Below are positions 1 through 64,000 of a stretch of DNA of 64,000 nucleotides, in pieces. Every line of letters begins with the position of its first letter. Position 1 is the stretch's first letter. The translations under genes were made by a program, and so were the position numbers. Origin of the DNA: a virus. Under the pieces are notes generated by a model. That model saw only the letters and a list, made by a program, of their open reading frames with translations, was not told where the DNA came from and ran no database searches. Location of the stretch: IMG/VR virus record IMGVR_UViG_3300017956_006678, positions 1 through 64,000 of that record; one strand, 5' to 3'.

Positions 1-18
1 AATGTTGAGTAGAATTAA

Positions 19-492
19 TTAAAAGTGTCTTGTTATTGATGATTCAACAACTAAATGATGCATAATATGACTTTTATCATGTTCTTCATGATCAACACCT
101 AGTGAGTGACCTATTTCATGAATTATAAGATCTAGATCTTGTGTATAGTTATTATCAATTTTAATTGTCGCTGCGTCAAGATAAAAATTGCCTCCAATTT
201 GATTGTAGTTACGATATGTCATACCATAATATCTTTTTATGTCTAAGTCTCTTTGTCCTGTGATTCTTATTTCATTGCTAACAAATTCTTCTTCGCATGA
301 TTTTTTGATAATTTCTTTATTAAGTTTAAATCCTAAGTTTTTCCAAAAATTTATTGCTGTTTTGATATTGTTTTCAGGTATATGTGAATCATTGCAAAGT
401 ACAATTTGTGGTTCGTTGTACCAGTGATGTTGTGTATTCATATCATTTTTTGTGTATGCATTGCAAATGTTTGTAATTAAAAATAACAGCAT
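19..492 (-). CDS. Matrixin-like (M10/metzincin) zinc metalloprotease, probably exported
   Basis: HEIGHSLGVDH matches HExxHxxGxxH, followed by the Met-turn SHIM; short hydrophobic N-terminus; AAGGAG SD upstream. Confidence 0.85.
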   Translation of the reverse strand: MLLFLITNICNAYTKNDMNTQHHWYNEPQIVLCNDSHIPENNIKTAINFWKNLGFKLNKEIIKKSCEEEFVSNEIRITGQRDLDIKRYYGMTYRNYNQIGGNFYLDAATIKIDNNYTQDLDLIIHEIGHSLGVDHEEHDKSHIMHHLVVESSITRHF

Positions 493-522
493 TGTGTAAC
501 TCCTTTTTATCTTTATATTAAT

Positions 523-551
523 AGTATAACATGAAATTTATAAGTTTGCAC
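523..551 (-). promoter_or_regulatory. Putative sigma70-type promoter GTGCAA-17bp-TATACT (extended -10 TGn)
   Basis: On the minus strand, GTGCAA at 551-546, a 17 nt spacer, then TATACT at 528-523, just upstream of the SD of the matrixin gene. Confidence 0.55.
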
Positions 552-625
552 GTGTAGTGATAGTTACTTAGTGGGGGTTATTATATATTGTGTATTATTG
601 ATATGCAATATATTTTATTTAATTT

Positions 626-880
626 ATGAATGGAATGACATTTATTCTTATCGTATTTGTTGTTATTGTTTTTTCTACTACTGTAATTTTAAATAAATGG
701 ATTGATTTTGCAGATAAAGAAAAAGAAAGGCGTGAGAAGAAACATGTTGATAATAATACACCTAAATTCAACTTTACAAAGTTTAATAAAGATAATATAA
801 TAATAGATGTCGACTGTGAAATTATAGAAGAAACTAATGATCGAAGAAAATACTTATCTATAGAAAATAAAGATCATTAG
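626..880 (+). CDS. Small hypothetical membrane protein
   Basis: 84 aa ORF with one N-terminal hydrophobic helix (FILIVFVVIVFSTTVIL). Confidence 0.55.
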   Translation: MNGMTFILIVFVVIVFSTTVILNKWIDFADKEKERREKKHVDNNTPKFNFTKFNKDNIIIDVDCEIIEETNDRRKYLSIENKDH

Positions 881-892
881 GAGACTTGATTA

Positions 893-1597
893 ATGAGAAA
901 GCAAAAAGTTTTTAAATCTGATTTAGTTGAATTAATTAGTAATCAGACAGGAATGAGTATTTATGAATCTCATCAAGCAGCAAATAAATTTCTTTTAGAA
1001 GCAGAAAGTAAATCATTAGCAGATATGATATACAGTCAAATAGCAAATCCTGTTATTGACGCTGCTAAACAAAGAGTTGCAACAGCAATATTATCACAAA
1101 TTGGATTAGATCCGGATAAGATATTAGGAAGAATTATTATTAACTCAATTGAAGAAATGGATTTTTTGCAAATTAAAAAATACTTTGATCAGTGGGAAGA
1201 AGGTGCATGTGAAGCTTGGTTAGATGTGATATTAAATGGAGTTGTTGAAGCAATTGCTGAATATTTTATTGATAAAATGGTAGGTCATTTCAAACAATCG
1301 ATAGCACCAACCGCAAAATCAGAATTAGGAATAAGTGACAAATTCATGGACAATATTCAAGGTGTTTTAGGCGGTGAAGAAGGTATTGATGCTGAGGCTT
1401 TATTAACTATGGTTACCAGCGTTATTAGAGAAAAGATCTTTGATGTTATTTTTACAGAAGAAATAAGGCAAAAAACAGTTGAGACATTATGTGATGCAAT
1501 GAGTAATATGGGTGATAATTTAAATATATCGAGTACCTTATCAGGAATAACAGATAGTGTAAGTGGTATATTTAGTGACGACGAAGAAGAGGAATAA
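893..1597 (+). CDS. Hypothetical acidic helical protein, possible capsid-internal protein
   Basis: 234 aa ORF, AGGAG SD, basic amphipathic N-terminal leader followed by LLE. Confidence 0.6.
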   Translation: MRKQKVFKSDLVELISNQTGMSIYESHQAANKFLLEAESKSLADMIYSQIANPVIDAAKQRVATAILSQIGLDPDKILGRIIINSIEEMDFLQIKKYFDQWEEGACEAWLDVILNGVVEAIAEYFIDKMVGHFKQSIAPTAKSELGISDKFMDNIQGVLGGEEGIDAEALLTMVTSVIREKIFDVIFTEEIRQKTVETLCDAMSNMGDNLNISSTLSGITDSVSGIFSDDEEEE

Positions 1598-1598
1598 A

Positions 1599-4500
1599 AT
1601 GTTAACAGAAAAAATGATTAGAAAAATTATATCTAATAGAATCAAAGCTAAAATTGAAGAAGGATTACAGCCTGGTAGTGCAGCTCATGCTGCTGTTAAT
1701 GTTGCGCCTGCTACGCCTGCAACAGCAACAAGTACAACAACTGCAGGATCAGTTGTACCTGGATCATCAGGAACTGTGGGTGCATCAAGAATAATTTATT
1801 CCCAACCTACAGATGATACTTCCTTCCCAAAATTAGGTCATAGTGATAAACAAGAATTTGATGCTTTGGCTAATATATTAGAAATAGAAAGAAATAATAT
1901 AACTGGATTCGATCCAAGTGAACCTTCACTTGAAAATGACATAATGCAAGCAATCATGAAAAAAATTAACGATGATGAAGATGCTGCTAGAGGTGCTGAA
2001 GAAATATTTGGAGATCCGGGAGGTATCGAAGCAAAGCTTAGATCTTTTTACACTAAAGATATTACACCTAAAGATCTTTTTGGTGCATCTGATCCTGATG
2101 TTCAAACAGCATTAACAGGATTTACAGCTGCTTTGCCTTATAATCCTACTATAACTTCAACTACAAAGTGGATGTCTGGTGATCCTGTTCGAAATAATAA
2201 TTATCGTCCTTTTTATTGGATTAAGTTCATGGTTGAAAAGAACTTTGATTTATCAGGACTTAAAGCTACTTCTGTTAAGTATGATAATAAAGGACGTCCT
2301 ATTTTTGATGCAAAGAATTTAGATGATTTTTCATCGCAAACAGAAGAAGTTTTTGGTGAGCTGTATGATATATTTGAAACACAATATCGAGAAATTACCG
2401 TTGATGTTTATCAAGGTGGTGGAATGAGAGGCGTTTTAGGATATTTAGATGATAATGAAGTATTAGCTTATTCTGTTTTATTAAAAAAATTAATTGAGAA
2501 TGATATAGACTCTGAAAAACTACCAATGACTCGTATGTTTTTTGCATATTTAGGTGCGTCAGAATGGTTAGGTGATGCATCTTTGGGTGGTGTCAAACAA
2601 GAAGCATTAGGAATCTATGCAGTTGGTGAAGATGGAAGATATGTAGAAGCTTTTAATAATCGCACAATTGATATTACTAATGTTGATAGCGCAACTGTTG
2701 CTAGTGGAGATATAATTTCAGATGATGCACAACAGTTCTATAAAATGGCATATGACATGACAAAAGAAGCAGGAAGTCTTCTTTCTCGTGCAATGAGGCT
2801 ACCTGCAGATGTTGATGATTCTATAAAAAATCAGCAACTAGTTGTAAGAAAAATTTTAGAAAGAACTCCGGGTTATAATGCATCGTTAGCCATTAAAGAT
2901 TTAGATATAAAGTCGGGTAATATAAAAGCATATAAAGAACAAATTGAAGTTGATTTAGGATCTTTTGAAGTATTATTAAAAGGTAAAAAAGAAGAGTATG
3001 GTTCTTTAAACGAGTCATATATCCGCAGTGAAATACAAAAAATATTATCAGAGAAAAAGAAAACAAAGAGCAATAAATATCAAGGTGTTAAGTTAGATGC
3101 AACATTTACAAACATGCCTGATGCTAACGGTTATGTATTAATATACCCAAGACCTCAACCATCTGTGGACATGATTACTCTTCCTAGAATTCATACTAGT
3201 ACCACAGATACAAAAGGATCACAACCTAAAACTGCGTATGAATTAGCTTGGTATGCTAGTTTTTGGGAAACAAATGCAACAGCAATTAGTAATAAATATT
3301 TTATGAGTACAAATGATCCAGATTTTCCTGAGCAAATGGCTAGACACATTCATGCACTATATAGTTCTTCGAATGTGTCAGAATTTAATTTGGAAAAAGT
3401 TATTGTTGTTAAAGCAACTGATTTATTTAGGTTAAGTAAAAAATTAAATGCTGGTACGCCTCCGTCAGGTTTAGCCATAACTCCTGGTGTTACTCCCGGA
3501 ACAATAAGTGCGACAGATATTAATACATTCAACACATGGTTTTATAGTCAAGATTTTATTTTGGAATTTAATGCATGCAAAGAATCTTTTAATTCACTTA
3601 ACTTAGGGATACTTCAATTTATGAAGAAAAAAGATCCTATGGGTAAAGATCTTTATGATTATATGTCTTTCAATAAAGATAAATTTAATATAGGCAAAGA
3701 CATGGGTACAAAATATGGAGATGCATTAAAAATTCCTAGTGCAGATACTGTTGATCCTGTTGAGGCTAAAAAATTAGAAGATATTAGAGATGCTATCAAT
3801 AAAATGTATGAATATTTCAAAGGTATGGATGGTTTTGATGCTGGAGCTAGAAACACTGCATTAGAAAAAGAAAGAGATGATGCAGATAAAAAAATTGAAT
3901 TTGCAATTAAGTCACCTGATATGCAGAAAAATCACCCTACATTCGTGCAAGCTCTTCAAACTTTAGCATTAAGAAAATTTAATAAAAATAGTGCATCTTT
4001 CAAAGATGTTGTGGGATTATCTACAAACTTTCATACGTTTGGTCCTAGATTTGGTTATAAACCACAAGTCCATGGACCGGGTTTGTTAAAATTAGTTATG
4101 GACTTAGCATCTATGTCTGAAGTTAATCCTCGAGATAAAATTAAATCAACTGCAGTTTATTCTGGTGCAGTAATAGACTTAGGTGACTTTGTTACAAAAA
4201 TTATTCAAAACCCAGATACAGTGCTAGTCCCAGCATATATTCCTACATCACCTAACTATACTGTAAATCCAACTCGAGCAGAGAATGCATTGTCAGAATT
4301 TTCTAATCTATTGAAAGACAGTAGTAATACTTTGAATCAGCCTATTAAAATTAAATTAGATGTTTCTGGTGGTATAACTGGATTAAAATTAGATAAAATT
4401 GAGGGACGATTAGGTGGAAATATCAAAATTGGTCTTAGAAGATGGGTTAAGAGAAGTTTAATACCTTCATTTACTGCGATCGATCCGGCATGTACACAGA

Positions 4501-4601
4501 TGGAAATTGTAATGCCAGTAGGTAAATATGTTAGCAAGTTAAGTGAAAATAAATCTAAAACAGCTAAAGAAATAATAACAGCGATTAAAAAACTGATTTA
4601 G
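1599..4601 (+). CDS. Large hypothetical protein (~1000 aa), possible capsid-internal or ejected protein
   Basis: Long ORF; ATG at 1599 (GAGG SD) preferred over the track's GTG at 1563; Ala/Thr/Pro-rich linker; LNESYIRSEIQKILSE motif. Confidence 0.7.
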   Translation: MLTEKMIRKIISNRIKAKIEEGLQPGSAAHAAVNVAPATPATATSTTTAGSVVPGSSGTVGASRIIYSQPTDDTSFPKLGHSDKQEFDALANILEIERNNITGFDPSEPSLENDIMQAIMKKINDDEDAARGAEEIFGDPGGIEAKLRSFYTKDITPKDLFGASDPDVQTALTGFTAALPYNPTITSTTKWMSGDPVRNNNYRPFYWIKFMVEKNFDLSGLKATSVKYDNKGRPIFDAKNLDDFSSQTEEVFGELYDIFETQYREITVDVYQGGGMRGVLGYLDDNEVLAYSVLLKKLIENDIDSEKLPMTRMFFAYLGASEWLGDASLGGVKQEALGIYAVGEDGRYVEAFNNRTIDITNVDSATVASGDIISDDAQQFYKMAYDMTKEAGSLLSRAMRLPADVDDSIKNQQLVVRKILERTPGYNASLAIKDLDIKSGNIKAYKEQIEVDLGSFEVLLKGKKEEYGSLNESYIRSEIQKILSEKKKTKSNKYQGVKLDATFTNMPDANGYVLIYPRPQPSVDMITLPRIHTSTTDTKGSQPKTAYELAWYASFWETNATAISNKYFMSTNDPDFPEQMARHIHALYSSSNVSEFNLEKVIVVKATDLFRLSKKLNAGTPPSGLAITPGVTPGTISATDINTFNTWFYSQDFILEFNACKESFNSLNLGILQFMKKKDPMGKDLYDYMSFNKDKFNIGKDMGTKYGDALKIPSADTVDPVEAKKLEDIRDAINKMYEYFKGMDGFDAGARNTALEKERDDADKKIEFAIKSPDMQKNHPTFVQALQTLALRKFNKNSASFKDVVGLSTNFHTFGPRFGYKPQVHGPGLLKLVMDLASMSEVNPRDKIKSTAVYSGAVIDLGDFVTKIIQNPDTVLVPAYIPTSPNYTVNPTRAENALSEFSNLLKDSSNTLNQPIKIKLDVSGGITGLKLDKIEGRLGGNIKIGLRRWVKRSLIPSFTAIDPACTQMEIVMPVGKYVSKLSENKSKTAKEIITAIKKLI

Positions 4602-5007
4602 ATTTTCTAATTGATTCGTAAATTCTTTTTCTATCGTCGCTACTTTTTGCAAATAATTTAAGAAGTTCTCCTGCTCGAGCATTTGCTTGATCTTCATGAA
4701 AACCCCCGGCATCTTGAATATGACCTATAAGTAAGCCTGTTTGATCTTGCATCATATGGGTCATTTCATGTGCAATACTTCTCATAATGTCAGGAAGAGC
4801 TCTTCCTTTACCGTATACGCGACATGTATTGTTTCCGACTTCGTAAAGTGCTGTTGTTGTTATTCCATGTTTAGGTCTATCAGTTACTACATAGACATTG
4901 AAAGATCCATTTATAGGTAATTCTGATGCACAGAAATTACAAAATTCACCGAGGTAATTTAATTGCTGATCGTCTATATTTAGTGATTTATCAACGAACA
5001 ATTTCAT
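4585..5007 (-). CDS. Small zincin (HExxH) metallopeptidase-like protein
   Basis: IAHEMTH plus a downstream Glu (EDQANA) as third ligand, an ImmA/IrrE-like arrangement. Confidence 0.65.
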   Translation of the reverse strand: MKLFVDKSLNIDDQQLNYLGEFCNFCASELPINGSFNVYVVTDRPKHGITTTALYEVGNNTCRVYGKGRALPDIMRSIAHEMTHMMQDQTGLLIGHIQDAGGFHEDQANARAGELLKLFAKSSDDRKRIYESIRKSKSVF

Positions 5008-5225
5008 TTTTGAAGTTCCTCTGCTAGTATTTTTTCACCTTCTTCTTTTGAGAAGGTTACTTTTTGTTTGGATCCATCTTCAGCTTCATATTCTTCTTCA
5101 CCTTTTGATGCAGCGTCAGCATGTGCAATTCTATCTTGTTTTTGTGAAGGTGTCATTTCTTCATTAACAAATTTTTCATTGTTATAGTATCTTTTAATAA
5201 AGTTCCTGATATCAGATCTTTTCAT
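5004..5225 (-). CDS. Hypothetical protein
   Basis: 73 aa ORF coupled by 4-nt overlaps to both neighbours. Confidence 0.6.
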   Translation of the reverse strand: MKRSDIRNFIKRYYNNEKFVNEEMTPSQKQDRIAHADAASKGEEEYEAEDGSKQKVTFSKEEGEKILAEELQK

Positions 5226-6046
5226 AAGTTTTCCTTTAAAAATTGTTTAATTGCTTCTGGCTTTGGACCTACTGCTAGATTGTTAAAGTCGACAGCAGCT
5301 TTAGCTATTATACTAACTATCTCGCCTTTTCCATTAATGACTGAACTTCCTGAGCTTCCAAATGTTGCTGGTATTGTAAAACTACATTCATGACTATTAC
5401 AACCTGCAAATTTGCCTTGATAATGTTGTCTTATTTCATCTTCATGTGACCATTGTGGTGCTGAGATTGCATAAATTTCTTCTCCAATATCTGGGGCTTT
5501 ATTTGCTACTTTCATATTTTTTGCATATTTATAAAATTTTGATTCGAATTCAATTAGACATAGATCATCTTTTTCATTCATGATAGGTTTTTTCTCTATT
5601 AGATAATCGTTACCCATAAATGTTGCATACATTCCAACTAAAGGGTCTTTTTCAAAGATTAATCCTGTAGCGTCCATTATATCTTCTGTGTTTAGAGTTT
5701 TACACCAATGAGCCGCTGTTAATACATTAATTTTTTCTTTGTTAACATTTACTACATAACCTGAGGCTGATGTAAGTGGAACTAAAGGATCATAGCATAG
5801 ATCACTTTTATCTTCATCTACATAACAGATTGAGTTGAAGTTATTACTGTCTCTTGTCATGACAAAAGAAGTTAGAAACACAAAGTTTTGATTGTGAAGA
5901 ATTTTATTTTTGTTTTTTAATTTAAAATTTAAATATTCAGCATTTAGTACGTCTTTTGGTTTGCTATATTTGTTATTGACACAACATCCTACTTGTACGA
6001 CAAATAAGAAACTTATCATAGCCAAACCTATAATTTTTTTAAACAT
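5222..6046 (-). CDS. Trypsin-like (S1) serine protease with signal or lipoprotein peptide
   Basis: Catalytic motifs LTAAHWC (His), DDLCLI (Asp) and GSSGS (Ser); N-terminal KK plus hydrophobic stretch ending VGC. Confidence 0.9.
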   Translation of the reverse strand: MFKKIIGLAMISFLFVVQVGCCVNNKYSKPKDVLNAEYLNFKLKNKNKILHNQNFVFLTSFVMTRDSNNFNSICYVDEDKSDLCYDPLVPLTSASGYVVNVNKEKINVLTAAHWCKTLNTEDIMDATGLIFEKDPLVGMYATFMGNDYLIEKKPIMNEKDDLCLIEFESKFYKYAKNMKVANKAPDIGEEIYAISAPQWSHEDEIRQHYQGKFAGCNSHECSFTIPATFGSSGSSVINGKGEIVSIIAKAAVDFNNLAVGPKPEAIKQFLKENL

Positions 6047-6153
6047 AATTTACCCCTATATAAATAGGTATGTTTAAAAATTATAATTTACTAATAGTAT
6101 ATCCTGATTGATAGAGTTGAATTATTAATAGAGAGAGATAGTAGATTATTAAT

Positions 6154-6216
6154 ATAATATAAAGTATATGTTATTAATTACAAAAATTGTAAATTATAAT
6201 TTATCTTTAATATAGT
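6154..6216. promoter_or_regulatory. Putative back-to-back divergent promoters centred on the inverted repeat TTACAA-AAA-TTGTAA
   Basis: Inverted repeat at 6178-6192 in the 238 bp divergent gap; each TTGTAA half lies 18 nt from a TAnnnT hexamer (TATAGT at 6211-6216 on +, TATTAT at 6159-6154 on -). Confidence 0.4.
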
Positions 6217-6284
6217 ACATTACTATAATACTTTATTTAACTTTATGAATAATAGAGTATACTAATAGTAGAGGATAATTAATA

Positions 6285-7454
6285 ATGTCAATTTTTAAAG
6301 AACATAAATCTTCAGCAGATCGCTCAGCAACTGATAGAAGAAGACATAAAGAAAAGATTGAAAGAGCTATCAAAGATGGAATTCATGATATAGTTGCGGA
6401 AGAAAGCATAATTGGACAAGACGGGAAAAAGAGAATAAAAATACCAGTAAGAGGTATTAAAGAATATCAGTTTATTTATGGGAAAAATAATCCTAGAGTT
6501 GGATCTGCACAAGGTAAAGATGTGAGAAAAGGTCAGCAAGTTTCTCCTCCTAAAAATAAAAAGAAAAATGGAGGTCAGCCTGATAAACCTGGGAACACAG
6601 CAGGTGAAGAATTTTATGAAGTTGATATATCTTTAGATGAATTAGCAAAATATCTTTTTGATGATTTAAATCTTCCCGATTTAGAAAAGAAAAGTTTTCC
6701 TAATATATTCAATAACACTATTAAGAGAAAAGGTTATAGAAAAGAAGGAATAAGACCTAGATTATCTAAAAAAGAAACTATTAAAAGAAAAATAAGGCGT
6801 AAGAAAGCGTCTATTAAAGCAGGAACTTATGATCCTGAAAGTGGAGAACGTTTTCCATTTCATAAAGATGATTTAAAATACAAGCATATTGAAATAACTA
6901 AAAAGAATGTCACAAATGCTGTTATATTTTTTATTATGGATACTTCAGGATCTATGACAAAATCAAAAAAGTTTAAAGCACGTTCGTTCTTTTTCTTACT
7001 ATATCAATTTATTAGATATCGTTACGATAAAACAGATATTGTATTTATTTCACACACAACTGAAGCTAAAGAAACAAATGAAGATGAGTTTTTTGGAAGA
7101 GGTTCAAGTGGTGGAACTTATATAAGTTCTGGTATAGAAAAAGCAGTTGATATTATGGAAAAAAGATATCCACCTACTAGTTGGAATTTATATACTTTTC
7201 ATTGTTCTGATGGAGATAATTGGATTGAAGATAATGATAAGGCATTGGATATAAGTAAGAAGCTAATTGATATGTGTCAATTATATAGTTTTATAGAAAT
7301 AACTGATGGAAGAAAAGGAACAGCAGGTTGGGGTGAACCTATGTCTGAAGTCTATAAACCTTTAGAATGTAAGAATTTTAAAATTGTTGAAATAGATTCT
7401 AAGGAAGATATATGGGAAGAATTTAAAAAACTTTTTGGAAGTAATAATGACTAA
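6285..7454 (+). CDS. yeaH: YeaH/YhbH family (DUF444) vWA-domain protein
   Basis: DRRRHKEKI N-terminus, EESII, MIDAS MDTSGSM, SGGT and HCSDGDN motifs typical of YeaH/YhbH. Confidence 0.92.
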   Translation: MSIFKEHKSSADRSATDRRRHKEKIERAIKDGIHDIVAEESIIGQDGKKRIKIPVRGIKEYQFIYGKNNPRVGSAQGKDVRKGQQVSPPKNKKKNGGQPDKPGNTAGEEFYEVDISLDELAKYLFDDLNLPDLEKKSFPNIFNNTIKRKGYRKEGIRPRLSKKETIKRKIRRKKASIKAGTYDPESGERFPFHKDDLKYKHIEITKKNVTNAVIFFIMDTSGSMTKSKKFKARSFFFLLYQFIRYRYDKTDIVFISHTTEAKETNEDEFFGRGSSGGTYISSGIEKAVDIMEKRYPPTSWNLYTFHCSDGDNWIEDNDKALDISKKLIDMCQLYSFIEITDGRKGTAGWGEPMSEVYKPLECKNFKIVEIDSKEDIWEEFKKLFGSNND

Positions 7455-8790
7455 AAAATATACAGAACATTGGAATTTTAGTGAGCTCAAAGAGTGGGAT
7501 GAAATAATCTGTAAAAAAGCTAAAGAATTTGGTTTAGATTGGCATCCAATTAATTATGAAGTTTGTGATTATTTCGAAATGATTGGTCACATGTCATATC
7601 ATGGTATGCCTAGTCATTATAATCATTGGAGTTATGGTAAGTCTTTTGAGGTAACACACCAACAGTATAATATGGGAATGCAAGGACTTCCTTATGAATT
7701 AATTATTAATAGCAATCCTTCAATTGCTTATCTTATGAGAGAGAATCCTCTTTATCTTCAGATTCTTATTATGGCACACTGTATTGGTCATAGTGATTTT
7801 TTTAAAAATAATAGAACTTTTAGAAATACATCACCTGAAAATATTGTATCAAAAATGCGTAATGCAAAAAGACGTATATATGAATATTCAGAAGATCCTA
7901 TGATAGGTGCAGAAAAGGTAGAAAGTTTTTTAGATGCATTACATACAATTAGGTTTCAAACTGAAAGATATGAAATGCCTAGATTGACTCCTGAAGAAAA
8001 ACAAAATAATTTTATTAAAAAGATTAATAAGAGTAATTTTGTACAAGAAAAAAGAAATAAATATGTTGATATGATTCGTAAAAAGTCATTTATTGGAACA
8101 GATAGAGACTTATTAGGATTTTTATTAGATTATGGTGAATATGAAAATTGGCAATTAGATTTAATTAATATTGTTAGAGACGAATCACATTATTTTATAC
8201 CACAAATTAAAACAAAAATTCTTAATGAGGGATGGGCATCTTTTTGGCATTACAAATTACTGCATGAATTAGAAATACCTCAAAAATTTCATATTCCTTT
8301 TTTGAAAATGCATAATGCTGTTGTTAGGCCTCATATTGGTGGAGTTAATCCATATCATTTGGGATTTTATTTATTCCAAAAAATAGAGAGAGAACAAGGA
8401 TTAGAAGAATGCTTTTTTATAAGAGAAATACATGATGATGAATCAGCATTAAGAATGTATTTGCAAGAAGAAGATATGGTTGAGTTAAACTTTTTTGAAT
8501 ATCAACGTAATGCAAAGTCTGGAGGTGCTAAAGTTACTGAAGTTTCAGATAAAGATGGTTGGAAAAAAGTAAAACACCAGTTAATAAAAAACACAGGAAT
8601 TAATTCAATACCTTTGATTTATGTTAGCGATTTAGATAAGAAAAATAAAATTTTAGAATTAAAACATGAACATGATGGAAGAGATTTAGAGTTAAAATAT
8701 GCTGAAGAAGTAGTTAAAAGTATTAAACAAATATGGGATGGCGAGGTAAAACTATTTACGATCGTCGAAGAAGAGATGTGGGAAATTTAA
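7447..8790 (+). CDS. spoVR: SpoVR/YcgB family protein
   Basis: GMPSHYNHWSYGKSF, YELIINSNP, AHCIGHSDFFKNN, KTKILNEGWASFWH and NPYHLGF motifs; ATG at 7447 preferred. Confidence 0.95.
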   Translation: MTKKYTEHWNFSELKEWDEIICKKAKEFGLDWHPINYEVCDYFEMIGHMSYHGMPSHYNHWSYGKSFEVTHQQYNMGMQGLPYELIINSNPSIAYLMRENPLYLQILIMAHCIGHSDFFKNNRTFRNTSPENIVSKMRNAKRRIYEYSEDPMIGAEKVESFLDALHTIRFQTERYEMPRLTPEEKQNNFIKKINKSNFVQEKRNKYVDMIRKKSFIGTDRDLLGFLLDYGEYENWQLDLINIVRDESHYFIPQIKTKILNEGWASFWHYKLLHELEIPQKFHIPFLKMHNAVVRPHIGGVNPYHLGFYLFQKIEREQGLEECFFIREIHDDESALRMYLQEEDMVELNFFEYQRNAKSGGAKVTEVSDKDGWKKVKHQLIKNTGINSIPLIYVSDLDKKNKILELKHEHDGRDLELKYAEEVVKSIKQIWDGEVKLFTIVEEEMWEI

Positions 8791-8804
8791 ACATAGGAGC
8801 TTAA

Positions 8805-10739
8805 ATGAGTCAGAAAAAATTTCTAGAGTTGATTAAAAATCAACGTGAAAATAGTAAAACAGAAAAATTTAAAGGAACTTTTTTAGATTATTTGGAAGTT
8901 CTAAGCGAAAATAAAAATATTGTTATGTTAGCACATAAAAGATTGCATGATACAATAGATAAACAAGGTGTTTCTACGCTTGATGTAGGCGATGAGAATT
9001 ATAGAAATTATTTCAATGGTGAAAAGATTAAAAAATATCAGTACTTTGAAAAAGAATTTTTTGGAATGGAATCTGTAATTCACAAATTAATGAGATTCTT
9101 AAAATCAGCAGCATTAAAAGGTGAAGAAAGTAGACAAGTTCTTCTTTTAATGGGACCGGTTGGTGCTGGTAAATCTGCTTTGGTTGAACATGTTAAAAGT
9201 TCTTTAGAGATGGCAGATAGAATATATCATCTTGAAGGATGTCCAGTACGTGAGGAACCTTTGCATCTTTTACCTAGAAACCTAAGGGGCCAGTTTGAAG
9301 AGATGCTAGGAATACATATAGAGGGCGATCTATGTCCTATATGTCGTCATAGATTGATGGATGAATTTAATGGTGAATACGAAAAATTTCCAATAGTTCA
9401 ATCATCATTTTCACAAAGAGGTAGAAGAGGTATCTCAGTAGTTCCGCCTATGGATGCTAATAGTCAAGATGTATCAGTCCTTATTGGTACAGAAGATATT
9501 AGTAAGCTAGATCTTTATCCTGAAGATGATCCACGTGTACTTTCACTTAATGGTGCATTTAATGTGGGTAATCGTGGAATTGTAGAATTTGTTGAAGTAT
9601 TTAAAAATGAAATTGAATTTCTACATACAATGTTGACAGCAACACAAGAAAAACGTGTACCTTCGCCAGGTAAGAATGATATGCTTTATTTTGATGGGGT
9701 TATATTATCCCATTGTAATGAATCAGAGTGGAACAGATTTAAAGCAGAACACACTAATGAGGCTATTTTGGACAGGGTTTTAAAGATAGAAGTTCCCTAT
9801 GTTCTAGAATTAGATCAGGAGATGAAAATTTATCAAAAAATGATTAATCGATCTGATTTTAAGTCGGCTCATATTGCTCCCCACACTATTAAAATCGCAT
9901 CTATGTTTAGTATCATGAGTCGACTTAAACCCTCTGCTAAGTGTGATCTTCTTACCAAGCTTAAGATATACAATGGTGAAAGTGTTATAGAAAAAGGAAG
10001 AGTTAAAAATATTGATATTAAAGATTTGCGTGAAGAAGCAAGACGTGAAGGTATGGAAGGTATATCTACAAGATTCATTATGAAGTCACTAGATCGTGCA
10101 TTATCAGACTCAGATAAAAATATGATCACTCCTATTAATGCTATTGATAGTTTGGTAAAACAAGTTAAAGAACAAATTATTGATGATAATACACGTGAGC
10201 ATTATTTAGAAATACTACAAGATATTATCAGAGAAGAGTATCTTAGAATACTTGAAACAGAAATTGCTAAGGCATTTATCACTGCTTACGAAGAACAAGC
10301 ACAGTCGTTATTTGATTCTTATCTAGATAATGCAGAATCTTATACAACTAGATCTAAAGTAAAAGATAAAATTACTCGAGAAGAAAGAGAACCTGATGAA
10401 AAATTCATGAAGTCAATTGAAGAAATGATTGGTGTTGTAGGTTCTGCAAAAGATGGATTTAGAAATGATGTTACAGCTTATATGTTTGCTAAATTAAGAA
10501 AACAAGAAACTGTTGATTATCGATCTTATGGGCCTCTTAAAGAAGCAATAGAACAATATTTGATAACTTCAGTAAAAGATATATCGCGTATTGTTACCAA
10601 GTCAAAGTCTAGAGACGACAAACAAAAGAAAAAATATTCAAATATGATTGAAACGCTTATTGAAGAATACGGTTATAATGAAAATAGTGCAGAAGAAATT
10701 TTAACTTATGCAGCTAATAATCTTTGGAGAGACTCATAG
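8805..10739 (+). CDS. prkA: PrkA/YeaG family AAA+ ATPase / atypical serine protein kinase
   Basis: Walker A GPVGAGKS, CPVREEPL, NRGIVEFVEVFK, LTATQE, NEAILDR, HIAPHT and EGMEGISTRF motifs; 644 aa. Confidence 0.95.
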   Translation: MSQKKFLELIKNQRENSKTEKFKGTFLDYLEVLSENKNIVMLAHKRLHDTIDKQGVSTLDVGDENYRNYFNGEKIKKYQYFEKEFFGMESVIHKLMRFLKSAALKGEESRQVLLLMGPVGAGKSALVEHVKSSLEMADRIYHLEGCPVREEPLHLLPRNLRGQFEEMLGIHIEGDLCPICRHRLMDEFNGEYEKFPIVQSSFSQRGRRGISVVPPMDANSQDVSVLIGTEDISKLDLYPEDDPRVLSLNGAFNVGNRGIVEFVEVFKNEIEFLHTMLTATQEKRVPSPGKNDMLYFDGVILSHCNESEWNRFKAEHTNEAILDRVLKIEVPYVLELDQEMKIYQKMINRSDFKSAHIAPHTIKIASMFSIMSRLKPSAKCDLLTKLKIYNGESVIEKGRVKNIDIKDLREEARREGMEGISTRFIMKSLDRALSDSDKNMITPINAIDSLVKQVKEQIIDDNTREHYLEILQDIIREEYLRILETEIAKAFITAYEEQAQSLFDSYLDNAESYTTRSKVKDKITREEREPDEKFMKSIEEMIGVVGSAKDGFRNDVTAYMFAKLRKQETVDYRSYGPLKEAIEQYLITSVKDISRIVTKSKSRDDKQKKKYSNMIETLIEEYGYNENSAEEILTYAANNLWRDS

Positions 10740-10743
10740 GATT

Positions 10744-12030
10744 ATGAATAATAGCGAAAAATACATTGATTTAATTAAAGAAAATTCGCTTAAAAATTCA
10801 TTTGTGAAGAATATCAGTGAGTTTAAGAATAATCATCTAAATAAAGTAACACTTTATGATAACGTAGATATTAAAAATAACTCACTGAACTTTTTTAACT
10901 ATAAGTTTGATGATAATTCTAAGACCCTTAAAAGAGTAATAGACTATGAACTTGCAAGAATAGAATTAAATTCTAAAGATTTAGGTTCACTATTAACCGA
11001 GTGGCTAGTTGATTTTTATGTAAAACACCCATATCAGGCTTATGCTTTAGATAGAGAAGTATGTAAAGATTTTATAACAGAAAATATTTTAAATAAGTTG
11101 AATAATTTAGTAGAAAGACCGAATAAAAATCATTTAAATGAAATAATAAAAAATATTGAAAGTAAAAAAAATAAAAACATTATTAAGAGTTTAATTAAAA
11201 ATATTGACGCAGATGACACTGTTTTTGTAAAAGAATCATTCAATGAAAAAACTTTTATTAAAAAAACAGATCAAATTAAATTTAATTTTGAATTTGACAA
11301 TTCTTTTTTACTTGACAAAAAAGAATGGCATGCAGAAAATTACAAATATATTATTATAGATGGGTTTATTGACTCTGTAGGTGAAATACATCACCTACTT
11401 CAAAAGTCTTATGAAGATAAAGAATGTTATGTTGTTTTTTGCAAGGGAATGCATGAAGAAGTTAAGGCAACAATACTTCAGAATCTTAAAAGAAAAACAA
11501 TCAATGTTATGCCTGTTTCTCTAAAAGTAAATGAAGAAAATGTGAATATTCTAAATGATATTGCTGCATGTCACGATAATGATATTATATCTGCACACAA
11601 AGGAGATGTAATATCAATTGCAGTAAAAAGAGAGCTTAAGAGAGGTAAGCGAATAACTATTGATAGTGATGGTATTGTATTACAATATAAAGACAAAAGA
11701 TTGAAAGATAAACAATTAGAATATTTAACCCAAAAAGTAAACGATACAATAATTGGTGATCCTAATATTGATTATTTAAATAAGAGAATTAAAAATTTAA
11801 ATTCTAAAAAAGTTGAAATTTTTTTAGATTCAAGATTTACTAAAAGAGAAAGAACAGAATTGGATGCTTATTTAAGATCTATAAACTATATTAAATCAGG
11901 AGCAGTATTTTTTAAAGATAATAAAAGAATATTAAATTATAGAGAATTGATTGTAGGAATAGTAAAGTTTACAAGTTTAATAAAGACAATAGAAAGTTTT
12001 GGTTGTGCTTTAGTTGAGGAAAATAAATGA
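10744..12030 (+). CDS. Divergent GroEL/Cpn60-like protein, probably lacking the ATP-binding motif
   Basis: IIIDGFIDSVGEIHHLLQKSYEDKECYVVFCKGMHEEVKATILQNLKRKTINVMPV...LNDIAA and YLNKRIKNL resemble the GroEL apical/intermediate region; no GDGTTT; ATG at 10744 preferred. Confidence 0.65.
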   Translation: MNNSEKYIDLIKENSLKNSFVKNISEFKNNHLNKVTLYDNVDIKNNSLNFFNYKFDDNSKTLKRVIDYELARIELNSKDLGSLLTEWLVDFYVKHPYQAYALDREVCKDFITENILNKLNNLVERPNKNHLNEIIKNIESKKNKNIIKSLIKNIDADDTVFVKESFNEKTFIKKTDQIKFNFEFDNSFLLDKKEWHAENYKYIIIDGFIDSVGEIHHLLQKSYEDKECYVVFCKGMHEEVKATILQNLKRKTINVMPVSLKVNEENVNILNDIAACHDNDIISAHKGDVISIAVKRELKRGKRITIDSDGIVLQYKDKRLKDKQLEYLTQKVNDTIIGDPNIDYLNKRIKNLNSKKVEIFLDSRFTKRERTELDAYLRSINYIKSGAVFFKDNKRILNYRELIVGIVKFTSLIKTIESFGCALVEENK

Positions 12031-12524
12031 AAGTTTTAAATAGTGTTAAGCATTTATTGGAATGTCATTGTACTCTTAAAATATATGAAAATAAAGATAA
12101 AAATTTAGATAATCATTTATTTCACAAATTTCCTGTGTATTCTAAATACGACAATGAAACAGGGAAGTTTATAGAGAAAATAGTACAATGTAATAATTGT
12201 CAAACATTGCATAAAGTTATTGATGTTTGTAAATCTGAAATCATTCCAGGAGGAAAAGATACAGATATGACGCTATCAACTATAGAAGATATGGAACTTC
12301 AACTACCGAGTAAATTATATAATTTTCTTGTAGGTCAAAATACTGATATAACAACTTTTGAACATGCATTAGATGTTATTGATAATGAATGTTGGGGATC
12401 TCAAATAGTAATTGCTAGAGAATTAATCGATTTTAAATATCACATTAAAGTTTTAGAAATTAATGGCGAAAACAAATTTAAAATTATTAAAAAAGTCATT
12501 GAAGATGAAATTAACTTAGGATAA
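12027..12524 (+). CDS. Hypothetical putative zinc-binding protein
   Basis: ECHC and QCNNCQTLH motifs; ATGA-coupled to the GroEL-like gene. Confidence 0.6.
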   Translation: MKVLNSVKHLLECHCTLKIYENKDKNLDNHLFHKFPVYSKYDNETGKFIEKIVQCNNCQTLHKVIDVCKSEIIPGGKDTDMTLSTIEDMELQLPSKLYNFLVGQNTDITTFEHALDVIDNECWGSQIVIARELIDFKYHIKVLEINGENKFKIIKKVIEDEINLG

Positions 12525-12528
12525 AGAA

Positions 12529-12807
12529 ATGAATATAGGAAAAACAGATACAGAACTAGAAGTCGATAAAATGATTGAATGTCGACAAATAGTAAAAAAT
12601 CTCATAAAATTTGGTCTATCTGAAAAACAGAAAGTACAAATCATGAGATTGTTAGCAATAGAGTTAGAATCTAGAGATGCTATGAATATTATCATAGAAG
12701 CTGTAGAAAAAATCAAATCTTTAGACGAAAATGTTAAATTTAGTTTAACAGAAGATAAAATTGATTATAATAATAATAAGCAAAGTAAAAAGCTTTTAGA
12801 CATCTAA
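12529..12807 (+). CDS. Hypothetical protein
   Basis: 92 aa ORF within the operon, AGGA SD. Confidence 0.6.
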   Translation: MNIGKTDTELEVDKMIECRQIVKNLIKFGLSEKQKVQIMRLLAIELESRDAMNIIIEAVEKIKSLDENVKFSLTEDKIDYNNNKQSKKLLDI

Positions 12808-12825
12808 AACACATTGGAGGATAAT

Positions 12826-13026
12826 ATGTCAGAAGTAAGAAGTGATTTGGAACAAAAATGGCAAGAACTTAAAGTACTTATTGAAACACTTGAAGTTGAT
12901 ATTCAAAAAAATATTAAAGGAAATAAATCAGCAGGTGTTCGAGCACGTAAAGGTCTTAGACTACTAAAAACAAATGCCAGTGATATTGTTAAAGTATCAC
13001 TAGCAGCTGATAAAGATTCTGAATAA
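12826..13026 (+). CDS. Histone H1-like Hc1 family nucleoid protein (N-terminal domain only)
   Basis: KGNKSAGVRARKGLRLLK signature of the Hc1 family; GGAGG SD before ATG 12826. Confidence 0.75.
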   Translation: MSEVRSDLEQKWQELKVLIETLEVDIQKNIKGNKSAGVRARKGLRLLKTNASDIVKVSLAADKDSE

Positions 13027-13049
13027 TAAAATAAGATTTAATCTTAAAT

Positions 13050-13289
13050 TTAATTAAGAGAGAGTGATTCTGTTACTCTCTTTTTTATTTTTTCGATAAT
13101 CTTTTTTTCTATTTGACAGACTCTCATTCTTGTTATATTATAAATCTCTCCGATGTCTTGAAGAGTTTTATTACCTGAATTAGAAGCGGCAACACAACAA
13201 TTGCCGTCATTTTTTGAATTAATCCAGTACCTGCATTTTTTTTGTTGACAGGTTTTACTTTGTTTATTATAAAATTCGTAACACTTCAT
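13050..13289 (-). CDS. Stand-alone sigma70 region-4 HTH protein with Cys-rich N-terminus
   Basis: TLQDIGEIYNITRMRVCQIEKK matches sigma70 region 4.2 (TLEEVG..F.VTRERIRQIE.K); five N-terminal Cys. Confidence 0.8.
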   Translation of the reverse strand: MKCYEFYNKQSKTCQQKKCRYWINSKNDGNCCVAASNSGNKTLQDIGEIYNITRMRVCQIEKKIIEKIKKRVTESLSLN

Positions 13290-13313
13290 ATTTATATTCG
13301 TCTCCTATATCAT

Positions 13314-13342
13314 ATATTAAATAGTGTAGACATAAATTACAA
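13314..13342 (-). promoter_or_regulatory. Putative promoter TTGTAA-17bp-TAATAT
   Basis: Minus-strand TTGTAA at 13342-13337, 17 nt spacer, TAATAT at 13319-13314, then an AGGAG SD for the sigma4 gene. Confidence 0.5.
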
Positions 13343-13356
13343 AATTTGGAGTAAAT

Positions 13357-14670
13357 GTGCGTAAAACTTTTATACTTGACACGAGCGTCCTCTTATACGA
13401 TAAAACATCAATTCATTCTTTTCCAGAAAATGATGTTGTATTACCTATAGTTTCATTAGACGAATTAGATAGATTTAAGTCTAAGAAAGGAATTATAGGA
13501 GAAAATGCAAGATATGTCAATAGATACTTAGATGATTTGAGAAAAGAAGGTGGGTCAATACACGAAGGTGTTGAATTAGAAAATGGTCAGACAATAAGAG
13601 TTGCGCTAGAAGGTTATTCTGACATTCCTAACGGTCTTAATGGTGATGATGCTGATAATAAGATGATAGCGCTAGCTAAAAAAATGACTTTAGAATCTGA
13701 CAAGTCTGTAGTTATGATTACAAAAGACATTAATTTTAGAGTTAAATGTGATGCTGTAGGTGTTAAATCTGAAGATTATTACAAGGATCAGATTATTGAT
13801 GACAATGATAAATCTTACAAGGGTTTTGTTGAATTAGATCTAGGACAAGACTTAAGTCACTTAATTGATATGCTTTATAATGAAGAGGATGATTTAACAC
13901 AAGACATTGAAGACTTAATTGGTAGAAAAACCTTTCCTAATGAATTTATATGTCTTAAATCAGGAAGTCAATCCATTTTAGCACAAAATAAAAGAGGAAT
14001 CATTAAAAAAATGGAAAAGCTTTCATTAGAAGACTTTATGGGAATCAAAGCAAGAAATAGAGAGCAGAGTTTTGCTTTAAATCTTTTGCTTGATGACAAC
14101 GTTCCTTTGGTTTCTTTGACCGGTATTGCTGGGTCTGGTAAAACTTTTTTAACATTAATGGCGGGAATCGAGGGTATAAATAAAGGAAAATACAAAAGAA
14201 TCGTAATTACACGTAATATTCAACCTGTAGGTAGGGATATTGGTTTTTTGCCAGGTGATGCTGATGATAAAATGTTACCTTGGATTGCACCAATTATGGA
14301 TAATTTTAGACAAGGTATGAAAGATAAAGACTTGTCTTATTTTGAAGCAATGAGAAGAACTGGTCAAATAGAAATTGCACCATTAGCTTTTATGAGAGGA
14401 AGAACATTTTCTGAAACATTTTTAATTATAGATGAATCTCAAAATAGTTCTATTCATGAACTAAAAACAGTCATAACAAGAATTGGAGAAGATTCAAAGG
14501 TAATTCTTCTTGGTGATACAGATCAAGTTGATACTCCTTATATTGATTCACTCTCAAACGGTTTGACCATAGTTTCAGAAAAATTTAAAGATCAAGAAAT
14601 GGCAGGACATATCCAGCTTCAAAAAGGTGAAAGATCTAAATTGTCATTTTTGGCATCAAAAATACTTTAA
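13357..14670 (+). CDS. phoH: PIN-PhoH (PhoH2-type) protein
   Basis: N-terminal PIN (ILDTSVLL, ELD, DADNKM, TKDINFR) plus PhoH ATPase (GIAGSGKT, FMRGRTF, IIDESQN, GDTDQ). Confidence 0.93.
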   Translation: MRKTFILDTSVLLYDKTSIHSFPENDVVLPIVSLDELDRFKSKKGIIGENARYVNRYLDDLRKEGGSIHEGVELENGQTIRVALEGYSDIPNGLNGDDADNKMIALAKKMTLESDKSVVMITKDINFRVKCDAVGVKSEDYYKDQIIDDNDKSYKGFVELDLGQDLSHLIDMLYNEEDDLTQDIEDLIGRKTFPNEFICLKSGSQSILAQNKRGIIKKMEKLSLEDFMGIKARNREQSFALNLLLDDNVPLVSLTGIAGSGKTFLTLMAGIEGINKGKYKRIVITRNIQPVGRDIGFLPGDADDKMLPWIAPIMDNFRQGMKDKDLSYFEAMRRTGQIEIAPLAFMRGRTFSETFLIIDESQNSSIHELKTVITRIGEDSKVILLGDTDQVDTPYIDSLSNGLTIVSEKFKDQEMAGHIQLQKGERSKLSFLASKIL

Positions 14671-14721
14671 AGTTTTATTAATGATTGTTGAGCAGTATTA
14701 TTATCTCAAAAAGAGGTGATA

Positions 14722-16635
14722 ATGTTTAACAAAAATATATTTGATACTAAACAAGACAATAATCAATTAATTTTAAATTCTGATATTGTTGTAGTTTCTG
14801 ACTTATACGCTGATGAATATCTTGGAGGTGCTGAATTAACTTCTGAGGTATTCATCAATTCTTTAATTGATGCAGGTTATAAAGTTTGTAAAATTAAAAG
14901 CAATGAATTGGATATGAAAAATATTGAAACAGGAGAAATGAAAAGTTGGATATTTTTTAATTACTCTGCAATCAATATGAATTTAATACCTACAATTGTA
15001 GCAAATGTGAATTATTCAATTGTAGAATACGATTATAAATTTTGTCAATATAGATCAACAGAAAAACATAAAGAAGTAGAAAATAATGATTGTGATTGTC
15101 ATGAAAAACCATTAGGTAAATTAATATCTGCATTTATGTTTGGAGCAAAAAATTTAATGTGGATGTCAGAAGGGCAAAGAGACTTTTACATTCAACGCTT
15201 TCCTTTTCTCAAAAGTAAAGATAACTACATAATAAGCTCAGCGTTTACAGATAAAACATTTAAAAATTTAAGTGAAAATAGAAAAAATAAAAAAAGAAAT
15301 GACAAAGCACTGATAATACAGTCTAATTCGTGGATTAAAGGCGTAGAAGATTCTATAGAATATTGTAAATCAAAAAATATTAAATACGATCTAATCGGTA
15401 ATGTTTCACATTCTGAAATAATAAAGGCGATGAGCGAATATTCTCATTTTGTTTTTATGCCTAAAGGTAAAGACACATGTCCTAGAATCTTAATAGAAGC
15501 AAAATTATCAGGAATGCATATTCATACCAATAATAATTGTCAACACACATCAGAAAAATGGTGGAGTTATAATCTAGAAGAAATAGAATCATATCTTAAA
15601 AATTCTAAAAAAAGATTCTTAAATGCTATAGATCATCAAATTAAAAAAATAGAAACAATTAGCGGTTACACAACAACAAAAGATTGTATATCACAAGAAT
15701 ATCCATACATCCAAGCAATTAAATCAATGTTAAATTTTTGTGATCAAGTAGTTGTTGTTGATGGAGGTTCTACAGATGGGACGTGGGAGTCACTGGTTGA
15801 ACTTTCTAAAAAAGATGATAGAATTATCATTGAACAAAAGAAAAGGGACTGGTCACATCCACGTTTTGCCGTATTTGATGGTTTGCAAAAGGCTTATGCA
15901 AGAAGTTTATGTACTAGTGATTGGTGCTGGCAAATGGATTCAGATGAAATCGTTCATGAGGAAGATTATGAAAAAATTAAACAATTGATTAAGCGTATTC
16001 CTAAATCGATGCATTTACTGGCATTACCTGTAATAGAATATTGGGGTGGGTCTGAAAAAGTAAGAATTGATGTCAATCCTTGGAAATGGAGATTGAGTAG
16101 AAATCATAAACATATAACACACGGTATACCTAAACAGCTTAGAGCTGAGGATGAAAATGGAGATCTTTACGCTTTACAGGGAACAGATGGTTGTGATTAT
16201 ATTGATGCTAATTCATATGAAATAATACCTTGTATGAATTTTTATGATCAAAATATTCATAATTTAAGGATACAAGCATTATCAGGTAATGAAGACGCAG
16301 TTGAAGCTTATGAAAATTGGTTTAATAATTTAGTAGAAAATTTACCTGGCGTTCATCATTATAGCTGGATGGATTTAGAAAGAAAAATTAAAACATATAA
16401 GAATTATTGGTCTAAGCATTGGCAAAGTATGTATAATATATCTCAAGAAGATACGCCTGAAAACAATATGTTTTTTAATAAGAAATGGGAAGATGTTACA
16501 GATGAAGAAATAAAAGATCTTGCAAAAAAATTAAAAGATAAAATGGGAGGATGGATATTTCATAATCGCGTTGATTTTGAAAAACCTACACCTCATGTTT
16601 ATATTGAAAGAGGTGAACCTGAGGTGATGAAATAA
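14722..16635 (+). CDS. Two-domain glycosyltransferase (GT-B/GT4-like fused to GT-A/GT2-like)
   Basis: N-half: GGAE and DTCPRILIEAKLSG; C-half: VVVDGGSTDGT and QMDSDE (DxD); GAGGTG SD before ATG 14722. Confidence 0.85.
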   Translation: MFNKNIFDTKQDNNQLILNSDIVVVSDLYADEYLGGAELTSEVFINSLIDAGYKVCKIKSNELDMKNIETGEMKSWIFFNYSAINMNLIPTIVANVNYSIVEYDYKFCQYRSTEKHKEVENNDCDCHEKPLGKLISAFMFGAKNLMWMSEGQRDFYIQRFPFLKSKDNYIISSAFTDKTFKNLSENRKNKKRNDKALIIQSNSWIKGVEDSIEYCKSKNIKYDLIGNVSHSEIIKAMSEYSHFVFMPKGKDTCPRILIEAKLSGMHIHTNNNCQHTSEKWWSYNLEEIESYLKNSKKRFLNAIDHQIKKIETISGYTTTKDCISQEYPYIQAIKSMLNFCDQVVVVDGGSTDGTWESLVELSKKDDRIIIEQKKRDWSHPRFAVFDGLQKAYARSLCTSDWCWQMDSDEIVHEEDYEKIKQLIKRIPKSMHLLALPVIEYWGGSEKVRIDVNPWKWRLSRNHKHITHGIPKQLRAEDENGDLYALQGTDGCDYIDANSYEIIPCMNFYDQNIHNLRIQALSGNEDAVEAYENWFNNLVENLPGVHHYSWMDLERKIKTYKNYWSKHWQSMYNISQEDTPENNMFFNKKWEDVTDEEIKDLAKKLKDKMGGWIFHNRVDFEKPTPHVYIERGEPEVMK

Positions 16636-17375
16636 TGGAAGAAACCAGATTTGTATTTTTAATACCTGCATATAATTGTGAAAAAGAAATTAAACAAACA
16701 TTAATGTCTGTGTTTGCACAATCTTATCAAAATTGGAGAGTAATTCTTATTGATGATGTGTCTACAGATAATACATTACAATTCTCAAAAAATTTGGTCG
16801 AATCGCTTTGTTGTAGAGAAAAATTTATATTTGTTAGAAGAGAAGAAAAATATGGAGAAGTGAGAAATACAGTTGAAGAAATAGAATATATCGATAATGA
16901 TGAAGTTGTTGTTAGGCTAGATGCTGGAGATTGGTTGACAGAAAATGACACTTTGTATTATTTAGATAAGATATATAGTGAACATAATCCTGCTGTTTGT
17001 TGGACTGCACAAAGATGGGCTTATACAAACTATGGAATATCAAAACAAATGAAACTACAACCAAATCAGAGCGTCTATCAGCATCCCTGGGTATCTAGTC
17101 ATTTAAAAACTTTTAGAGCTTCTGCACTTAAAAAGGTGAATCCTAAAAATTTTTATGACGACGATGGAAATTGGATTATGATTGCATGTGATCAGGCAGT
17201 TTTCTTGCCAATGATGCATTTAGCTATAAAAGAAAAATTACCTCTTGTATTTCTTCCAATCGTGTGTTACCATTATAATATTGATCTAGAAAGGCCAGAA
17301 CTTTTTACTGAAGATCGATCGATAAAACAAAAGCAAAGTGCTGAATGGATAAGAGAGAGGGGATATGTTGAGTGA
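16635..17375 (+). CDS. GT2 family glycosyltransferase
   Basis: IPAYNCE, AQSYQNW, IDDVSTD, RLDAGD. Confidence 0.9.
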   Translation: MEETRFVFLIPAYNCEKEIKQTLMSVFAQSYQNWRVILIDDVSTDNTLQFSKNLVESLCCREKFIFVRREEKYGEVRNTVEEIEYIDNDEVVVRLDAGDWLTENDTLYYLDKIYSEHNPAVCWTAQRWAYTNYGISKQMKLQPNQSVYQHPWVSSHLKTFRASALKKVNPKNFYDDDGNWIMIACDQAVFLPMMHLAIKEKLPLVFLPIVCYHYNIDLERPELFTEDRSIKQKQSAEWIRERGYVE

Positions 17376-17733
17376 AACAGGTAAACATATAAGTGAATGT
17401 GAGAAAGTAGATAAACCTTGGGGTTACGAGGTAATTTGGGCAAAAACAAAAGATTATGTTGCAAAAATGATGAGTATTAGCCCAAACCAAAGAATGAGTT
17501 TGCAATATCATAACAAAAAAGAAGAAACACTATATGTAATGTCAGGTGTTTTAATATTGTGGGAAGGTGAAGAGGAAAATGGCTTTAAGCATTTACCTCC
17601 AGGATCTGTGTATCACGTCAATCCTAAACAAATACATAGGTTTGGTGCTGGCTCGAGCCCAGTTATGCTAATTGAAGTTAGTACAAATCACCTTGATGAT
17701 GTTGTTAGAATTAAGGATGATTACGATAGATGA
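17365..17733 (+). CDS. Cupin, mannose-6-phosphate isomerase (type II C-terminal)-like
   Basis: KPWG, SLQYH..KEE, HRF and IEVST...DDVVRI.DDYDR motifs. Confidence 0.8.
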   Translation: MLSETGKHISECEKVDKPWGYEVIWAKTKDYVAKMMSISPNQRMSLQYHNKKEETLYVMSGVLILWEGEEENGFKHLPPGSVYHVNPKQIHRFGAGSSPVMLIEVSTNHLDDVVRIKDDYDR

Positions 17734-18641
17734 AAGTATTTACACATAATTTTAATCCGAGTTCAAATAGCGGACCTAATAAATTTACTAGAACTTTATT
17801 TAATCAATTAATTAAAGATAATAAAGTTATATTAAGCAGCCAAGAAGAAGCTGACGTTGAATTCTGTTTAATACAGCAACAGCTACATAAGGTTAAACCT
17901 ATGGTTCTTCGTTTAGATGGAATCTGGTTTAATTCTGAACAAGATTATAATAGACAAAATGCACCTATTGTTTTTTCATATCAGAATGCAGACGCTGTAG
18001 TTTTCCAATCAAATTTTAATAAGAAATTAACAGAAAGTTGGTTTGGTGCACACAAAAATTCTTATGTGATCCACAATGCCGCAGATTTAAATTTAATTAA
18101 AGCAGCTAATTTAAATTTCTGGGATAATAAGTTTGGCAAAGATACAGAAGTGTGGTCATGTGCATCTTCTTGGCGACCACATAAAAGATTAAATGAGAAT
18201 ATTAGATACTTTTTAGAATTTGCACCAAAAGATGCAATTTTTGCTATAGCAGGTGCACTTACAATGGACGATGCTAAAAAAATACCAAAGAATGAGAGGA
18301 TATTTCTTATGGGAGACTTAGACTACATGAGTTTACTTTCACTTTATAAGCGATCATCAACATTTGTTCATTTAGCTTATCTTGATCATTGTCCTAATGT
18401 TGTTGTAGATGCGCAGGCATCAGGTTGTAAAATAGTTTGTAGTTCGACAGGAGGCACACAAGAAATTGTGCACGATGGAATTATAGTTCAGGAAGAATCT
18501 TGGGATTTTAAACCAACAAAATTATACGAACCGCCTAGTATGAAATGGAATTTAGTAGAAAAAAATAATAAAAAGACAAAGATTGATTCAATAGAGACGT
18601 GTTCAAAAATCTATTTTAAAATAATGAAGGGGTTGATTTGA
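17730..18641 (+). CDS. GT4-like (GT-B) glycosyltransferase
   Basis: SGPNKF, VIHNA, WRPHKRL, DHCPNVVVDAQASG, GGTQE. Confidence 0.85.
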   Translation: MKVFTHNFNPSSNSGPNKFTRTLFNQLIKDNKVILSSQEEADVEFCLIQQQLHKVKPMVLRLDGIWFNSEQDYNRQNAPIVFSYQNADAVVFQSNFNKKLTESWFGAHKNSYVIHNAADLNLIKAANLNFWDNKFGKDTEVWSCASSWRPHKRLNENIRYFLEFAPKDAIFAIAGALTMDDAKKIPKNERIFLMGDLDYMSLLSLYKRSSTFVHLAYLDHCPNVVVDAQASGCKIVCSSTGGTQEIVHDGIIVQEESWDFKPTKLYEPPSMKWNLVEKNNKKTKIDSIETCSKIYFKIMKGLI

Positions 18642-19570
18642 AAATATTTTGTCATGTACCTAGAGAAAATTGGATTGTAGACAGAATGGGTAATGAATTT
18701 TTACAACATTCTTCGCATGATGTTTCTTTAGATAGAATAGAAGAAGATACGGAATTAATATGGTTATTTGCTTCGTGGTGTTGGAATCAAATACCAATTG
18801 AAATACTTGCTAGAAAAAAAGTTGTGTGTACAGTTCATCATGAAGTACCTGAAAAATTTGATCTAAAAAGAAAACAAAACTTTTTAATAAGAGACAAATT
18901 AGTCAATTATTATCACACCTATACGAAAGAAACTAAAGATTTGATAGAATCTTTATCATCAAAACCGGTTAAAATTATTCCTCATTGGGTAAATAATAAA
19001 ATATGGATTAAAGAAGATAAGCATAAATGTAGAGAAATATTAAACTTACCTAAAGATAAATTTCTAATAGGCAGCTTTCAAAGAGATACAGAAGGATCTG
19101 ATCTTAAGACTCCTAAATTAGAAAAAGGACCAGACATATTTGTTGAAAAAATTAAAGATATATGTCGTTTTAGAAAAGATGTACATGTTGTTCTGAGTGG
19201 CTGGAGAAGACAATACGTGATAAATAGATTAAATAATGAAGGTATTAAATTTACATATATTGAATTACCTGATCAGCAAACAATTAATAAATTGTATAAT
19301 TCACTTGATTTGTATATTGTAAGTTCTAGATGCGAAGGAGGACCTCAGTCAGTATTCGAATGTGCACAATTAAAAATACCTGTAATATCAACAAAAGTAG
19401 GACAGTCATTTTTTCTTCATGAAAATTGTATTTATAATCATGATCAAAAAATAAATAATGAAATAATAAATTTATCTTCTGCATCAACTATGTATAATTT
19501 CAATAATATTAAAGATCTTTCTATTGATAATTGTATTGATCTTTACGATAATTTTTTGAGAGAGGTTTGA
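18638..19570 (+). CDS. GT4-like (GT-B) glycosyltransferase
   Basis: EKGPDIF, SRCEGGPQSVFEC (Ex7E), PVISTKVG. Confidence 0.88.
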   Translation: MKIFCHVPRENWIVDRMGNEFLQHSSHDVSLDRIEEDTELIWLFASWCWNQIPIEILARKKVVCTVHHEVPEKFDLKRKQNFLIRDKLVNYYHTYTKETKDLIESLSSKPVKIIPHWVNNKIWIKEDKHKCREILNLPKDKFLIGSFQRDTEGSDLKTPKLEKGPDIFVEKIKDICRFRKDVHVVLSGWRRQYVINRLNNEGIKFTYIELPDQQTINKLYNSLDLYIVSSRCEGGPQSVFECAQLKIPVISTKVGQSFFLHENCIYNHDQKINNEIINLSSASTMYNFNNIKDLSIDNCIDLYDNFLREV

Positions 19571-19572
19571 AC

Positions 19573-20280
19573 ATGAAAAAAATAATGATTAAAGAAAAGT
19601 TAAAAAACATGGACGTTGAATTAGAAGACGTTGTCATGGGTGACTTTGATATTATTGGTGAATATACAGCAAAAAAGAGTAGAACAAGAGACAAAGATCA
19701 GTATAGAAAAGCAGGTTGTTTTTTTAGACCTAACTATGAAAGAGGTATACTAATGTATTATCTTGTTAGAAAAAAAGAAATTGAGTCTGTATTAGAAATA
19801 GGTTTTGGAAGAGGATACTCTGTTTTTTGCATGGCAAAGGCAATGTGTGATCATGGTATCGATGGCAAAATAACAACAGTTGATCCTAATTTAGATGAAA
19901 ACTTTTTAAATAATTTAGCAAAAATATTTCCAAAAGAATGGTTTGATAAAATAGAATTTGTCAAAAGTACTTCAGACACATATTTTTCTGAAAATAAAGA
20001 AAAAGAATTTGATTTTATTTATATAGACGGCGATCATAGATACGAAGCTGTTAAAAAAGATTGGGAAAACTCTAAAGACAAGTTTAAAAAAGCACTTTTG
20101 TTTGATGACTATCACATGCCTTCAAAAAGACAAAAAGATATTGAATGTTCAAAAGTAATTGACGATATTACAGAATTTGAAAAAGAACTAATAATAATGG
20201 ATAGAAGAATATTTTTTGATGATAGAAGAATAGCTGATGAAGATATTGATTATGGACAAGTCCTCATAGAAAAGGAATGA
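19573..20280 (+). CDS. Class I SAM-dependent methyltransferase (Methyltransf_24-like)
   Basis: VLEIGFGRGYS, FDFIYIDGDHRYE, FDDY. Confidence 0.88.
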   Translation: MKKIMIKEKLKNMDVELEDVVMGDFDIIGEYTAKKSRTRDKDQYRKAGCFFRPNYERGILMYYLVRKKEIESVLEIGFGRGYSVFCMAKAMCDHGIDGKITTVDPNLDENFLNNLAKIFPKEWFDKIEFVKSTSDTYFSENKEKEFDFIYIDGDHRYEAVKKDWENSKDKFKKALLFDDYHMPSKRQKDIECSKVIDDITEFEKELIIMDRRIFFDDRRIADEDIDYGQVLIEKE

Positions 20281-20286
20281 CATGTC

Positions 20287-20982
20287 ATGTATACAAATTT
20301 TTATAAAAAAGGCATAGTTGATATTGATTTTCATAATGAAAAAATAGATTTAATATTAAAAGATATATTAGATCTCAAAATAAAAAATAATTATTTTCTT
20401 AAAACTAAATATCAAAAAACTTATGATTTGAGACCTGATGTATATACTTATGATCCTTGTTTTTTGAACGTTCTTAAAGAAAATAACATTAAAGAATTAA
20501 TAAGGAAGTATACTTTAAGAAATCTAACACTATCACATGTGCAAGTAAGAGTTGTAGAAGATGAAAATAGCTACATGAACTGGCATAGGGATACATACTA
20601 TAACCAACGGGGAGACCTGGTAGGACAAGCACCTTCAGGTATAAAAATAATATATTATCCCAAGTTCAATGAGAATGAAAAAGAATTTGGAAGACTTGCT
20701 TATTTAGAAGGATCAAATAGAATACTTTTTCCAACAAATGCATACGATAATCAACTTTTTGGAATACTCAAACAAAATATAGTTAAAGCTAGATCTGGCA
20801 AAGCTATATTATTTGACACTGCAGGACTTCATGCAGTTATTCCAGAAAATAAAGGTGAAAAGTCTATAAGGTTAATTTATAGCTTTCTTGAGAAAGAGCA
20901 AGTAAATGCAATATCTACAGATAAAAAAAATATACATCAAAAAACTTCCTTAGAATATGAAAAATGGATGCAAAATGTTTAA
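20287..20982 (+). CDS. PhyH-like 2OG-Fe(II) dioxygenase
   Basis: WHRD (HxD), EGSN, G..ILFDTAGLH and distal Arg (SIRL). Confidence 0.7.
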   Translation: MYTNFYKKGIVDIDFHNEKIDLILKDILDLKIKNNYFLKTKYQKTYDLRPDVYTYDPCFLNVLKENNIKELIRKYTLRNLTLSHVQVRVVEDENSYMNWHRDTYYNQRGDLVGQAPSGIKIIYYPKFNENEKEFGRLAYLEGSNRILFPTNAYDNQLFGILKQNIVKARSGKAILFDTAGLHAVIPENKGEKSIRLIYSFLEKEQVNAISTDKKNIHQKTSLEYEKWMQNV

Positions 20983-21913
20983 AGCTTATTATTGCAAAGA
21001 AAGATTTAAATTTATTCATAATGATTTATTAGGAACTAATTTAATAAAAGAATATTCAAACAAATTTTTAATACCCAAAACAGGATGTTTTTATTCTGAT
21101 CATTTAAATTTTTACATTGATACTTCTGATGGTGTCAATGATGATTTAGAGATATATGAGTATTGTGGTAGAATTAAAAGAGTAGTCCAAGACTGTAAAG
21201 GGAAACCATTTCTTTTTTTTAAGTCTGCTTATTCTAAAAAATGGTCAAAAAATATAGAAAAAATAGCAGAAGAAAATAATGGAAAAATCATACCTTTTTT
21301 TAAATGGTCTTTTAATAATAAATTCTATAGTGACTTGTACCAAAAGCGTGAATTGTTTTTAGAAAAATATGAGAACGTTAAAAAAGAATATGACATCGGA
21401 ATATTTTTTGATTCTAAAAAATACAGATACCCCTTACCTAGTGAAACAGATGAATTTATATCTTGGAGTGATCATGAAAAATTTGGATTAGCAGGTAAAA
21501 GTAGAAATATGGGATATCAGAATATTAATTCTAGAAAAAATATTATTGATAAACTTAATAACTCAAAATTTAATGTATTACACAGTTGGTCATCTTATAA
21601 AGATTACATCGATCAAAGTTTTAAATGTAAGATAATAATTAATCCACCCGGCATTGGAGAATACACTTCTAGAATGGTTGATCAAACATACCTGGGTAAT
21701 TGCATAGTTTTAAGAAAGAATTCATACGATAATGGTTTAAGCTGGAAAAAACATATTCCTGAAGTTGACTTCATCAGCTCAGATTGGGAGAATACAATAG
21801 AAAATATTATTTCAAAATATAAGCATCATGGTAAAAATTGTAGAGAATATTATGAAAATTTCTGGACACCAAATGCAATCGTTAACTACTTAATAGGAAA
21901 AATAAATGATTGA
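20975..21913 (+). CDS. Putative glycosyltransferase (GT-B C-terminal-like)
   Basis: YIDQSFKCKIIINPPGIGEYTSR resembles the exostosin/Glyco_trans_1_2-type nucleotide-sugar binding region; island context. Confidence 0.55.
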   Translation: MFKAYYCKERFKFIHNDLLGTNLIKEYSNKFLIPKTGCFYSDHLNFYIDTSDGVNDDLEIYEYCGRIKRVVQDCKGKPFLFFKSAYSKKWSKNIEKIAEENNGKIIPFFKWSFNNKFYSDLYQKRELFLEKYENVKKEYDIGIFFDSKKYRYPLPSETDEFISWSDHEKFGLAGKSRNMGYQNINSRKNIIDKLNNSKFNVLHSWSSYKDYIDQSFKCKIIINPPGIGEYTSRMVDQTYLGNCIVLRKNSYDNGLSWKKHIPEVDFISSDWENTIENIISKYKHHGKNCREYYENFWTPNAIVNYLIGKIND

Positions 21914-22541
21914 ATTATTTGATTTTAAAAAACTCGAATCGATTAGAAATAAAAAAATTATTTTTTTAGATTTAGGTGCAAATGTTGGAAAGGTAACAGA
22001 AAAATTATTAGAAATTGATAATATCACAAAAATATACTGTTTTGAACCTGTTATAGAAAATTTTAAAATTTTAGAAAGAAAATTTGGAAAAAATGATAAA
22101 ATAAAATTAGAAAATAAAATAGTTTGGAATCAAAAAGGAAAAGTTAATTTTTCTGTAGGATCTAAAAATTGTCATACAAACTCTAAAATAACTAAAATTA
22201 TTAATGAAAGAAATTATGACAAAAGAAAATATATTAAACAATATGAAATTGATTGTATCGACATATACGATTTTATAGAAAGTTTAAACATAAACAATGA
22301 AGAACAATATTTAGTAATTAAAATGGATATTGAAGGTGCAGAATATGAAGTATTACCTCGTATGATTGAGAAAAATTCTATCCAAAAAGTTGACATTCTT
22401 CTTGTTGAATTTCATAAAGAACCGATACCTGGCAAATCTAAAAAAAGTATAATAGAAAATATTTTTAAAAATAAAGAAAAAATTTTACTATATGAAGAGC
22501 AAACCCCGGGTACATTTAAAAAATGTGATTATAAAAGATGA
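21906..22541 (+). CDS. FkbM family methyltransferase
   Basis: DLGANVG, CFEP, KMDIEGAEYEV, VEFH. Confidence 0.92.
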   Translation: MIELFDFKKLESIRNKKIIFLDLGANVGKVTEKLLEIDNITKIYCFEPVIENFKILERKFGKNDKIKLENKIVWNQKGKVNFSVGSKNCHTNSKITKIINERNYDKRKYIKQYEIDCIDIYDFIESLNINNEEQYLVIKMDIEGAEYEVLPRMIEKNSIQKVDILLVEFHKEPIPGKSKKSIIENIFKNKEKILLYEEQTPGTFKKCDYKR

Positions 22542-23593
22542 ATTTCCTAAAATCCAATAAAGTCCTTAATCATCCAAAAAAATACGCACAATGGTTTGAT
22601 ATTGGCGATACTCTTGGTCCTATAACTGTAAAAATAGATTTAACCAATGTTTGTAATCATGATTGTCCGGGATGTATAGATTATGAATTAATTCACAATG
22701 ATAACAATAGTTTAAATTTTGATTTGTTTGAAGATTTACTAAACTCTCTAAAAAAGTGTGGTGTCAGAGGAATAAACTATACCGGGGGAGGAGAACCCAC
22801 AACACACAAGCAATTTGATAAAATTATAGAATTGACAAATAAAAAAGGTTTTAAAATTGGGTTGATATGCAACGGATCAATGTTTCACAAGTGGAATATG
22901 AGAATATTATTACCTATGTTCACATGGATACGTGTTTCTTTAGATGCTTATAGTGTAGCAACACACAAAAAGACACACGGAAAAACAGCTGATTTTAATA
23001 GAACAGTAAAAAATTTAAAATTACTCTCTACTTTAAAAAGAATGTACAGGTATAACACCACAATAGGCGCAGGTTATATAACAAATCAATACCCGGAGAT
23101 GGATAGAGAACTCTACAAATTTATTGAAATTTGTAAGAACTCAAAAATAGATTATGCCCAACTTAGACCAAGTTTTGGTTTTTTATATGATTATAAATCA
23201 GTCAATCCGGAAGAACTAAGTGAGATATTTAAAAAAGCTAGGTCATATGAAGATGAAAAATTCAGTGTAATTATAGATGAAGGGAAATATAGTAAGATTT
23301 TAGAAGGGAAAGGAACATGCAGAAGCTATAATATATGTCATGCACAATCTTTTAAAGCAACTACTATCACTGCAACAGGTGATGTTTACATATGCTGTTC
23401 TTTAACAGGAAACAAAGAAGGTTGGATAGGTAATATCAAAAAAGAAAACTTTTATAATATCTGGCATGGCGATAAAAGAAAAGAAACATTAGAAAATCTA
23501 AATGTTCATAAGTGTCCACACCTTTGTGTAGGTGATAGTTTGAATGAATTTTTAGATAAAATTAAAAATGCACATCACCCGGAGTTTTTGTAG
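22538..23593 (+). CDS. Radical SAM protein with C-terminal SPASM/twitch domain
   Basis: CNHDCPGC (CxxxCxxC), GGGEP, RVSLD, GDVYICC, IGNI and CPHLC. Confidence 0.92.
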   Translation: MNFLKSNKVLNHPKKYAQWFDIGDTLGPITVKIDLTNVCNHDCPGCIDYELIHNDNNSLNFDLFEDLLNSLKKCGVRGINYTGGGEPTTHKQFDKIIELTNKKGFKIGLICNGSMFHKWNMRILLPMFTWIRVSLDAYSVATHKKTHGKTADFNRTVKNLKLLSTLKRMYRYNTTIGAGYITNQYPEMDRELYKFIEICKNSKIDYAQLRPSFGFLYDYKSVNPEELSEIFKKARSYEDEKFSVIIDEGKYSKILEGKGTCRSYNICHAQSFKATTITATGDVYICCSLTGNKEGWIGNIKKENFYNIWHGDKRKETLENLNVHKCPHLCVGDSLNEFLDKIKNAHHPEFL

Positions 23594-24480
23594 TGAAAGT
23601 TTTAATCAATAGAAAACCTGTTGAAGGTCCTTGGGGAGGTGGTAATCTATTCGTAAAGTCTATGTGCGAAATAATGCCTAGTTTAGGGCATAAAATTGTT
23701 CATGAAATCCAAGATAACATAGATGTATTTTTTATAATAAATCCAAGATACGATAAGACAAATATATCAATTAACGAAGCTATACAATACAAAAATAATT
23801 TCCCTAATACAAAGATAATTCAAAGAATTAATGACTGTGATGCAAGAAAAGGAACAAATCAAGTCGATAACATGCTAATTGAGTGTAGCAAGTACTTAGA
23901 TTCAACAATATTTGTTTCAGAGTGGATGAAACAATACTATGTAGAAAAAGGTTGGCGATGTGAGAATAATTTTGTAGTAATTAACGGTGTCGAAACAGGA
24001 GATGAAAAATCAAAAAAGATTAAAAACGGAAAAATAAACATTGTAACACATCATTGGTCTGATAATTACTTGAAAGGATTTGACATATATGATCAATTAG
24101 ATAATTTTGTGAGAGATAATGAAGAATATAGTTTTACTTATATAGGAAGAGAAAGAGGTACTTTTAAGAACACACATATAATAAAACCTCTGCATGGAAA
24201 AAAATTATACGATCAATTAAAAAAATATGACGTCTATGTAAGCGCTTCAAGGTTTGATCCCGGTCCTAATCACATACTAGAGAGTTTGTCTTGTGGATTA
24301 CCTACGTATGTTCACGCTGACGGTGGTGGCTGTGTAGAATTTGCAGGAAAAGATAATAGCTTTAAAAATTTTGACGATTTATTACAAAGAATATTATCTA
24401 AAGAATTTGTAAAAAATAAAATTAGTCTATATAATTGGCATAGATGTATGATAAAATTAAATGAAATTATAAAAAGGTAG
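23593..24480 (+). CDS. GT4-like glycosyltransferase
   Basis: GPWGGGNLF, VINGV, KGFDIY, FDPGPNHILESLSCGLP. Confidence 0.85.
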   Translation: MKVLINRKPVEGPWGGGNLFVKSMCEIMPSLGHKIVHEIQDNIDVFFIINPRYDKTNISINEAIQYKNNFPNTKIIQRINDCDARKGTNQVDNMLIECSKYLDSTIFVSEWMKQYYVEKGWRCENNFVVINGVETGDEKSKKIKNGKINIVTHHWSDNYLKGFDIYDQLDNFVRDNEEYSFTYIGRERGTFKNTHIIKPLHGKKLYDQLKKYDVYVSASRFDPGPNHILESLSCGLPTYVHADGGGCVEFAGKDNSFKNFDDLLQRILSKEFVKNKISLYNWHRCMIKLNEIIKR

Positions 24481-24484
24481 CGAC

Positions 24485-25054
24485 ATGGCACATAAAGAAC
24501 AATGGATATTTTGTGAAAAAGTAAAAAAATTATATCCTGAAAAATTTAAAGATGTAGAAGTATTAGACATAGGTTCTTTTGACGTTAATGGTAACGCCAA
24601 ATTCTTGTTTGAAAACTCGAACTATGTAGGTTTAGATATAGGTCCAGGAGAAGGTGTTGATATTATATGCCCTGCACAAGATTATAATGCTCCTGATTGT
24701 TACTATGACACAATAATTTCTAATGAATGTTGGGAACATAACCCTTATTATGCAGAGTCAATAATAAATGCTGTTAGAATGCTTAAAAAAGGTGGTTTGT
24801 TTTTATTTACATGCGCAACAACAGGGAGACCGGTTCATGGTATTAAAGATTTAGAAAAATATTGTTCACAACAACATGAAAATTGGAAAACAATGCCTAA
24901 TGTTTCTAGAGAAGATTGGGATAATAACTATTATAAAAACTTAGAAGAGAAAGATATAAGAGCAGTGCTAGATATTGAAAAAATATTTAGTAATTTTTCT
25001 TTTGAAGTAGAATTAAATCATTGTGATCTATATTTTTGGGGAATTAAGAAATGA
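24485..25054 (+). CDS. Class I SAM-dependent methyltransferase
   Basis: VLDIGSFDVNG, GLDIGPGEGVD, ECWEH, LKKGG. Confidence 0.85.
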   Translation: MAHKEQWIFCEKVKKLYPEKFKDVEVLDIGSFDVNGNAKFLFENSNYVGLDIGPGEGVDIICPAQDYNAPDCYYDTIISNECWEHNPYYAESIINAVRMLKKGGLFLFTCATTGRPVHGIKDLEKYCSQQHENWKTMPNVSREDWDNNYYKNLEEKDIRAVLDIEKIFSNFSFEVELNHCDLYFWGIKK

Positions 25055-25872
25055 AAGACCATATTGCATTTTCTTATTTATGTTATATTAATAAAAGTAA
25101 TATTGATAGAAGAATTGATAATTTTACTAAAAGCTTAGAAAGTATGTCTCTCTTAAAAAAACAAGAAAAGTGTACTGTATATGCAATAGACAATAATTGT
25201 CTAGAAAGTATTTCTAGAAAAATTAAAAATCAAGAAGGGATTGATTTTCACGTAAAGATGAACAAAAACTTTTTTGATATAGCATCTGTATATTCATGTT
25301 CAAAAATTGCTAAAATTAAAAATTTTAAATATTGCGGTTACTTATTTGATGATTTTGTAATCTATAATAAACAATTTGTAAGAGATTGTATTGATTTTTT
25401 AAATACGCATGAGGATGTAGGTTGTATAAGAATTCCAAAATATAGTTTTGATAATATGGAAAATTATGATTCTCAAAAAACACCAAAATCAATTAACCCT
25501 GAGTCAGTAAGACATTATAGTAATAATCATATTGATAGAAAAGAATTGGTTTGGGAAGGACCTTATGATTTAAAAAATAGTAGATTCTATAAAAATAACT
25601 GGCATTATAGTTCGAGACCTGCAATCTGGAGAACAGACTTGTTATATTCTTTTTTCGATAAAAAAATACCTGTTATGCAAAAATTTGAATATGTTGCAGC
25701 AAAAAAGTTTTATAATTCAGGATTTAAAACAGGCGTTTTAGATGGAGGAGCTATGTATACATTTTTAGAAAGTGAAAGACTAGCTGGCGGCGCTGCTAGC
25801 AATGCTAGATTTGATAATATACTTGTTGATAAATTAGATATAGACAGTATTTTAGAAAAGGAAGTTGTATAA
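25051..25872 (+). CDS. Putative GT-A fold glycosyltransferase
   Basis: AIDN, YLFDDF (DD), VGCIR, YSSRPAIWR pattern; island context. Confidence 0.55.
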   Translation: MKDHIAFSYLCYINKSNIDRRIDNFTKSLESMSLLKKQEKCTVYAIDNNCLESISRKIKNQEGIDFHVKMNKNFFDIASVYSCSKIAKIKNFKYCGYLFDDFVIYNKQFVRDCIDFLNTHEDVGCIRIPKYSFDNMENYDSQKTPKSINPESVRHYSNNHIDRKELVWEGPYDLKNSRFYKNNWHYSSRPAIWRTDLLYSFFDKKIPVMQKFEYVAAKKFYNSGFKTGVLDGGAMYTFLESERLAGGAASNARFDNILVDKLDIDSILEKEVV

Positions 25873-25873
25873 A

Positions 25874-26650
25874 ATGAAAGAAGAATATTTAAATAAAACA
25901 TTGGTTGTTACTTTTGCTCAAAATGAGAGAACATTAAATCTATGTAATTACTGCTATGAAAAGCTAGGATTTAAAAATATTGTAACTTTAAATTCTCCTG
26001 GAGGTTTTCATGACAAATATATTGAATTTTCTGATATTGTCAATAATACAAAATACGATTATTATTTAAGAAACGATGCAGATAGATTAGTATTCGATGG
26101 TATAAATGAATTATTTGATTTAATGGAAAAAGATAAAGAATTACAATGGGTAACCGGTGAATATTTTGACTATATAATGAATAGATTTAGAGGTGGTACT
26201 CCTACTTTACACAGGAGAGAACCACTTGTATATTTAAACAAAAACAAACATCTAATGAAAGATGTACAAAAACCAGAAGCAACCTTCGCAACAACAATAA
26301 AGAATAAATTTAAAATGAAAACAGTCAAAGTGTTCACTAATTTGCATGAGTATGATCAATACCCAAGTAAGGTTTGTAACGCTTTTTTAAATAGATTAGG
26401 TAGAAATCACTACCCTAGGCTTTACGATAAAAAATATTTAGATAATTTACCTAAAGATTATAAAAAAGCAATTGATTTAGCTTTTGAGTCATTTAACAAA
26501 CAAGGTGGTAGTAAAAACTCTATGGTGTTTGAAAATTTTGACTATCTAGATAAAAATTTTAAACCAATAATTGATCTAGATTCAAAATATAATTATTATA
26601 AAGACCTATATAACGAACTAATGAAAAACTATAGTAGGCGCAAAGATTAA
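25874..26650 (+). CDS. Hypothetical, possible GT-A glycosyltransferase
   Basis: YDYYLRNDAD (DxD after a hydrophobic strand); island context. Confidence 0.45.
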   Translation: MKEEYLNKTLVVTFAQNERTLNLCNYCYEKLGFKNIVTLNSPGGFHDKYIEFSDIVNNTKYDYYLRNDADRLVFDGINELFDLMEKDKELQWVTGEYFDYIMNRFRGGTPTLHRREPLVYLNKNKHLMKDVQKPEATFATTIKNKFKMKTVKVFTNLHEYDQYPSKVCNAFLNRLGRNHYPRLYDKKYLDNLPKDYKKAIDLAFESFNKQGGSKNSMVFENFDYLDKNFKPIIDLDSKYNYYKDLYNELMKNYSRRKD

Positions 26651-26655
26651 TTAAA

Positions 26656-27696
26656 ATGAGAGCTTTTTATATTTTTGGAATTACAGACTTTCAAGATATG
26701 ACAACTTCCATAGTCGAATCTTTAAATTACTGTAATGTTTGGGTCGTGATATTTAATTGTTTGGAAAAGAAAAACCAGTTTTATTATTATAAAAAAGAAG
26801 AAATAATCAAATACATCAATTCAATTTGCAAAAATAATAATAATAAAAATAACTTAGAAGTTTCTTACTACTCTAAGTCATGCCAGACAATTTACGAAAA
26901 AGATTTTAAAGATAGAAAACCTAGTATAATATTTATGCAGGGTATTTTTCACAAGTATCCTTTTTGGATTCCAAAAATTTTAGACACGCCTGTTGTTCAT
27001 TATGCTTGGGGTGCAGATGGTTTAAACAATTTAAATAAAAGCAAATATAAGAATAATATCTGCTTAAATGTTTTGAGACACAAAGAAGACTTAAAATTAT
27101 TTAAAGAAAAAACAAAAATACCGGCAATGTATTTTGGTAATTTTGGACTAGATAGTTTGAATTTTATGTACACTGGGTATGAAAAAATTAACAGTTTGAA
27201 TGGTAAAAAGATATTGTTTATGCCTGAAACATGGTTAAAAAAAGAAAATATCAAGTGGGATAAAAGATCTGTACAGAAATGCATTGACCCTATTGTAAAA
27301 ATCGCAAAAGAATTGGGATATTATATAATTCTTAAAAGAAGAGAGAAAGGATATCCTACGGATAAAAATGCGGGATATTCAAATTTACTAAAATATAAGG
27401 ATGAGATAGACATGATAATAAATAAAGATTTGTTTTTTCCTTCGTCATTATATGGAGTCCCGATCTTAGCAAAAAAAACGATATTAGCTGGTCATATGAC
27501 GCAAGGAACGCAAGAATTAATAAACTGTTACAAAAAAATAGGATCTATTGATTTTATGTATGTAAATGAAGACAATTACAATAAGAAAAAAATTGAAAAT
27601 TTTATGAAATTAGAAAGTATAGAAAAAGGTCAAATTAAAATTAAAGATAAAATCACAAAAAAACTCATGAGGTACTTAGATGATAATTTATGTTGA
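26656..27696 (+). CDS. Hypothetical, possible GT-B fold sugar transferase
   Basis: 346 aa; YFGN..LD and KKILF segments suggest a two-Rossmann layout; sits directly upstream of the neu genes. Confidence 0.35.
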   Translation: MRAFYIFGITDFQDMTTSIVESLNYCNVWVVIFNCLEKKNQFYYYKKEEIIKYINSICKNNNNKNNLEVSYYSKSCQTIYEKDFKDRKPSIIFMQGIFHKYPFWIPKILDTPVVHYAWGADGLNNLNKSKYKNNICLNVLRHKEDLKLFKEKTKIPAMYFGNFGLDSLNFMYTGYEKINSLNGKKILFMPETWLKKENIKWDKRSVQKCIDPIVKIAKELGYYIILKRREKGYPTDKNAGYSNLLKYKDEIDMIINKDLFFPSSLYGVPILAKKTILAGHMTQGTQELINCYKKIGSIDFMYVNEDNYNKKKIENFMKLESIEKGQIKIKDKITKKLMRYLDDNLC

Positions 27697-27976
27697 TATA
27701 GATGAAACTATATGCAATTATGAAAATGTTGAGAGAAAGTATAAAAATGCTAAACCGGTTTATGAAAATATTAAAAAAATTAACAATCTGTATAATGCTG
27801 GCAATAATATAATATACTGGACAGCAAGAGGCACAGTAACAAAAATAGATTACTATGAATTAACAAAATCACAACTAAAAAATTGGGGATGCAAGTATCA
27901 TGATCTAATTGTGGGAGAAAAACCACACTATGATCTTCTAATATGTGATAAATCTAAGAGAATTGAGGAAATATGA
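27680..27976 (+). CDS. Small capless HAD-superfamily phosphatase
   Basis: YVDIDETI (DxDxT), WTARG, EKP, ICDK. Confidence 0.8.
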   Translation: MIIYVDIDETICNYENVERKYKNAKPVYENIKKINNLYNAGNNIIYWTARGTVTKIDYYELTKSQLKNWGCKYHDLIVGEKPHYDLLICDKSKRIEEI

Positions 27977-28800
27977 AAAAAACTTATATAATAGCTGAAA
28001 TAGGAATAAATCATAACGGAGAATTAAAGAATGCATTAAGACTAATAGACTTAGCTAAAGTGGCTGGTTGTGATGCAGTTAAATTCCAAAAAAGAAACCC
28101 AGATGTTTGTGTTCCAGATCATCAAAAAATGAAAATTAGGAAAACTCCTTGGGGTGAAATGACTTATATTGATTATAAGCACAGAGTTGAATTTGGGAAA
28201 AAAGAATATGACATAATAGACAAATATTGCAAAGAGAAAGATATAGCATGGTCAGCTTCTCCATGGGATATTGATAGCTTAAATTTTTTAATGAATTATG
28301 ATATACCTTGGATAAAAGTCCCTTCAGCAATGATAACAAATGAAAAACTAATGAGAGAATGTGCAAAATCGGGAAAGAGAATAATATTCTCAACAGGAAT
28401 GTCTACATATGAAGAAATTGATAATGCAGTTAAATTTTTAGAAGGATCTGAGATTGTAATGCTACATTGTAACTCTTCATACCCAGCTGCTTTAGAAGAT
28501 TTAAATTTACTCTGTATAAAAACTCTTAAAGATAGATATAATTGTGAGGTAGGATATAGTGGCCATGAGTTTAGATTAGGAACCACAGTTTCTGCAATAT
28601 ATTTAGGAGCCACATATATTGAAAGGCATATAACTTTAGATAGAACTATGTGGGGATCTGATCACATGGCTTCAGTCGAACCACAAGGTTTAATTAAAAT
28701 GGTTCGCGGTATAAGAGAATTAGAAATAGCTCTTGGTGATGGAATAAAGCGAGTAACAGAAAGTGAATTACCTATAAGGAAAAAATTAAGAGGTACCTAG
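27973..28800 (+). CDS. neuB: NeuB-family nonulosonic acid (or its 9-phosphate) synthase, no C-terminal SAF domain
   Basis: IIAEIGINHNG, DAVKFQKR, STGMS, LHCNSSYP, GYSGHE, IERHITLDR, GSDH. Confidence 0.93.
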   Translation: MKKTYIIAEIGINHNGELKNALRLIDLAKVAGCDAVKFQKRNPDVCVPDHQKMKIRKTPWGEMTYIDYKHRVEFGKKEYDIIDKYCKEKDIAWSASPWDIDSLNFLMNYDIPWIKVPSAMITNEKLMRECAKSGKRIIFSTGMSTYEEIDNAVKFLEGSEIVMLHCNSSYPAALEDLNLLCIKTLKDRYNCEVGYSGHEFRLGTTVSAIYLGATYIERHITLDRTMWGSDHMASVEPQGLIKMVRGIRELEIALGDGIKRVTESELPIRKKLRGT

Positions 28801-28801
28801 G

Positions 28802-29485
28802 ATGAAAAACATTAATGACGTCGCAATTATTGTACAGGCACGACTTAATTCGCAAAGACTACCTAAGAAAATGTTAAAAGAATTTTGTGAAAGTAATTTA
28901 TTTGAAATACTTCTAACAAAGTTAAAAAGTTCAAAAATCATTAATGAAAAAAACGTATATTTGTCAATACACGAAAAAGAATTAATAGATGTTTCAAAGA
29001 AGTTTAATTTTAATGTTTATCTAAGAAGTAAAAAGTCTGCAAACGAAGATAATGATATAAAAGTTATTTATGAATGGTATAATAAACTTCCTTATAAATA
29101 CTGTGTCTTAATAAGTGCTTGTAATCCTTTATTAAAAATTGAAACTATAGACAATTTTATTTCTAACTATCTCAAGTCAGAAAAAGAAGGTGCCTTTGCT
29201 GTCTTTGAAAAAAAGACATATTACTGGAATAAAGAAGGGAAAGCTATTACAGACTGGGGTAGTCAAAAAATAATGAATACAAAAGAAGTTACACCTGTAT
29301 ACGAAGCTGCTCATTGTCTCTATGGCAGTAGATTAAGTTTTCTAGAAAACGAATATTGGATGGATAAAAAAACGCCTCCCGAACCTATGCTTTTTACAAT
29401 GAATGAAATAGAAGCTTTTGATATTGATTACCCGTGGCAATTTGAGATTGCAAAAAAGCTATACGAGGACCAAAAAAATGAATGA
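28802..29485 (+). CDS. neuA: Acylneuraminate cytidylyltransferase (NeuA/KdsB family)
   Basis: IVQARLNSQRLPKKM, CNPLL, EAFDIDYPWQF. Confidence 0.85.
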   Translation: MKNINDVAIIVQARLNSQRLPKKMLKEFCESNLFEILLTKLKSSKIINEKNVYLSIHEKELIDVSKKFNFNVYLRSKKSANEDNDIKVIYEWYNKLPYKYCVLISACNPLLKIETIDNFISNYLKSEKEGAFAVFEKKTYYWNKEGKAITDWGSQKIMNTKEVTPVYEAAHCLYGSRLSFLENEYWMDKKTPPEPMLFTMNEIEAFDIDYPWQFEIAKKLYEDQKNE

Positions 29486-30323
29486 TTTAAATTATCTTAC
29501 CGAAAAAGTATTGGATGCAAAAATACATACTGAACCTTTTGATCATATTATTATTGATAATTTTTTATCCGATCATGACTTAAAAATAATATTAAATGAC
29601 AAACAAATACATTTTGACACGTGTCAAAATACTAAAGATTTAATTAATACTCTACATGAAAAAAATTACAGTATACAGAGTTTTCCCGGATGTAGTACAG
29701 ATATAAAAGATTATCTAGATAAATATAAAAATAAGGTTTGGCCTAATGAAAGAAACGGTACACCTGTAGAAACATTTGGGCTAACATTTCGACTAAAAGA
29801 TTACGACAATCCTAGAATAGAAGAAATTGTTAAATACATGAGCTCAGAAAATTTTCAAAATGCAATTTCTAAAAAGTTTAATTTGAGTAAAAAAACTTAT
29901 GCAATAACTGCTATCCAAAAAAATCTTTCCTATTATGAAATAAGCCCACACCCAGATACAAGAAGAAAAGCAGCAACTTACTTGTTAAATATAAACAAAA
30001 ATGATGAAGCTGAAAAACTAGATGTTCACACACATCTTCTAAAATTTAAAGAAAATTATAATGATATTTATAGAATTTGGAAAGAAGAAGATCATTTTGA
30101 TAGATGTTGGGTACCCTGGGATTGGTGCACCACAGAAAAAATGATTAGAAAAAATAATACTATTGTAATATTTCCGACAACAAATAAAAGTTTACATGCT
30201 GTTAGATTAGATTATGACCATTGTAAATTTCAGAGAACACAAGTCTACGGTAATTTAATGTATGAGAACACAAATAGAGTACCTCAAAGAAATTATAAAA
30301 AGTTAAAGGAAAATATAAAATGA
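29478..30323 (+). CDS. 2OG-Fe(II) oxygenase
   Basis: EPFDHIIIDNFL, ISPHPD (HxD), SLHAV and distal QRT; ATG at 29478 preferred. Confidence 0.75.
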   Translation: MNDLNYLTEKVLDAKIHTEPFDHIIIDNFLSDHDLKIILNDKQIHFDTCQNTKDLINTLHEKNYSIQSFPGCSTDIKDYLDKYKNKVWPNERNGTPVETFGLTFRLKDYDNPRIEEIVKYMSSENFQNAISKKFNLSKKTYAITAIQKNLSYYEISPHPDTRRKAATYLLNINKNDEAEKLDVHTHLLKFKENYNDIYRIWKEEDHFDRCWVPWDWCTTEKMIRKNNTIVIFPTTNKSLHAVRLDYDHCKFQRTQVYGNLMYENTNRVPQRNYKKLKENIK

Positions 30324-31021
30324 GCTATAAGGATCTTAATTTTAAAATGCAAAAAGATTTTAAATTTTTAATCGATTCTGGATTGAAAACTACTTCTACT
30401 TTTTTAGATGTTGGTTGTGGCAGAGGTAGATTAGCACATGCAATTCATTATTTGCAAAATAAAAGTTATTATGGTTTTGATAAAGAGGATTATGTTTTAA
30501 GTTTTAAAAAGAAGATTAAAAATAATAGTAGATTATATCAGAAAAAGTCTCCTCAAATATTTAAATCAGAAATGAATAATTTTTTTGAAAACATCCCGTC
30601 AGATAAGTATTTTGATTTTATCTATGGATATTCGGTTTTTACACATGTAACTTTGGAATCAAAATTAAATTTTTTCATTAATATGAAAAAACATATACAC
30701 AAAGACACTAAAATTTACTTAACTTTTTTAATTTCAAAAAATAAATGTTTCTCTGGAAGTCTTCACAAAGACAGAAAAAATGAATTTAATGGAGTTTGGA
30801 ATACGGAAGAAAAAATTAAAAATTTTTTTAAAAATTTAAATTTTAATGCACAGTGGATTGGTTCTATAGAAAAAAATTGGGAAAATTCACTTAGACCTGA
30901 AAATATCTATAGATATAATGAAGAAGTATATTCACCTTTTGAAAATGGAGAGAAAACTTTTGTTGGAGACTATGGTCATCAAGATTTATTCTATATAACA
31001 CCTATGGATGATAAAATATGA
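30320..31021 (+). CDS. Class I SAM-dependent methyltransferase
   Basis: FLDVGCGRGRL, YYGFD, FDFIYGYSVFTH. Confidence 0.88.
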   Translation: MSYKDLNFKMQKDFKFLIDSGLKTTSTFLDVGCGRGRLAHAIHYLQNKSYYGFDKEDYVLSFKKKIKNNSRLYQKKSPQIFKSEMNNFFENIPSDKYFDFIYGYSVFTHVTLESKLNFFINMKKHIHKDTKIYLTFLISKNKCFSGSLHKDRKNEFNGVWNTEEKIKNFFKNLNFNAQWIGSIEKNWENSLRPENIYRYNEEVYSPFENGEKTFVGDYGHQDLFYITPMDDKI

Positions 31022-32133
31022 AAAAAATACTACATTTAGGAGCTTTTGATCGTAATATTGGTGACAATATAGCATTGATCAATGCACAAAAATTATGGAA
31101 AAAGAATATCAAAGAAGAAATACAATTTAAAAATTTTGATATAGGTAATTTTTGGAAAAATAATAATGATATTAATGCTTCAAAAAAAATATTTTCGAAA
31201 ATTAGCAAAGAATACGATTGTATTCTTGTTGGAGGGGGAGGTCTAGTTGAGTGTCAAGATCACCATGCAACAGGGTGGAAATTACCTTTTAATAAAAAAG
31301 TATTTCAAAGTATAAGTATTCCAACATTTTTCCAAGGTGTAGGTATTAATTGTTTTAGAGGCGGTTCTGAATACACAGATAAAGCTAAGAATTCACTAAG
31401 CGAAACGATTGACAACGCATCAGTTTTTTCTGTACGGAATGATGGTTCAAAGTCAAAGCTTGATAATTGGATTGGAATTAAAAATAAAAAAGTTATAGAA
31501 GTTCCTGATCCGGGTTTAATGCATTATAATGATCATGATATAAAACTAGAAAAATTAGAAAATCTAAATGTTAAAATTTTTGGAATCCAACCCGCGTGGA
31601 ACGGAGGTGGTGATCTTAAACCTGGAATTAACTTAGGAAGATTTATAAATCAAGATAATATCGACTTTATAAAATCATTAACTTCTAATATGAAAGTTTA
31701 TCCACATACAGGTAAAGATTTTAATAGATTAAAAGGAAAAACAATTGTCTCTCTAGAAGAATTTAAGACAAAATATCGATACATTAAAAATACTTATGAT
31801 TTTATTAACAAATACAATGAAGTGGATTGTGTTATTGCAATGAGAGGGCATGGTCAACTTATAACAATAGGAATGAATTTACCGGGAATATATTTAAGTA
31901 CTCAGGATAAAGTAAGAGATTTTTCCTTATTGAATGGTTTTGAAGATTACAATGTTGACATTCTTGAAGATAATTGGCAAGATAAATTAAAAAATTATAT
32001 TTATCTAATGAAAAACGAAGAAGAATACGTTAAAAATTGGTTTAATATTAGAAAAAATAAAATTAAAAAGTGGAAAAATCAAGATAGTGACTTTATTAAT
32101 GAATGCATGAGAGTATTAAAATGGAATGTGTAG
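31018..32133 (+). CDS. Polysaccharide pyruvyl transferase family protein
   Basis: NIGD, VGGGGL, GVGI, SVRNDGS, VPDP, AMRGH. Confidence 0.88.
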   Translation: MKKILHLGAFDRNIGDNIALINAQKLWKKNIKEEIQFKNFDIGNFWKNNNDINASKKIFSKISKEYDCILVGGGGLVECQDHHATGWKLPFNKKVFQSISIPTFFQGVGINCFRGGSEYTDKAKNSLSETIDNASVFSVRNDGSKSKLDNWIGIKNKKVIEVPDPGLMHYNDHDIKLEKLENLNVKIFGIQPAWNGGGDLKPGINLGRFINQDNIDFIKSLTSNMKVYPHTGKDFNRLKGKTIVSLEEFKTKYRYIKNTYDFINKYNEVDCVIAMRGHGQLITIGMNLPGIYLSTQDKVRDFSLLNGFEDYNVDILEDNWQDKLKNYIYLMKNEEEYVKNWFNIRKNKIKKWKNQDSDFINECMRVLKWNV

Positions 32134-32831
32134 TATGTAGCTCAACCACTCATCAGATAAAAAAAGACATATATGAGTGTAAAGATTGTGGTCATATATA
32201 TGTGAACTATATGGGTGACGGATTAGATTATCACAAAAACACACATAGAAGAGACAAAAAAAGTGGAATTAGAGGGAACAATGAGATTGATGGTGAAACA
32301 TTTACGCAAGCTTTTCACGATAGACGAAAAATTATATGTGATAATAGAAAAAAATATATAAAACCTTATATTGAAAACTTGAATAGTATTTTAGACATAG
32401 GCGCTGGAGGGGGAACTTTTTTAAATCACGTATCTAAATCATTTAATACACTGCATAGTACTGAAATAAGCACTATATGTATAAATAATTTAAAAAAACA
32501 AGGTTACTATGTTTATGAAGGAAACTTTTCTGATTTAAAAATTATTAAAAAATATGATGTTGTTACATGTTGGCACGTTTTAGAACATGTCAAGGAGATG
32601 AATTCTTTTATTGATAAGTTAAGTCTCGTAACAGGAAATTATCTTTTTTTAGAAGTACCTACTAAGCGTGGTTTAATTAATGATGTACAAGAAAATTTTG
32701 ATGGCCATTATCATTATTTTTCTAAAAATTCTTTAAAAATAAAACTAGAAAAAAATTTTAAAATAGTTAAAATTGAAGAACCAGGAATACAGAAACCCTC
32801 TATAACCGTAGTAGCTGTACCTAAATCATGA
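32121..32831 (+). CDS. Class I methyltransferase with N-terminal Zn ribbon (Methyltransf_23-like)
   Basis: CVVC...CKDC, ILDIGAGGGTFL, WHVLEH, LEVP. Confidence 0.88.
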   Translation: MECVVCSSTTHQIKKDIYECKDCGHIYVNYMGDGLDYHKNTHRRDKKSGIRGNNEIDGETFTQAFHDRRKIICDNRKKYIKPYIENLNSILDIGAGGGTFLNHVSKSFNTLHSTEISTICINNLKKQGYYVYEGNFSDLKIIKKYDVVTCWHVLEHVKEMNSFIDKLSLVTGNYLFLEVPTKRGLINDVQENFDGHYHYFSKNSLKIKLEKNFKIVKIEEPGIQKPSITVVAVPKS

Positions 32832-33652
32832 TTAATTACGAAAAATATTTTAAAAAATGTCAAGAAATTTTTACCGGTAACAAACCTAGTAGAAACAGTT
32901 CTCTTTTTATTGATAATCTAGGTTGTGAAATATTCAATCCGGAAAAGAAAAATAAAATTTTTAAATTTTATAAAAGTTATAATGATGACGTACATGAAGC
33001 TTTTATTTATTCAGACAATAAAATTAAAAATCGTGTCGATCTTTTTGATACTAATCATAAAAACATAATCAAGGTAGATAATTGGAAAGATTGTCCTGCA
33101 ATTTATAGATTAGGTAATTTTTGTGCACGTGTAGCTGAAGAAAATATATATGGTAGTAATGCAATTGTAGAGTCTATTTTAATTTATAAGAATTTACTTG
33201 GTGGTCCAAAAAGATCTTCGTGGTTATGGCACTATGACGATAACGTACACCAGCAAATTAAAATTATGATTTATTTAAATGACGTCACTGATAAGACAGG
33301 TGCCATGCAAGTATTAAAAAAAGAGGATGGAACTTCTACAAAATTTTTATCGTCAAAAATAAGCCCAATTAAAACTGACAAGTCAAAACAGCTATTTGGT
33401 ACTAGTCGCTTACCTGAACAATTTATTGAACAACAAGAAATAATAACAATTTCAGGAAAAAAAGGAACTTTTATTGTTTTTGATCCTAATACTCCTCATA
33501 GAGCTACTTTAGCTTCTAATAAAGAGACACGTATGTGTGTAGTTTTTAATTTAAGACCTTATCATAAAAATAAAAATAAAAAAATTGATCGATCAACAAA
33601 AACTTGGAGTACACTAGGTAATGTAAAAAAATTTAGCACCAGTATGGATTAA
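32828..33652 (+). CDS. PhyH-like 2OG-Fe(II) dioxygenase
   Basis: LWHYD, KIMIYLNDV...GA, GKKGTFIVFD..TPHRA, ETR. Confidence 0.8.
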   Translation: MINYEKYFKKCQEIFTGNKPSRNSSLFIDNLGCEIFNPEKKNKIFKFYKSYNDDVHEAFIYSDNKIKNRVDLFDTNHKNIIKVDNWKDCPAIYRLGNFCARVAEENIYGSNAIVESILIYKNLLGGPKRSSWLWHYDDNVHQQIKIMIYLNDVTDKTGAMQVLKKEDGTSTKFLSSKISPIKTDKSKQLFGTSRLPEQFIEQQEIITISGKKGTFIVFDPNTPHRATLASNKETRMCVVFNLRPYHKNKNKKIDRSTKTWSTLGNVKKFSTSMD

Positions 33653-33653
33653 G

Positions 33654-34385
33654 ATGTTAATATACAATACACACAACATGACAAAACTAACAAATAATGT
33701 TAATAAAAAAAATATTCTTATTTTAGGATCAGGACCTTCAGCAAGAGAGGTTGATTGGGAAAGTATAGATTTTGATACAGTAATTACAACAAGTTTTTTT
33801 TACTTGAATGAAAAAGTTTTAGAAAAATCAATATGTCACATAAGCTTATCAAAATTAGTAGATCTAGAAAATCCAAAACTTTTAGATTATTTGAGAAAAA
33901 ATAAAAATTGTACTATTTCTTTTGAACCTAAAATAAGTAAACATTTAAAAAATAAAAAAGGTCAAAAAGAAGAAGAAATAATACGATTTGTAAATAGTTC
34001 TCATAAATTTTATACCACAAAAGTTTTTAATAAATTTTATAAAGAATTCTCAGATAGAATATTTTTTTATAGAGCAGAAGGAGGTTTAGAAGGATTGGCA
34101 GGAAGAATATTTTGGCCGACTATTTTAGGTCATCCTAATAAAATATATTTTTGCGGTTTAGATGGTGTTTCAAAAAATACAAATTTAGACCCAAGAAACT
34201 ATTTTCGAAAACACAAGGGAACAACTGACAAACATTACTCATATGAAGAATATAAAAAATCTTTTGAAAATTATGCACAAAGAATGTATAATGCTGCTAA
34301 AGATAAAAAAATTAAAGTAATTAACTTAGGTAAAGGAAAGAATTATAATTTAATGACAAACATTAGTATAATCTATGAGACATAA
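33654..34385 (+). CDS. Cst/GT42-like (or Maf/DUF115-like) nonulosonic acid transferase
   Basis: ILILGSGPSAREVDW..IDFD...FFY and IYFCGLDG resemble Campylobacter CstII IIAGNGPSLKEIDY...NQFY and IYLSGIDF. Confidence 0.6.
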   Translation: MLIYNTHNMTKLTNNVNKKNILILGSGPSAREVDWESIDFDTVITTSFFYLNEKVLEKSICHISLSKLVDLENPKLLDYLRKNKNCTISFEPKISKHLKNKKGQKEEEIIRFVNSSHKFYTTKVFNKFYKEFSDRIFFYRAEGGLEGLAGRIFWPTILGHPNKIYFCGLDGVSKNTNLDPRNYFRKHKGTTDKHYSYEEYKKSFENYAQRMYNAAKDKKIKVINLGKGKNYNLMTNISIIYET

Positions 34386-34403
34386 GATAGAGGGAGGATA
34401 TTA

Positions 34404-35225
34404 ATGAAAATTAAAAAAATAATTTTAGGAAAAGGTAAAGTATCATCTGTGATTACTGATAAAGAGAGTGTTGTTTTAGATAAAAAACAATGTAATATAT
34501 TAAATATTAATGATTTAAATAACGTCATTAATAAATACAAACCTGAAATAATAATAAACTGTGCTGCAAAAACTAATTTAGAATATTGTCAAGAAAATAA
34601 AATAGATTGCTTTGAAAGTAATACTCGTGGTGTTTTAAATTTAATTGAAATATGCTCTTTAAAAAAAATAAAACTAGTTCATATTAGTAGTGGTTGTTTA
34701 TTTGATGGTAATGAGTTTATCGCAAATGAAAAGACACACGTTTCACCTAAGGTTTGGTATACATGGACAAAAGCATGGGCAGATCAAATAATAGAAAATT
34801 ATGGTTACGAAAATTATCTAATATTGAGACCTAGACAACTCATATCCTGCAAACCACATCCAACAAATATGTTAACAAAGTTTTCTAAAATGAAAAAAAT
34901 ACCTGCAATCAAAGAACCGAATTCAATTACATGTCTAGAAGACTTTAAAGAAATCATTAATCATTTAATAAAAATAGATGCTGTTGGAATTTACAATTGT
35001 GCTAATGAAGGGGTTGTAACGCCTTATGATATTGCAATAGGAGTAAAAGAAAAAATTAATCCATCGCTAGTCGTTGTAAAAGAAACATATGAAAATCTAT
35101 TAAAACAGCTACCTAACAGAAGAGTCAATACAATACTTAGCATTACAAAACTTAAAAATTCTGGGTATACACCTAGATCAGCCAAAGATGCACTTAACTG
35201 GTGTTTAGAAAACTATGGAAAATAA
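34404..35225 (+). CDS. RmlD-like NAD(P)-dependent sugar-nucleotide reductase/epimerase
   Basis: KPEIIINCAAKT, VHISSGC, YTWTK (YxxxK), ILRPR, GIYNCAN. Confidence 0.82.
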   Translation: MKIKKIILGKGKVSSVITDKESVVLDKKQCNILNINDLNNVINKYKPEIIINCAAKTNLEYCQENKIDCFESNTRGVLNLIEICSLKKIKLVHISSGCLFDGNEFIANEKTHVSPKVWYTWTKAWADQIIENYGYENYLILRPRQLISCKPHPTNMLTKFSKMKKIPAIKEPNSITCLEDFKEIINHLIKIDAVGIYNCANEGVVTPYDIAIGVKEKINPSLVVVKETYENLLKQLPNRRVNTILSITKLKNSGYTPRSAKDALNWCLENYGK

Positions 35226-36165
35226 TTGTTATAACATATTACTAACAGGATGTGCAGGCTTTATAGGCAGTCATGCAGCAGAGTGTTTTGTTAAAGATAA
35301 AAGATATTTAGTCGCAGGGGTTGATAAAATGACCTATGCATCGGATCAAAAAAATATTAAAATGCTATCAAATTATGATAATTTTAATTTTTACAAAGGT
35401 GATATATGCGACAAAATGTTAATTGAAAATATTGTAAAAAAATATAATATTAGATGGATAATAAATTTTGCTGCTGAAACACACGTTGATAATTCAATTG
35501 AAGATGCTACTGATTTTTTAAAATCAAACTTTTTAGGTGTACATAATCTTCTTGAAATTTGTAAAAATAAAAAGATAAAACTTTTTCAAATTTCAACAGA
35601 TGAGGTTTATGGAGAAGCTAAAGAATATTCTTACAAAGAAAATAATATGTTAGATCCAAGAAATCCTTATTCAGCTAGCAAAGCAGCTGCAGAACACTTA
35701 ATTAATTCTTATGCAAATACATATCAAGTTGAATATATCATAGCTAGACCGTCTAATAATTACGGCCCTAGGCAACATAAAGAAAAGTTCATACCTAAAA
35801 TACTTATGAATTTAAAGAATCGTAAAAAAGTACCTGTGTATGGATCAGGATTACAAATTAGAGAATGGACATATGTCAAAGATACAGTTAACGCTATAAA
35901 ATTTATATTAGAACATTCTGATTTAAATGAATGTTATAATATTTCATCTAATATTGAAATGAAAAACTTGGAAGTCTTAGATTTAATATGTGAAAAAACA
36001 AATAATGACGCGTCGAAAGTTATTAAATTTGTTAAAGATAGAAAAGGGCATGACAATCGATATTCAATTAATAGCGATAAATTGAATAAGTTAGGTTATA
36101 AAAATTATTTAGACTTTAAGTCAGGTTTAAATAATACAATTAAATATTATTTGGAGAAAAAATGA
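35215..36165 (+). CDS. rmlB: dTDP-glucose 4,6-dehydratase
   Basis: TGCAGFIGS, FAAETHVDNSI, ISTDEVYG, PYSASKA, SNNYGPRQHKEKFIP, DRKGHD.RY. Confidence 0.93.
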   Translation: MENNCYNILLTGCAGFIGSHAAECFVKDKRYLVAGVDKMTYASDQKNIKMLSNYDNFNFYKGDICDKMLIENIVKKYNIRWIINFAAETHVDNSIEDATDFLKSNFLGVHNLLEICKNKKIKLFQISTDEVYGEAKEYSYKENNMLDPRNPYSASKAAAEHLINSYANTYQVEYIIARPSNNYGPRQHKEKFIPKILMNLKNRKKVPVYGSGLQIREWTYVKDTVNAIKFILEHSDLNECYNISSNIEMKNLEVLDLICEKTNNDASKVIKFVKDRKGHDNRYSINSDKLNKLGYKNYLDFKSGLNNTIKYYLEKK

Positions 36166-37004
36166 ATATTGGAATTATAGGGCAAGGATTTGTGGGTTCT
36201 GCAATAAGAGAAGGTTTAAAAAACTTTTATAAAATAAGAACATACGATATCGATTCTTCTAAATGTAATAGCACACATAGAAAAGTTTGCTTAGAATCAG
36301 ATATTATTTTTATGTGTTTGCCTACACCAATGCGTAAAAATGGATCTTGCGATACAAGAATATTAGAATCAGCAATTCAAAAAGTTGACATAACTGTCGA
36401 CCAACGTGATAGCCGACCAATTATAGTTATAAAGTCAACAGTTCCACCAGGTACTACAGAAAGACTAAGTGACATCGTGAACCACTGTGATGTCTGTTTT
36501 AGCCCAGAATTTTTAACAGAAGCAAATTCTTTTGATGACTTTAAAAATCAAAGTAGAATTATTATTGGAGGACCTAGACCTGCAACAGGTAAAGTAAAGC
36601 AAATGTTTAGAAAAGCTTTTCCAACAATACCGATCGTAAAAACAGGTACAAAGACAGCAGAAATGACAAAATACTTCATAAACTGTTTTCTTGCGTCAAA
36701 AGTAACTTTTGCAAATCAAATGTATCAAATTTGTGCGAATAATAATATAGACTACGACAAGGTATGTGAATATGCTTTGTATGATCAAAGAATTGGAAAG
36801 AGTCACTTAGCTGTACCCGGTCCAGATGGAGACTTAGGTTTTGGTGGACATTGTTTCCCTAAAGATCTAGCTGCAATGATTAATTTTGGCGTGAATAATG
36901 AGGGAGACACTGATTTTCTCAAAGCAATTGAAGATTTTAATAATAAATGTAGAAGATTTAAAGACTGGGAGCAAATGAAAGGAAGAGCTGTAAGTGAAGA
37001 TTAG
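36162..37004 (+). CDS. ugd: UDP-glucose/GDP-mannose dehydrogenase family, lacking the C-terminal domain
   Basis: GQGFVG, CLPTP, KSTVPPGTT, SPEFL, AEMTKY, GFGGHCFPKD; only 280 aa. Confidence 0.85.
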   Translation: MNIGIIGQGFVGSAIREGLKNFYKIRTYDIDSSKCNSTHRKVCLESDIIFMCLPTPMRKNGSCDTRILESAIQKVDITVDQRDSRPIIVIKSTVPPGTTERLSDIVNHCDVCFSPEFLTEANSFDDFKNQSRIIIGGPRPATGKVKQMFRKAFPTIPIVKTGTKTAEMTKYFINCFLASKVTFANQMYQICANNNIDYDKVCEYALYDQRIGKSHLAVPGPDGDLGFGGHCFPKDLAAMINFGVNNEGDTDFLKAIEDFNNKCRRFKDWEQMKGRAVSED

Positions 37005-37032
37005 TGTAAATAAATAATAAGCTATGTATAAT
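37004..37032 (+). promoter_or_regulatory. Putative sigma70-type promoter GTGTAA-17bp-TATAAT
   Basis: GTGTAA at 37004-37009, 17 nt spacer, perfect TATAAT at 37027-37032, AGGAG SD downstream. Confidence 0.65.
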
Positions 37033-37049
37033 CATATTAGGAGATTAAT

Positions 37050-37895
37050 ATGAATGAAAACAATGCCCAATTCCCAACAGGTAAACCACATATTTCATTT
37101 TCAGAAATCAAACAATGGAAAGAATGTGGATATCGTCACAAACTAGTCTATATAGATAAAATTGACACTTTTGAAGATTCACCTTATCTTCATTTTGGAA
37201 CAGCAGTTCACGAAGGATGCGAGAGCTTATTAGAGACAAAGAAAATCGACCGTGATAAAATACTAGGGGTTATGAAAGAAAGTTGGCAGAAAGCTGGATT
37301 TGAGAACCCAGCGTGGTATTCTAAGCAACCTTCTTGGTATAAGCATGAACCTGTTGAAACATGGGAAACTTGGGCTAATAATATGTGGGATGAAGTTATA
37401 ACTTTTCTAGATAAAGAATTGACAGGTTGGGAATGTTTTAAAGCAGAAGAAGAATTGTATGAGCCTATTGAGAATCTTAAAAAACCTTTATCCTTTAAAG
37501 GATTTATTGATGGTGTTCTTAAAGTACCTAAAAAGAGAGGTCAGGGTCATGAATACTGGATTATTGACTGGAAAACAGCAGGTCCAGGTGGTTGGAGAAG
37601 AGATAAAAAACAAGATTTAGGTATGACAGCACAATTAATTCTTTATAAACATTTTTGGGCAAAGAAACACAACATTCCACTTAAAGATGTTAGATGTGCT
37701 TTTATATTATTGAAGCGGGGTGCTAAACAAGGAAAAGTATGTGATATTGTTAAAGTTTCTGTAGGACCTAAAACATATATCAAAGGAATTAAACTTATGA
37801 GAAATATGATAAAGACAGTTAGAAAAGGAATGTTTCTTAAAAATAGAAATAGTTGTAAATTTTGTCCTTATGAAAATACAGAACATTGCACATAA
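37050..37895 (+). CDS. PD-(D/E)XK nuclease, Cas4/AddB-like with Fe-S staple
   Basis: SFSEI....EC, FGTAVH, EEEL, GFIDG, IIDWKT, QLILY and C-terminal CKFCPY....HC. Confidence 0.88.
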   Translation: MNENNAQFPTGKPHISFSEIKQWKECGYRHKLVYIDKIDTFEDSPYLHFGTAVHEGCESLLETKKIDRDKILGVMKESWQKAGFENPAWYSKQPSWYKHEPVETWETWANNMWDEVITFLDKELTGWECFKAEEELYEPIENLKKPLSFKGFIDGVLKVPKKRGQGHEYWIIDWKTAGPGGWRRDKKQDLGMTAQLILYKHFWAKKHNIPLKDVRCAFILLKRGAKQGKVCDIVKVSVGPKTYIKGIKLMRNMIKTVRKGMFLKNRNSCKFCPYENTEHCT

Positions 37896-37950
37896 ATGTT
37901 TACTTTAATGGTCTGTAAGATAAAATTATCTCTAATTAAAGAGGTAATTG

Positions 37951-39204
37951 ATGGAAGAAAATAAAAAATTTAAAGTTGTTATTCTTGCAGATCACGCACT
38001 TTCTACTAGCGGCGTAGGTACTCAAACTAGACATTTGGTTGAAGGCCTTTTGAAAAAAGGTTGTTGGTCGTTTAGACAATTTGGGGCTGCTTTAAAACAT
38101 GCAGACTATAGAACTGTTGTTGTTAATGAAGATTTTGTCATTAAACCTATTGATGGATTTGGTAATCCTGAACTTATAAGAGTTACATTAGCAACTGAAA
38201 AACCTGATCTTATTTTTATTTTTACTGATCCTAGATTTTTTGTGTGGCTATTTGAGATGGAAGATGAAATACATCAGGTTTGTCCGATTGTTTGGTGGCA
38301 TGTTTGGGATAATTATCCGTACCCTAAGTTTAATACGCCTTTTTATGAATCAACAGATCTAATTAATTGTCATTCACATATGACTTACACTATGATTAAA
38401 GATAAGTTCCCAGCTAAAACAAATTTTATACCTCATGCTCTGCCAGAAAATATTTTTCACCCAATTACAAAAAATGAAAAAATTAATTATAAAAATGAAA
38501 TACTAGGAAACGAAAAGGCAGACTATTTCACAACAATTTGGGTAAATAGAAATGCTAAAAGAAAAAGACCTAGTGACGTTTTAGCATCTTGGAAGATGTT
38601 TTTAGAAAAACTTAAAAAAGAAAAAGGACACCAAAAAGCAACCTTAATTATGCACACTGACCCATACGATCAAGAAGGTCCTAATTTAATAGCAGTATCT
38701 GAAAACTTAGGAATACAAGATACAGTTATATTCTCTAGAGAGAGGATAGATTTTGCAAAGATGAATATACTGTACAATATTTCTGATTGCTGCATTAGTA
38801 TGTCCTATGCTGAAGGTTTTGGACTGTCAACTCTAGAATCAATGATGACAGGGACACCTATTATTGCACCAAAAACTGGAGGATTAACTAGACAAGTTGT
38901 TGATCATCGAGATGAAAGTCACAATGGTGTTGCTTTAGATATATCAATGAAAACCCTGGTAGGAAGTCAATCTGTACCTTATATTTATGAAGACTATGCG
39001 TCATGTGAAGATGCATCAGAAGCACTTTATAAAATGTATAGTTTGTCTGCAAAAGAAAAAGAAAAATTATCAGAAAAAGTATTAGAATATGCACACACCC
39101 AATTTGGAATGCAAAATACTATTGATAAGTGGCATGATTCAATGATTGATATAATCAAAAATTGGAAAAACAATTATCAAAGATTAGATGTACAAGAAAT
39201 ATAA
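37951..39204 (+). CDS. GT4-like glycosyltransferase
   Basis: SGVG, NRNAKRK, AEGFGLSTLESMMTGTP. Confidence 0.9.
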   Translation: MEENKKFKVVILADHALSTSGVGTQTRHLVEGLLKKGCWSFRQFGAALKHADYRTVVVNEDFVIKPIDGFGNPELIRVTLATEKPDLIFIFTDPRFFVWLFEMEDEIHQVCPIVWWHVWDNYPYPKFNTPFYESTDLINCHSHMTYTMIKDKFPAKTNFIPHALPENIFHPITKNEKINYKNEILGNEKADYFTTIWVNRNAKRKRPSDVLASWKMFLEKLKKEKGHQKATLIMHTDPYDQEGPNLIAVSENLGIQDTVIFSRERIDFAKMNILYNISDCCISMSYAEGFGLSTLESMMTGTPIIAPKTGGLTRQVVDHRDESHNGVALDISMKTLVGSQSVPYIYEDYASCEDASEALYKMYSLSAKEKEKLSEKVLEYAHTQFGMQNTIDKWHDSMIDIIKNWKNNYQRLDVQEI

Positions 39205-39217
39205 TAAGAGGACAATA

Positions 39218-40390
39218 ATGAAAGTTTTACTTAGAGCACCTTTGCTTTCTTTATCAGGTTATGGAATACATTCTAGACAAATATTTGAATGGTTAGAAAC
39301 AATTCCAGGAATAGAATTAACTGTTGAAATATTACAATGGGGAACAACAACTTGGTTAGTTAATGAGTCTACACAAAATGGTTTGATTGGTAGAATTATG
39401 GAAAAATCAAGAGAGTTACAGACACCTTATGATGTTACATTTCAAGTTCAACTTCCTGATGAATGGGATACTAAATTAGGAAAAATCAACATAGGTGTTT
39501 CAGCTTATGTTGAAACAAATAAATGTTCACAAAAATGGTTAGATGCGACAAACAAAATGGATCACATTATAGTGCCTTCTAATTTTACTAAAAATGTTAT
39601 TTTAAAGTCAGGGAATGTAAAGCCTGAAATCTCAGTTGTTCCAGAGTGGTTTAATCAAGAAATAGAAAATAATAAAAAGTCTAAACCTAAGTTACATTTT
39701 AACAAAAAGTTTAATTTCTTAATGATTGGAACAGTTACTTCTAGAAATCCGGATGATGATAGAAAAAATATGCTGTATGGAATTAAATGGTTTTGTGAAA
39801 CATTTAAAGACAATAAAAACGTAGGTCTTATTTTAAAAACATCATTTGGTAAAGGTACAATGATTGATAGACATCTAACACTTAATACTGTTAAGGGTGT
39901 TTTAAAAGAAGTAAGGAAAGGAGATTACCCTAAAGTAACTGTTGTACATGGTAATATGACACAGAAAGAAATTGCTGACTTATATAAACATTCAAGAGTA
40001 AAATGTTTAATATCACCTACAAGAGGTGAAGGATACGGATTACCCCTTGTAGAGGCTGCAGCTTCAGGTTTGCCGGTAATGGCAACCAACTGGTCCGGTC
40101 ATTTAGATTTTTTAGAAGATAAATTTATTAAAATAGACTATGACTTAGTAAACATAAATAAGTCAAGAATTGATAATAGAATATTTGTTGAAGGCACCAA
40201 GTGGGCAATGCCTAATGAATTACAATTTAAAAGAAAACTTAAAGAAGTATACGAAAATATTGAAAAATTCGAAAACAATTCAAAAGTTTTAAAGAAAAAT
40301 GTTTTAAAAAATTTCTCTAAGAAAAGTATTATAAAGATATATGATGAAGTATTTGAGAAAATAAAAATTAAAAATTCAATAGAAGGATAA
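39218..40390 (+). CDS. GT4-like glycosyltransferase
   Basis: SGYG, DRKN, RGEGYGLPLVEAAASGLPVMATNWSGHLDF; ATG at 39218 with GAGGA SD. Confidence 0.9.
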   Translation: MKVLLRAPLLSLSGYGIHSRQIFEWLETIPGIELTVEILQWGTTTWLVNESTQNGLIGRIMEKSRELQTPYDVTFQVQLPDEWDTKLGKINIGVSAYVETNKCSQKWLDATNKMDHIIVPSNFTKNVILKSGNVKPEISVVPEWFNQEIENNKKSKPKLHFNKKFNFLMIGTVTSRNPDDDRKNMLYGIKWFCETFKDNKNVGLILKTSFGKGTMIDRHLTLNTVKGVLKEVRKGDYPKVTVVHGNMTQKEIADLYKHSRVKCLISPTRGEGYGLPLVEAAASGLPVMATNWSGHLDFLEDKFIKIDYDLVNINKSRIDNRIFVEGTKWAMPNELQFKRKLKEVYENIEKFENNSKVLKKNVLKNFSKKSIIKIYDEVFEKIKIKNSIEG

Positions 40391-40401
40391 TAGGTATTCA
40401 A

Positions 40402-40743
40402 ATGTCTGTAATTACAATTGGAATAATTGTATTTTTATTATTGTTAAGTTGCGTTACAAGTTATTATGCGATTAAGTTTGGTATGATATTACTTAATGTG
40501 CAGGATTCTATTAATGATTCTTTGGATGAATTAGATGAAAGCTATATTAAGATTAAAGAAATTTCAGAAAAGCCAATCTTTTTCGACTCAGTTGAAGTTA
40601 GACAGTGTATCAATGAAATTATTAACGTGAGAAACACTGTTATTAAAATAGCTACTAGATTAACTAATATTGGAACAGTAGGAGTAATTGGTAGTAATAG
40701 CAATCCAGGAGACGCAATTGAAAGGCAAGAAGAAAACAATTAA
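40402..40743 (+). CDS. Hypothetical membrane-anchored coiled-coil protein
   Basis: N-terminal hydrophobic helix followed by a heptad-like segment. Confidence 0.55.
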   Translation: MSVITIGIIVFLLLLSCVTSYYAIKFGMILLNVQDSINDSLDELDESYIKIKEISEKPIFFDSVEVRQCINEIINVRNTVIKIATRLTNIGTVGVIGSNSNPGDAIERQEENN

Positions 40744-41485
40744 TTTAAATAGTACTACAAAAACAACTAAACCTAAGAAAAAGAGAAAATCAAAAAGATT
40801 ATATTTTGGGCCTGAAACTGATCAGGCAATTGTAGATTATCAAAGTACTGATTGCATTGAAGAAAAATCACAATTATATCACGATATTATTCAACCAAGC
40901 TTTTCTAAACTGTCTGAAAATTTAATTTTTATTCATGGATTTGCAAAAAATCATCATAGTTATGAAGCCCTAAAAGGTGATTGTGTTTCATTTTTATTTG
41001 AAACACTTCAAAAATTTGATACATCAAGAGGGTCTAAAGCTTTTAGTTATTTTAACGTCGTAGCTAAAAACTGGTTAATTATTCAAAGTAAAAAGCGTGT
41101 CAAAAATAAAACAAGACACATAAGCATGAGCAACTTTAAAGAATTTAAAACACAAGATAAAGAAATGATTGAAATGCACAATCACGTACCTTCACAAGAT
41201 ATTCGAGTCATCGCAAAAGAAAATTACAAAATATTAGATGAAATATTTGTAAAAATTAAAAGAAAAATTAACAATCCAAATGAAGAAGCATGCATGCATG
41301 CAATTGAGACTTTGTTTAACAGAATAGATGACTTAGATTTTCTTAACAAAAGAGCTATTTTTGTTTACATGAGAGACATATCAGGTTTGACACCTAAACA
41401 GCTTTCTGTTGCAATGTCAAACATTCGAAGACATTATAGAGATATTAAAGGAACTGATGTGGAATATTTTTCTCTCTTTTTTTAG
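40718..41485 (+). CDS. Phage sigma-factor-like protein (gp55-like late sigma candidate)
   Basis: LQKFDTSRGSKAFSYFNVVAKNWLI resembles sigma region 2.3-2.4 (KFDP.RG.KFSTYA); C-terminal HTH-like segment; precedes the structural block; TTG at 40718 has an AGGAG SD. Confidence 0.65.
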   Translation: MKGKKKTINLNSTTKTTKPKKKRKSKRLYFGPETDQAIVDYQSTDCIEEKSQLYHDIIQPSFSKLSENLIFIHGFAKNHHSYEALKGDCVSFLFETLQKFDTSRGSKAFSYFNVVAKNWLIIQSKKRVKNKTRHISMSNFKEFKTQDKEMIEMHNHVPSQDIRVIAKENYKILDEIFVKIKRKINNPNEEACMHAIETLFNRIDDLDFLNKRAIFVYMRDISGLTPKQLSVAMSNIRRHYRDIKGTDVEYFSLFF

Positions 41486-41504
41486 TTAACCTACGGAGAA
41501 TTTT

Positions 41505-41870
41505 ATGACAAAAAATATCGATAGAGAAATGAAAAAAGCAAAGTCTCAAAAAACAAAAATTGAACAATTCAGTGACTTACTTGATAGTTTGACAAATACA
41601 GAAGATAAAAAGAAAATGCTTTGGAAAGAAGCATATGAAAATGCTATCTATGATAGAGAAAACGCTAATATTCTTTTAACAGACTTACTTTTACAAGTTA
41701 AGGGAAGCGTTCCACTTCATACATCGTTAGGGTCAATAATGTCTAAGTATTTAGAAAGAATGTCAAAATCAAATGATCAAATACTTAGACTAGCTGAATT
41801 AATTGCAAAAGAAGAAGAAAAGAACGAAATTTCTGCGGACGACATATTTAATCAAATAACAGGAGATTAA
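41505..41870 (+). CDS. Hypothetical helical protein
   Basis: 121 aa, GGAG SD, all-helical amphipathic pattern; function not assignable. Confidence 0.6.
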   Translation: MTKNIDREMKKAKSQKTKIEQFSDLLDSLTNTEDKKKMLWKEAYENAIYDRENANILLTDLLLQVKGSVPLHTSLGSIMSKYLERMSKSNDQILRLAELIAKEEEKNEISADDIFNQITGD

Positions 41871-43301
41871 ATGTTTGCAAATACGAAAGATCGTCGTCTT
41901 TCTAGACATGGAAGCAATATAATTGAGTCTGAAGAAAGAGATCAAATAGGATCCGGTCTTTTAAGAAAAAGCAAGACCATTTTTGATACTGCAATTGTTG
42001 TTGACTTCGTATCAAACCCTGTAGAATTTTTATCACAAAAAATTGAAGTTATTAAAGTAGATAAAAGAAGAATTGGTAATGCTAAAGAAAAAGTAGGATC
42101 GATTGTTGATAAAGCAAAAGAAAATTTAAAAAAGATTAATAAATTTAGTTCTACCAGTTTGATACAATCAACAGCTAATCAATTAGGAATGAACACAGAA
42201 GAAGTTGATTATCTTTTAAACTTTGGTCAAACACAAAATTTATCTAGATTAGATGCATTTACACAGCAAGATAGCTCTGCTCTTGTTGTTAATCCTGAAT
42301 TAGTTAGTATAATGCCCAGGAATAGTATTTTAGCAATCAATATTTCAAATGAAGATAGATTAGATAAAACAAAAGCAGAAGTATTTTTTCCTTTTTTCCC
42401 ACAACATTTATCTTTACCTGTTAAAGCAGGTGAACATGTTTGGTGTTTTTATGAAAACATTAATGGTAAAAAAATTGGTTATTGGGTTTCTAGAAAGTCT
42501 GCAACTTTGCCTGTTGATGATTTAAATTACACACATCTAGACAGAAATGTTTTAATTAATACAGCAGTTGGAATACTTAAATCAAAAACATCATCAAGAA
42601 ATAAAGAAACAGCATTAACTGAACTTTTTAAAACCTTTCCTAATGCGTCTAATTCTATAAATAAAAAATCAAAAACACTTAATGAATTAGAATATGATGA
42701 CATATTAAATAATTCAAAAAGTTACAGAGAGGAATTTGTAGGACAAGCAGTTCCTAGGTACAATAAAAAATGCTCTGATTTAGTACTGCAAGGATCAAAT
42801 AATACCTTAATAACAATGACCCACGATGGTCTTCCTAATTCCGGAAAAATATCTATAATCGCAGGAAGAAGCTTGAATAATATACCTGTTGTAAAAAATA
42901 AAAGAGATAAATTTAAAAATTACGAGCATGAAGAAATTGATAAATCAAAAGACATTCTAGTTACTGAAAACATTAGCGTGATTAACCTAGGTCAGTTTGA
43001 AAATAATATGAATGCAGCGTCTATAGAAGTTTCTGAAACAGGCAGAATTGAAATTAAAAATAAATCAGGTGCAGCAATTATTTTAGATCAAAATGGCGAT
43101 GTAATAATTCAACCTAGTGTGACAGGGCTGCTTAAGTTAGGCGGTGAAGACGCGGATCAAGCTATATTAGGGACTCGAGGCACTGAATCTGTACCTGGCA
43201 ACGTTTTGGCTCCGGCAATAATTTCAACAATGGGTGGTGCCTTAGGCGTGCCCGGGTCTTTGCCGACAGGTGCTTTTGCAACAAAGATTTTGGTGAAATA
43301 A
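41871..43301 (+). CDS. Baseplate hub/central spike-like protein (gp5/GpV-like)
   Basis: LSLPVKAGEHVWCF resembles the gp5/GpV OB-fold P..GE.V motif; DLVLQGSNNTLI; beta-repeat-like C-terminus (IEIKNKSGAAIILDQNGDVII); upstream of the gp25-like gene. Confidence 0.6.
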   Translation: MFANTKDRRLSRHGSNIIESEERDQIGSGLLRKSKTIFDTAIVVDFVSNPVEFLSQKIEVIKVDKRRIGNAKEKVGSIVDKAKENLKKINKFSSTSLIQSTANQLGMNTEEVDYLLNFGQTQNLSRLDAFTQQDSSALVVNPELVSIMPRNSILAINISNEDRLDKTKAEVFFPFFPQHLSLPVKAGEHVWCFYENINGKKIGYWVSRKSATLPVDDLNYTHLDRNVLINTAVGILKSKTSSRNKETALTELFKTFPNASNSINKKSKTLNELEYDDILNNSKSYREEFVGQAVPRYNKKCSDLVLQGSNNTLITMTHDGLPNSGKISIIAGRSLNNIPVVKNKRDKFKNYEHEEIDKSKDILVTENISVINLGQFENNMNAASIEVSETGRIEIKNKSGAAIILDQNGDVIIQPSVTGLLKLGGEDADQAILGTRGTESVPGNVLAPAIISTMGGALGVPGSLPTGAFATKILVK

Positions 43302-44437
43302 TGAGCATCTATAGTAAGAAAGCACCAGACGGGATAGGACTTTTAGACGATGATGGTAATTTAGCCCCAAATACAAAAGAAAAATTGCTGAACAAGGTTA
43401 TAGAAAAAGCAAATAACTTACCGCCTAAGATTAGTTTGGCGGGATTAGATATCAATATTGAAGAACTCAGTAGTATGGTTTCAGATGAAAATACTTTAAA
43501 GCATTTTGAACCTACAGACGGTATAGAAGCACATAGGGAAAAATACCCACAGTATCACTCATTATACATGGATACACTGTACGTTGGATGCGTTAAAGCA
43601 TTAGATTTGCCGCCAAATGCTCAACTTAAACCCATAGGTCTGGTTGATCCAACAATCCCTGTTTTGATAATTTTTGATGTAATTGCAGAATTTACTGAAG
43701 GATTGCTAGACTTTGTTGGAGACGTGAAAGCATATATCACTTCTAAAATACACATTGTACTATCTAAAATTAAAGATATAATAGAATTTATAGCAAAATT
43801 TTTATTAACATTTACTATTGATTTAAGTTTTATTAAAGAACTAATAAGGGCACTGCTAGCAGACTTTGTCGAAGAAAAAATACAACCTGTAATAGATAAA
43901 GTAGACGAGAAGGCTGATGAAATAAAATCAATGATTATTGATAAATTAACGGCTGTACTTGAAAAACTGTTAGGCTCTTCACCTTTTCCGATTGAAATAC
44001 CCTTTATTCCTTTTGAATTAGACTTTTTTGATTTTAATTTAGGTTTTGATTTTAGTTTTCCATGGTTTGACTTAAGCATATTCCAACTTGATCTACCCTT
44101 AGGCATAATAACATTGATTGTTGAATTTTTAAAGGGTGTAGTCACGATTGCGCAAGATGTGATTGCAGCTATAGTAAGTTCTGTCGATGCATTTATCGAA
44201 GCATTATCTAGTGGAATTCAAGCCATTTTAGAATTTATGGTTAATTTAGTTTTGGATCCACTAATTAGATTGCTAAAGAGAATTTGGCCAGATATTGAAA
44301 AATATACTATACCTGCTGCTCATTTTATTGCAATGTTCGAACAAGTGGTACCTCTTTTAATAGTTGCCATAGTTGGAGTTTTAATAGGGCCGGGTTTAAT
44401 TACATTTGGCTTAGCAACCGCTTTATCATTGATTTAG
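43301..44437 (+). CDS. Hydrophobic amphipathic-helical protein in the baseplate module
   Basis: Long Ile/Leu/Phe-rich helices, a Phe/Asp/Pro-rich linker and a C-terminal TM-like hairpin. Confidence 0.6.
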   Translation: MSIYSKKAPDGIGLLDDDGNLAPNTKEKLLNKVIEKANNLPPKISLAGLDINIEELSSMVSDENTLKHFEPTDGIEAHREKYPQYHSLYMDTLYVGCVKALDLPPNAQLKPIGLVDPTIPVLIIFDVIAEFTEGLLDFVGDVKAYITSKIHIVLSKIKDIIEFIAKFLLTFTIDLSFIKELIRALLADFVEEKIQPVIDKVDEKADEIKSMIIDKLTAVLEKLLGSSPFPIEIPFIPFELDFFDFNLGFDFSFPWFDLSIFQLDLPLGIITLIVEFLKGVVTIAQDVIAAIVSSVDAFIEALSSGIQAILEFMVNLVLDPLIRLLKRIWPDIEKYTIPAAHFIAMFEQVVPLLIVAIVGVLIGPGLITFGLATALSLI

Positions 44438-44452
44438 TAGAAAGGAGACTTA

Positions 44453-44962
44453 ATGACAAATTTTAATTTTAAAAGTTCAGGTAAGAAATTTGGTAGATCA
44501 GAAAATAACAAAACAACAATTAAAAATAACATTGATGATGAATTAGAACCCTTTGGAATACTGACACCACTTCAGCTTTCTCAAGATGATAAAAGTTCTC
44601 TCTTTAAAATGAGTTTTGATATTACTGAACAAATCAGAGATAATTTAAGAAATTTACTTTTAACTTCACCTGGAGAGCGACTAGGAAGATACGATTATGG
44701 TGCAGGATTAAGAGACTTAACTTTTGAAATGATTGCACAAAATGATGATTATGAATCTAAAATTATGGAAGTAATATCTGAAAATGTTGGCAAATATATG
44801 CCTTATGTTAATCTTAAGACGCTAACAACTGAAGACGTTAAAATAGAAACAATGTCAAGTGACAGACCTTTAGCTAAATTAATATTAGAAATAAAATATG
44901 AAGTGCCTGCTTTATCATTAACGAATCAAAAAATTGTTCTCGTATTATATGTAGCAGGATAA
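44453..44962 (+). CDS. Baseplate wedge subunit, T4 gp25/GPW-like
   Basis: QIRDNLRNLLLTSPGERLGRYDYGAGLRDLTFE and YMPYV motifs. Confidence 0.9.
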   Translation: MTNFNFKSSGKKFGRSENNKTTIKNNIDDELEPFGILTPLQLSQDDKSSLFKMSFDITEQIRDNLRNLLLTSPGERLGRYDYGAGLRDLTFEMIAQNDDYESKIMEVISENVGKYMPYVNLKTLTTEDVKIETMSSDRPLAKLILEIKYEVPALSLTNQKIVLVLYVAG

Positions 44963-44993
44963 TTAATTTTAAATCTAAGGAAAGGGAAATAAA

Positions 44994-46835
44994 ATGGCGA
45001 CAAATGTTAAGAAAGATTTAAAAAAAGCTAGAGATTTAAGTTATCTCAATAAAGATTTTGACAGTTTTAGATCAGACTTATTAGAATATTCTAAGATTCA
45101 TTACAGTGATGTTATTAAAGATTTTAGTGAGGCAGGTCTAGGTGGTTTATTCTTAGATATGGCAGCTTACGTAGGTGATGTTATGTCATTTTATCTAGAT
45201 CACCAATTTAGCGAATTGAGTTTGGAAACTGCGATAGAAGATAAAAACATTATCCAGCATATTAAAGATGCAGGAGTAAAAATAAGAGGGGCTAGCCCTA
45301 GTTTTTGTGAAGTCGAATTAATACTTTCAATAGCAGCAGAAATTAAAAATGGAGTTTATAGACCAGCTGAAGCACAGCTTCCTATAATTAAAGCAGGTAC
45401 AATTGTATCGTCAATTGATGGTATTGATTTTGAAGTTTTGGAGGATATTGATTTTTCTGAAACTGATATATACGGCAATCTTAAAGCAGAATATGTTGTT
45501 GACTTTGTTGATGGTCAAAATAATCCGACAATTTACTTGGTAAAAAGGAATGCTGTTGTATCGAGCGGGAAAACCAATACAGAAACTTTCACATTAGGCA
45601 CATATGTTCCGTTTAGAACAATAACTTTAAGTAATTCAGACGTCACAGAGATATTATCAGTAAAAGACAGCGAAGGAAACATATACTATGAAGTAGATAA
45701 TCTTTCTCATGATATTGTTTTTAATGCAATACCTAACAAAGAGGAGGATGAAGACAAGTCAGGCTTCAGTTTGACTTTAGATCCAGCGCCTAGAAGATTT
45801 ATTACAGAAGTTAATTATGAAACCGGTTTGTCTAAAATTAGATTTGGGTCAGGGAAATCAGAATACGAAGATGAGGAAGTAATTGAAGACCCGACAGACT
45901 ATGCACTACCTCTCTATGGAGAACGTTTGAATTTTAAAATTAATGCAGTAGATCCAGGTAATTTATTAGAAACAAAAACTTTAGGGATATCCCCCCAAAA
46001 TACTACGTTAACTGTAAGATATAGATATGGTGGAGGCGTTAATCACAATGTTACGCCTAGATCGATCAATACAGTTAAAACAGCAATTATGGAATATAAA
46101 ATTAATACTTCACCAATTATTCAAAATTCTGTGACTAACTCTTTAATAGTTAATAATCCTAGAAGCGCTAAAGGTGGAGAATCTAGACCGTCTTTAGAAG
46201 AATTAAGAAATATAGCATTTAGTGCTAAGTCTAGTCAAGCAAGAATTGTAAATGTCCAAGATTTACTTTATAGAGTGTACACAATGCCAGCAAAATTTGG
46301 AAAAGTCTACAGAGTTGGTGTTTCAAAAAATCCAGTATCCAATAGCGTATTAATACATGTTGTAAGTAGAGATAATAGAGAAAAGTTAACATTAGCCAAT
46401 GATACACTCAAAGATAATATTGCACTTTATATTAATCAATACAGGCTGATATCTGACAGTTATGATATTGTCGACGCAGCAATTACAAATATATCGATCG
46501 AATATATTATATCTGTAGAAAATGGATATAACAGTAACGAAGTAATATCTAGATGTAATTTATTTTTAAGAAATTATTTAGATACCAAGAATATGCATAT
46601 TGATATGCCGATCAATAAAACCGATTTGACAAATTTGATAATTAACGCAGAAGGTGTTGAATCTTTAGCCGGTATTCGCGTTATAAATAAACGAGGGTCA
46701 CAAGAAGGTAGGGTTTATTCAAATGTATCATTTAGCCCAAATGAAAACACAAGAAGACAAAAAGTTTATCCACCCACAGGCGGGATATTTGAAGTAAGAT
46801 ATCCTGAAGCTGATATTAAAGGAGCAGTTTTATAA
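44994..46835 (+). CDS. Baseplate wedge subunit, T4 gp6/baseplate J-like
   Basis: YLNKDFDSFRSDL, DFSE...G..FLDMAAYVGDVMSFYLD, IRFGSG, VRYRYGGG, AKGG, QARIV...D. Confidence 0.9.
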   Translation: MATNVKKDLKKARDLSYLNKDFDSFRSDLLEYSKIHYSDVIKDFSEAGLGGLFLDMAAYVGDVMSFYLDHQFSELSLETAIEDKNIIQHIKDAGVKIRGASPSFCEVELILSIAAEIKNGVYRPAEAQLPIIKAGTIVSSIDGIDFEVLEDIDFSETDIYGNLKAEYVVDFVDGQNNPTIYLVKRNAVVSSGKTNTETFTLGTYVPFRTITLSNSDVTEILSVKDSEGNIYYEVDNLSHDIVFNAIPNKEEDEDKSGFSLTLDPAPRRFITEVNYETGLSKIRFGSGKSEYEDEEVIEDPTDYALPLYGERLNFKINAVDPGNLLETKTLGISPQNTTLTVRYRYGGGVNHNVTPRSINTVKTAIMEYKINTSPIIQNSVTNSLIVNNPRSAKGGESRPSLEELRNIAFSAKSSQARIVNVQDLLYRVYTMPAKFGKVYRVGVSKNPVSNSVLIHVVSRDNREKLTLANDTLKDNIALYINQYRLISDSYDIVDAAITNISIEYIISVENGYNSNEVISRCNLFLRNYLDTKNMHIDMPINKTDLTNLIINAEGVESLAGIRVINKRGSQEGRVYSNVSFSPNENTRRQKVYPPTGGIFEVRYPEADIKGAVL

Positions 46836-48361
46836 TGTATAGAATTATTTCAGGAAGTAAAGACACATATATAACTAATAGAATAATCAATAATACATTT
46901 AGAGCGACTGATGCAAATGTAGGTTTGGCTGGGACATTAGATCTTTTCAAGCTTTATGATGAATCAACAATATCAGGAGAGACGTCACCTATTGAATTTT
47001 CTAGATTATTAATTAAGTTTGATTACGGTCCTATACAAACATTAATTAATAACGGTGAAATAGACATTGATAGTAATTCTTTTAATGTAACTTTAAAGCT
47101 TAAAGACGTTTATGGGGGTCAAACAACTCCTGCTAATTTTAAGATTATCGCAATGCCTTTAGCTAAAAATTTTGATGAAGGTAAAGGAAGGGATATAGTT
47201 AATTTTGCTGATGTTGGCGCTACAAATTTTATAACTGCATCATATTCAAATGGATCAGCAAATGCATGGGATATATCAGGTGCACGTGCTTCTGGAAGTT
47301 TAGGCTCTAGTAATTTAGATGTTTATATTAGTGGGAGTTTAGCTGGACCTAGTGGAACAAGTATTGTTAATTTAACTGCAGAAAAATATTTTGCGACAGG
47401 AAAAGAAGATTTAGAACTTGATATAACTACCGCGGTATCTGCTTCCCTCTCAGGGCAGATGACTAATCATGGATTTGTAATTGCATATTCCGGATCGTAT
47501 GAAACTGATGCAAAAACATATTTTGTAAAAAGATTTGGATCAATAAATGCGTCAAATATCTATGACAGACCTTCAATGATAGTAAAATATGATGATAGCA
47601 TATTAGATAATCATAGAAATTTTGTTTTTGATGTTACCGGATCCTTATTTTTAAATAATTTTCATAGAGGCGTAAGAAGTAATATTCTCTCAGGCACTAG
47701 TGCAACGCAAGTATCTGGTTTGGATTGCATGAAATTAATTCTCAAATCTGGTTCATATGCTAGTACGCATTCTGTATCACAACATAAAGTGGGCAATAAT
47801 TTTAAAACTGGAATATATTCAGCATCTTTTGCAATTAGCGAATACCATGCTGACTTAATTCATAATGCAAAGTCAGCCAGGTCAGCTTCATTTACACAAA
47901 TATGGTCATCAAATGATTTAACAATAGGTTATCTAACCGGATCTTTGATTATTGAATCTCCTTTTAGAAGTTCTTATGATGGATCGATAGAAAGAATTCT
48001 TGTAACATGTAAGAATCTTAAATCAAATTATAGAAAAAATGACAGAGTGAAAGTTAGAGTTTTTGTTGAAAATAGAAATGAAAAAGTTATATTTCAAAAA
48101 TTACCTACAGAAAAATTATCTGAAGTATACAATAACATGTATTTTAGAGTTGTTGATGTACAAAAAAATGAAGTAGTAATTCCATTTGATACGAATAGAA
48201 ACTCTACCAGGTTATCTTCTGACTCTGACGGTATGTTTTTTATGATTGATATGGATAGTTTAACTCCGGGAAGAGCATATAAGTTTGAATTTCTAATTAG
48301 AGACTTTGATAATGACTTTTTTGTTAACGATGCTTCTGGGAAATTTATTATTAACAATTAA
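46835..48361 (+). CDS. Putative virion structural (baseplate-associated) protein, beta-rich
   Basis: Coupled to the gp6-like gene; SKDTYI, SRLLIKFD, FDEGKG motifs; Ser/Gly-rich. Confidence 0.6.
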   Translation: MYRIISGSKDTYITNRIINNTFRATDANVGLAGTLDLFKLYDESTISGETSPIEFSRLLIKFDYGPIQTLINNGEIDIDSNSFNVTLKLKDVYGGQTTPANFKIIAMPLAKNFDEGKGRDIVNFADVGATNFITASYSNGSANAWDISGARASGSLGSSNLDVYISGSLAGPSGTSIVNLTAEKYFATGKEDLELDITTAVSASLSGQMTNHGFVIAYSGSYETDAKTYFVKRFGSINASNIYDRPSMIVKYDDSILDNHRNFVFDVTGSLFLNNFHRGVRSNILSGTSATQVSGLDCMKLILKSGSYASTHSVSQHKVGNNFKTGIYSASFAISEYHADLIHNAKSARSASFTQIWSSNDLTIGYLTGSLIIESPFRSSYDGSIERILVTCKNLKSNYRKNDRVKVRVFVENRNEKVIFQKLPTEKLSEVYNNMYFRVVDVQKNEVVIPFDTNRNSTRLSSDSDGMFFMIDMDSLTPGRAYKFEFLIRDFDNDFFVNDASGKFIINN

Positions 48362-48372
48362 GGATAAAAGTA

Positions 48373-51300
48373 ATGAAAAAGAGTTTAACATTAGGAAATA
48401 CAAAATTATTTGATCCTTCAGTTAAAAGAAATGAGAATTTTTTTAGTGATGAGGCTTTTTCAGATTTTGATTTTAAATCTGACAATGATCTTTTATTTGA
48501 ATCTAAAAGAGGTACCTCTAGATCAGGGCAATCATCAAAAACTTCGAAGTTTGGAAAAATATATTCAACTAGAGAATTAAATATTGATTTTTCTAAATTT
48601 GAAAATCATACTTTTTTTGATTCTGCTGTTTCTAAAACAAATATAGCATTTGATCGAGTCATCAATAAGTTTCCTTTTGATCAGAGAAAATCTGATATTG
48701 AAGATTTTAAAAATGACGGAACAGGTTATGAAAATTATGTTTATGATCAATTTCCAAAAAATAAAGGTTTTATTCATTTCATATCAGCATCAAATCAACA
48801 CATAGCCATCAAAGATTTGTCTGGGTATTTATATAGTACTGATAATGAAAAGAAAACCAATAATCCTGTATTCTCTCCGCTCAAAAGGGGTTTTACTACA
48901 GAATTTTGGTTAAGAGTCCCAGAAGAATCAAATCAAGAATCTATCGTATGTCAACTTATTGATACTAGTCGTGCAGGATTTTCTATATCTTTAAGCGGGT
49001 CATCTGATTCGGCAACAAATTGCAATTTAAGTTTTACTGTGATTAGCGGGTCTAATGCAGAGACAATTACCACTTCATTAAAAAAAGGTGAATTCAAGTT
49101 TATATCTGCAGTTTATGACAACAATAAGAAGAATTCACAAATTTATATAGATTCCCAACTTAAAGTTACTTCGTCATTTAGAGATTTTGATAACTTAGAA
49201 ATGAAATTGTCTGACTTTTTAATTGGATCAGGAAGTTCGTACACAGATGATGATGTTAATAGCACTACTTTTTTACCGCTAACAACCTTGTCAGGGGCAA
49301 TTGATGAATTTCGTTATTATCATGGTGCAAAAGGTATTACACAAATTCAAGATACACAATACACATCTACTTTTTTAGATGCAGAAGATAATCTAGATTT
49401 AATACTATATATGAAATTTAATGAACCTGCAGGATCATACACAGGTAATAGTATTGTTTTGGATTATTCAGGAAATAGTTTGCATTCTCAAATAACAAAT
49501 TTCAGTGTAGCAATGAGAAATTCAGGGTCAGTTGCTACTATTCCTATAAAAAAAGAAAAATTATCAGATTGTCCAGTACTTTTTGCTGATAATTCAAATG
49601 TAAAATCTTTAAATACAAACTTATTGACTTCTGCATCACTTTATGATGAATTTAATCCTAATTTAATTACAAAACTTGTCCCAGTACATTATTTTCTAGA
49701 AGGACAACAAGAAGAAGGTTTTTCTAACTTGACAGGAAGTTTAGGAAATTCTTATGTAGGCGGTAATTTACCTAATACGGGTAAGTTAGGTTCTGGGCAA
49801 CTATTAATGTCATTTCTTCTTATATGGGCAAAGTTTTTTGATGAAATAAAGATAAGTATTGATGCTATGGCGGATATACTTCATGTATCGTATGATGATT
49901 TTGAAGGTTCTTCACCAAATTTTTACAAATTAATTGCTGAAAATAGAGGAATTAGACTTCCTAATATCATTGATAGCAATATAAGTTTTGATAAATTCCA
50001 AGATGGAATTAATATTAATAACACAGGAACTACTTCTGTGTATTCTCTCAATGATTTTCAAAATGAAATCTGGAAGAGAATCCTTATCAATATCAGACAC
50101 ATTTATAAGGAAAAAGGAACAAGACGATCATTTCAATCATTGTTCAATACACTAGGTATTGATTTTGATAAGTACTTTTCTTTAAAAGAATACGGAGGTT
50201 CTAGATACCATTATTTAAGTGACTTAAGAAAAGAAGATAAGAAAGTTATTAAATTTATTGACTTAAGTGGTTCCTTTGCAGTTAGAAGTGATGCTGATAA
50301 AGCAGATATCGATGCGCAAGGTTTAAGCAAAGGTACCTCCGGAATTAATTCAGCACCTTATTTAATATCTCCTTTTTTATCTAGTTCTAGAATTGAAACC
50401 GGTTTTCCCGATATAGACGGAACATACGTTCAAAAAAATATATTTCCTCCGCATGGAATATCTAATGCAGTGTCAGATGGTTTGTTGACATCAGGATCAT
50501 TCACTTATGAAGGAATATACAAATTCGTAGGAAGTCACCATGTAACACAAAGTTTAGTTAGACTTCATGTAACAGGAACAGCTGCACCAAGTTCAACATC
50601 TGGAGGAGTCTTAACAAATCTAATTGCAATTAATGATGGTAATAATTCTAAAATCAAGCTTTACGTTAAACCTCATGTTTCTTCTGTTGAAAATGATTTT
50701 TTAGAAATGCAAATAACTAGTGCTAGTCTATTTGATGGTAACCCGTGGTATGTAAGTTTTGGAAAAATAAGAAATGATGACAATATATTTTATAATTCTG
50801 TTGATATTAAAAATACACCATCAAGTAGTTTCTTTTTAAGATGTGGAAGATTAGATAGCGGAAGAAAAAATGTTTATTTTACAACATCAAGTTTTTATAA
50901 TGAAAAATCAAGAAAGAATAATCAAACTAATTATTTTAATTCTATTGGCACAACTTTAAATGCAAGTGGTGCATACGCCTTAATAGGATCCCAATCAATC
51001 ACTGAGTCTCCTCGTTTTTTAAATTCTGATCAAGTTGAAAGTGAAGCCAGATATACAAATTTTTCTGGGCAAGTAAGTGGAATTAGATTCTATAGTAAAG
51101 CAATCACAAAAAAAGGTTTCAAAGAAAGAATAAACAATCCTTTTTCTTTGTCTGTAAAGGATCCTATAAGAAATTATAATCATACGACAAAATTAACCGG
51201 TTCTTTTGGAAAACTACGCTTAGATAATACAGTTACACGACAAATAACAACAAGTTCAAACGCTTCTGGCGAAATTTCTATATTTGACAATTCACAAAAT

Positions 51301-51909
51301 AATTTTAATTTTACCGGTAAAATGTTTGAAGCTTCAAAAAGAATATTGAAAACAGATCAAATTAAATTTACACGTGTTTCATATGACTTTGATCAAAGAA
51401 TATCTGATGACAAGGTAAGGGTAAGAAGTTACGAATTGCAAAAGAATTTAGAAAATTCTATATACTCAGTTAAAGCACCTCTATATGAGATACCTGAAAA
51501 AGATAAAAATGATAGTGATAAAAGAATTAGTATAGATTTGAGTGCAGTTAAAGCTCTTAATGAAGATATTGTTAAAATGTTTGAAAACTTAGAAGTTTTT
51601 GATGAATATTTAGGCGATCCTCGTGATGCTTTTGAAGATTCTTATATAGACTTAGAAAAAGCGAGAGAGGTGTATTTTAATGATCTTTTGCAAAAATTAG
51701 ATTTAGAAGCACATACTAAATTTTTTACATGGTTTGACAATAGTTTTACTGATCTTTTGCTTAGCTTGGTTCCTTTAGAAACAGTATTTTTAGGCGTAAA
51801 TTATGTTATCGAGCCACATATTTTGGAGAGAAATAAAATAAGATATAATTATAATCATCAATATTTGATAAATTCAAGAAATATTAGTGACGATAATCAA
51901 TTTGGATAA
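48373..51909 (+). CDS. Large baseplate/tail structural protein with LamG (ConA-like) domains
   Basis: FTTEFWL...IYIDSQL...LSGAIDEFRYY...LILYMKFNE is LamG-like; a second copy ends FSGQVSGIRFYSKA; IWKRILIN...KEKGT resembles gp7/P2-I wedge segments. Confidence 0.7.
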   Translation: MKKSLTLGNTKLFDPSVKRNENFFSDEAFSDFDFKSDNDLLFESKRGTSRSGQSSKTSKFGKIYSTRELNIDFSKFENHTFFDSAVSKTNIAFDRVINKFPFDQRKSDIEDFKNDGTGYENYVYDQFPKNKGFIHFISASNQHIAIKDLSGYLYSTDNEKKTNNPVFSPLKRGFTTEFWLRVPEESNQESIVCQLIDTSRAGFSISLSGSSDSATNCNLSFTVISGSNAETITTSLKKGEFKFISAVYDNNKKNSQIYIDSQLKVTSSFRDFDNLEMKLSDFLIGSGSSYTDDDVNSTTFLPLTTLSGAIDEFRYYHGAKGITQIQDTQYTSTFLDAEDNLDLILYMKFNEPAGSYTGNSIVLDYSGNSLHSQITNFSVAMRNSGSVATIPIKKEKLSDCPVLFADNSNVKSLNTNLLTSASLYDEFNPNLITKLVPVHYFLEGQQEEGFSNLTGSLGNSYVGGNLPNTGKLGSGQLLMSFLLIWAKFFDEIKISIDAMADILHVSYDDFEGSSPNFYKLIAENRGIRLPNIIDSNISFDKFQDGININNTGTTSVYSLNDFQNEIWKRILINIRHIYKEKGTRRSFQSLFNTLGIDFDKYFSLKEYGGSRYHYLSDLRKEDKKVIKFIDLSGSFAVRSDADKADIDAQGLSKGTSGINSAPYLISPFLSSSRIETGFPDIDGTYVQKNIFPPHGISNAVSDGLLTSGSFTYEGIYKFVGSHHVTQSLVRLHVTGTAAPSSTSGGVLTNLIAINDGNNSKIKLYVKPHVSSVENDFLEMQITSASLFDGNPWYVSFGKIRNDDNIFYNSVDIKNTPSSSFFLRCGRLDSGRKNVYFTTSSFYNEKSRKNNQTNYFNSIGTTLNASGAYALIGSQSITESPRFLNSDQVESEARYTNFSGQVSGIRFYSKAITKKGFKERINNPFSLSVKDPIRNYNHTTKLTGSFGKLRLDNTVTRQITTSSNASGEISIFDNSQNNFNFTGKMFEASKRILKTDQIKFTRVSYDFDQRISDDKVRVRSYELQKNLENSIYSVKAPLYEIPEKDKNDSDKRISIDLSAVKALNEDIVKMFENLEVFDEYLGDPRDAFEDSYIDLEKAREVYFNDLLQKLDLEAHTKFFTWFDNSFTDLLLSLVPLETVFLGVNYVIEPHILERNKIRYNYNHQYLINSRNISDDNQFG

Positions 51910-51916
51910 GTAAAAA

Positions 51917-53011
51917 ATGACAACATCAATAGTAATCGGTACCAATAAACTTACTGAAAATAATCAAAGTGTATCACAAAAAGATAAGCAATTTAATGAA
52001 GACAGTACTACGTCTTTAGGTGTAAGCGTTGGAAGGAATATAACAATATCTAAACAATCAACGCAAAATGTGTCAGGAGTTAAACATGTGTTTTTTCCTG
52101 CATTAAATAACAATAACAGATACGGAGAATCAACATCAGTTGATGCTTTATCTATCGATGCAAATTTAGAATCCAAGTCTTCACAAGGAATTTCAGTTAA
52201 AAGATTTAATGACACGCAGGGTGATAACCTCCCTTATCTTTATATTGGAAATATGCCGTATCCAAACACAGTTCATGAAAGATTTACACCTTTCTGGAAA
52301 GCTGATATGTACGGAATTCAAGAGCATATTATAAAAAATGATCAATTTTTGGTTTTTGATGATTTAGTGCAAGAATATTCCAATCAAAATTATATAAATA
52401 AATCAAAAAGTGAGCAAAGTTATATTTATCCAGCATTGAGTGGATCTCGTTATTCTAGCGAATTTGATACAAATGCAACAATTGAAATATTAGAAATAAG
52501 ATCAGGATTGATTGGCCCGAAAAGGATAAATACGTTAATTGGAAGTAGCGATATAATTCACAGAGGATTTTTTAGTGGTATATCATGTGATTTAATGGGT
52601 GATAATGAACAATTAAAGAAAGGTGGGAATGTTATTATAGACAGCAAGATTGATGTTAAAGAATTAAACTTAGTAAATAATATTCCTTATAATGACTCAA
52701 AACAAAAAACTTTTTTAAACAATAAGCTCAAACCAATAAGTTACGATGGTTTATACACGAGGTCCTTGCAACCTTTTAATGACAAAAGATCAGAAGAATA
52801 TTTAGACAACAAATATGATTTTGCAGGAACAGATGATAGCATGAAAAATTTACTTTATGGAAATGGAATAGAAGCACCTTACTCTAGGATGAGTGAAATA
52901 GGCACAAGATATCAATCTGCTACGTCAGGTTTTGTTTATGATTCTACGACAATAGGAAGTACAACACTAGGAACAGATTCTATCGCATTTGGTGGATTGA
53001 AAGGAGGATAG
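51917..53011 (+). CDS. Hypothetical structural-module protein
   Basis: 364 aa ORF in the structural operon ending GTDSIAFGGLKGG. Confidence 0.55.
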   Translation: MTTSIVIGTNKLTENNQSVSQKDKQFNEDSTTSLGVSVGRNITISKQSTQNVSGVKHVFFPALNNNNRYGESTSVDALSIDANLESKSSQGISVKRFNDTQGDNLPYLYIGNMPYPNTVHERFTPFWKADMYGIQEHIIKNDQFLVFDDLVQEYSNQNYINKSKSEQSYIYPALSGSRYSSEFDTNATIEILEIRSGLIGPKRINTLIGSSDIIHRGFFSGISCDLMGDNEQLKKGGNVIIDSKIDVKELNLVNNIPYNDSKQKTFLNNKLKPISYDGLYTRSLQPFNDKRSEEYLDNKYDFAGTDDSMKNLLYGNGIEAPYSRMSEIGTRYQSATSGFVYDSTTIGSTTLGTDSIAFGGLKGG

Positions 53012-53014
53012 AAT

Positions 53015-56000
53015 ATGCCTAAAATTACAACAAGCACAACAACAAGTTTGGCCAAATCAATAAAAGCAAACGATACAACGAATGAAACACTTGGATTGGC
53101 TACAACATCCCTTTCGGGTTTTCCAACATCAACAATTAATGTTAATGGATTTACAGTATCTTTTTGGGTTAAACTAGACGGATCTAGCTCAGATGTAAGA
53201 CATGTTTATCATGACGATACAAGGTCAGGAGTGCATGGAGGTGTTTGGTTCCAAACAGCAAATCAGTTATATTTTAGAGCAGTTAATTCTGGAGGAGCGT
53301 ACGGTAGATATTGGTCAATTGATATTGCAGATTATCAGGAATGGGTTCATGTCGCAATAACTTGGGACGGCGACATGAACAATGGTGATACAGAATTGTT
53401 TGTTAACGGTGTTTCTCAGGGTGCAGGAACCAATGCACTCGGCACAGGGTCAGGAACAACTCAGGCAATAACTGACTTATACATTTATGATAAACAAGGT
53501 GTTTTAGATGGTTTTGAACTAAAAGGTGCCCTTGTCGACTTTGCAATGTGGAGTAAGGAATACACTAGCTCACAAATTCAAAACATTTATAATGGTGGCA
53601 TTTATAATGATTATTCAGAAATGGGAGGTGTATACACACCCAACCTAATATTATGGTATAGACTAGGTGAAGAATCAACAATTAGTAGTTTAACAACAGG
53701 CGATAGCTTAAGCGCAGGAACACAATTTGCTGCAGCACATACTAGATCAGGTGTTAGTGGCGCTACGCTTACAGCACAGTCTAATATAGATATGGAAATT
53801 GTAGAAGGTCCATACCAAGTAACAACAACGACAACAACAACTTTTTCCGGAATAACTAGTGATACGCCTAGAAGAACATTGAGAGCAAAGGATGCAGTAA
53901 GTGGACAATATCCTACTATCGCTAGAACTGGCGATTCTTCTAGAATGGGAAATTTTAATATTAATTTTGATGATAGGAATACAATTGTATTTGAAGAAAA
54001 TACTACACTTCTTGAATATCCGCATTTAGGACTTTATCAGTCTTCTCATCCCCTCTTAAAATCAAACGCTTCAGCACATTCTACAACAAATTCTGGAGTT
54101 ATAGTAACAACAGGAAGTTTGGTCAAGGGTATCTCTGATGATTACTTATTAAAGGGTGATAGGGTATTAATAGGGTCAAGGTTAGAAAATGATTTAATAG
54201 CCAACGGCGAAGCTCTATCAGGATCTGTCAATATTACTCCATTTGATGAAAGTAGAATTAATTTAGGAACTAGTACATTTTACATGACAGGAACTGCAGA
54301 AGACGTCTATCCTGGTTTTAGTAGTCGTCTTCACGACAAAACACAAATCGTCATTGATATGACAGCAAATGAGACGACATACTTTGGAAATACTAATAAA
54401 TCAAATGATTCTTCTAGTCCTTACTTATATCAGTCCGATACTTCAGATGTAAAACAACCTTATATGGGTTATTACAATCATATACTTAAAAGATGGGAAT
54501 CTATAGGTCAAGGTTTTGGAATGAACCAGACGTATGGTACAGAATCAAATTTAATCGATATAGTAAAAAAAGCTCAAATTGGATTTGATGGTTGTATTGC
54601 AAAAATAGCTACAGGATCAGATCAAACAGGTAATGATTATCGTCTTTTTAATAATGATACACTTAATAGTACAATGAGGCCTATTTCGACTTTTGGTTTT
54701 CCTTTTGATGGAAGATATCATGCAACTGGGAGTCAAATAATTGACATGAGTCAATATATTAATGCACCTTTTGTTGTTGAAAAAGTTGTTTTTGAATTTA
54801 ACGCACTTATAGAAACAGGTGATAGCCCAGGTACTGGTGATACTGACACAAATGGTTATAGATTAGGAGCAGGATATGGAGACCCGTCAGGCATAGGTAA
54901 TTCTACAGATAGTATTTTTACAAATGTTGAAATTAGAAACTATAACTTTTTCTTGTTAAGACAATTTGAAAGTAAATTTGAAAAAAGTTGGGAAATAATT
55001 ACAGGATCTGGAAGTCCTACTAATGAATCGGGTTTTCGATATGGAAAATTTACAGTAACAAGTAGTATTCCCGGGACTTTTGGGTTAGGAGGCGATAGTA
55101 GCACAATTACATTGGTTAAAGATGAAAGAGAATTAATCACATATGGACAACTTATTGATTATCATGTTGATGCATCAAACCCTCTTACAAATGGATCAGG
55201 TTTTACAAAACAAGACGTTTTAAATAGTCCTCTTATCGCTGGGAGGGATGCAATATTTGAAAGAGAAACAGCATCTTTCGGTCAAACATCAGGTTCATCT
55301 TTAACGGGAAGTTTTATTGTCCCTTGTAATGTTAGGCATACTGCAGGAATACTTCCTGCAAATAGAATGAGAGTTTACACAACAAAAGGGACAGTAACTG
55401 AACTAGCTTTATGGATGCAAAATAGATATTCTAGTAGAGGTAGAGATACTTTAGATAAGTCCTCTAGAGCTTTAGTTAATGGTCATGGTTCAGTTTATAA
55501 AGGAGTTACTGAGAGATTACAACCTTTTTCATCTACAGAAGAGGCATTTCCAATAACACCTTCAGCAGCTGAAACGCTGGATGATCATTCTCCCTACGTT
55601 TTGTTTCCGCAAGATAAAATCATTATAGGTTTTCAATATCCGCCACCTGAAAATTTAAAAACAGCTGGGGGTGTATTTGATGATGTTAGATTAAATAGAA
55701 TGGGTTTTAACGGACCAGGAAAAATTACATTATACGGATCGCAAATTAAAGAAAATAAAGAATTTCATGACACGTTAAATCAAAACTTGACAACCTTAGG
55801 TGTCCATGAGGCAATTCATTATGATAACCCAACATTAGATCAATTTTTAGTTGCAACAGAAGCTGAATACAGTGGAAGCTATATGGATACATATGTTAAG
55901 GGTGGCATTGGATCAGTTGCTAGAAGTATTGTGGGGACAGGCGGTAATGAAATTAGCGGATCTTTGCAGAGATTTAGAGGATTTGATAATAGACAACAGA

Positions 56001-56329
56001 GATATTATGATTCTGTGTTAATTGATATTGAATCTATGTTTAAAGCTGATGGTTATAAGATGTTAGATGGAACAGCAATAGGGTTGTCTGATCCAAGAAT
56101 TAGATTAGGGTCTATTACAACAGTAAGTTCTGGAGAATTTGTTCATAATTCTTGGCATGCAATATTTCCTTTTGAACCTCGTTATCATAATTCTGCTAAA
56201 AAAATATCACAAAAAATTTATCTTTATCATGTAGGAGCAGAAAATGATAGTACAGGAAATTTATTTAATCGCTCCAATTTTAGTTTTTTAGGAACAGATG
56301 TTACAACTGACGCAGATTTAGAAAAATGA
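53015..56329 (+). CDS. Large tail/baseplate protein with N-terminal LamG domain (5' part of an interrupted ORF)
   Basis: FTVSFWVK, WVHVAITWD, LFVNGV, GALVDFAMWS, LILWYRL are LamG-like; the frame stays open past the TGA at 56327-56329. Confidence 0.75.
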   Translation: MPKITTSTTTSLAKSIKANDTTNETLGLATTSLSGFPTSTINVNGFTVSFWVKLDGSSSDVRHVYHDDTRSGVHGGVWFQTANQLYFRAVNSGGAYGRYWSIDIADYQEWVHVAITWDGDMNNGDTELFVNGVSQGAGTNALGTGSGTTQAITDLYIYDKQGVLDGFELKGALVDFAMWSKEYTSSQIQNIYNGGIYNDYSEMGGVYTPNLILWYRLGEESTISSLTTGDSLSAGTQFAAAHTRSGVSGATLTAQSNIDMEIVEGPYQVTTTTTTTFSGITSDTPRRTLRAKDAVSGQYPTIARTGDSSRMGNFNINFDDRNTIVFEENTTLLEYPHLGLYQSSHPLLKSNASAHSTTNSGVIVTTGSLVKGISDDYLLKGDRVLIGSRLENDLIANGEALSGSVNITPFDESRINLGTSTFYMTGTAEDVYPGFSSRLHDKTQIVIDMTANETTYFGNTNKSNDSSSPYLYQSDTSDVKQPYMGYYNHILKRWESIGQGFGMNQTYGTESNLIDIVKKAQIGFDGCIAKIATGSDQTGNDYRLFNNDTLNSTMRPISTFGFPFDGRYHATGSQIIDMSQYINAPFVVEKVVFEFNALIETGDSPGTGDTDTNGYRLGAGYGDPSGIGNSTDSIFTNVEIRNYNFFLLRQFESKFEKSWEIITGSGSPTNESGFRYGKFTVTSSIPGTFGLGGDSSTITLVKDERELITYGQLIDYHVDASNPLTNGSGFTKQDVLNSPLIAGRDAIFERETASFGQTSGSSLTGSFIVPCNVRHTAGILPANRMRVYTTKGTVTELALWMQNRYSSRGRDTLDKSSRALVNGHGSVYKGVTERLQPFSSTEEAFPITPSAAETLDDHSPYVLFPQDKIIIGFQYPPPENLKTAGGVFDDVRLNRMGFNGPGKITLYGSQIKENKEFHDTLNQNLTTLGVHEAIHYDNPTLDQFLVATEAEYSGSYMDTYVKGGIGSVARSIVGTGGNEISGSLQRFRGFDNRQQRYYDSVLIDIESMFKADGYKMLDGTAIGLSDPRIRLGSITTVSSGEFVHNSWHAIFPFEPRYHNSAKKISQKIYLYHVGAENDSTGNLFNRSNFSFLGTDVTTDADLEK

Positions 56330-56782
56330 TTTTTTAATTCGTCATTTGCTGCTTTTTCATTTGGATCCGGCCAAAGAAACATGTTTAAATTTGTTAATGG
56401 CACTACACGTTTACATCGTCCAAAAGGGTTTAAATATGGTATTATTAATGCATTACCACAATTTACCAAAAATATATATCGAGGTGATAAATTTGGTCAA
56501 AGAGCAGATATGTTAGAACAAGCACAGGATAGCAGGTTTTTAGTAGGTAGCAGTTTTACTTCTGATGGACCGCTAAGAATTAGATTTGTTTTAGATGATG
56601 ATGATAATGACCAATATGTTTATTTGAATGAAAATGAAATCATAAATAATACGTATGAATCATCAAATCTGAGCATATATGCAACTTCTTCACTTCCGTT
56701 TTTTGATGATGAAACACCTAGAAATAGAGATTATGATAATATAAGTTTACCTAGTAGTATTTTAGAAGTTGTATCAACTTAG
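56330..56782 (+). CDS. In-frame continuation (C-terminal ~150 aa) of the 53015 protein; called separately from ATG 56381 in the ORF track
   Basis: 56381-53015=3366 (divisible by 3); 17 sense codons lie between the TGA and the ATG; no obvious SD before 56381. Confidence 0.65.
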   Translation, partial: FFNSSFAAFSFGSGQRNMFKFVNGTTRLHRPKGFKYGIINALPQFTKNIYRGDKFGQRADMLEQAQDSRFLVGSSFTSDGPLRIRFVLDDDDNDQYVYLNENEIINNTYESSNLSIYATSSLPFFDDETPRNRDYDNISLPSSILEVVST

Positions 56783-56794
56783 AGGTAACGACTA

Positions 56795-59482
56795 ATGGCA
56801 AAGAAAAAAATTAGAGGAAAAACTATTAAATTAGCTGATGCAAATAAAGCTGATTATATAGTTCGAAAAAATGATGGCATCAATATTGACACTGTTACAT
56901 TTCCTAGCGACGTTCAAATTGGACTAGCTTCAGGAAAAAATAGTAATTTAACTGTCACGGGACAAATCAAAGGATCGATTCAAGAAACAAAAGATGGTTT
57001 GCCATATCTTGTTGCAGGTACAGGTATAACAATTGCCACAGGATCTAACGGTCAGGTGACAATAGAATCTTCTGGAGGTGGAGCATCAGGAGATATAACA
57101 AGTGTAATTGCTGGTAATGGTTTAACAGGAGGAGGGTTAACTGGAGATGTTACACTTAATGTTGGATCTGGAACAGGAATAGATGTAGGGGGAAATTCAA
57201 TCAGTGTTGATGTTTCTGATTTTATGTCTAATGGAGCAGCTAATAGAATACTGACAGCCACGGGCCCAGATACAATGCAAGCAGAGTCTTTGTTATTATT
57301 TGACGGGACAACACTATCTGTGCCTAATAAAATTAAAGTTTCTGGGGATGTACATTTAACCAACACTGATCCATTTCTTGTCACAAATAGCACAAATTTA
57401 AAAGTCCAGTCATCTGGAAGCATATGGGCACAAATTGATGATGGAGGAGATAAAACTTCAAGTTTCAGAATATATTCAGGCTCGCAAATAATAATGAATG
57501 TCGAAAGTAGTAACTTTTCAACAACGTTTCCTGCCGGAGATATTTTTATAACAAATAATAATGACTTAAGATTAAATACAGGCGGAACAATAGTCTTAGA
57601 TAATAATAGCGATTCTGAAGTATACCTCAGCTCTTCAAGTGGATTATCTTTGGACATTGACAGTAATAATATCCTTAATTTATACGCAGACAATAATATA
57701 ATTCATTATTTAGGAGATCATCAGGCTGGAACGTATTCTAGAAATTCTTTTAATGCAGGAAACAACACGTTTAACGTGGACAATGATGATATGGACTTTA
57801 GAGTGCATACAAGCAACTATGAAGGTACATTCTTTGTTGATGCCGGCGACGATACTGTAATAATAGGCGCACAAGATTTTGATTCAACCCCAGCAGCTTC
57901 AGAGCTTCTTTCAAAGGGTTATGGTAACGATGTTAAAATAATGTTGTCTGGGACTTATGACTCTAAGGACAGTTCGACCCGAGGTGTTGTTTTAATGACA
58001 GGTGACACAACAGTTTCCGGAAACTTGTATATAGCAGGAGACACTTCCGCAAAAAGAAAAATCTCATCGATCGGATCAATGGAAATTAGGTCTATAGATG
58101 GGACAACTTCTGTTGTCGGAGATAACAATGTTAATGTTTGGATTGGTTATGATGGAGCAGGTTCAAATCAATCATTTTCCATTTATAAGGGCACGGGAGG
58201 TTATGAGCAAATATTTGTTGTTAGTGAAGACAAATCAGTTAGAATATTTGGTGAACTAGATGTTGAAAGTAATTTAGTTGTTCATTTAGATTACGACTCT
58301 GATAATTCAAATTCTTATTTTGGAACTAAAAATGGAGGCGGAACTTTTAATCAGGTTTTTTATGAAGATGGAAGAGCTTATTTTAATTATAGTAGACAGT
58401 CAACAGGAAATTTTATAGTCAATGGAGATAATGATTATGGATTAATATTTGTAGATGCTGGAGAGGACGCTGTTGCTTTAGGTAGTGCAATAGATATAAA
58501 TCCTAATTGGTCTGAACTTACAGAAACCGGAACAGATGTTAAAGTATTATTATCAGGAACAATCGGTTCCAAAGATGGTTCAACACGAGGGGTTACATTA
58601 GCAGCGGGTGATTTTGCTGCTTCTGGGAGCATATACACGGGAGGCAACTTACTTTCACTAGATAGTACATTGGCTTTAAATGCTAGTTCTGAAGTTAGTT
58701 CTTTTGTATCTTCAAATAAAAATGCCACATATTCAAGTGCAACTGAGTTTAATACAAATCGAGCTGATGTTGATTTTGAAGTTAATACAGATGATTATTA
58801 TGGTACATTTTTTATTGATGGTAATGACAATACAATAATAATAGGACATGAACTATTTGACAGTTCCCCATCAGCATCAGAAGTTTCCGGATATGGTAAT
58901 GATGTTAAAATTATGTTATCTGGATCTGCCGGATCAAAAGATACTTCTAATAGAGGTGTTGTTTTAGTGACAGGTGATTTAGTTGTCTCAGGGACTACTC
59001 ATTTAACTAATTTAACCAGCCCGGGAAGCATATTATCATTTAGAAATTTTAATACAGTAAATGCAGAAGACTTTGATGTGCCTACAAGTTTTAACTTTAT
59101 AGAAGGGATCACTTCTGGAAAGGCATACATAACATTTGATGCACCTTCAACAGGAAACGTTGAGTTAGAATTTAGTGTCTACGTTGAACAAACTGGTGCT
59201 GGCGCTGACTTGTTTATGGCATTATCAACAAATGGATCTACATGGACAACTATTTCAAATACAGATGTAAAAGTTTTTGATGGAGATGAGAATGACGATG
59301 GATATCGAACATTTAAATGGATTCTTACCGGTCTAACCTCTGGAACTTCTTATACATATTATTTTGGGGCAGAGTCTAATAGTAGTACTGGTATTGACCT
59401 TAATTGGGGAAAAGCTTCTGCTGCTATTGGTTACCCACCTTTAATAATGAAAGCAACATCACTTCCAAATACTATTACGTAG
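56795..59482 (+). CDS. Tail fibre-like protein with internal repeats
   Basis: YLVAGTGITI and GDITSVIAGNGLTGGGLTGDVTLNV fibre-type motifs; Gly/Ser/Thr-rich; repeated modules. Confidence 0.75.
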   Translation: MAKKKIRGKTIKLADANKADYIVRKNDGINIDTVTFPSDVQIGLASGKNSNLTVTGQIKGSIQETKDGLPYLVAGTGITIATGSNGQVTIESSGGGASGDITSVIAGNGLTGGGLTGDVTLNVGSGTGIDVGGNSISVDVSDFMSNGAANRILTATGPDTMQAESLLLFDGTTLSVPNKIKVSGDVHLTNTDPFLVTNSTNLKVQSSGSIWAQIDDGGDKTSSFRIYSGSQIIMNVESSNFSTTFPAGDIFITNNNDLRLNTGGTIVLDNNSDSEVYLSSSSGLSLDIDSNNILNLYADNNIIHYLGDHQAGTYSRNSFNAGNNTFNVDNDDMDFRVHTSNYEGTFFVDAGDDTVIIGAQDFDSTPAASELLSKGYGNDVKIMLSGTYDSKDSSTRGVVLMTGDTTVSGNLYIAGDTSAKRKISSIGSMEIRSIDGTTSVVGDNNVNVWIGYDGAGSNQSFSIYKGTGGYEQIFVVSEDKSVRIFGELDVESNLVVHLDYDSDNSNSYFGTKNGGGTFNQVFYEDGRAYFNYSRQSTGNFIVNGDNDYGLIFVDAGEDAVALGSAIDINPNWSELTETGTDVKVLLSGTIGSKDGSTRGVTLAAGDFAASGSIYTGGNLLSLDSTLALNASSEVSSFVSSNKNATYSSATEFNTNRADVDFEVNTDDYYGTFFIDGNDNTIIIGHELFDSSPSASEVSGYGNDVKIMLSGSAGSKDTSNRGVVLVTGDLVVSGTTHLTNLTSPGSILSFRNFNTVNAEDFDVPTSFNFIEGITSGKAYITFDAPSTGNVELEFSVYVEQTGAGADLFMALSTNGSTWTTISNTDVKVFDGDENDDGYRTFKWILTGLTSGTSYTYYFGAESNSSTGIDLNWGKASAAIGYPPLIMKATSLPNTIT
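57778..58993 (+). repeat. Three copies of a ~75-80 aa module inside the fibre gene
   Basis: F.V...Y.G.FF.D...D....G...GNDVKIMLSG...SKD.S.RGVVL.TGD..VSG at about 57778-58021, 58409-58627 and 58763-58993; DNA similarity between ggttatggtaacgatgttaaaataatgttgtctgg and ggatatggtaatgatgttaaaattatgttatctgg. Confidence 0.85.
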
Positions 59483-59510
59483 TTTTTTTAGCAGGGTATA
59501 ATTATAAATT

Positions 59511-60560
59511 ATGGGAATACTAAACAAAAAAGAGAGAATAATGGATACGATCATAACTGTTGAAGGACGTCGACAGTTTGGGCGTGGTAATTTTAGACCT
59601 GAATTTGCATCTTTCACAGATGGGCAAGCGTTTTACGAAACTGATGTAGTGAGTGGTTCTACAGATGCTAGAGATAGAATACTTTTTGAAGCAGTCAGCT
59701 TACCAGCAGATAAAATATTTTTAGAGTATGATGATTCAGGTAGACTACTAGGAAGTCCTGATGTTAAAATTAATATTGCAGGTAATTCCGGAATATTTCT
59801 CAGAGATGATAACGGAAATTATAATTTAGCGAACAATAGCAATTTTACAACGTTAGCAGAAACAATGGTAACAGGTGCAATTGATAATTTAAATAGACAT
59901 CAGCTACTTGGTTCTTATAAACCTAATGATGTTAATGATTTTTCTTTTGATCTAACAGAAGAAAATATTGATTTTGTAATTGACAACATAACGCCTTTTG
60001 GTAATCTACCTAATAAAAACTCTAAAGAAATAGACGCAATGCAACCTTTCCTTTATGACAAAAGGTTGAATCATTTACCACAATTCCAATTTTTGCCGCC
60101 TGTTAGATCTTCAGATAATAAATTAGTAAGCCTTTATGATGATTTAAATGATCGATCAATAATAACTTTTCAAGACTTAATTAATGATATCGGTGAGTTA
60201 CCATTAGAAAATAAAAATACAGAATCTGAAAAAGATTTATTAAGTCAATTTGGAAATTTAGAAGATTCTTTTGTTAATGCTGCTAAACAAAATACTAATC
60301 CAAACATAGGATACCCAAGAGAATCAGTTAAGTTTGTTGATACAACATTATCAAACAATATTTTTGCTCAATGTTTTGAAATTAGATCAGAAAATAATGA
60401 AAACTACTTGGAAAAGTTAAGTGTTATTGATTTCGGAACTTTTAGAGATAATTCAGACAAAAATAGACCTGACAAACATGTGTTTTTTGTGGGCAAAGTT
60501 AAAGACGGTGTTGGTAATATGCCTACTTTTATTAATTTATTTACTTTGGTATTTGACTAA
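59511..60560 (+). CDS. Hypothetical structural-module protein
   Basis: 349 aa ORF; MGILNKKERIMDTIITVEGRRQ N-terminus; C-terminal HVFFVGKV...TFINLFTLVFD. Confidence 0.6.
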   Translation: MGILNKKERIMDTIITVEGRRQFGRGNFRPEFASFTDGQAFYETDVVSGSTDARDRILFEAVSLPADKIFLEYDDSGRLLGSPDVKINIAGNSGIFLRDDNGNYNLANNSNFTTLAETMVTGAIDNLNRHQLLGSYKPNDVNDFSFDLTEENIDFVIDNITPFGNLPNKNSKEIDAMQPFLYDKRLNHLPQFQFLPPVRSSDNKLVSLYDDLNDRSIITFQDLINDIGELPLENKNTESEKDLLSQFGNLEDSFVNAAKQNTNPNIGYPRESVKFVDTTLSNNIFAQCFEIRSENNENYLEKLSVIDFGTFRDNSDKNRPDKHVFFVGKVKDGVGNMPTFINLFTLVFD

Positions 60561-60586
60561 AGATAGAATTTTGGAGAAAATAATTA

Positions 60587-63500
60587 ATGCCTATTCGAGT
60601 TAAATTTAATCAAAGCGTTATAAACAAAAATAATAGAAAGTTAATTCTTACGCCTAATGAGACTAATGAGCATGTTGTTGTTTTTCTTAATAAAAATAAC
60701 AAATACGAATTTTTAATTCCATTAAGAGTAGATTTAAAAGAAAGTATAAATAAGAACTTTACTTTTGAAATGGAAATACAAAATAATTTACAACTTAAAA
60801 AACCAACGATTGTTAATGAATCAAGTTTAAGTCCATCAACAGAACATTTAGATAAGTTTGGAATGCTACCTGGTCAAATTAATCAAAATTCTAGAACTGT
60901 TGAACGAATTAAAAAGCGTAAAGAAAAATTAGAAAGATATGAAGGAATTAACAATTCAAAAGGAAGAGATAAAAATTTAGGAGAAAATAGTTTAAGATCT
61001 AATTCTGACAGAAAATTTCAAGGAAAATATGGATCTAATGACAAAGTTAAGCAAAAAATTAAAAAAGATATAATATTAAATAATGTTCATGAAGCTCAAA
61101 AAGTGCAACGTGATATTGTTTTATTGAATAAAGCTAAAACGATTAAAAAGAAAAAAATCGACTATACAAAAAAAATATCTAATAAAAAAGTAAAAAATAT
61201 TGTTCGTAAAGATAAATCAGATGATGAAATATTTGGTTATAAAAAGTCTTATAAACTAGGTAAGCCTAACAATCCTGGTATTGACATGTCGTCCCCTATT
61301 TATATTTCAAATATCGACATAGGCGGTAATATAACAAATACCGGTCAAAATAATATTAATAATAATCCGGATATTAAAAACAATAACATAAAAAATCAGT
61401 CCACAGAAGTTTTATTAAATAATCAATATCTTAAAAAACAAGATCCCGCTGTTCTTTTTGAAGGCGTACCAACACATCGTTCTGTAAAAAATGTTGATCG
61501 AGGTACAAAACCAAAATTAGGTGTTAAAAGCTCTGGTAAGAAAAGAACAACTTTAGATAAAATTAACGTTTCTAAATCTTTAAAAGATAACACAAAACCA
61601 CCTGGGCTTGATCTAGTTAATCGAGCTGTAGGTAGCGGTAATCGTTCTATAAGAACAGGAATTAAAGGCACAGGAAGCTTTGATATTACAGGAAGAAAAA
61701 ATAAAAAAGTCAAAAATAATCAAAAACCATTTGTTTATTCACAAAAAGAAATTAATAGAAAAACACTGATTTATATGAATTATGTTTTAGAAGATGATCA
61801 TCTCTTTGGTGAAAAAGTAAATCTTGTTTTTAAGTGTATTAATAGAAAAGGTTTAGTCCTTATGGATAAAATCTTTACACTAAATGCATTAGACATTATT
61901 GACAAGCAAACATCAATACCAGATTTTATGCCGAGCTTAAGTGTGACGAAAAATAGACACGCAAATTTTGCGCGTGTTGAAGTTTTTAATAAGTCATCTA
62001 ATGATATAAGATACAAAATTTATAGAAAAGTCCTAGAACCATCAAAAAGTATTCAATCTTTAAATTATTCGCTAATATTAGAAGGAACTGTCAAAGCAAA
62101 GTCGTCAAATAGAGAAAAAATCGATCAGTATCACAACTTAGATTGTTTGTATCGAATGACATATGAAATATTTGGAAAAGAAGACAGCATAGAATACGCA
62201 AATTTTTCAAATGATGTTTCGTTAATGGCACACCCGGCAAATAGTTCTAGATATGTCGTTCTAGAAGCAGCAGTTACAAATGTAGAATCTAATGAGTCAA
62301 TTGAAGTTGAAATTAGACATCTACCTCCTGACACAGATAGTGTAAAACTTTTAAGAAAATCTGTTAGTAATGTTAATAGTCCTAATAAGATGCAAAAAAT
62401 GGAATATGTCAGAGATCCTAATGATGATAATAGAGTCCAAATTAAAAAGCCTAGTTTAGATAGAATGGTTTCTTTTGTTGATAGAGGCGTTGTTGACGGT
62501 ACCACTTATGAATATCGTGCTGAAATTCTTTTAAAAAGAGGTACAAAACATGTAAGTACTAATTGTATTAGAGAAAAATTTGAGGAAAAAACAGACATAT
62601 TTAAGCCAAAATTGGGTGTGTCAGATCAAATAGAAAATAATGATTTAACAGTAAATATAAACAGCTTACAAAACGTATTTACAAACGTAGATTCTCTTAA
62701 AGCCTTAAGTGATCAACAAAAAATTAAAAGTGTTCCTGTTCTTAAATTAGAAAAAAGAAAAACAATAGCTGACGATTTAATTGACAAGCTATCAGCAAAA
62801 GGCGAAACATTTACCGAAGATCTAAAAAAGATTAAGCAAGCATCAAACGTACAAGGTGGCGCATCAATTACTTTAATTAATAAGACAGATGGTGGACGTT
62901 TTCATTTAGGGGACATTAAAGAAGGAGAACCTATAATAACTGGTAATCTTAATTTAGAAGGATCCTCAGTTAAAAAGAATTGCGAATATGCAATAAAAAT
63001 TGAACCTTACGAAATATCAACAAAAGACACAATAGATAAAATATCTAAAGTTTTGTCTAATGCTAATAGTTTAGCAAATGCATCAGAAGTCGTTAATAAG
63101 TTTTCTTCAATAAGAAGATCAGCATTAGCAGATATTAAAAGAAGTAGCAGACAAAATGCTACTAGTCAAAAAGATCGATCTAAATTCTTTAGTAAGCGAC
63201 GTTTAAAAAGAGGATCGATTGAACCAGCAGATCGCGCAAAATCTTTAGCTAAGTCCACAATTAAATCAGATTTTATTGATTTAGATTATACAGGAGATAT
63301 TATCAATATTCCTTTCAATACCAATGTTAGAAGAGAATTTTCAGCTGTATTTGTTGATACATATGTGTCGCCTTATCACAATGTTATTTTAACGTTTAAA
63401 GTTGCAGGATCATTGCAGGATATAGACTTTATTATAATTAGTGCAAAAAAAGATGACGAGTATTATCCTGTAGGATCAGCACATTGTGATAAAGAAAATG

Positions 63501-63670
63501 AAATATATAATTTTTTAGATTATACAAATTCTGATTATTTAGGAAGAATTGAATATTATGCACAAGCTGTTTATGAGTCAGGTGAAATTGATACGCAACG
63601 TCATAAAATAGGCGAAGCAATATTAGTTAATAAATTTGATGATGAATTCTTAATTAAAAATAAAAAATAG
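60587..63670 (+). CDS. Large hypothetical protein with basic low-complexity region and Fn3/Ig-like segments
   Basis: Lys/Asn-rich central region; FVDRGVVDGTTYEYRAE resembles an Fn3 strand pattern; GGAG SD. Confidence 0.6.
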   Translation: MPIRVKFNQSVINKNNRKLILTPNETNEHVVVFLNKNNKYEFLIPLRVDLKESINKNFTFEMEIQNNLQLKKPTIVNESSLSPSTEHLDKFGMLPGQINQNSRTVERIKKRKEKLERYEGINNSKGRDKNLGENSLRSNSDRKFQGKYGSNDKVKQKIKKDIILNNVHEAQKVQRDIVLLNKAKTIKKKKIDYTKKISNKKVKNIVRKDKSDDEIFGYKKSYKLGKPNNPGIDMSSPIYISNIDIGGNITNTGQNNINNNPDIKNNNIKNQSTEVLLNNQYLKKQDPAVLFEGVPTHRSVKNVDRGTKPKLGVKSSGKKRTTLDKINVSKSLKDNTKPPGLDLVNRAVGSGNRSIRTGIKGTGSFDITGRKNKKVKNNQKPFVYSQKEINRKTLIYMNYVLEDDHLFGEKVNLVFKCINRKGLVLMDKIFTLNALDIIDKQTSIPDFMPSLSVTKNRHANFARVEVFNKSSNDIRYKIYRKVLEPSKSIQSLNYSLILEGTVKAKSSNREKIDQYHNLDCLYRMTYEIFGKEDSIEYANFSNDVSLMAHPANSSRYVVLEAAVTNVESNESIEVEIRHLPPDTDSVKLLRKSVSNVNSPNKMQKMEYVRDPNDDNRVQIKKPSLDRMVSFVDRGVVDGTTYEYRAEILLKRGTKHVSTNCIREKFEEKTDIFKPKLGVSDQIENNDLTVNINSLQNVFTNVDSLKALSDQQKIKSVPVLKLEKRKTIADDLIDKLSAKGETFTEDLKKIKQASNVQGGASITLINKTDGGRFHLGDIKEGEPIITGNLNLEGSSVKKNCEYAIKIEPYEISTKDTIDKISKVLSNANSLANASEVVNKFSSIRRSALADIKRSSRQNATSQKDRSKFFSKRRLKRGSIEPADRAKSLAKSTIKSDFIDLDYTGDIINIPFNTNVRREFSAVFVDTYVSPYHNVILTFKVAGSLQDIDFIIISAKKDDEYYPVGSAHCDKENEIYNFLDYTNSDYLGRIEYYAQAVYESGEIDTQRHKIGEAILVNKFDDEFLIKNKK

Positions 63671-63681
63671 GATAATATAAA

Positions 63682-64000
63682 ATGGGCGGATTTAATTTAA
63701 CGACCCTTGACAGCAATGTTAGTTTCCAACCTGGAAAATTAACAGTGTCAGGAATCAATGCTGAAGAAGAAGAAACAAATACTGCAGTTATTAGTAATAC
63801 AGAAGTTGCATTAGAAACTAGTCCGGATCCTGCTTATGAACCACCTCCTACATCTTCAACATATGTTTCTCAAGAAGTAAAAGATTTAAACCCAGAAGTT
63901 GAACAAGATCCTTTTGACACTGTAGGGGAAACAGAAGAATTTTACAATGAAGTTGAAATCTACGACCCTCTAAACAAAGGAGGCGGAGAAAGTGCACGAA
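63682..64000 (+). CDS. Partial CDS running off the window end (acidic, Glu/Pro/Thr-rich N-terminus)
   Basis: AGGA SD, then ATG at 63682 (MGGFNLTTLDSNVSFQPGKL...), with no stop before 64000; absent from the ORF track. Confidence 0.7.
   Translation, partial: MGGFNLTTLDSNVSFQPGKLTVSGINAEEEETNTAVISNTEVALETSPDPAYEPPPTSSTYVSQEVKDLNPEVEQDPFDTVGETEEFYNEVEIYDPLNKGGGESAR

Follow-up and report, generated by a model that had tools for sequence, protein, structure and literature searches.

An uncultured marine jumbo myophage carries a wholly soluble glycan island of about 27 kb, and our analyses suggest that a module within it makes, activates and attaches Kdn, a sialic acid free of nitrogen, from the mannose-6-phosphate (Man-6-P) of its host by way of a 9-phosphate, a reading to which we assign a probability of roughly 60%. 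The window analysed was a stretch of 64,000 nucleotides (positions 1 to 64,000 of the IMG/VR record IMGVR_UViG_3300017956_006678); the full record spans 74.6 kb, with a genome completeness of about 21% according to CheckV, leaving 79% of the genome unseen. The genes named in the first-pass annotation were all present, intact, tightly packed and on the same strand (+, as are all the genes located below). The analyses showed what the genes encode, how their products fold, where the NeuB falls in its tree and how the genes are linked; from these results we infer the substrates, product, step order and acceptor of the following route. The cupin 17365 (17365..17733) would turn host Fru-6-P into Man-6-P, which the short NeuB 27973 (27973..28800) would join with PEP to give Kdn-9-phosphate. 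The small HAD 27680 (27680..27976) would take off the phosphate, the NeuA-type protein 28802 (28802..29485) would produce CMP-Kdn and the CstII/Maf-fold protein 33654 (33654..34385) would move Kdn onto a cytoplasmic acceptor. The five genes between NeuA and 33654 (two oxygenase-like, two for methyltransferases and one for a pyruvyl transferase) would decorate the sugar or its glycan. The HAD-NeuB-NeuA row reported by the first-pass annotation was borne out, since the three genes are contiguous at 27680-29485 and each matched its family.

NeuB 27973 (275 aa) was the only NeuB in the record. It matched PF03102 at 7.6e-77 over the complete profile (positions 1-241 of 241) and stopped 0-2 residues past the TIM barrel, whereas all the anchors ran 57-95 aa longer; the SAF/antifreeze-like (AFP) domain, present in every Neu5Ac, Leg and Pse anchor, was absent from it. 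Its best PDB match was 6ncs, a short NeuB of 290 aa. In the phylogenetic tree, short and long NeuBs were separated by a bipartition with a support of 100/98, and NeuB 27973 fell on the short side together with the short NeuBs of actinobacteria, Methylomagnum, Hymenobacter and Azospirillum thermophilum. The anchors sampled in the tree, which were Neu5Ac synthases from E. coli K1 and Moritella, one LegI defined by its context and two PseI proteins, were all on the long side. The comparison with Neu, Leg and Pse synthases that had been suggested as a check thus set the phage protein apart from all three. Its scores against the NeuB_NnaB (TIGR03569) and PseI (TIGR03586) models, 266.7 and 196.1 bits, were below the equivalog cut-offs of 399.65 and 340.25, and with the missing SAF domain and the position across the split, an assignment as a canonical Neu5Ac, Leg or Pse synthase was rejected. 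A KFQ[KR]R motif was found in 172 out of 173 short NeuB sequences and in 1 out of 42 long ones. By eye, the coding sequence of the Prymnesium Kdn-9-P synthetase (published with PMC6200933) was also short, had no SAF domain, read KFQKRNP and ended in a C-terminal LPI...KL tail similar to that of NeuB 27973. The P. parvum enzyme (CAMPEP_0191217894) uses Man-6-P as its sole substrate, and neither ManNAc-6-P nor free mannose is used (PMC6200933). We propose that NeuB 27973 is a Kdn-9-phosphate synthase condensing Man-6-P and PEP.

The nearest cellular relatives of NeuB 27973 were the Streptomyces orthologues of SCO4881, with identities of 56-59%, and this short type was the only NeuB in four out of five Streptomyces genomes. 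There, a glycosyltransferase gene on the minus strand, a 513-aa ORF, a NeuA-HAD fusion and the short NeuB are found in this order, a layout that corresponds to SCO4878-SCO4881 (PMC3479208). The cluster SCO4873-SCO4882 has been assigned to a Kdn-containing teichulosonic acid wall polymer (PMC13011467, PMC11481543) and includes a NanE-like gene (PMC3479208). As in the phage, the short NeuB (SCO4881) is paired with NeuA (SCO4880) and a HAD; unlike in the phage, NeuA carries its HAD as a fused Cof-type domain, and large GT2 and NeuE-like proteins make up the glycosyltransferases. No similarity of the phage NeuA and HAD to their Streptomyces counterparts was detectable by tblastn. The same logic, in which a NeuB-family synthase acts on Man-6-P and PEP, a phosphatase and then a CMP synthetase take over and NeuC plays no part, operates in B. 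thetaiotaomicron, through the synthase BT1714, the phosphatase BT1713 and an adjacent CMP-Kdn synthetase, and in P. parvum (PMC6200933). The phage system differs from both in that the genes lie in a phage, and come with a putative dedicated transferase and candidate tailoring enzymes. The first-pass annotation had suggested a Kdn-type acid made via a 9-phosphate. Clade placement, SCO4881 orthology, the recurrent HAD pairing described below, the architecture and motif in common with the Prymnesium synthetase and a cupin beside the module in sister phages all favoured that suggestion.

The cupin, a type-II phosphomannose isomerase-like protein of 122 aa, matched PF01050 at 5.4e-11 (43.1 bits, where 23.6 is the cut-off, and positions 8-116 of a 116-position profile), the C-terminal part of TIGR01479 at 2.9e-10 and PDB 7zvm, a 113-aa Man-6-P isomerase, at 1.6e-5, in agreement with its earlier description as Man-6-P isomerase-like. 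Homologues were present in 11 related viral loci, and in 8 of these no more than 300 bp separated them from a HAD, NeuA or NeuB ORF. A role in supplying Man-6-P from Fru-6-P is proposed for it on these matches. The 227-aa cytidylyltransferase 28802 belongs to the NeuA/KdsB family (PF02348, CTP_transf_3, at 1.1e-16, with 61.8 bits where the cut-off is 22.6), but is so divergent that the sugar it activates cannot be read from its sequence: the matches to the PseF and KdsB models were weak and sub-threshold, and the PDB gave a weak match only (6oew, 0.003). Tblastn placed a homologue with the module in 63 out of 80 sister loci and phmmer in 58 out of 82, and we propose that 28802 acts as a CMP-Kdn synthetase.

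The 243-aa protein 33654, which closes the module, had been described as a CstII-like transferase. Its AlphaFold2 (AF2) model (pLDDT 95) gave CstII (1ro7) as the best Foldseek match (E 1e-5). Structure comparison with VIA yielded Z scores of 11.6 for CstII (183 residues, 20% identity), 11.5 for CstI, 10.8 for MptE, 9.9 for a Pasteurella sialyltransferase and 9.2 for both ST8SiaIII and Maf, with unrelated folds beginning at 4.2, so that the structure search put forward to check the description returned a Cst-like fold. The fold is thus common to 33654, the GT42 enzymes CstI and CstII of Campylobacter jejuni and the Maf flagellin nonulosonate transferases, as are a GxGPS nucleotide loop and a GxD motif at matching positions. 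Like these enzymes, 33654 is soluble and genetically tied to NeuB and NeuA; unlike Maf, it has no Maf-type flanking domains. GSGPS, GxDG and H187 were conserved in 31 homologues, and H187 would be the catalytic histidine. Neither the CST-I nor the MptE-like Pfam model matched 33654 at E values up to 1, and PF01973 (MptE-like, DUF115) was weakly matched by 7 of the 31 relatives (best E 0.0079). The family occurred in 65 out of 82 viral loci, and 69 of its 85 ORFs had a HAD, NeuA or NeuB ORF at a distance of 300 bp or less. Based on the modelled fold, we propose 33654 as the Kdn transferase.

Five candidate tailoring genes lie between NeuA and 33654. The first (29478..30323, about 281 aa, with a likely start at the ATG at 29478 rather than the TTG at 29418) probably encodes a 2OG-Fe(II) oxygenase-like enzyme: it had no Pfam match and a weak NCBIfam 2OG oxygenase match (0.008), an HPD motif was seen in its translation, and a protein-atlas feature search scored 0.98 for viral clusters and 0.94 for clusters of 2OG-FeII_Oxy_3. 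It is followed by a SAM-dependent methyltransferase (30320..31021; Methyltransf_31, _12 and _23 at 1e-7 to 4e-6), a polysaccharide pyruvyl transferase (31018..32133; PF04230 at 1.7e-19 over the full profile), a second SAM-dependent methyltransferase with an N-terminal Cys-rich segment (32103..32831; Methyltransf_23 at 7e-16) and a PhyH-type 2OG-Fe(II) dioxygenase (32828..33652; PF05721 at 1.1e-6). Pyruvyl transferase homologues were found beside the module in 11-12 sister loci and PhyH homologues in 25-26. In A. thermophilum, a PhyH gene comes after the short NeuB, HAD and O-methyltransferase genes.

Since none of the 31 island proteins contained transmembrane segments, a cytoplasmic target is the likeliest. 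The acceptor is perhaps a protein of the phage particle, which is the weakest step of the route. The pathway could instead remodel the surface of the infected host cell, perhaps to keep other phages out. Viral LPS and capsule genes are usually read in this way (10.1101/655167), and host transferases could be fed CMP-Kdn; yet the 31 island proteins included no flippase, polymerase, initiating phosphoglycosyl transferase or other membrane protein, baseplate and tail genes adjoin the island, and the tripeptide [ST][GA]S was strongly enriched in three large tail-region proteins. We regard a host-surface target as possible but rather unlikely. That alternative differs from our reading in the target alone, and the Kdn chemistry could be the same under both.

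The ORF upstream of the HAD (26656..27696, 346 aa) bears on whether the sugar is Kdn. Its end overlaps the HAD start (26656..27696 against 27680..27976) and its AF2 model (pLDDT 88) has a GT-B/UDP-GlcNAc 2-epimerase-like fold: the top 32 PDB matches were all UDP-GlcNAc 2-epimerases, NeuC included (Z 19.3-16.5), ahead of the best glycosyltransferase at Z 16.2. The 9-phosphate route might thus start from another sugar phosphate and PEP, such as ManNAc-6-P to give Neu5Ac-9-P, or from a novel precursor, and 26656 may supply it. Substrates may indeed differ within the short clade because its Methylomagnum and A. thermophilum members occur in other contexts, the former with a transketolase and an aminotransferase gene and the latter with a divergent Leg operon; the NanE-like gene of the Streptomyces cluster points the same way. 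However, 26656 had no match in Pfam or NCBIfam, and hhalign against three NeuC sequences gave a probability of 0.4%. The only local alignment paired QGIFH with the GDRxE and HYAWGAD with the HIxGGE of the epimerases, whose catalytic acids are therefore not kept. As a NeuC or UDP-GlcNAc 2-epimerase (PF02350), 26656 was rejected, the likeness being one of fold only, and it is probably not a working NeuC. None of 80 sister loci had a homologue of it next to NeuB; three other viral loci did contain one, accompanied by a homologue of the gene at 25865. Moreover, the record yielded neither a kinase nor an aminotransferase or acetyltransferase, it is Kdn and not Neu5Ac that occurs in the Streptomyces polymer, and the motif-sharing Prymnesium enzyme rejects ManNAc-6-P. 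A 9-phosphate route to a sugar other than Kdn is accordingly unlikely in our judgement. The absence of NeuC and of Pse/Leg aminotransferases noted in the first-pass annotation held to the extent that PF02350 and PF01041 (DegT) matched nowhere in the 74.6-kb record, and must be qualified by the NeuC-like fold, without catalytic motifs, of 26656.

The remaining step of the Kdn-9-phosphate route depends on the HAD. The phage phosphatase, a capless EcbF/BcbF-like HAD of 98 aa (PDB 9iqw family), is unlike BT1713, which we take to be a KdsC-type C0 HAD. Across 19 homologues, D6, D8, T10, T48 and K81 were invariant and D85 nearly so; motif I reads DIDET (DxDxT), and motif IV, with D90, is CD in HAD 27680 but DD in many of its relatives. 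The 9iqw entry, a 'capsule biosynthesis protein', was matched at 1.5e-11 with the single sequence and 3.9e-21 with a profile, and TIGR01689 (capsule biosynthesis phosphatase) matched 16 of the 19 family members. We propose, from its motifs and family, that HAD 27680 is a Kdn-9-phosphate phosphatase. It could instead serve another sugar-phosphate step, for instance with 25865 and 26656, if Kdn or another acid were made directly from an unphosphorylated sugar. The HAD stop overlaps the NeuB start in an ATGA junction, which carries little weight because all genes in this phage overlap. The HAD was present within 6 kb in only 32 out of 82 viral loci, and only 19 of 33 HAD ORFs had a NeuA or NeuB ORF at most 300 bp away. 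The link with NeuB is not exclusive either, since in one viral locus (L174) a 26656 homologue is followed by a distant member of the HAD family, and NeuB is absent from the 5 kb around it. Against this, each of the five cellular lineages examined (Streptomyces, Nonomuraea, Ilumatobacteraceae, Methylomagnum and A. thermophilum) had a HAD next to its short NeuB or fused to it, these HADs belonging to several different, unrelated subfamilies, and the phage HAD family recurred immediately behind the short NeuB of cyanophage AG-345-L05 and close to that of LR756508. Such varied HADs beside short NeuBs in five lineages and two distant phages are hard to reconcile with a non-phosphorylated product, and the Prymnesium enzyme makes no use of free mannose. 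We consider the unphosphorylated route improbable. That NeuB 27973 completes a Pse, Leg or Neu5Ac pathway whose earlier genes lie in the unsequenced 79% is very improbable, given its place across the 100/98 split from all such anchors, the SAF domain that it lacks and all of them have, and the non-glycan genes that flank the island on either side, even though the record is a fragment and additional NeuB paralogues of the long type, which many sister phages have, group on that side of the tree.

The proposed Kdn module was considered unusual for a phage in the first-pass annotation. This applied to cultured phages, in which NeuB was found in 3 out of 50,697 records, but not to uncultured ones: at least 226 IMG/VR contigs encoded a NeuB 67-80% identical to NeuB 27973, and hundreds of related ocean phage contigs have the core of the module in common. 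Viral neuABC genes have been mentioned in passing in a lake virome, where the neuA, neuB and neuC of the uncultured Lake Biwa phage LBVG_26 were read as auxiliary genes (10.1101/655167). Clusters of that kind are of the Neu5Ac/Pse type because NeuC and amino-sugar genes are present, whereas the module described here has no amino-sugar steps, is of the short-NeuB/HAD type and carries its own transferase.

All five genes that the first-pass annotation had assigned to a nonulosonic acid pathway are present at their positions in the window. The capless HAD phosphatase of 98 aa (27680-27976) is followed by NeuB (27973-28800; PF03102, 7.6e-77), which is the only NeuB of the record and ends directly after the barrel, and by a NeuA-type CTP_transf_3 cytidylyltransferase (28802-29485; 1.1e-16), for which PDB and NCBIfam gave no informative match. 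The HAD was identified by its motifs and by profile matches. Among 19 homologues, DxDxT, T48 and K81 were invariant and D85 nearly so, while D90 lay within motif IV; a 134-aa 'capsule biosynthesis protein' in the PDB (9iqw) was matched by the family profile at 3.9e-21, and NCBIfam TIGR01689 (capsule biosynthesis phosphatase) matched 16 of the 19 members. The phosphomannose-isomerase cupin (17365-17733), located 10 kb upstream of the module, matched PF01050 over its full length (5.4e-11) and was similar to the solved structure 7zvm, a Man-6-P isomerase of 113 aa.

We then placed the window NeuB in a tree with sequences from 80 IMG/VR loci, 80 GTDB loci, annotated plasmid and phage records and E. 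coli K1 UTI89. This set consisted of two architectures, short sequences that end at most 25 residues past the barrel and long ones in which 53-105 more residues constitute a SAF domain; some long phage copies were fused to 220-450 extra residues. In the maximum-likelihood tree, the short/long split received an ultrafast bootstrap of 100 and an SH-aLRT of 98 and appeared in 200 out of 200 bootstrap trees. The long side included the NeuB of E. coli K1, that of Moritella (in a NeuA-NeuB-NeuC context), a Sulfitobacter NeuB from a LegB-LegC-NeuC operon and two PseI proteins from pseBCFGI and pseCGHI operons. The window NeuB fell on the short side, together with phage copies 67-80% identical to it, cellular sequences from Streptomyces, Nonomuraea, Ilumatobacteraceae, Methylomagnum, Hymenobacter and Azospirillum thermophilum, and viral ones from the Kyanoviridae cyanophage AG-345-L05 and the metagenomic phage LR756508. 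The phylogeny proposed in the first-pass annotation as a check on the pathway therefore separates this NeuB from Pse and Leg synthases. Many of the sister phages (80 IMG/VR loci with a related NeuB) carried two or three paralogues, that is, one or two long copies beside the short one. These long copies formed two clades near PseI/Neu5Ac-type enzymes, and their fused forms reached 487-632 aa, the 220-450 extra residues being C-terminal. The clade overall thus probably makes several nonulosonates, while this record holds the short NeuB only.

In all cellular lineages examined, a HAD phosphatase gene was fused to the short NeuB or directly adjoined it. In Streptomyces the HAD was fused to NeuA, and in Nonomuraea a single open frame held NeuA, HAD and NeuB; in N. 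gerenzanensis (locus L167, 6639-8831) this frame comprised 730 codons and may represent a triple fusion spanning three of the four pathway steps. The HAD lay immediately upstream of the short NeuB in Ilumatobacteraceae and immediately downstream in Methylomagnum (a HAD-IIIA) and in A. thermophilum, where an O-methyltransferase and a PhyH dioxygenase followed, much like in the phage. Since the HADs linked to short NeuB belong to different subfamilies, this pairing speaks for a phosphatase having been recruited more than once, and it supports a route through a 9-phosphate. In viruses, the small HAD family occurred within 6 kb of a short NeuB in 32 out of 82 loci; in cyanophage AG-345-L05 it directly follows NeuB, and in LR756508 it lies 3 kb away.

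The nearest cellular relatives of the window NeuB, at 56-59% identity, came from many Streptomyces species (GTDB loci). A complete Streptomyces genome presented a divergent GT2 gene, a 513-aa ORF, a NeuA-HAD fusion and then the short NeuB, a layout that agrees with the S. coelicolor genes SCO4878 (glycosyltransferase), SCO4879 (NeuE-like), SCO4880 (NeuA) and SCO4881 (NeuB) as described in PMC3479208. PMC13011467, citing Ostash et al. 2014, assigns the SCO4873-SCO4882 cluster to teichulosonic acid, a wall polymer of Kdn and galactose in which methylated Kdn is known from Streptomyces (PMC11481543). The NeuB-family gene was unique in four of the five Streptomyces genomes searched. No tblastn match to the Streptomyces loci was obtained with other window proteins, so that NeuB alone is demonstrably related to them. 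A second link to Kdn came from the Kdn-9-P synthetase of Prymnesium parvum, which converted only Man-6-P among seven sugars tried (PMC6200933). Its coding sequence, translated by eye from the supplement of that paper, corresponds to about 310 residues without a SAF domain, and by eye, at motif level, it showed KFQKRNP past the second strand and an LPI...KL tail resembling that of the window NeuB. In our collected set, KFQ[KR]R was present in 172 out of 173 short NeuB sequences and in 1 out of 42 long ones.

The first-pass annotation had recognised neither a NeuC epimerase nor a Pse/Leg aminotransferase. As for the latter, PF01041 (DegT aminotransferases) had no match across the record. PF02350 also lacked a match in the whole record, but the statement on NeuC was weakened by the epimerase-like predicted fold of the ORF immediately upstream of the HAD (26656-27696), which overlaps the HAD start and had no family match. 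For its product, a protein-atlas lookup pointed to either a GT-B or an epimerase fold. In a model built with 13 homologues (pLDDT 88), the 32 best PDB entries were all UDP-GlcNAc 2-epimerases, NeuC entries ranking first (Z 19.3) and the best glycosyltransferase reaching Z 16.2. Given this fold and the gene overlap, we retain as a rival reading that the 26656 protein may feed NeuB. Profile-profile comparison with three NeuC sequences returned a probability of 0.4%, and the sole local alignment placed QGIFH opposite the epimerase GDRxE and HYAWGAD opposite HIxGGE, indicating that the catalytic acids are missing. The gene was found beside NeuB in none of the 80 sister loci. In three other viral loci its homologue was accompanied by a homologue of the 25865 gene, and in one of the three a distant HAD relative followed it, with NeuB not nearby. 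On motifs and gene linkage, a divergent NeuC was rejected as the likelier reading, although the fold match stands, and the 26656 protein is read as a separate, predicted enzyme of the island.

The protein encoded at 33654-34385 had no Pfam match, no sequence-level PDB match and no homologue in phage isolates. Its model, based on 31 homologues, reached a pLDDT of 95 and supported the CstII-like transferase proposed earlier, with CstII and CstI as best matches (Foldseek E 1e-5; Z 11.6 and 11.5). MptE, a Pasteurella sialyltransferase, ST8SiaIII, Maf and ST6Gal came next (Z 10.8 to 8.4), and the first other fold appeared only at Z 4.2. At least one member of this family was detected with phmmer in 65 out of 82 viral loci, and 69 of its 85 ORFs were located no more than 300 bp from an ORF for HAD, NeuA or NeuB. 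NeuA homologues were found with tblastn in 63 of the 80 IMG/VR loci, and cupin homologues in 11 loci, in eight of which they directly adjoined the module. GT29 is the animal-type sialyltransferase family. LR756508, of 484 kb, carries a 210-aa GT29 gene (LR756508.1, locus L164, 7247-7879; PF00777, 1.6e-26) immediately upstream of its short NeuB, whereas the window phage has the 33654-type transferase; a GIY-YIG/HTH gene is inserted immediately downstream.

From the gene identities, fold, clade placement and linkage established here, we infer substrates and product for a route in which the cupin would convert Fru-6-P to Man-6-P, the short NeuB would condense Man-6-P with PEP to Kdn-9-P, the HAD would release Kdn, the NeuA-type enzyme would use CTP to form CMP-Kdn and the 33654 transferase would pass Kdn to an acceptor. 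The putative tailoring genes between NeuA and the transferase (2OG-oxygenase-like, two methyltransferases, a pyruvyl transferase and a PhyH dioxygenase) would decorate the sugar or the glycan.

The module belongs to an island of 31 closely spaced genes (13357-40390), chiefly glycosyltransferases, methyltransferases and nucleotide-sugar enzymes. None of the 31 proteins contained a hydrophobic stretch of transmembrane-helix length and the island abuts tail genes, which makes a cytoplasmic acceptor likelier than a lipid-linked surface polymer. Three tail-region proteins (46835, 48373 and 53015, within 46835-56329) were enriched in [ST][GA]S, with 11, 11 and 12 occurrences against 1.4, 2.6 and 3.5 expected, counts attained in none of 500 shuffles for each; no enrichment was seen in the other window proteins tested. 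This motif is a possible glycosylation sequon, and with its enrichment virion glycosylation becomes an idea that can be put to the test, but no more than that. A bolder proposal, to which we give roughly three chances in ten, is that the phage sialylates its own particle, the soluble 33654 protein placing methylated, pyruvylated or hydroxylated Kdn in the cytoplasm on Ser/Thr of tail or fibre proteins, possibly at [ST][GA]S. If so, a large and abundant clade of ocean phages would bear an acidic, variable sugar coat. A role of the island in DNA modification was judged unlikely, given about a dozen glycosyltransferase-type genes, the adjoining tail genes and a PD-(D/E)XK nuclease at 37050 as the sole linked DNA-metabolism gene.

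Kdn and other sialic-acid-like sugars cap cell surfaces in animals, some bacteria and microalgae. That such a set is unusual in a phage was true of deposited phage records, in which three out of 50,697 contained a NeuB homologue (one being a bacterial contig) and none a 33654 homologue, but not of uncultured viruses, since near relatives of the window NeuB occurred in at least 226 IMG/VR contigs, besides thousands of metagenomic proteins. A lake virome study mentions neuA/B/C in viral genomes in passing (10.1101/655167); our literature search found no phage for which a Kdn-type route through short NeuB and HAD, or a transferase of the CstII/Maf fold, is described. Chemically this is the known Kdn-9-P route, here in a new version that differs in the family of its phosphatase, in that of its transferase and in residing in a phage. 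The phage route would draw on central host metabolites only (Fru-6-P, PEP and CTP), with its own transferase. If it operates, nonulosonate coating would be a common viral trait at sea, given hundreds of uncultured marine phage contigs, and a candidate explanation for variation of the phage or host surface. It would also provide a source of predicted enzyme families (short NeuB, mini-HAD and a 243-aa sialyltransferase-fold protein) and connect Streptomyces SCO4880/4881, which are as yet uncharacterised, with the Kdn-9-phosphate route.

The window covers 64 kb of a 74.6-kb record of 21% completeness (CheckV), from which the whole genome would probably measure about 350 kb. The window's GC content is about 29%, nearly all genes lie on the plus strand and no tRNA genes were found within it. 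The closest isolate relatives of its T4-type baseplate wedge protein (44994), only 31-34% identical, were those of Flavobacterium phage immuto, the metagenomic LR756508 and Microcystis phage Mel-JY01. Within 34404-37004, an RmlD-like protein, beginning at profile position 26 of 287, and a 280-aa NDP-sugar dehydrogenase, spanning positions 71-297 of 413, appeared truncated; sister locus L024 carried two dehydrogenase-like ORFs of this type in tandem. The PD-(D/E)XK nuclease and two following GT4 glycosyltransferases (37050-40390) were kept in most sister loci, upstream of NeuB there and downstream of the island in the window. As this block is fixed and its side relative to NeuB differs, the island is a variable cassette adjoining it. 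A radical SAM/SPASM enzyme in the middle of the island (22538-23593), flanked by an FkbM methyltransferase and a GT4-like gene, was 75% identical to a copy in viral contig L174.

Follow-up and report, generated by a model that had tools for sequence, protein, structure and literature searches.

Three outer baseplate proteins encoded by an uncultured aquatic T4-like phage are rich in the tripeptide [ST][GA]S, and the best reading of this motif, which we put forward tentatively, is that of an O-glycosylation acceptor tag. The features discussed, all within the window (the whole 64,000-nt stretch of DNA that was analysed), are collected in Table 1.

Table 1. Coordinates of the features discussed, in nucleotides of the window unless marked as residues; "sites" are occurrences of [ST][GA]S.
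Feature	Position	Strand	Remarks
Variable glycan-synthesis island	14716..37004	+	Content varies among relatives
GT4a, soluble GT-B/GT4 glycosyltransferase	37948..39204	+	EX7E intact (E289-E297)
GT4b, second GT4	39188..40390	+	EX7E intact (E281-E289)
gp25-like and gp6-like inner baseplate wedge proteins	44453..46835	+	0 sites; internal negative controls
508-aa peripheral baseplate protein	46835..48361	+	Directly after gp6-like gene; 11 sites
Domains of the 508-aa protein	Residues 1-253; 255-380; 385-508		N-terminal CBM-like jelly roll; Ig/IPT-like; Ig/FN3-like (AF2 model)
1178-aa baseplate protein	48373..51909	+	11 sites
1104-aa protein, N-terminal LamG_3 domain	53015..56329	+	12 sites; 5' part of TGA-split gene
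133-aa ORF	56381..56782	+	Same frame, 3' part of TGA-split gene; 0 sites
895-aa fibre-like protein	56795..59482	+	6 sites vs 4.15 expected

An exact recount gives 11, 11 and 12 sites in the 508-aa, 1178-aa and 1104-aa proteins, reproducing the hand counts of an earlier note on this DNA (11, about 11 and about 12), against shuffle means of 1.47 (where that note had estimated 1-2 from composition), 2.54 and 3.40, respectively. The enrichment over shuffled sequences is thereby confirmed protein by protein (z 8.1, 5.4 and 4.9), with 34 sites seen and 7.4 expected in the pooled set and a 3.5- to 7.5-fold excess in each. In the 508-aa protein, L, F or Y directly follows 10 of the 11 sites, and the five-residue form hydrophobic-[ST]-[GA]-S-hydrophobic occurs 14 times in the three proteins vs 0.76 expected (~18-fold). 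The excess persists when residues are shuffled only inside 10-, 20- and 40-residue blocks (z 3.8-6.6), and it depends on residue order: each protein has 14 occurrences of [ST][GA][ST] vs 2-7 of the permuted orders, which are not enriched. Such order-specific enrichment in the candidate substrates is the pattern expected of a sequon. An unbiased tripeptide scan of the 508-aa protein ranks SGS at the top. Since its 11 sites lie in 11 different 9-mers and no homology is detectable among the three proteins, the motif is a peptide-level feature rather than a repeat; together with the order specificity and the confinement of the excess to outer virion proteins, this upholds the earlier proposal that selection acts on the peptide.

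Elsewhere in the window the motif is at chance level, with 17 sites in the other 52 ORFs vs 16.35 expected, no sign of avoidance in the non-virion proteins among them, and one five-residue form vs 1.9 expected. The island enzymes hold five sites in 8564 aa (4.15 expected), close to the 4-6 in ~8000 aa counted before, and the gp25-like, gp6-like and 476-aa proteins hold none, the first two having been described as essentially devoid of the motif. The fibre does carry the roughly six motifs previously ascribed to it, yet it is not enriched, because 6 sites stand against 4.15 in shuffles (z 1.0, p 0.22); none of the six is followed by L, F or Y.

The enriched genes lie directly downstream of the gp25-like and gp6-like wedge genes, both assigned by PHROG matches, which places them at the periphery of a T4-type baseplate, and of 153 loci searched in relatives, 145-153 keep the order gp25-gp6-p508-p1178. 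The 508-aa protein, which has more than 1688 homologues, is predicted (AF2, pLDDT 79) to resemble a chondroitin-sulfate-binding CBM (8wab_B, VIA Z 15.4) and an alginate-binding CBM (7vbo, VIA Z 13.8), and its sites fall in domain 1 (six) and domain 2 (five), with none in domain 3. The 1178-aa protein has no match in Pfam, PHROG or PDB sequence searches; 7 of its 11 sites are kept in 33-48 of 51 homologues, which hold a median of 15 sites each. Only 1 of the 12 sites of the 1104-aa protein lies inside the LamG domain. An in-frame TGA at 56327-56329 splits its gene, which had earlier been read together with the following ORF as one protein (53015-56782); the two parts form a single ORF in 34 of 34 relatives.

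The motif sites are conserved over hundreds of metagenomic homologues. In a 245-sequence alignment of the 508-aa family, Ser or Thr occupies motif position 1 in 80% and position 3 in 74% of cells, and Ala or Gly in only 2-3%, vs 51% and 10%, respectively, at other Ser columns; replacements are mostly charged, and the flanks are hydrophobic (-1 in 63%, +1 in 79%). These alignment patterns indicate that the motif Ser/Thr form an outward-facing S-x-S on a strand, with the hydroxyl kept. From the substitutions and the strand phase we infer that the sites are exposed, and exposure with a conserved hydroxyl is what an O-glycosylation sequon would present. The earlier note had placed the motif in surface turns: the substitution patterns support the surface, but the AF2 model of the 508-aa protein does not support the turns, with 7 of 11 sites wholly in beta strands and one at the tip of a two-residue hairpin. 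Most sites lie within strands between buried hydrophobic residues, with the motif Gly/Ala in phase with the core, which makes it harder to see how an enzyme would reach them on the folded protein. The excess is confined to particular columns of the alignments, 17 for the 508-aa family and 28 for the 1178-aa family; sporadic sites number 0.91 per sequence vs 0.80-1.07 for permuted controls, giving no sign of ongoing gain of sites in the two families.

The strand and hairpin placement, the phasing of Gly/Ala with conserved hydrophobic residues and the restriction of the excess to fixed columns also suit a close rival, possible though somewhat unlikely, in which the motif serves structure or assembly in this lineage and carries no covalent modification. 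It could be a favoured build of exposed beta strands, hairpins and fibre repeats in this clade, or it could provide hydrogen bonds between subunits through ladders of Ser hydroxyls or through ST-turns, the small inward residue permitting tight packing. However, the motif is dispensable for the fold, since distant homologues adopt it with unrelated polar or charged residues in the motif columns, and the avoidance of Ala and Gly at positions 1 and 3 argues that small size is not what is selected. Moreover, jelly-roll, Ig-like, sheath and fibre proteins that are not homologous to one another have each conserved this tripeptide, which points to a common reader rather than to independent packing needs.

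Whole-genome scans find a clustered motif excess in every tested phage that has the GT4a/GT4b pair. Flavobacterium phage immuto has enriched baseplate and spike proteins, the N-terminal half of its sheath and gp056; Microcystis phage Mel-JY01 has eight enriched ORFs; the excess is present but weaker in Rhodothermus phage RM378; and the metagenomic relatives G001 and G011 also show it. In the fibre and spike proteins of immuto the motif recurs every 4-6 residues (e.g., TGSLSTSGSLGVTGS and FTGSFSGSF.GDGSGLTG), a spacing typical of fibrous beta repeats that again favours a structural role, and its spike protein gp101 contains runs such as TSASYASTASY. Against such a role, no protein is enriched among 14 T4 structural proteins tested or in whole-genome scans of Syn9 and HTVC008M; in P-SSM2 the only excess is in one low-complexity collagen-like protein. 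These phages without the pair belong to a different clade from the carriers. All motif-positive phages have a gp6-like baseplate and the glycosyltransferase pair and are probably one clade, so that the co-occurrence of pair and motif may reflect a single evolutionary event. Because of this, and because every relative found has the pair (63 of 63 loci, and likewise G011, immuto, Mel-JY01 and RM378), the link between the enzymes and the motif is only correlative, a phylogenetic confounding that counts in favour of the structural explanation.

GT4a and GT4b, whose genes overlap by 17 nt, have the features of GT4 retaining glycosyltransferases: a Glycos_transf_1 domain (PF00534), a two-Rossmann GT-B fold and EX7E in both proteins. 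The AF2 model of GT4a (pLDDT 87) matches MshA and B736L with TM 0.70-0.75, and among the matches listed the best are MshA, chlorovirus B736L, BshA and glycogen/sucrose-phosphate synthases; its predicted fold is thus that of a generic GT4. The subfamily of GT4a is private to viruses, with relatives at a median of ~65% identity and nearest Atlas clusters that are 87-100% viral. PDB sequence searches reveal no likeness of either protein to known protein O-glycosyltransferases, and the acceptor of GT4a could be DNA, a small molecule or a host glycan instead of protein. Wherever the sequence of a relative reaches at least 9.5 kb upstream, the pair is there (63 of 63 relatives).

The island farther upstream encodes two GT2 and three GT4-like enzymes, methyltransferases, a radical SAM/SPASM enzyme, NeuB, a CMP-sugar synthetase, a pyruvyl transferase, a 2OG oxygenase, RmlD-like and GDP-mannose-dehydratase-like enzymes and a UDP-glucose dehydrogenase. 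Its content differs among relatives, the UDP-glucose dehydrogenase being found in only 13 loci. The enzyme content bears out the earlier view of a 26-kb island as a real glycan-synthesis locus, but the partner that tracks the motif is the GT4 pair at 37948-40390 and not the variable island. None of 31 island proteins has a membrane segment (19-residue window, Kyte-Doolittle mean of at least 1.6), and no flippase, polymerase or priming-transferase Pfam family is found in the island, seven ORFs of which have no Pfam match; a cytoplasmic acceptor therefore fits. An Und-P-dependent surface polysaccharide locus (O-antigen or capsule) was rejected, since no membrane priming transferase, flippase/ABC exporter or polymerase is present among the island proteins, a verdict that covers the ~21% of the genome in this record and leaves room for host enzymes to substitute.

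Returning to the acceptor-tag reading, we infer the attached sugar, the acceptor residue and the enzyme responsible as follows. Hydrophobic-[ST]-[GA]-S-hydrophobic would be a short tag on exposed strand faces of outer baseplate proteins, read by a common trans-acting factor, most likely the phage's own soluble glycosylation machinery. The GT4a/GT4b pair would act in the cytoplasm, either ahead of tail assembly or while it proceeds, adding the first sugar or sugars to a motif Ser/Thr, and the variable upstream island would then extend a lineage-specific glycan with nonulosonic acid, pyruvate and methyl groups, so that the tail tip would be coated in glycan. In its fullest form, which we advance with more reserve, the proposal is that hydrophobic-[ST]-G-S-hydrophobic might be a genuine sequon for O-glycosylation, and the first to be defined in a phage, read by a virus-private soluble GT4 pair on strand faces of outer tail proteins, with a hypervariable island elaborating the sugar.

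Hydroxyl-specific conservation and parallel enrichment call for a reader without identifying it, and the tag could instead serve another trans-acting factor, through a different modification (phosphorylation, acylation) or as a mark for a phage chaperone or assembly factor. The methyltransferases, radical SAM enzyme and 2OG oxygenase of the island leave scope for this, but we consider it unlikely: the GT4 pair is the one candidate found whose distribution follows the motif across lineages, and no protein kinase beyond the PrkA module was seen in the window. That module (6285-10739), which the earlier note had named as an alternative source of modification by phosphorylation, belongs to a PrkA/YeaH/SpoVR triad present in the window and in G001; the complete genomes of immuto, Mel-JY01 and RM378 and the 157-kb contig G011 all have the motif excess and yielded no PrkA homologue, making this alternative highly improbable. 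It is just as improbable that the excess is a by-product of composition or post-hoc motif choice in Ser/Gly-rich beta proteins, for although the motif was picked after reading the sequence and is mildly over-represented across whole control genomes (1.2- to 1.5-fold relative to composition), the excess withstands local block shuffles, is absent from permuted orders, and a motif taken from one protein replicates in two unrelated ones and at conserved columns in hundreds of homologues.

If the motif is a sequon, it would provide a readable sequence signature of phage virion glycosylation, from which proteins and sites could be predicted in metagenomes, and would explain the private glycosyltransferase pair and the big soluble sugar islands beside the tail genes of abundant aquatic phages. 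Strain-specific glycan coats would then cover the host-recognition apparatus of thousands of T4-like phages of Bacteroidota and cyanobacteria that are abundant in aquatic habitats, and the sequon would suggest that glycans on baseplates and fibres shape adsorption, host range, aggregation or grazing resistance at sea. If the motif is structural, this clade would have its own rule for building exposed beta domains, a matter chiefly for structural virologists. Cultured carriers (immuto, Mel-JY01 and RM378) put the idea within direct reach of a test.

Among known systems, GtfA/GtfB is an O-GlcNAc transferase pair of serine-rich-repeat adhesins, encoded by adjacent GT4-fold genes and acting on substrates rich in S-A-S or S-x-S. 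The present phage likewise has two adjacent GT4 genes, and the gp101 runs of immuto recall such substrates. However, GtfB is catalytically inactive, GtfA has a DUF1975 insert and their substrates are disordered repeats, whereas both proteins here keep EX7E, Pfam gives no DUF1975 match and the substrates would be folded beta domains; the pair thus lacks the GtfA/GtfB make-up of one active GT4 with that insert and one inactive GT4-like partner, and neither GtfA nor GtfB appears in the PDB sequence matches or among the Foldseek matches listed. Giant viruses (chlorovirus capsid, mimivirus fibrils) encode their own glycosylation in large, soluble, clade-variable glycan gene clusters that target surface proteins of the virion, and B736L of chlorovirus NY2A is the second-best fold match of GT4a among those listed; chlorovirus glycans are N-linked at atypical sequons, no S-G-S motif is known there, and giant viruses infect eukaryotes. 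In the bacterial autotransporter heptosyltransferases (BAHTs; TibC/TibA, Aah/AIDA-I), as proposed here, numerous Ser residues of a surface protein rich in beta structure are hyperglycosylated by an enzyme in the cytoplasm, which recognizes local beta structure rather than long sequence; unlike the pair described here, BAHTs do not belong to GT4 but are iron-binding dodecamers that use ADP-heptose and act on beta-helix repeats (PMC4358343), and no BAHT-like protein was seen in the window. The "Moraphages", large aquatic Bacteroidota phages with four core glycosyltransferase orthogroups, resemble the present phage in habitat, size, gp6, gp25 and PhoH genes and conserved glycosyltransferases; their authors list virion glycosylation among the possibilities and give no motif and no acceptor (PMC12619734). 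In mycobacteriophages, phage-encoded glycosyltransferases glycosylate the virion (Freeman et al. 2023, as cited in PMC12619734), a finding established by chemistry, whereas the present case is read from sequence and predicted structure. The account given in PMC12619734 proposes cytoplasmic O-glycosylation of the structural proteins by soluble enzymes that the phage itself encodes, as we suggest here; there the sites lie at the C-termini of capsid and tail-tube subunits, whereas the candidate sites described here are internal, occupy beta strands in proteins of the outer baseplate and conform to a short defined motif.

The tripeptide [ST][GA]S was counted ORF by ORF and compared with 2000 shuffles. 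The recount exactly matched the hand counts of the earlier note and returned a marked excess in three proteins of 508, 1178 and 1104 aa; the fibre, which had been grouped with them, is not enriched (see table). The remaining 52 window ORFs together hold 17 sites against 16.35 expected; as the earlier note had observed, the enzymes of the adjacent glycan-synthesis island hold few sites (5 against 4.15 expected across 30 enzymes), and no site occurs in the gp25-like or gp6-like proteins. The excess persists in block shuffles of 10, 20 and 40 residues (z 3.8 to 6.6) and depends on residue order: each of the three proteins contains 14 instances of [ST][GA][ST], as against 2–7 for permuted orders. 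In an unbiased scan, SGS ranks first among the tripeptides of the 508-aa protein, whose 11 sites all lie in distinct 9-mers and are followed in 10 cases, as previously noted, by L, F or Y. In a logo built from the 33 sites whose flanks are complete, the residue at −1 is hydrophobic in 55% and that at +1 in 70%; the extended pattern hydrophobic-[ST]-[GA]-S-hydrophobic has 14 instances in the three proteins (0.76 expected) and one outside them (1.9 expected). A literature search found no published report of the motif.

Coordinates and [ST][GA]S counts of the features discussed (positions are those of the window unless an accession is given; for window proteins, expected counts are shuffle means)
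Feature	Position	Observed	Expected	z
SpoVR-like / YeaH-like / PrkA triad	6285-10739			
Variable glycan-synthesis island	14716-37004			
PD-(D/E)XK nuclease, GT4a, GT4b	37050-40390			
GT4a	37948-39204			
GT4b	39188-40390			
113-aa ORF	40402-40743			
gp25-like and gp6-like baseplate wedge genes	44453-46835			
508-aa protein	46835-48361	11	1.47	8.1
1178-aa protein	48373-51909	11	2.54	5.4
1104-aa protein (first part of split tail gene)	53015-56329	12	3.40	4.9
In-frame TGA	56327-56329			
Second part of split tail gene	56381-56782			
Fibre, 895 aa	56795-59482	6	4.15	1.0
immuto nuclease, GT4a, GT4b	NC_055915.1 48008-51927			
immuto proteins after gp6		5; 8	0.8; 2.3	
immuto spike and fibre proteins gp101-103		7; 9; 44	2.2; 2.3; 11	
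immuto gp056		13	1.7	
immuto sheath		8	2.6	
Mel-JY01 FkbM-annotated protein	PP395634.1 3065-8430			
Mel-JY01 'structural protein'		14	3.2	
P-SSM2 collagen-like protein	NC_006883.2 18953-20746			

The motif-rich genes directly follow the baseplate wedge genes, in a parent IMG/VR record of 74.6 kb estimated to be about 21% complete. The 508-aa protein found no match in Pfam, PHROG or PDB sequence searches, nor among cultured phages by tblastn, and the 1178-aa protein found none in Pfam or PHROGs; queries of the PDB with the sequences of the fibre and the 1178-aa protein, and with a profile of the 508-aa family, were unproductive. Metagenomic homologues of the 508-aa protein number more than 1688 at 90% clustering, and there are 1697 clusters at 50% identity. 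Its AF2 model (pLDDT 79) has three domains, a CBM-like jelly roll (residues 1–253) and two Ig-like domains, which carry six, five and no sites, respectively. The jelly roll aligns with 8wab_B, a chondroitin-sulfate CBM (VIA Z 15.4, rmsd 3.0, 169 residues), and with 7vbo, an alginate CBM (VIA Z 13.8); judging from the modelled fold, this domain may bind glycans during host recognition. In the 1104-aa protein, the LamG_3 domain assigned by Pfam contains only one of the 12 sites. This tail gene, some 1250 codons long, is split in two by one in-frame TGA; the gene is a single ORF in 34 of 34 relatives, encoding 1302 aa in the closest. The TGA may reflect a sequencing error, pseudogene formation or programmed readthrough. 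For the T4 late-promoter motif TATAAATA, the count is 15 where 17 are expected, which is uninformative on timing.

All 11 sites in the 508-aa protein are retained, each in 7–24 of 25 homologues (50–78% identity), and the hydrophobic residue that follows is nearly invariant; in the 1178-aa family, seven of 11 sites are retained in 33–48 of 51 homologues, which have a median of 15 sites each. Across a 508-aa family alignment of 245 sequences (33–97% identity), motif positions 1 and 3 are S/T in 80% and 74% of cells and Ala/Gly in only 2–3%, compared with 51% S/T and 10% Ala/Gly at ordinary Ser columns; the substitutes are mainly charged, position 2 is small in 67%, and hydrophobic residues occupy −1 in 63% and +1 in 79%. 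By DSSP, seven of the 11 sites in the model lie wholly within strands and one sits at a two-residue hairpin. The sites had been proposed to be surface turns; combining DSSP with the substitution pattern instead gives strands in which S-x-S points outward and Gly/Ala lies in core phase, exposure here being judged from DSSP, strand phase and substitutions. Distant homologues (27–41% identity) keep one to three sites (one in P0262, two each in P0266 and P0234) and otherwise hold residues such as ISD, SDQ, TNR or YAD at the same columns, so the fold of the family is independent of the motif. The excess resides at fixed columns, six core and 11 intermediate in the 508-aa family and 12 and 16 in the 1178-aa family, and sporadic sites (0.91 per sequence) equal permuted controls (0.80–1.07); the sites are not undergoing rapid gain.

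Relatives of the gp6-like protein in the cultured-phage collection come from Flavobacterium phage immuto, Microcystis phage Mel-JY01 and an uncultured 484-kb phage, all three of which encode GT4a, the first of a pair of GT4 glycosyltransferases. Among 95 immuto ORFs scanned, motif excess is confined to virion proteins; seven of the eight sheath sites precede residue 276, and sites in the fibre proteins are spaced 4–6 residues apart. Mel-JY01 has eight enriched ORFs, RM378 a weaker cluster, and the metagenomic relatives G001 and G011 five to nine enriched ORFs; all four encode both GT4 enzymes, the GT4b match in RM378 being weak. In Mel-JY01, the motif-rich 'structural protein' is directly followed by one of 1226 aa that is annotated as methyltransferase FkbM and has an additional GT4b-like segment.

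Conversely, no enriched ORF was found among 14 T4 structural proteins or genome-wide in Syn9 and HTVC008M. The sole enriched protein of P-SSM2 is collagen-like and low-complexity (G-P-x, with C-terminal HSFSGSGS repeats), and was rejected as a false positive. GT4a was not found in Syn9, HTVC008M or P-SSM2, nor GT4b in Syn9 or P-SSM2, and T4 gave no GT4a match in the phage-collection search. Searches of viral and metagenome contigs with five 508-aa homologues (P0262, P0266, P0234, P0229 and P0254) yielded no relative beyond one weak partial match (L212) and one contig of 6.9 kb; a sixth, P0272, led to G010 and G011, both of which still encode GT4a and GT4b. P0262 is encoded on a Logan contig of 57 kb, and P0261, another low-motif homologue, on one of 122 kb.

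GT4a and GT4b overlap by 17 nt and are both found in 63 of 63 relatives whose upstream DNA extends for 9.5 kb or more, with a median GT4a identity of about 65%. Both retain the EX7E motif of GT4 and look catalytically intact; the GT4a model has a canonical GT-B fold (pLDDT 87), closest to MshA, chlorovirus NY2A B736L, BshA and glycogen or sucrose-phosphate synthases; PDB sequence matches of the pair are generic GT4, and the Atlas clusters nearest GT4a are 87–100% viral. Although immuto shares only about 33% identity with the window lineage, the nuclease–GT4a–GT4b order is kept, with the variable sugar island upstream of the trio in the window lineage and downstream in immuto. The adjacent island is indeed a glycan locus, as had been suggested: it encodes GT2 and GT4 enzymes, methyltransferases, a radical SAM/SPASM enzyme, NeuB, a cytidylyltransferase (CMP-sugar synthetase), a pyruvyl transferase, a 2OG oxygenase, UDP-glucose dehydrogenase, and RmlD-like and GDP-mannose-dehydratase-like enzymes, and its content differs between relatives. 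Pfam scans of the island returned no NeuC or Pse/Leg aminotransferase families and left seven of its ORFs without a match. The 31 proteins encoded at 13.3–40.4 kb all lack membrane-like segments. The 113-aa ORF directly after GT4b encodes the only protein at 13–42 kb whose N-terminal segment is strongly hydrophobic (Kyte-Doolittle 2.6), and it is kept in 74 relatives' loci.

Taken together, the same ordered tripeptide, the selected hydroxyl, the parallel occurrence at exposed sites and the dispensability for the fold argue for a common reader of the motif across unrelated outer virion proteins. Among candidate readers, only the virus-private GT4 pair tracks the motif, and it adjoins a wholly soluble glycan locus; we therefore rank candidate O-glycosylation first, as a tentative reading that falls somewhat short of even probability. 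Weighing against O-glycosylation are the fixed, strand-embedded positions of the sites, their repeat-like spacing in fibres and the generic character of the GT4 enzymes, and the co-occurrence of motif and pair may reflect a single evolutionary event. Close behind it as a rival comes a motif that serves structure or assembly and bears no modification, which we hold to be less likely than not. Phosphorylation by PrkA, offered earlier as an alternative, fails as the reader, there being no PrkA in immuto, Mel-JY01, RM378 or G011, all with motif excess. Domain duplication was rejected as the source of the excess because pairwise BLAST among the motif-rich proteins found no common domain, and no mutual homology was detected among the 508-, 1178- and 1104-aa proteins. 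The SpoVR-like / YeaH-like / PrkA triad of the window is 81% identical in G001 and was not found in G011, immuto, Mel-JY01 or RM378.

Virion glycosylation is known in giant viruses. It is also known in mycobacteriophages from published work, in which core GTs are described for the large aquatic 'moraphages' (PMC12619734).
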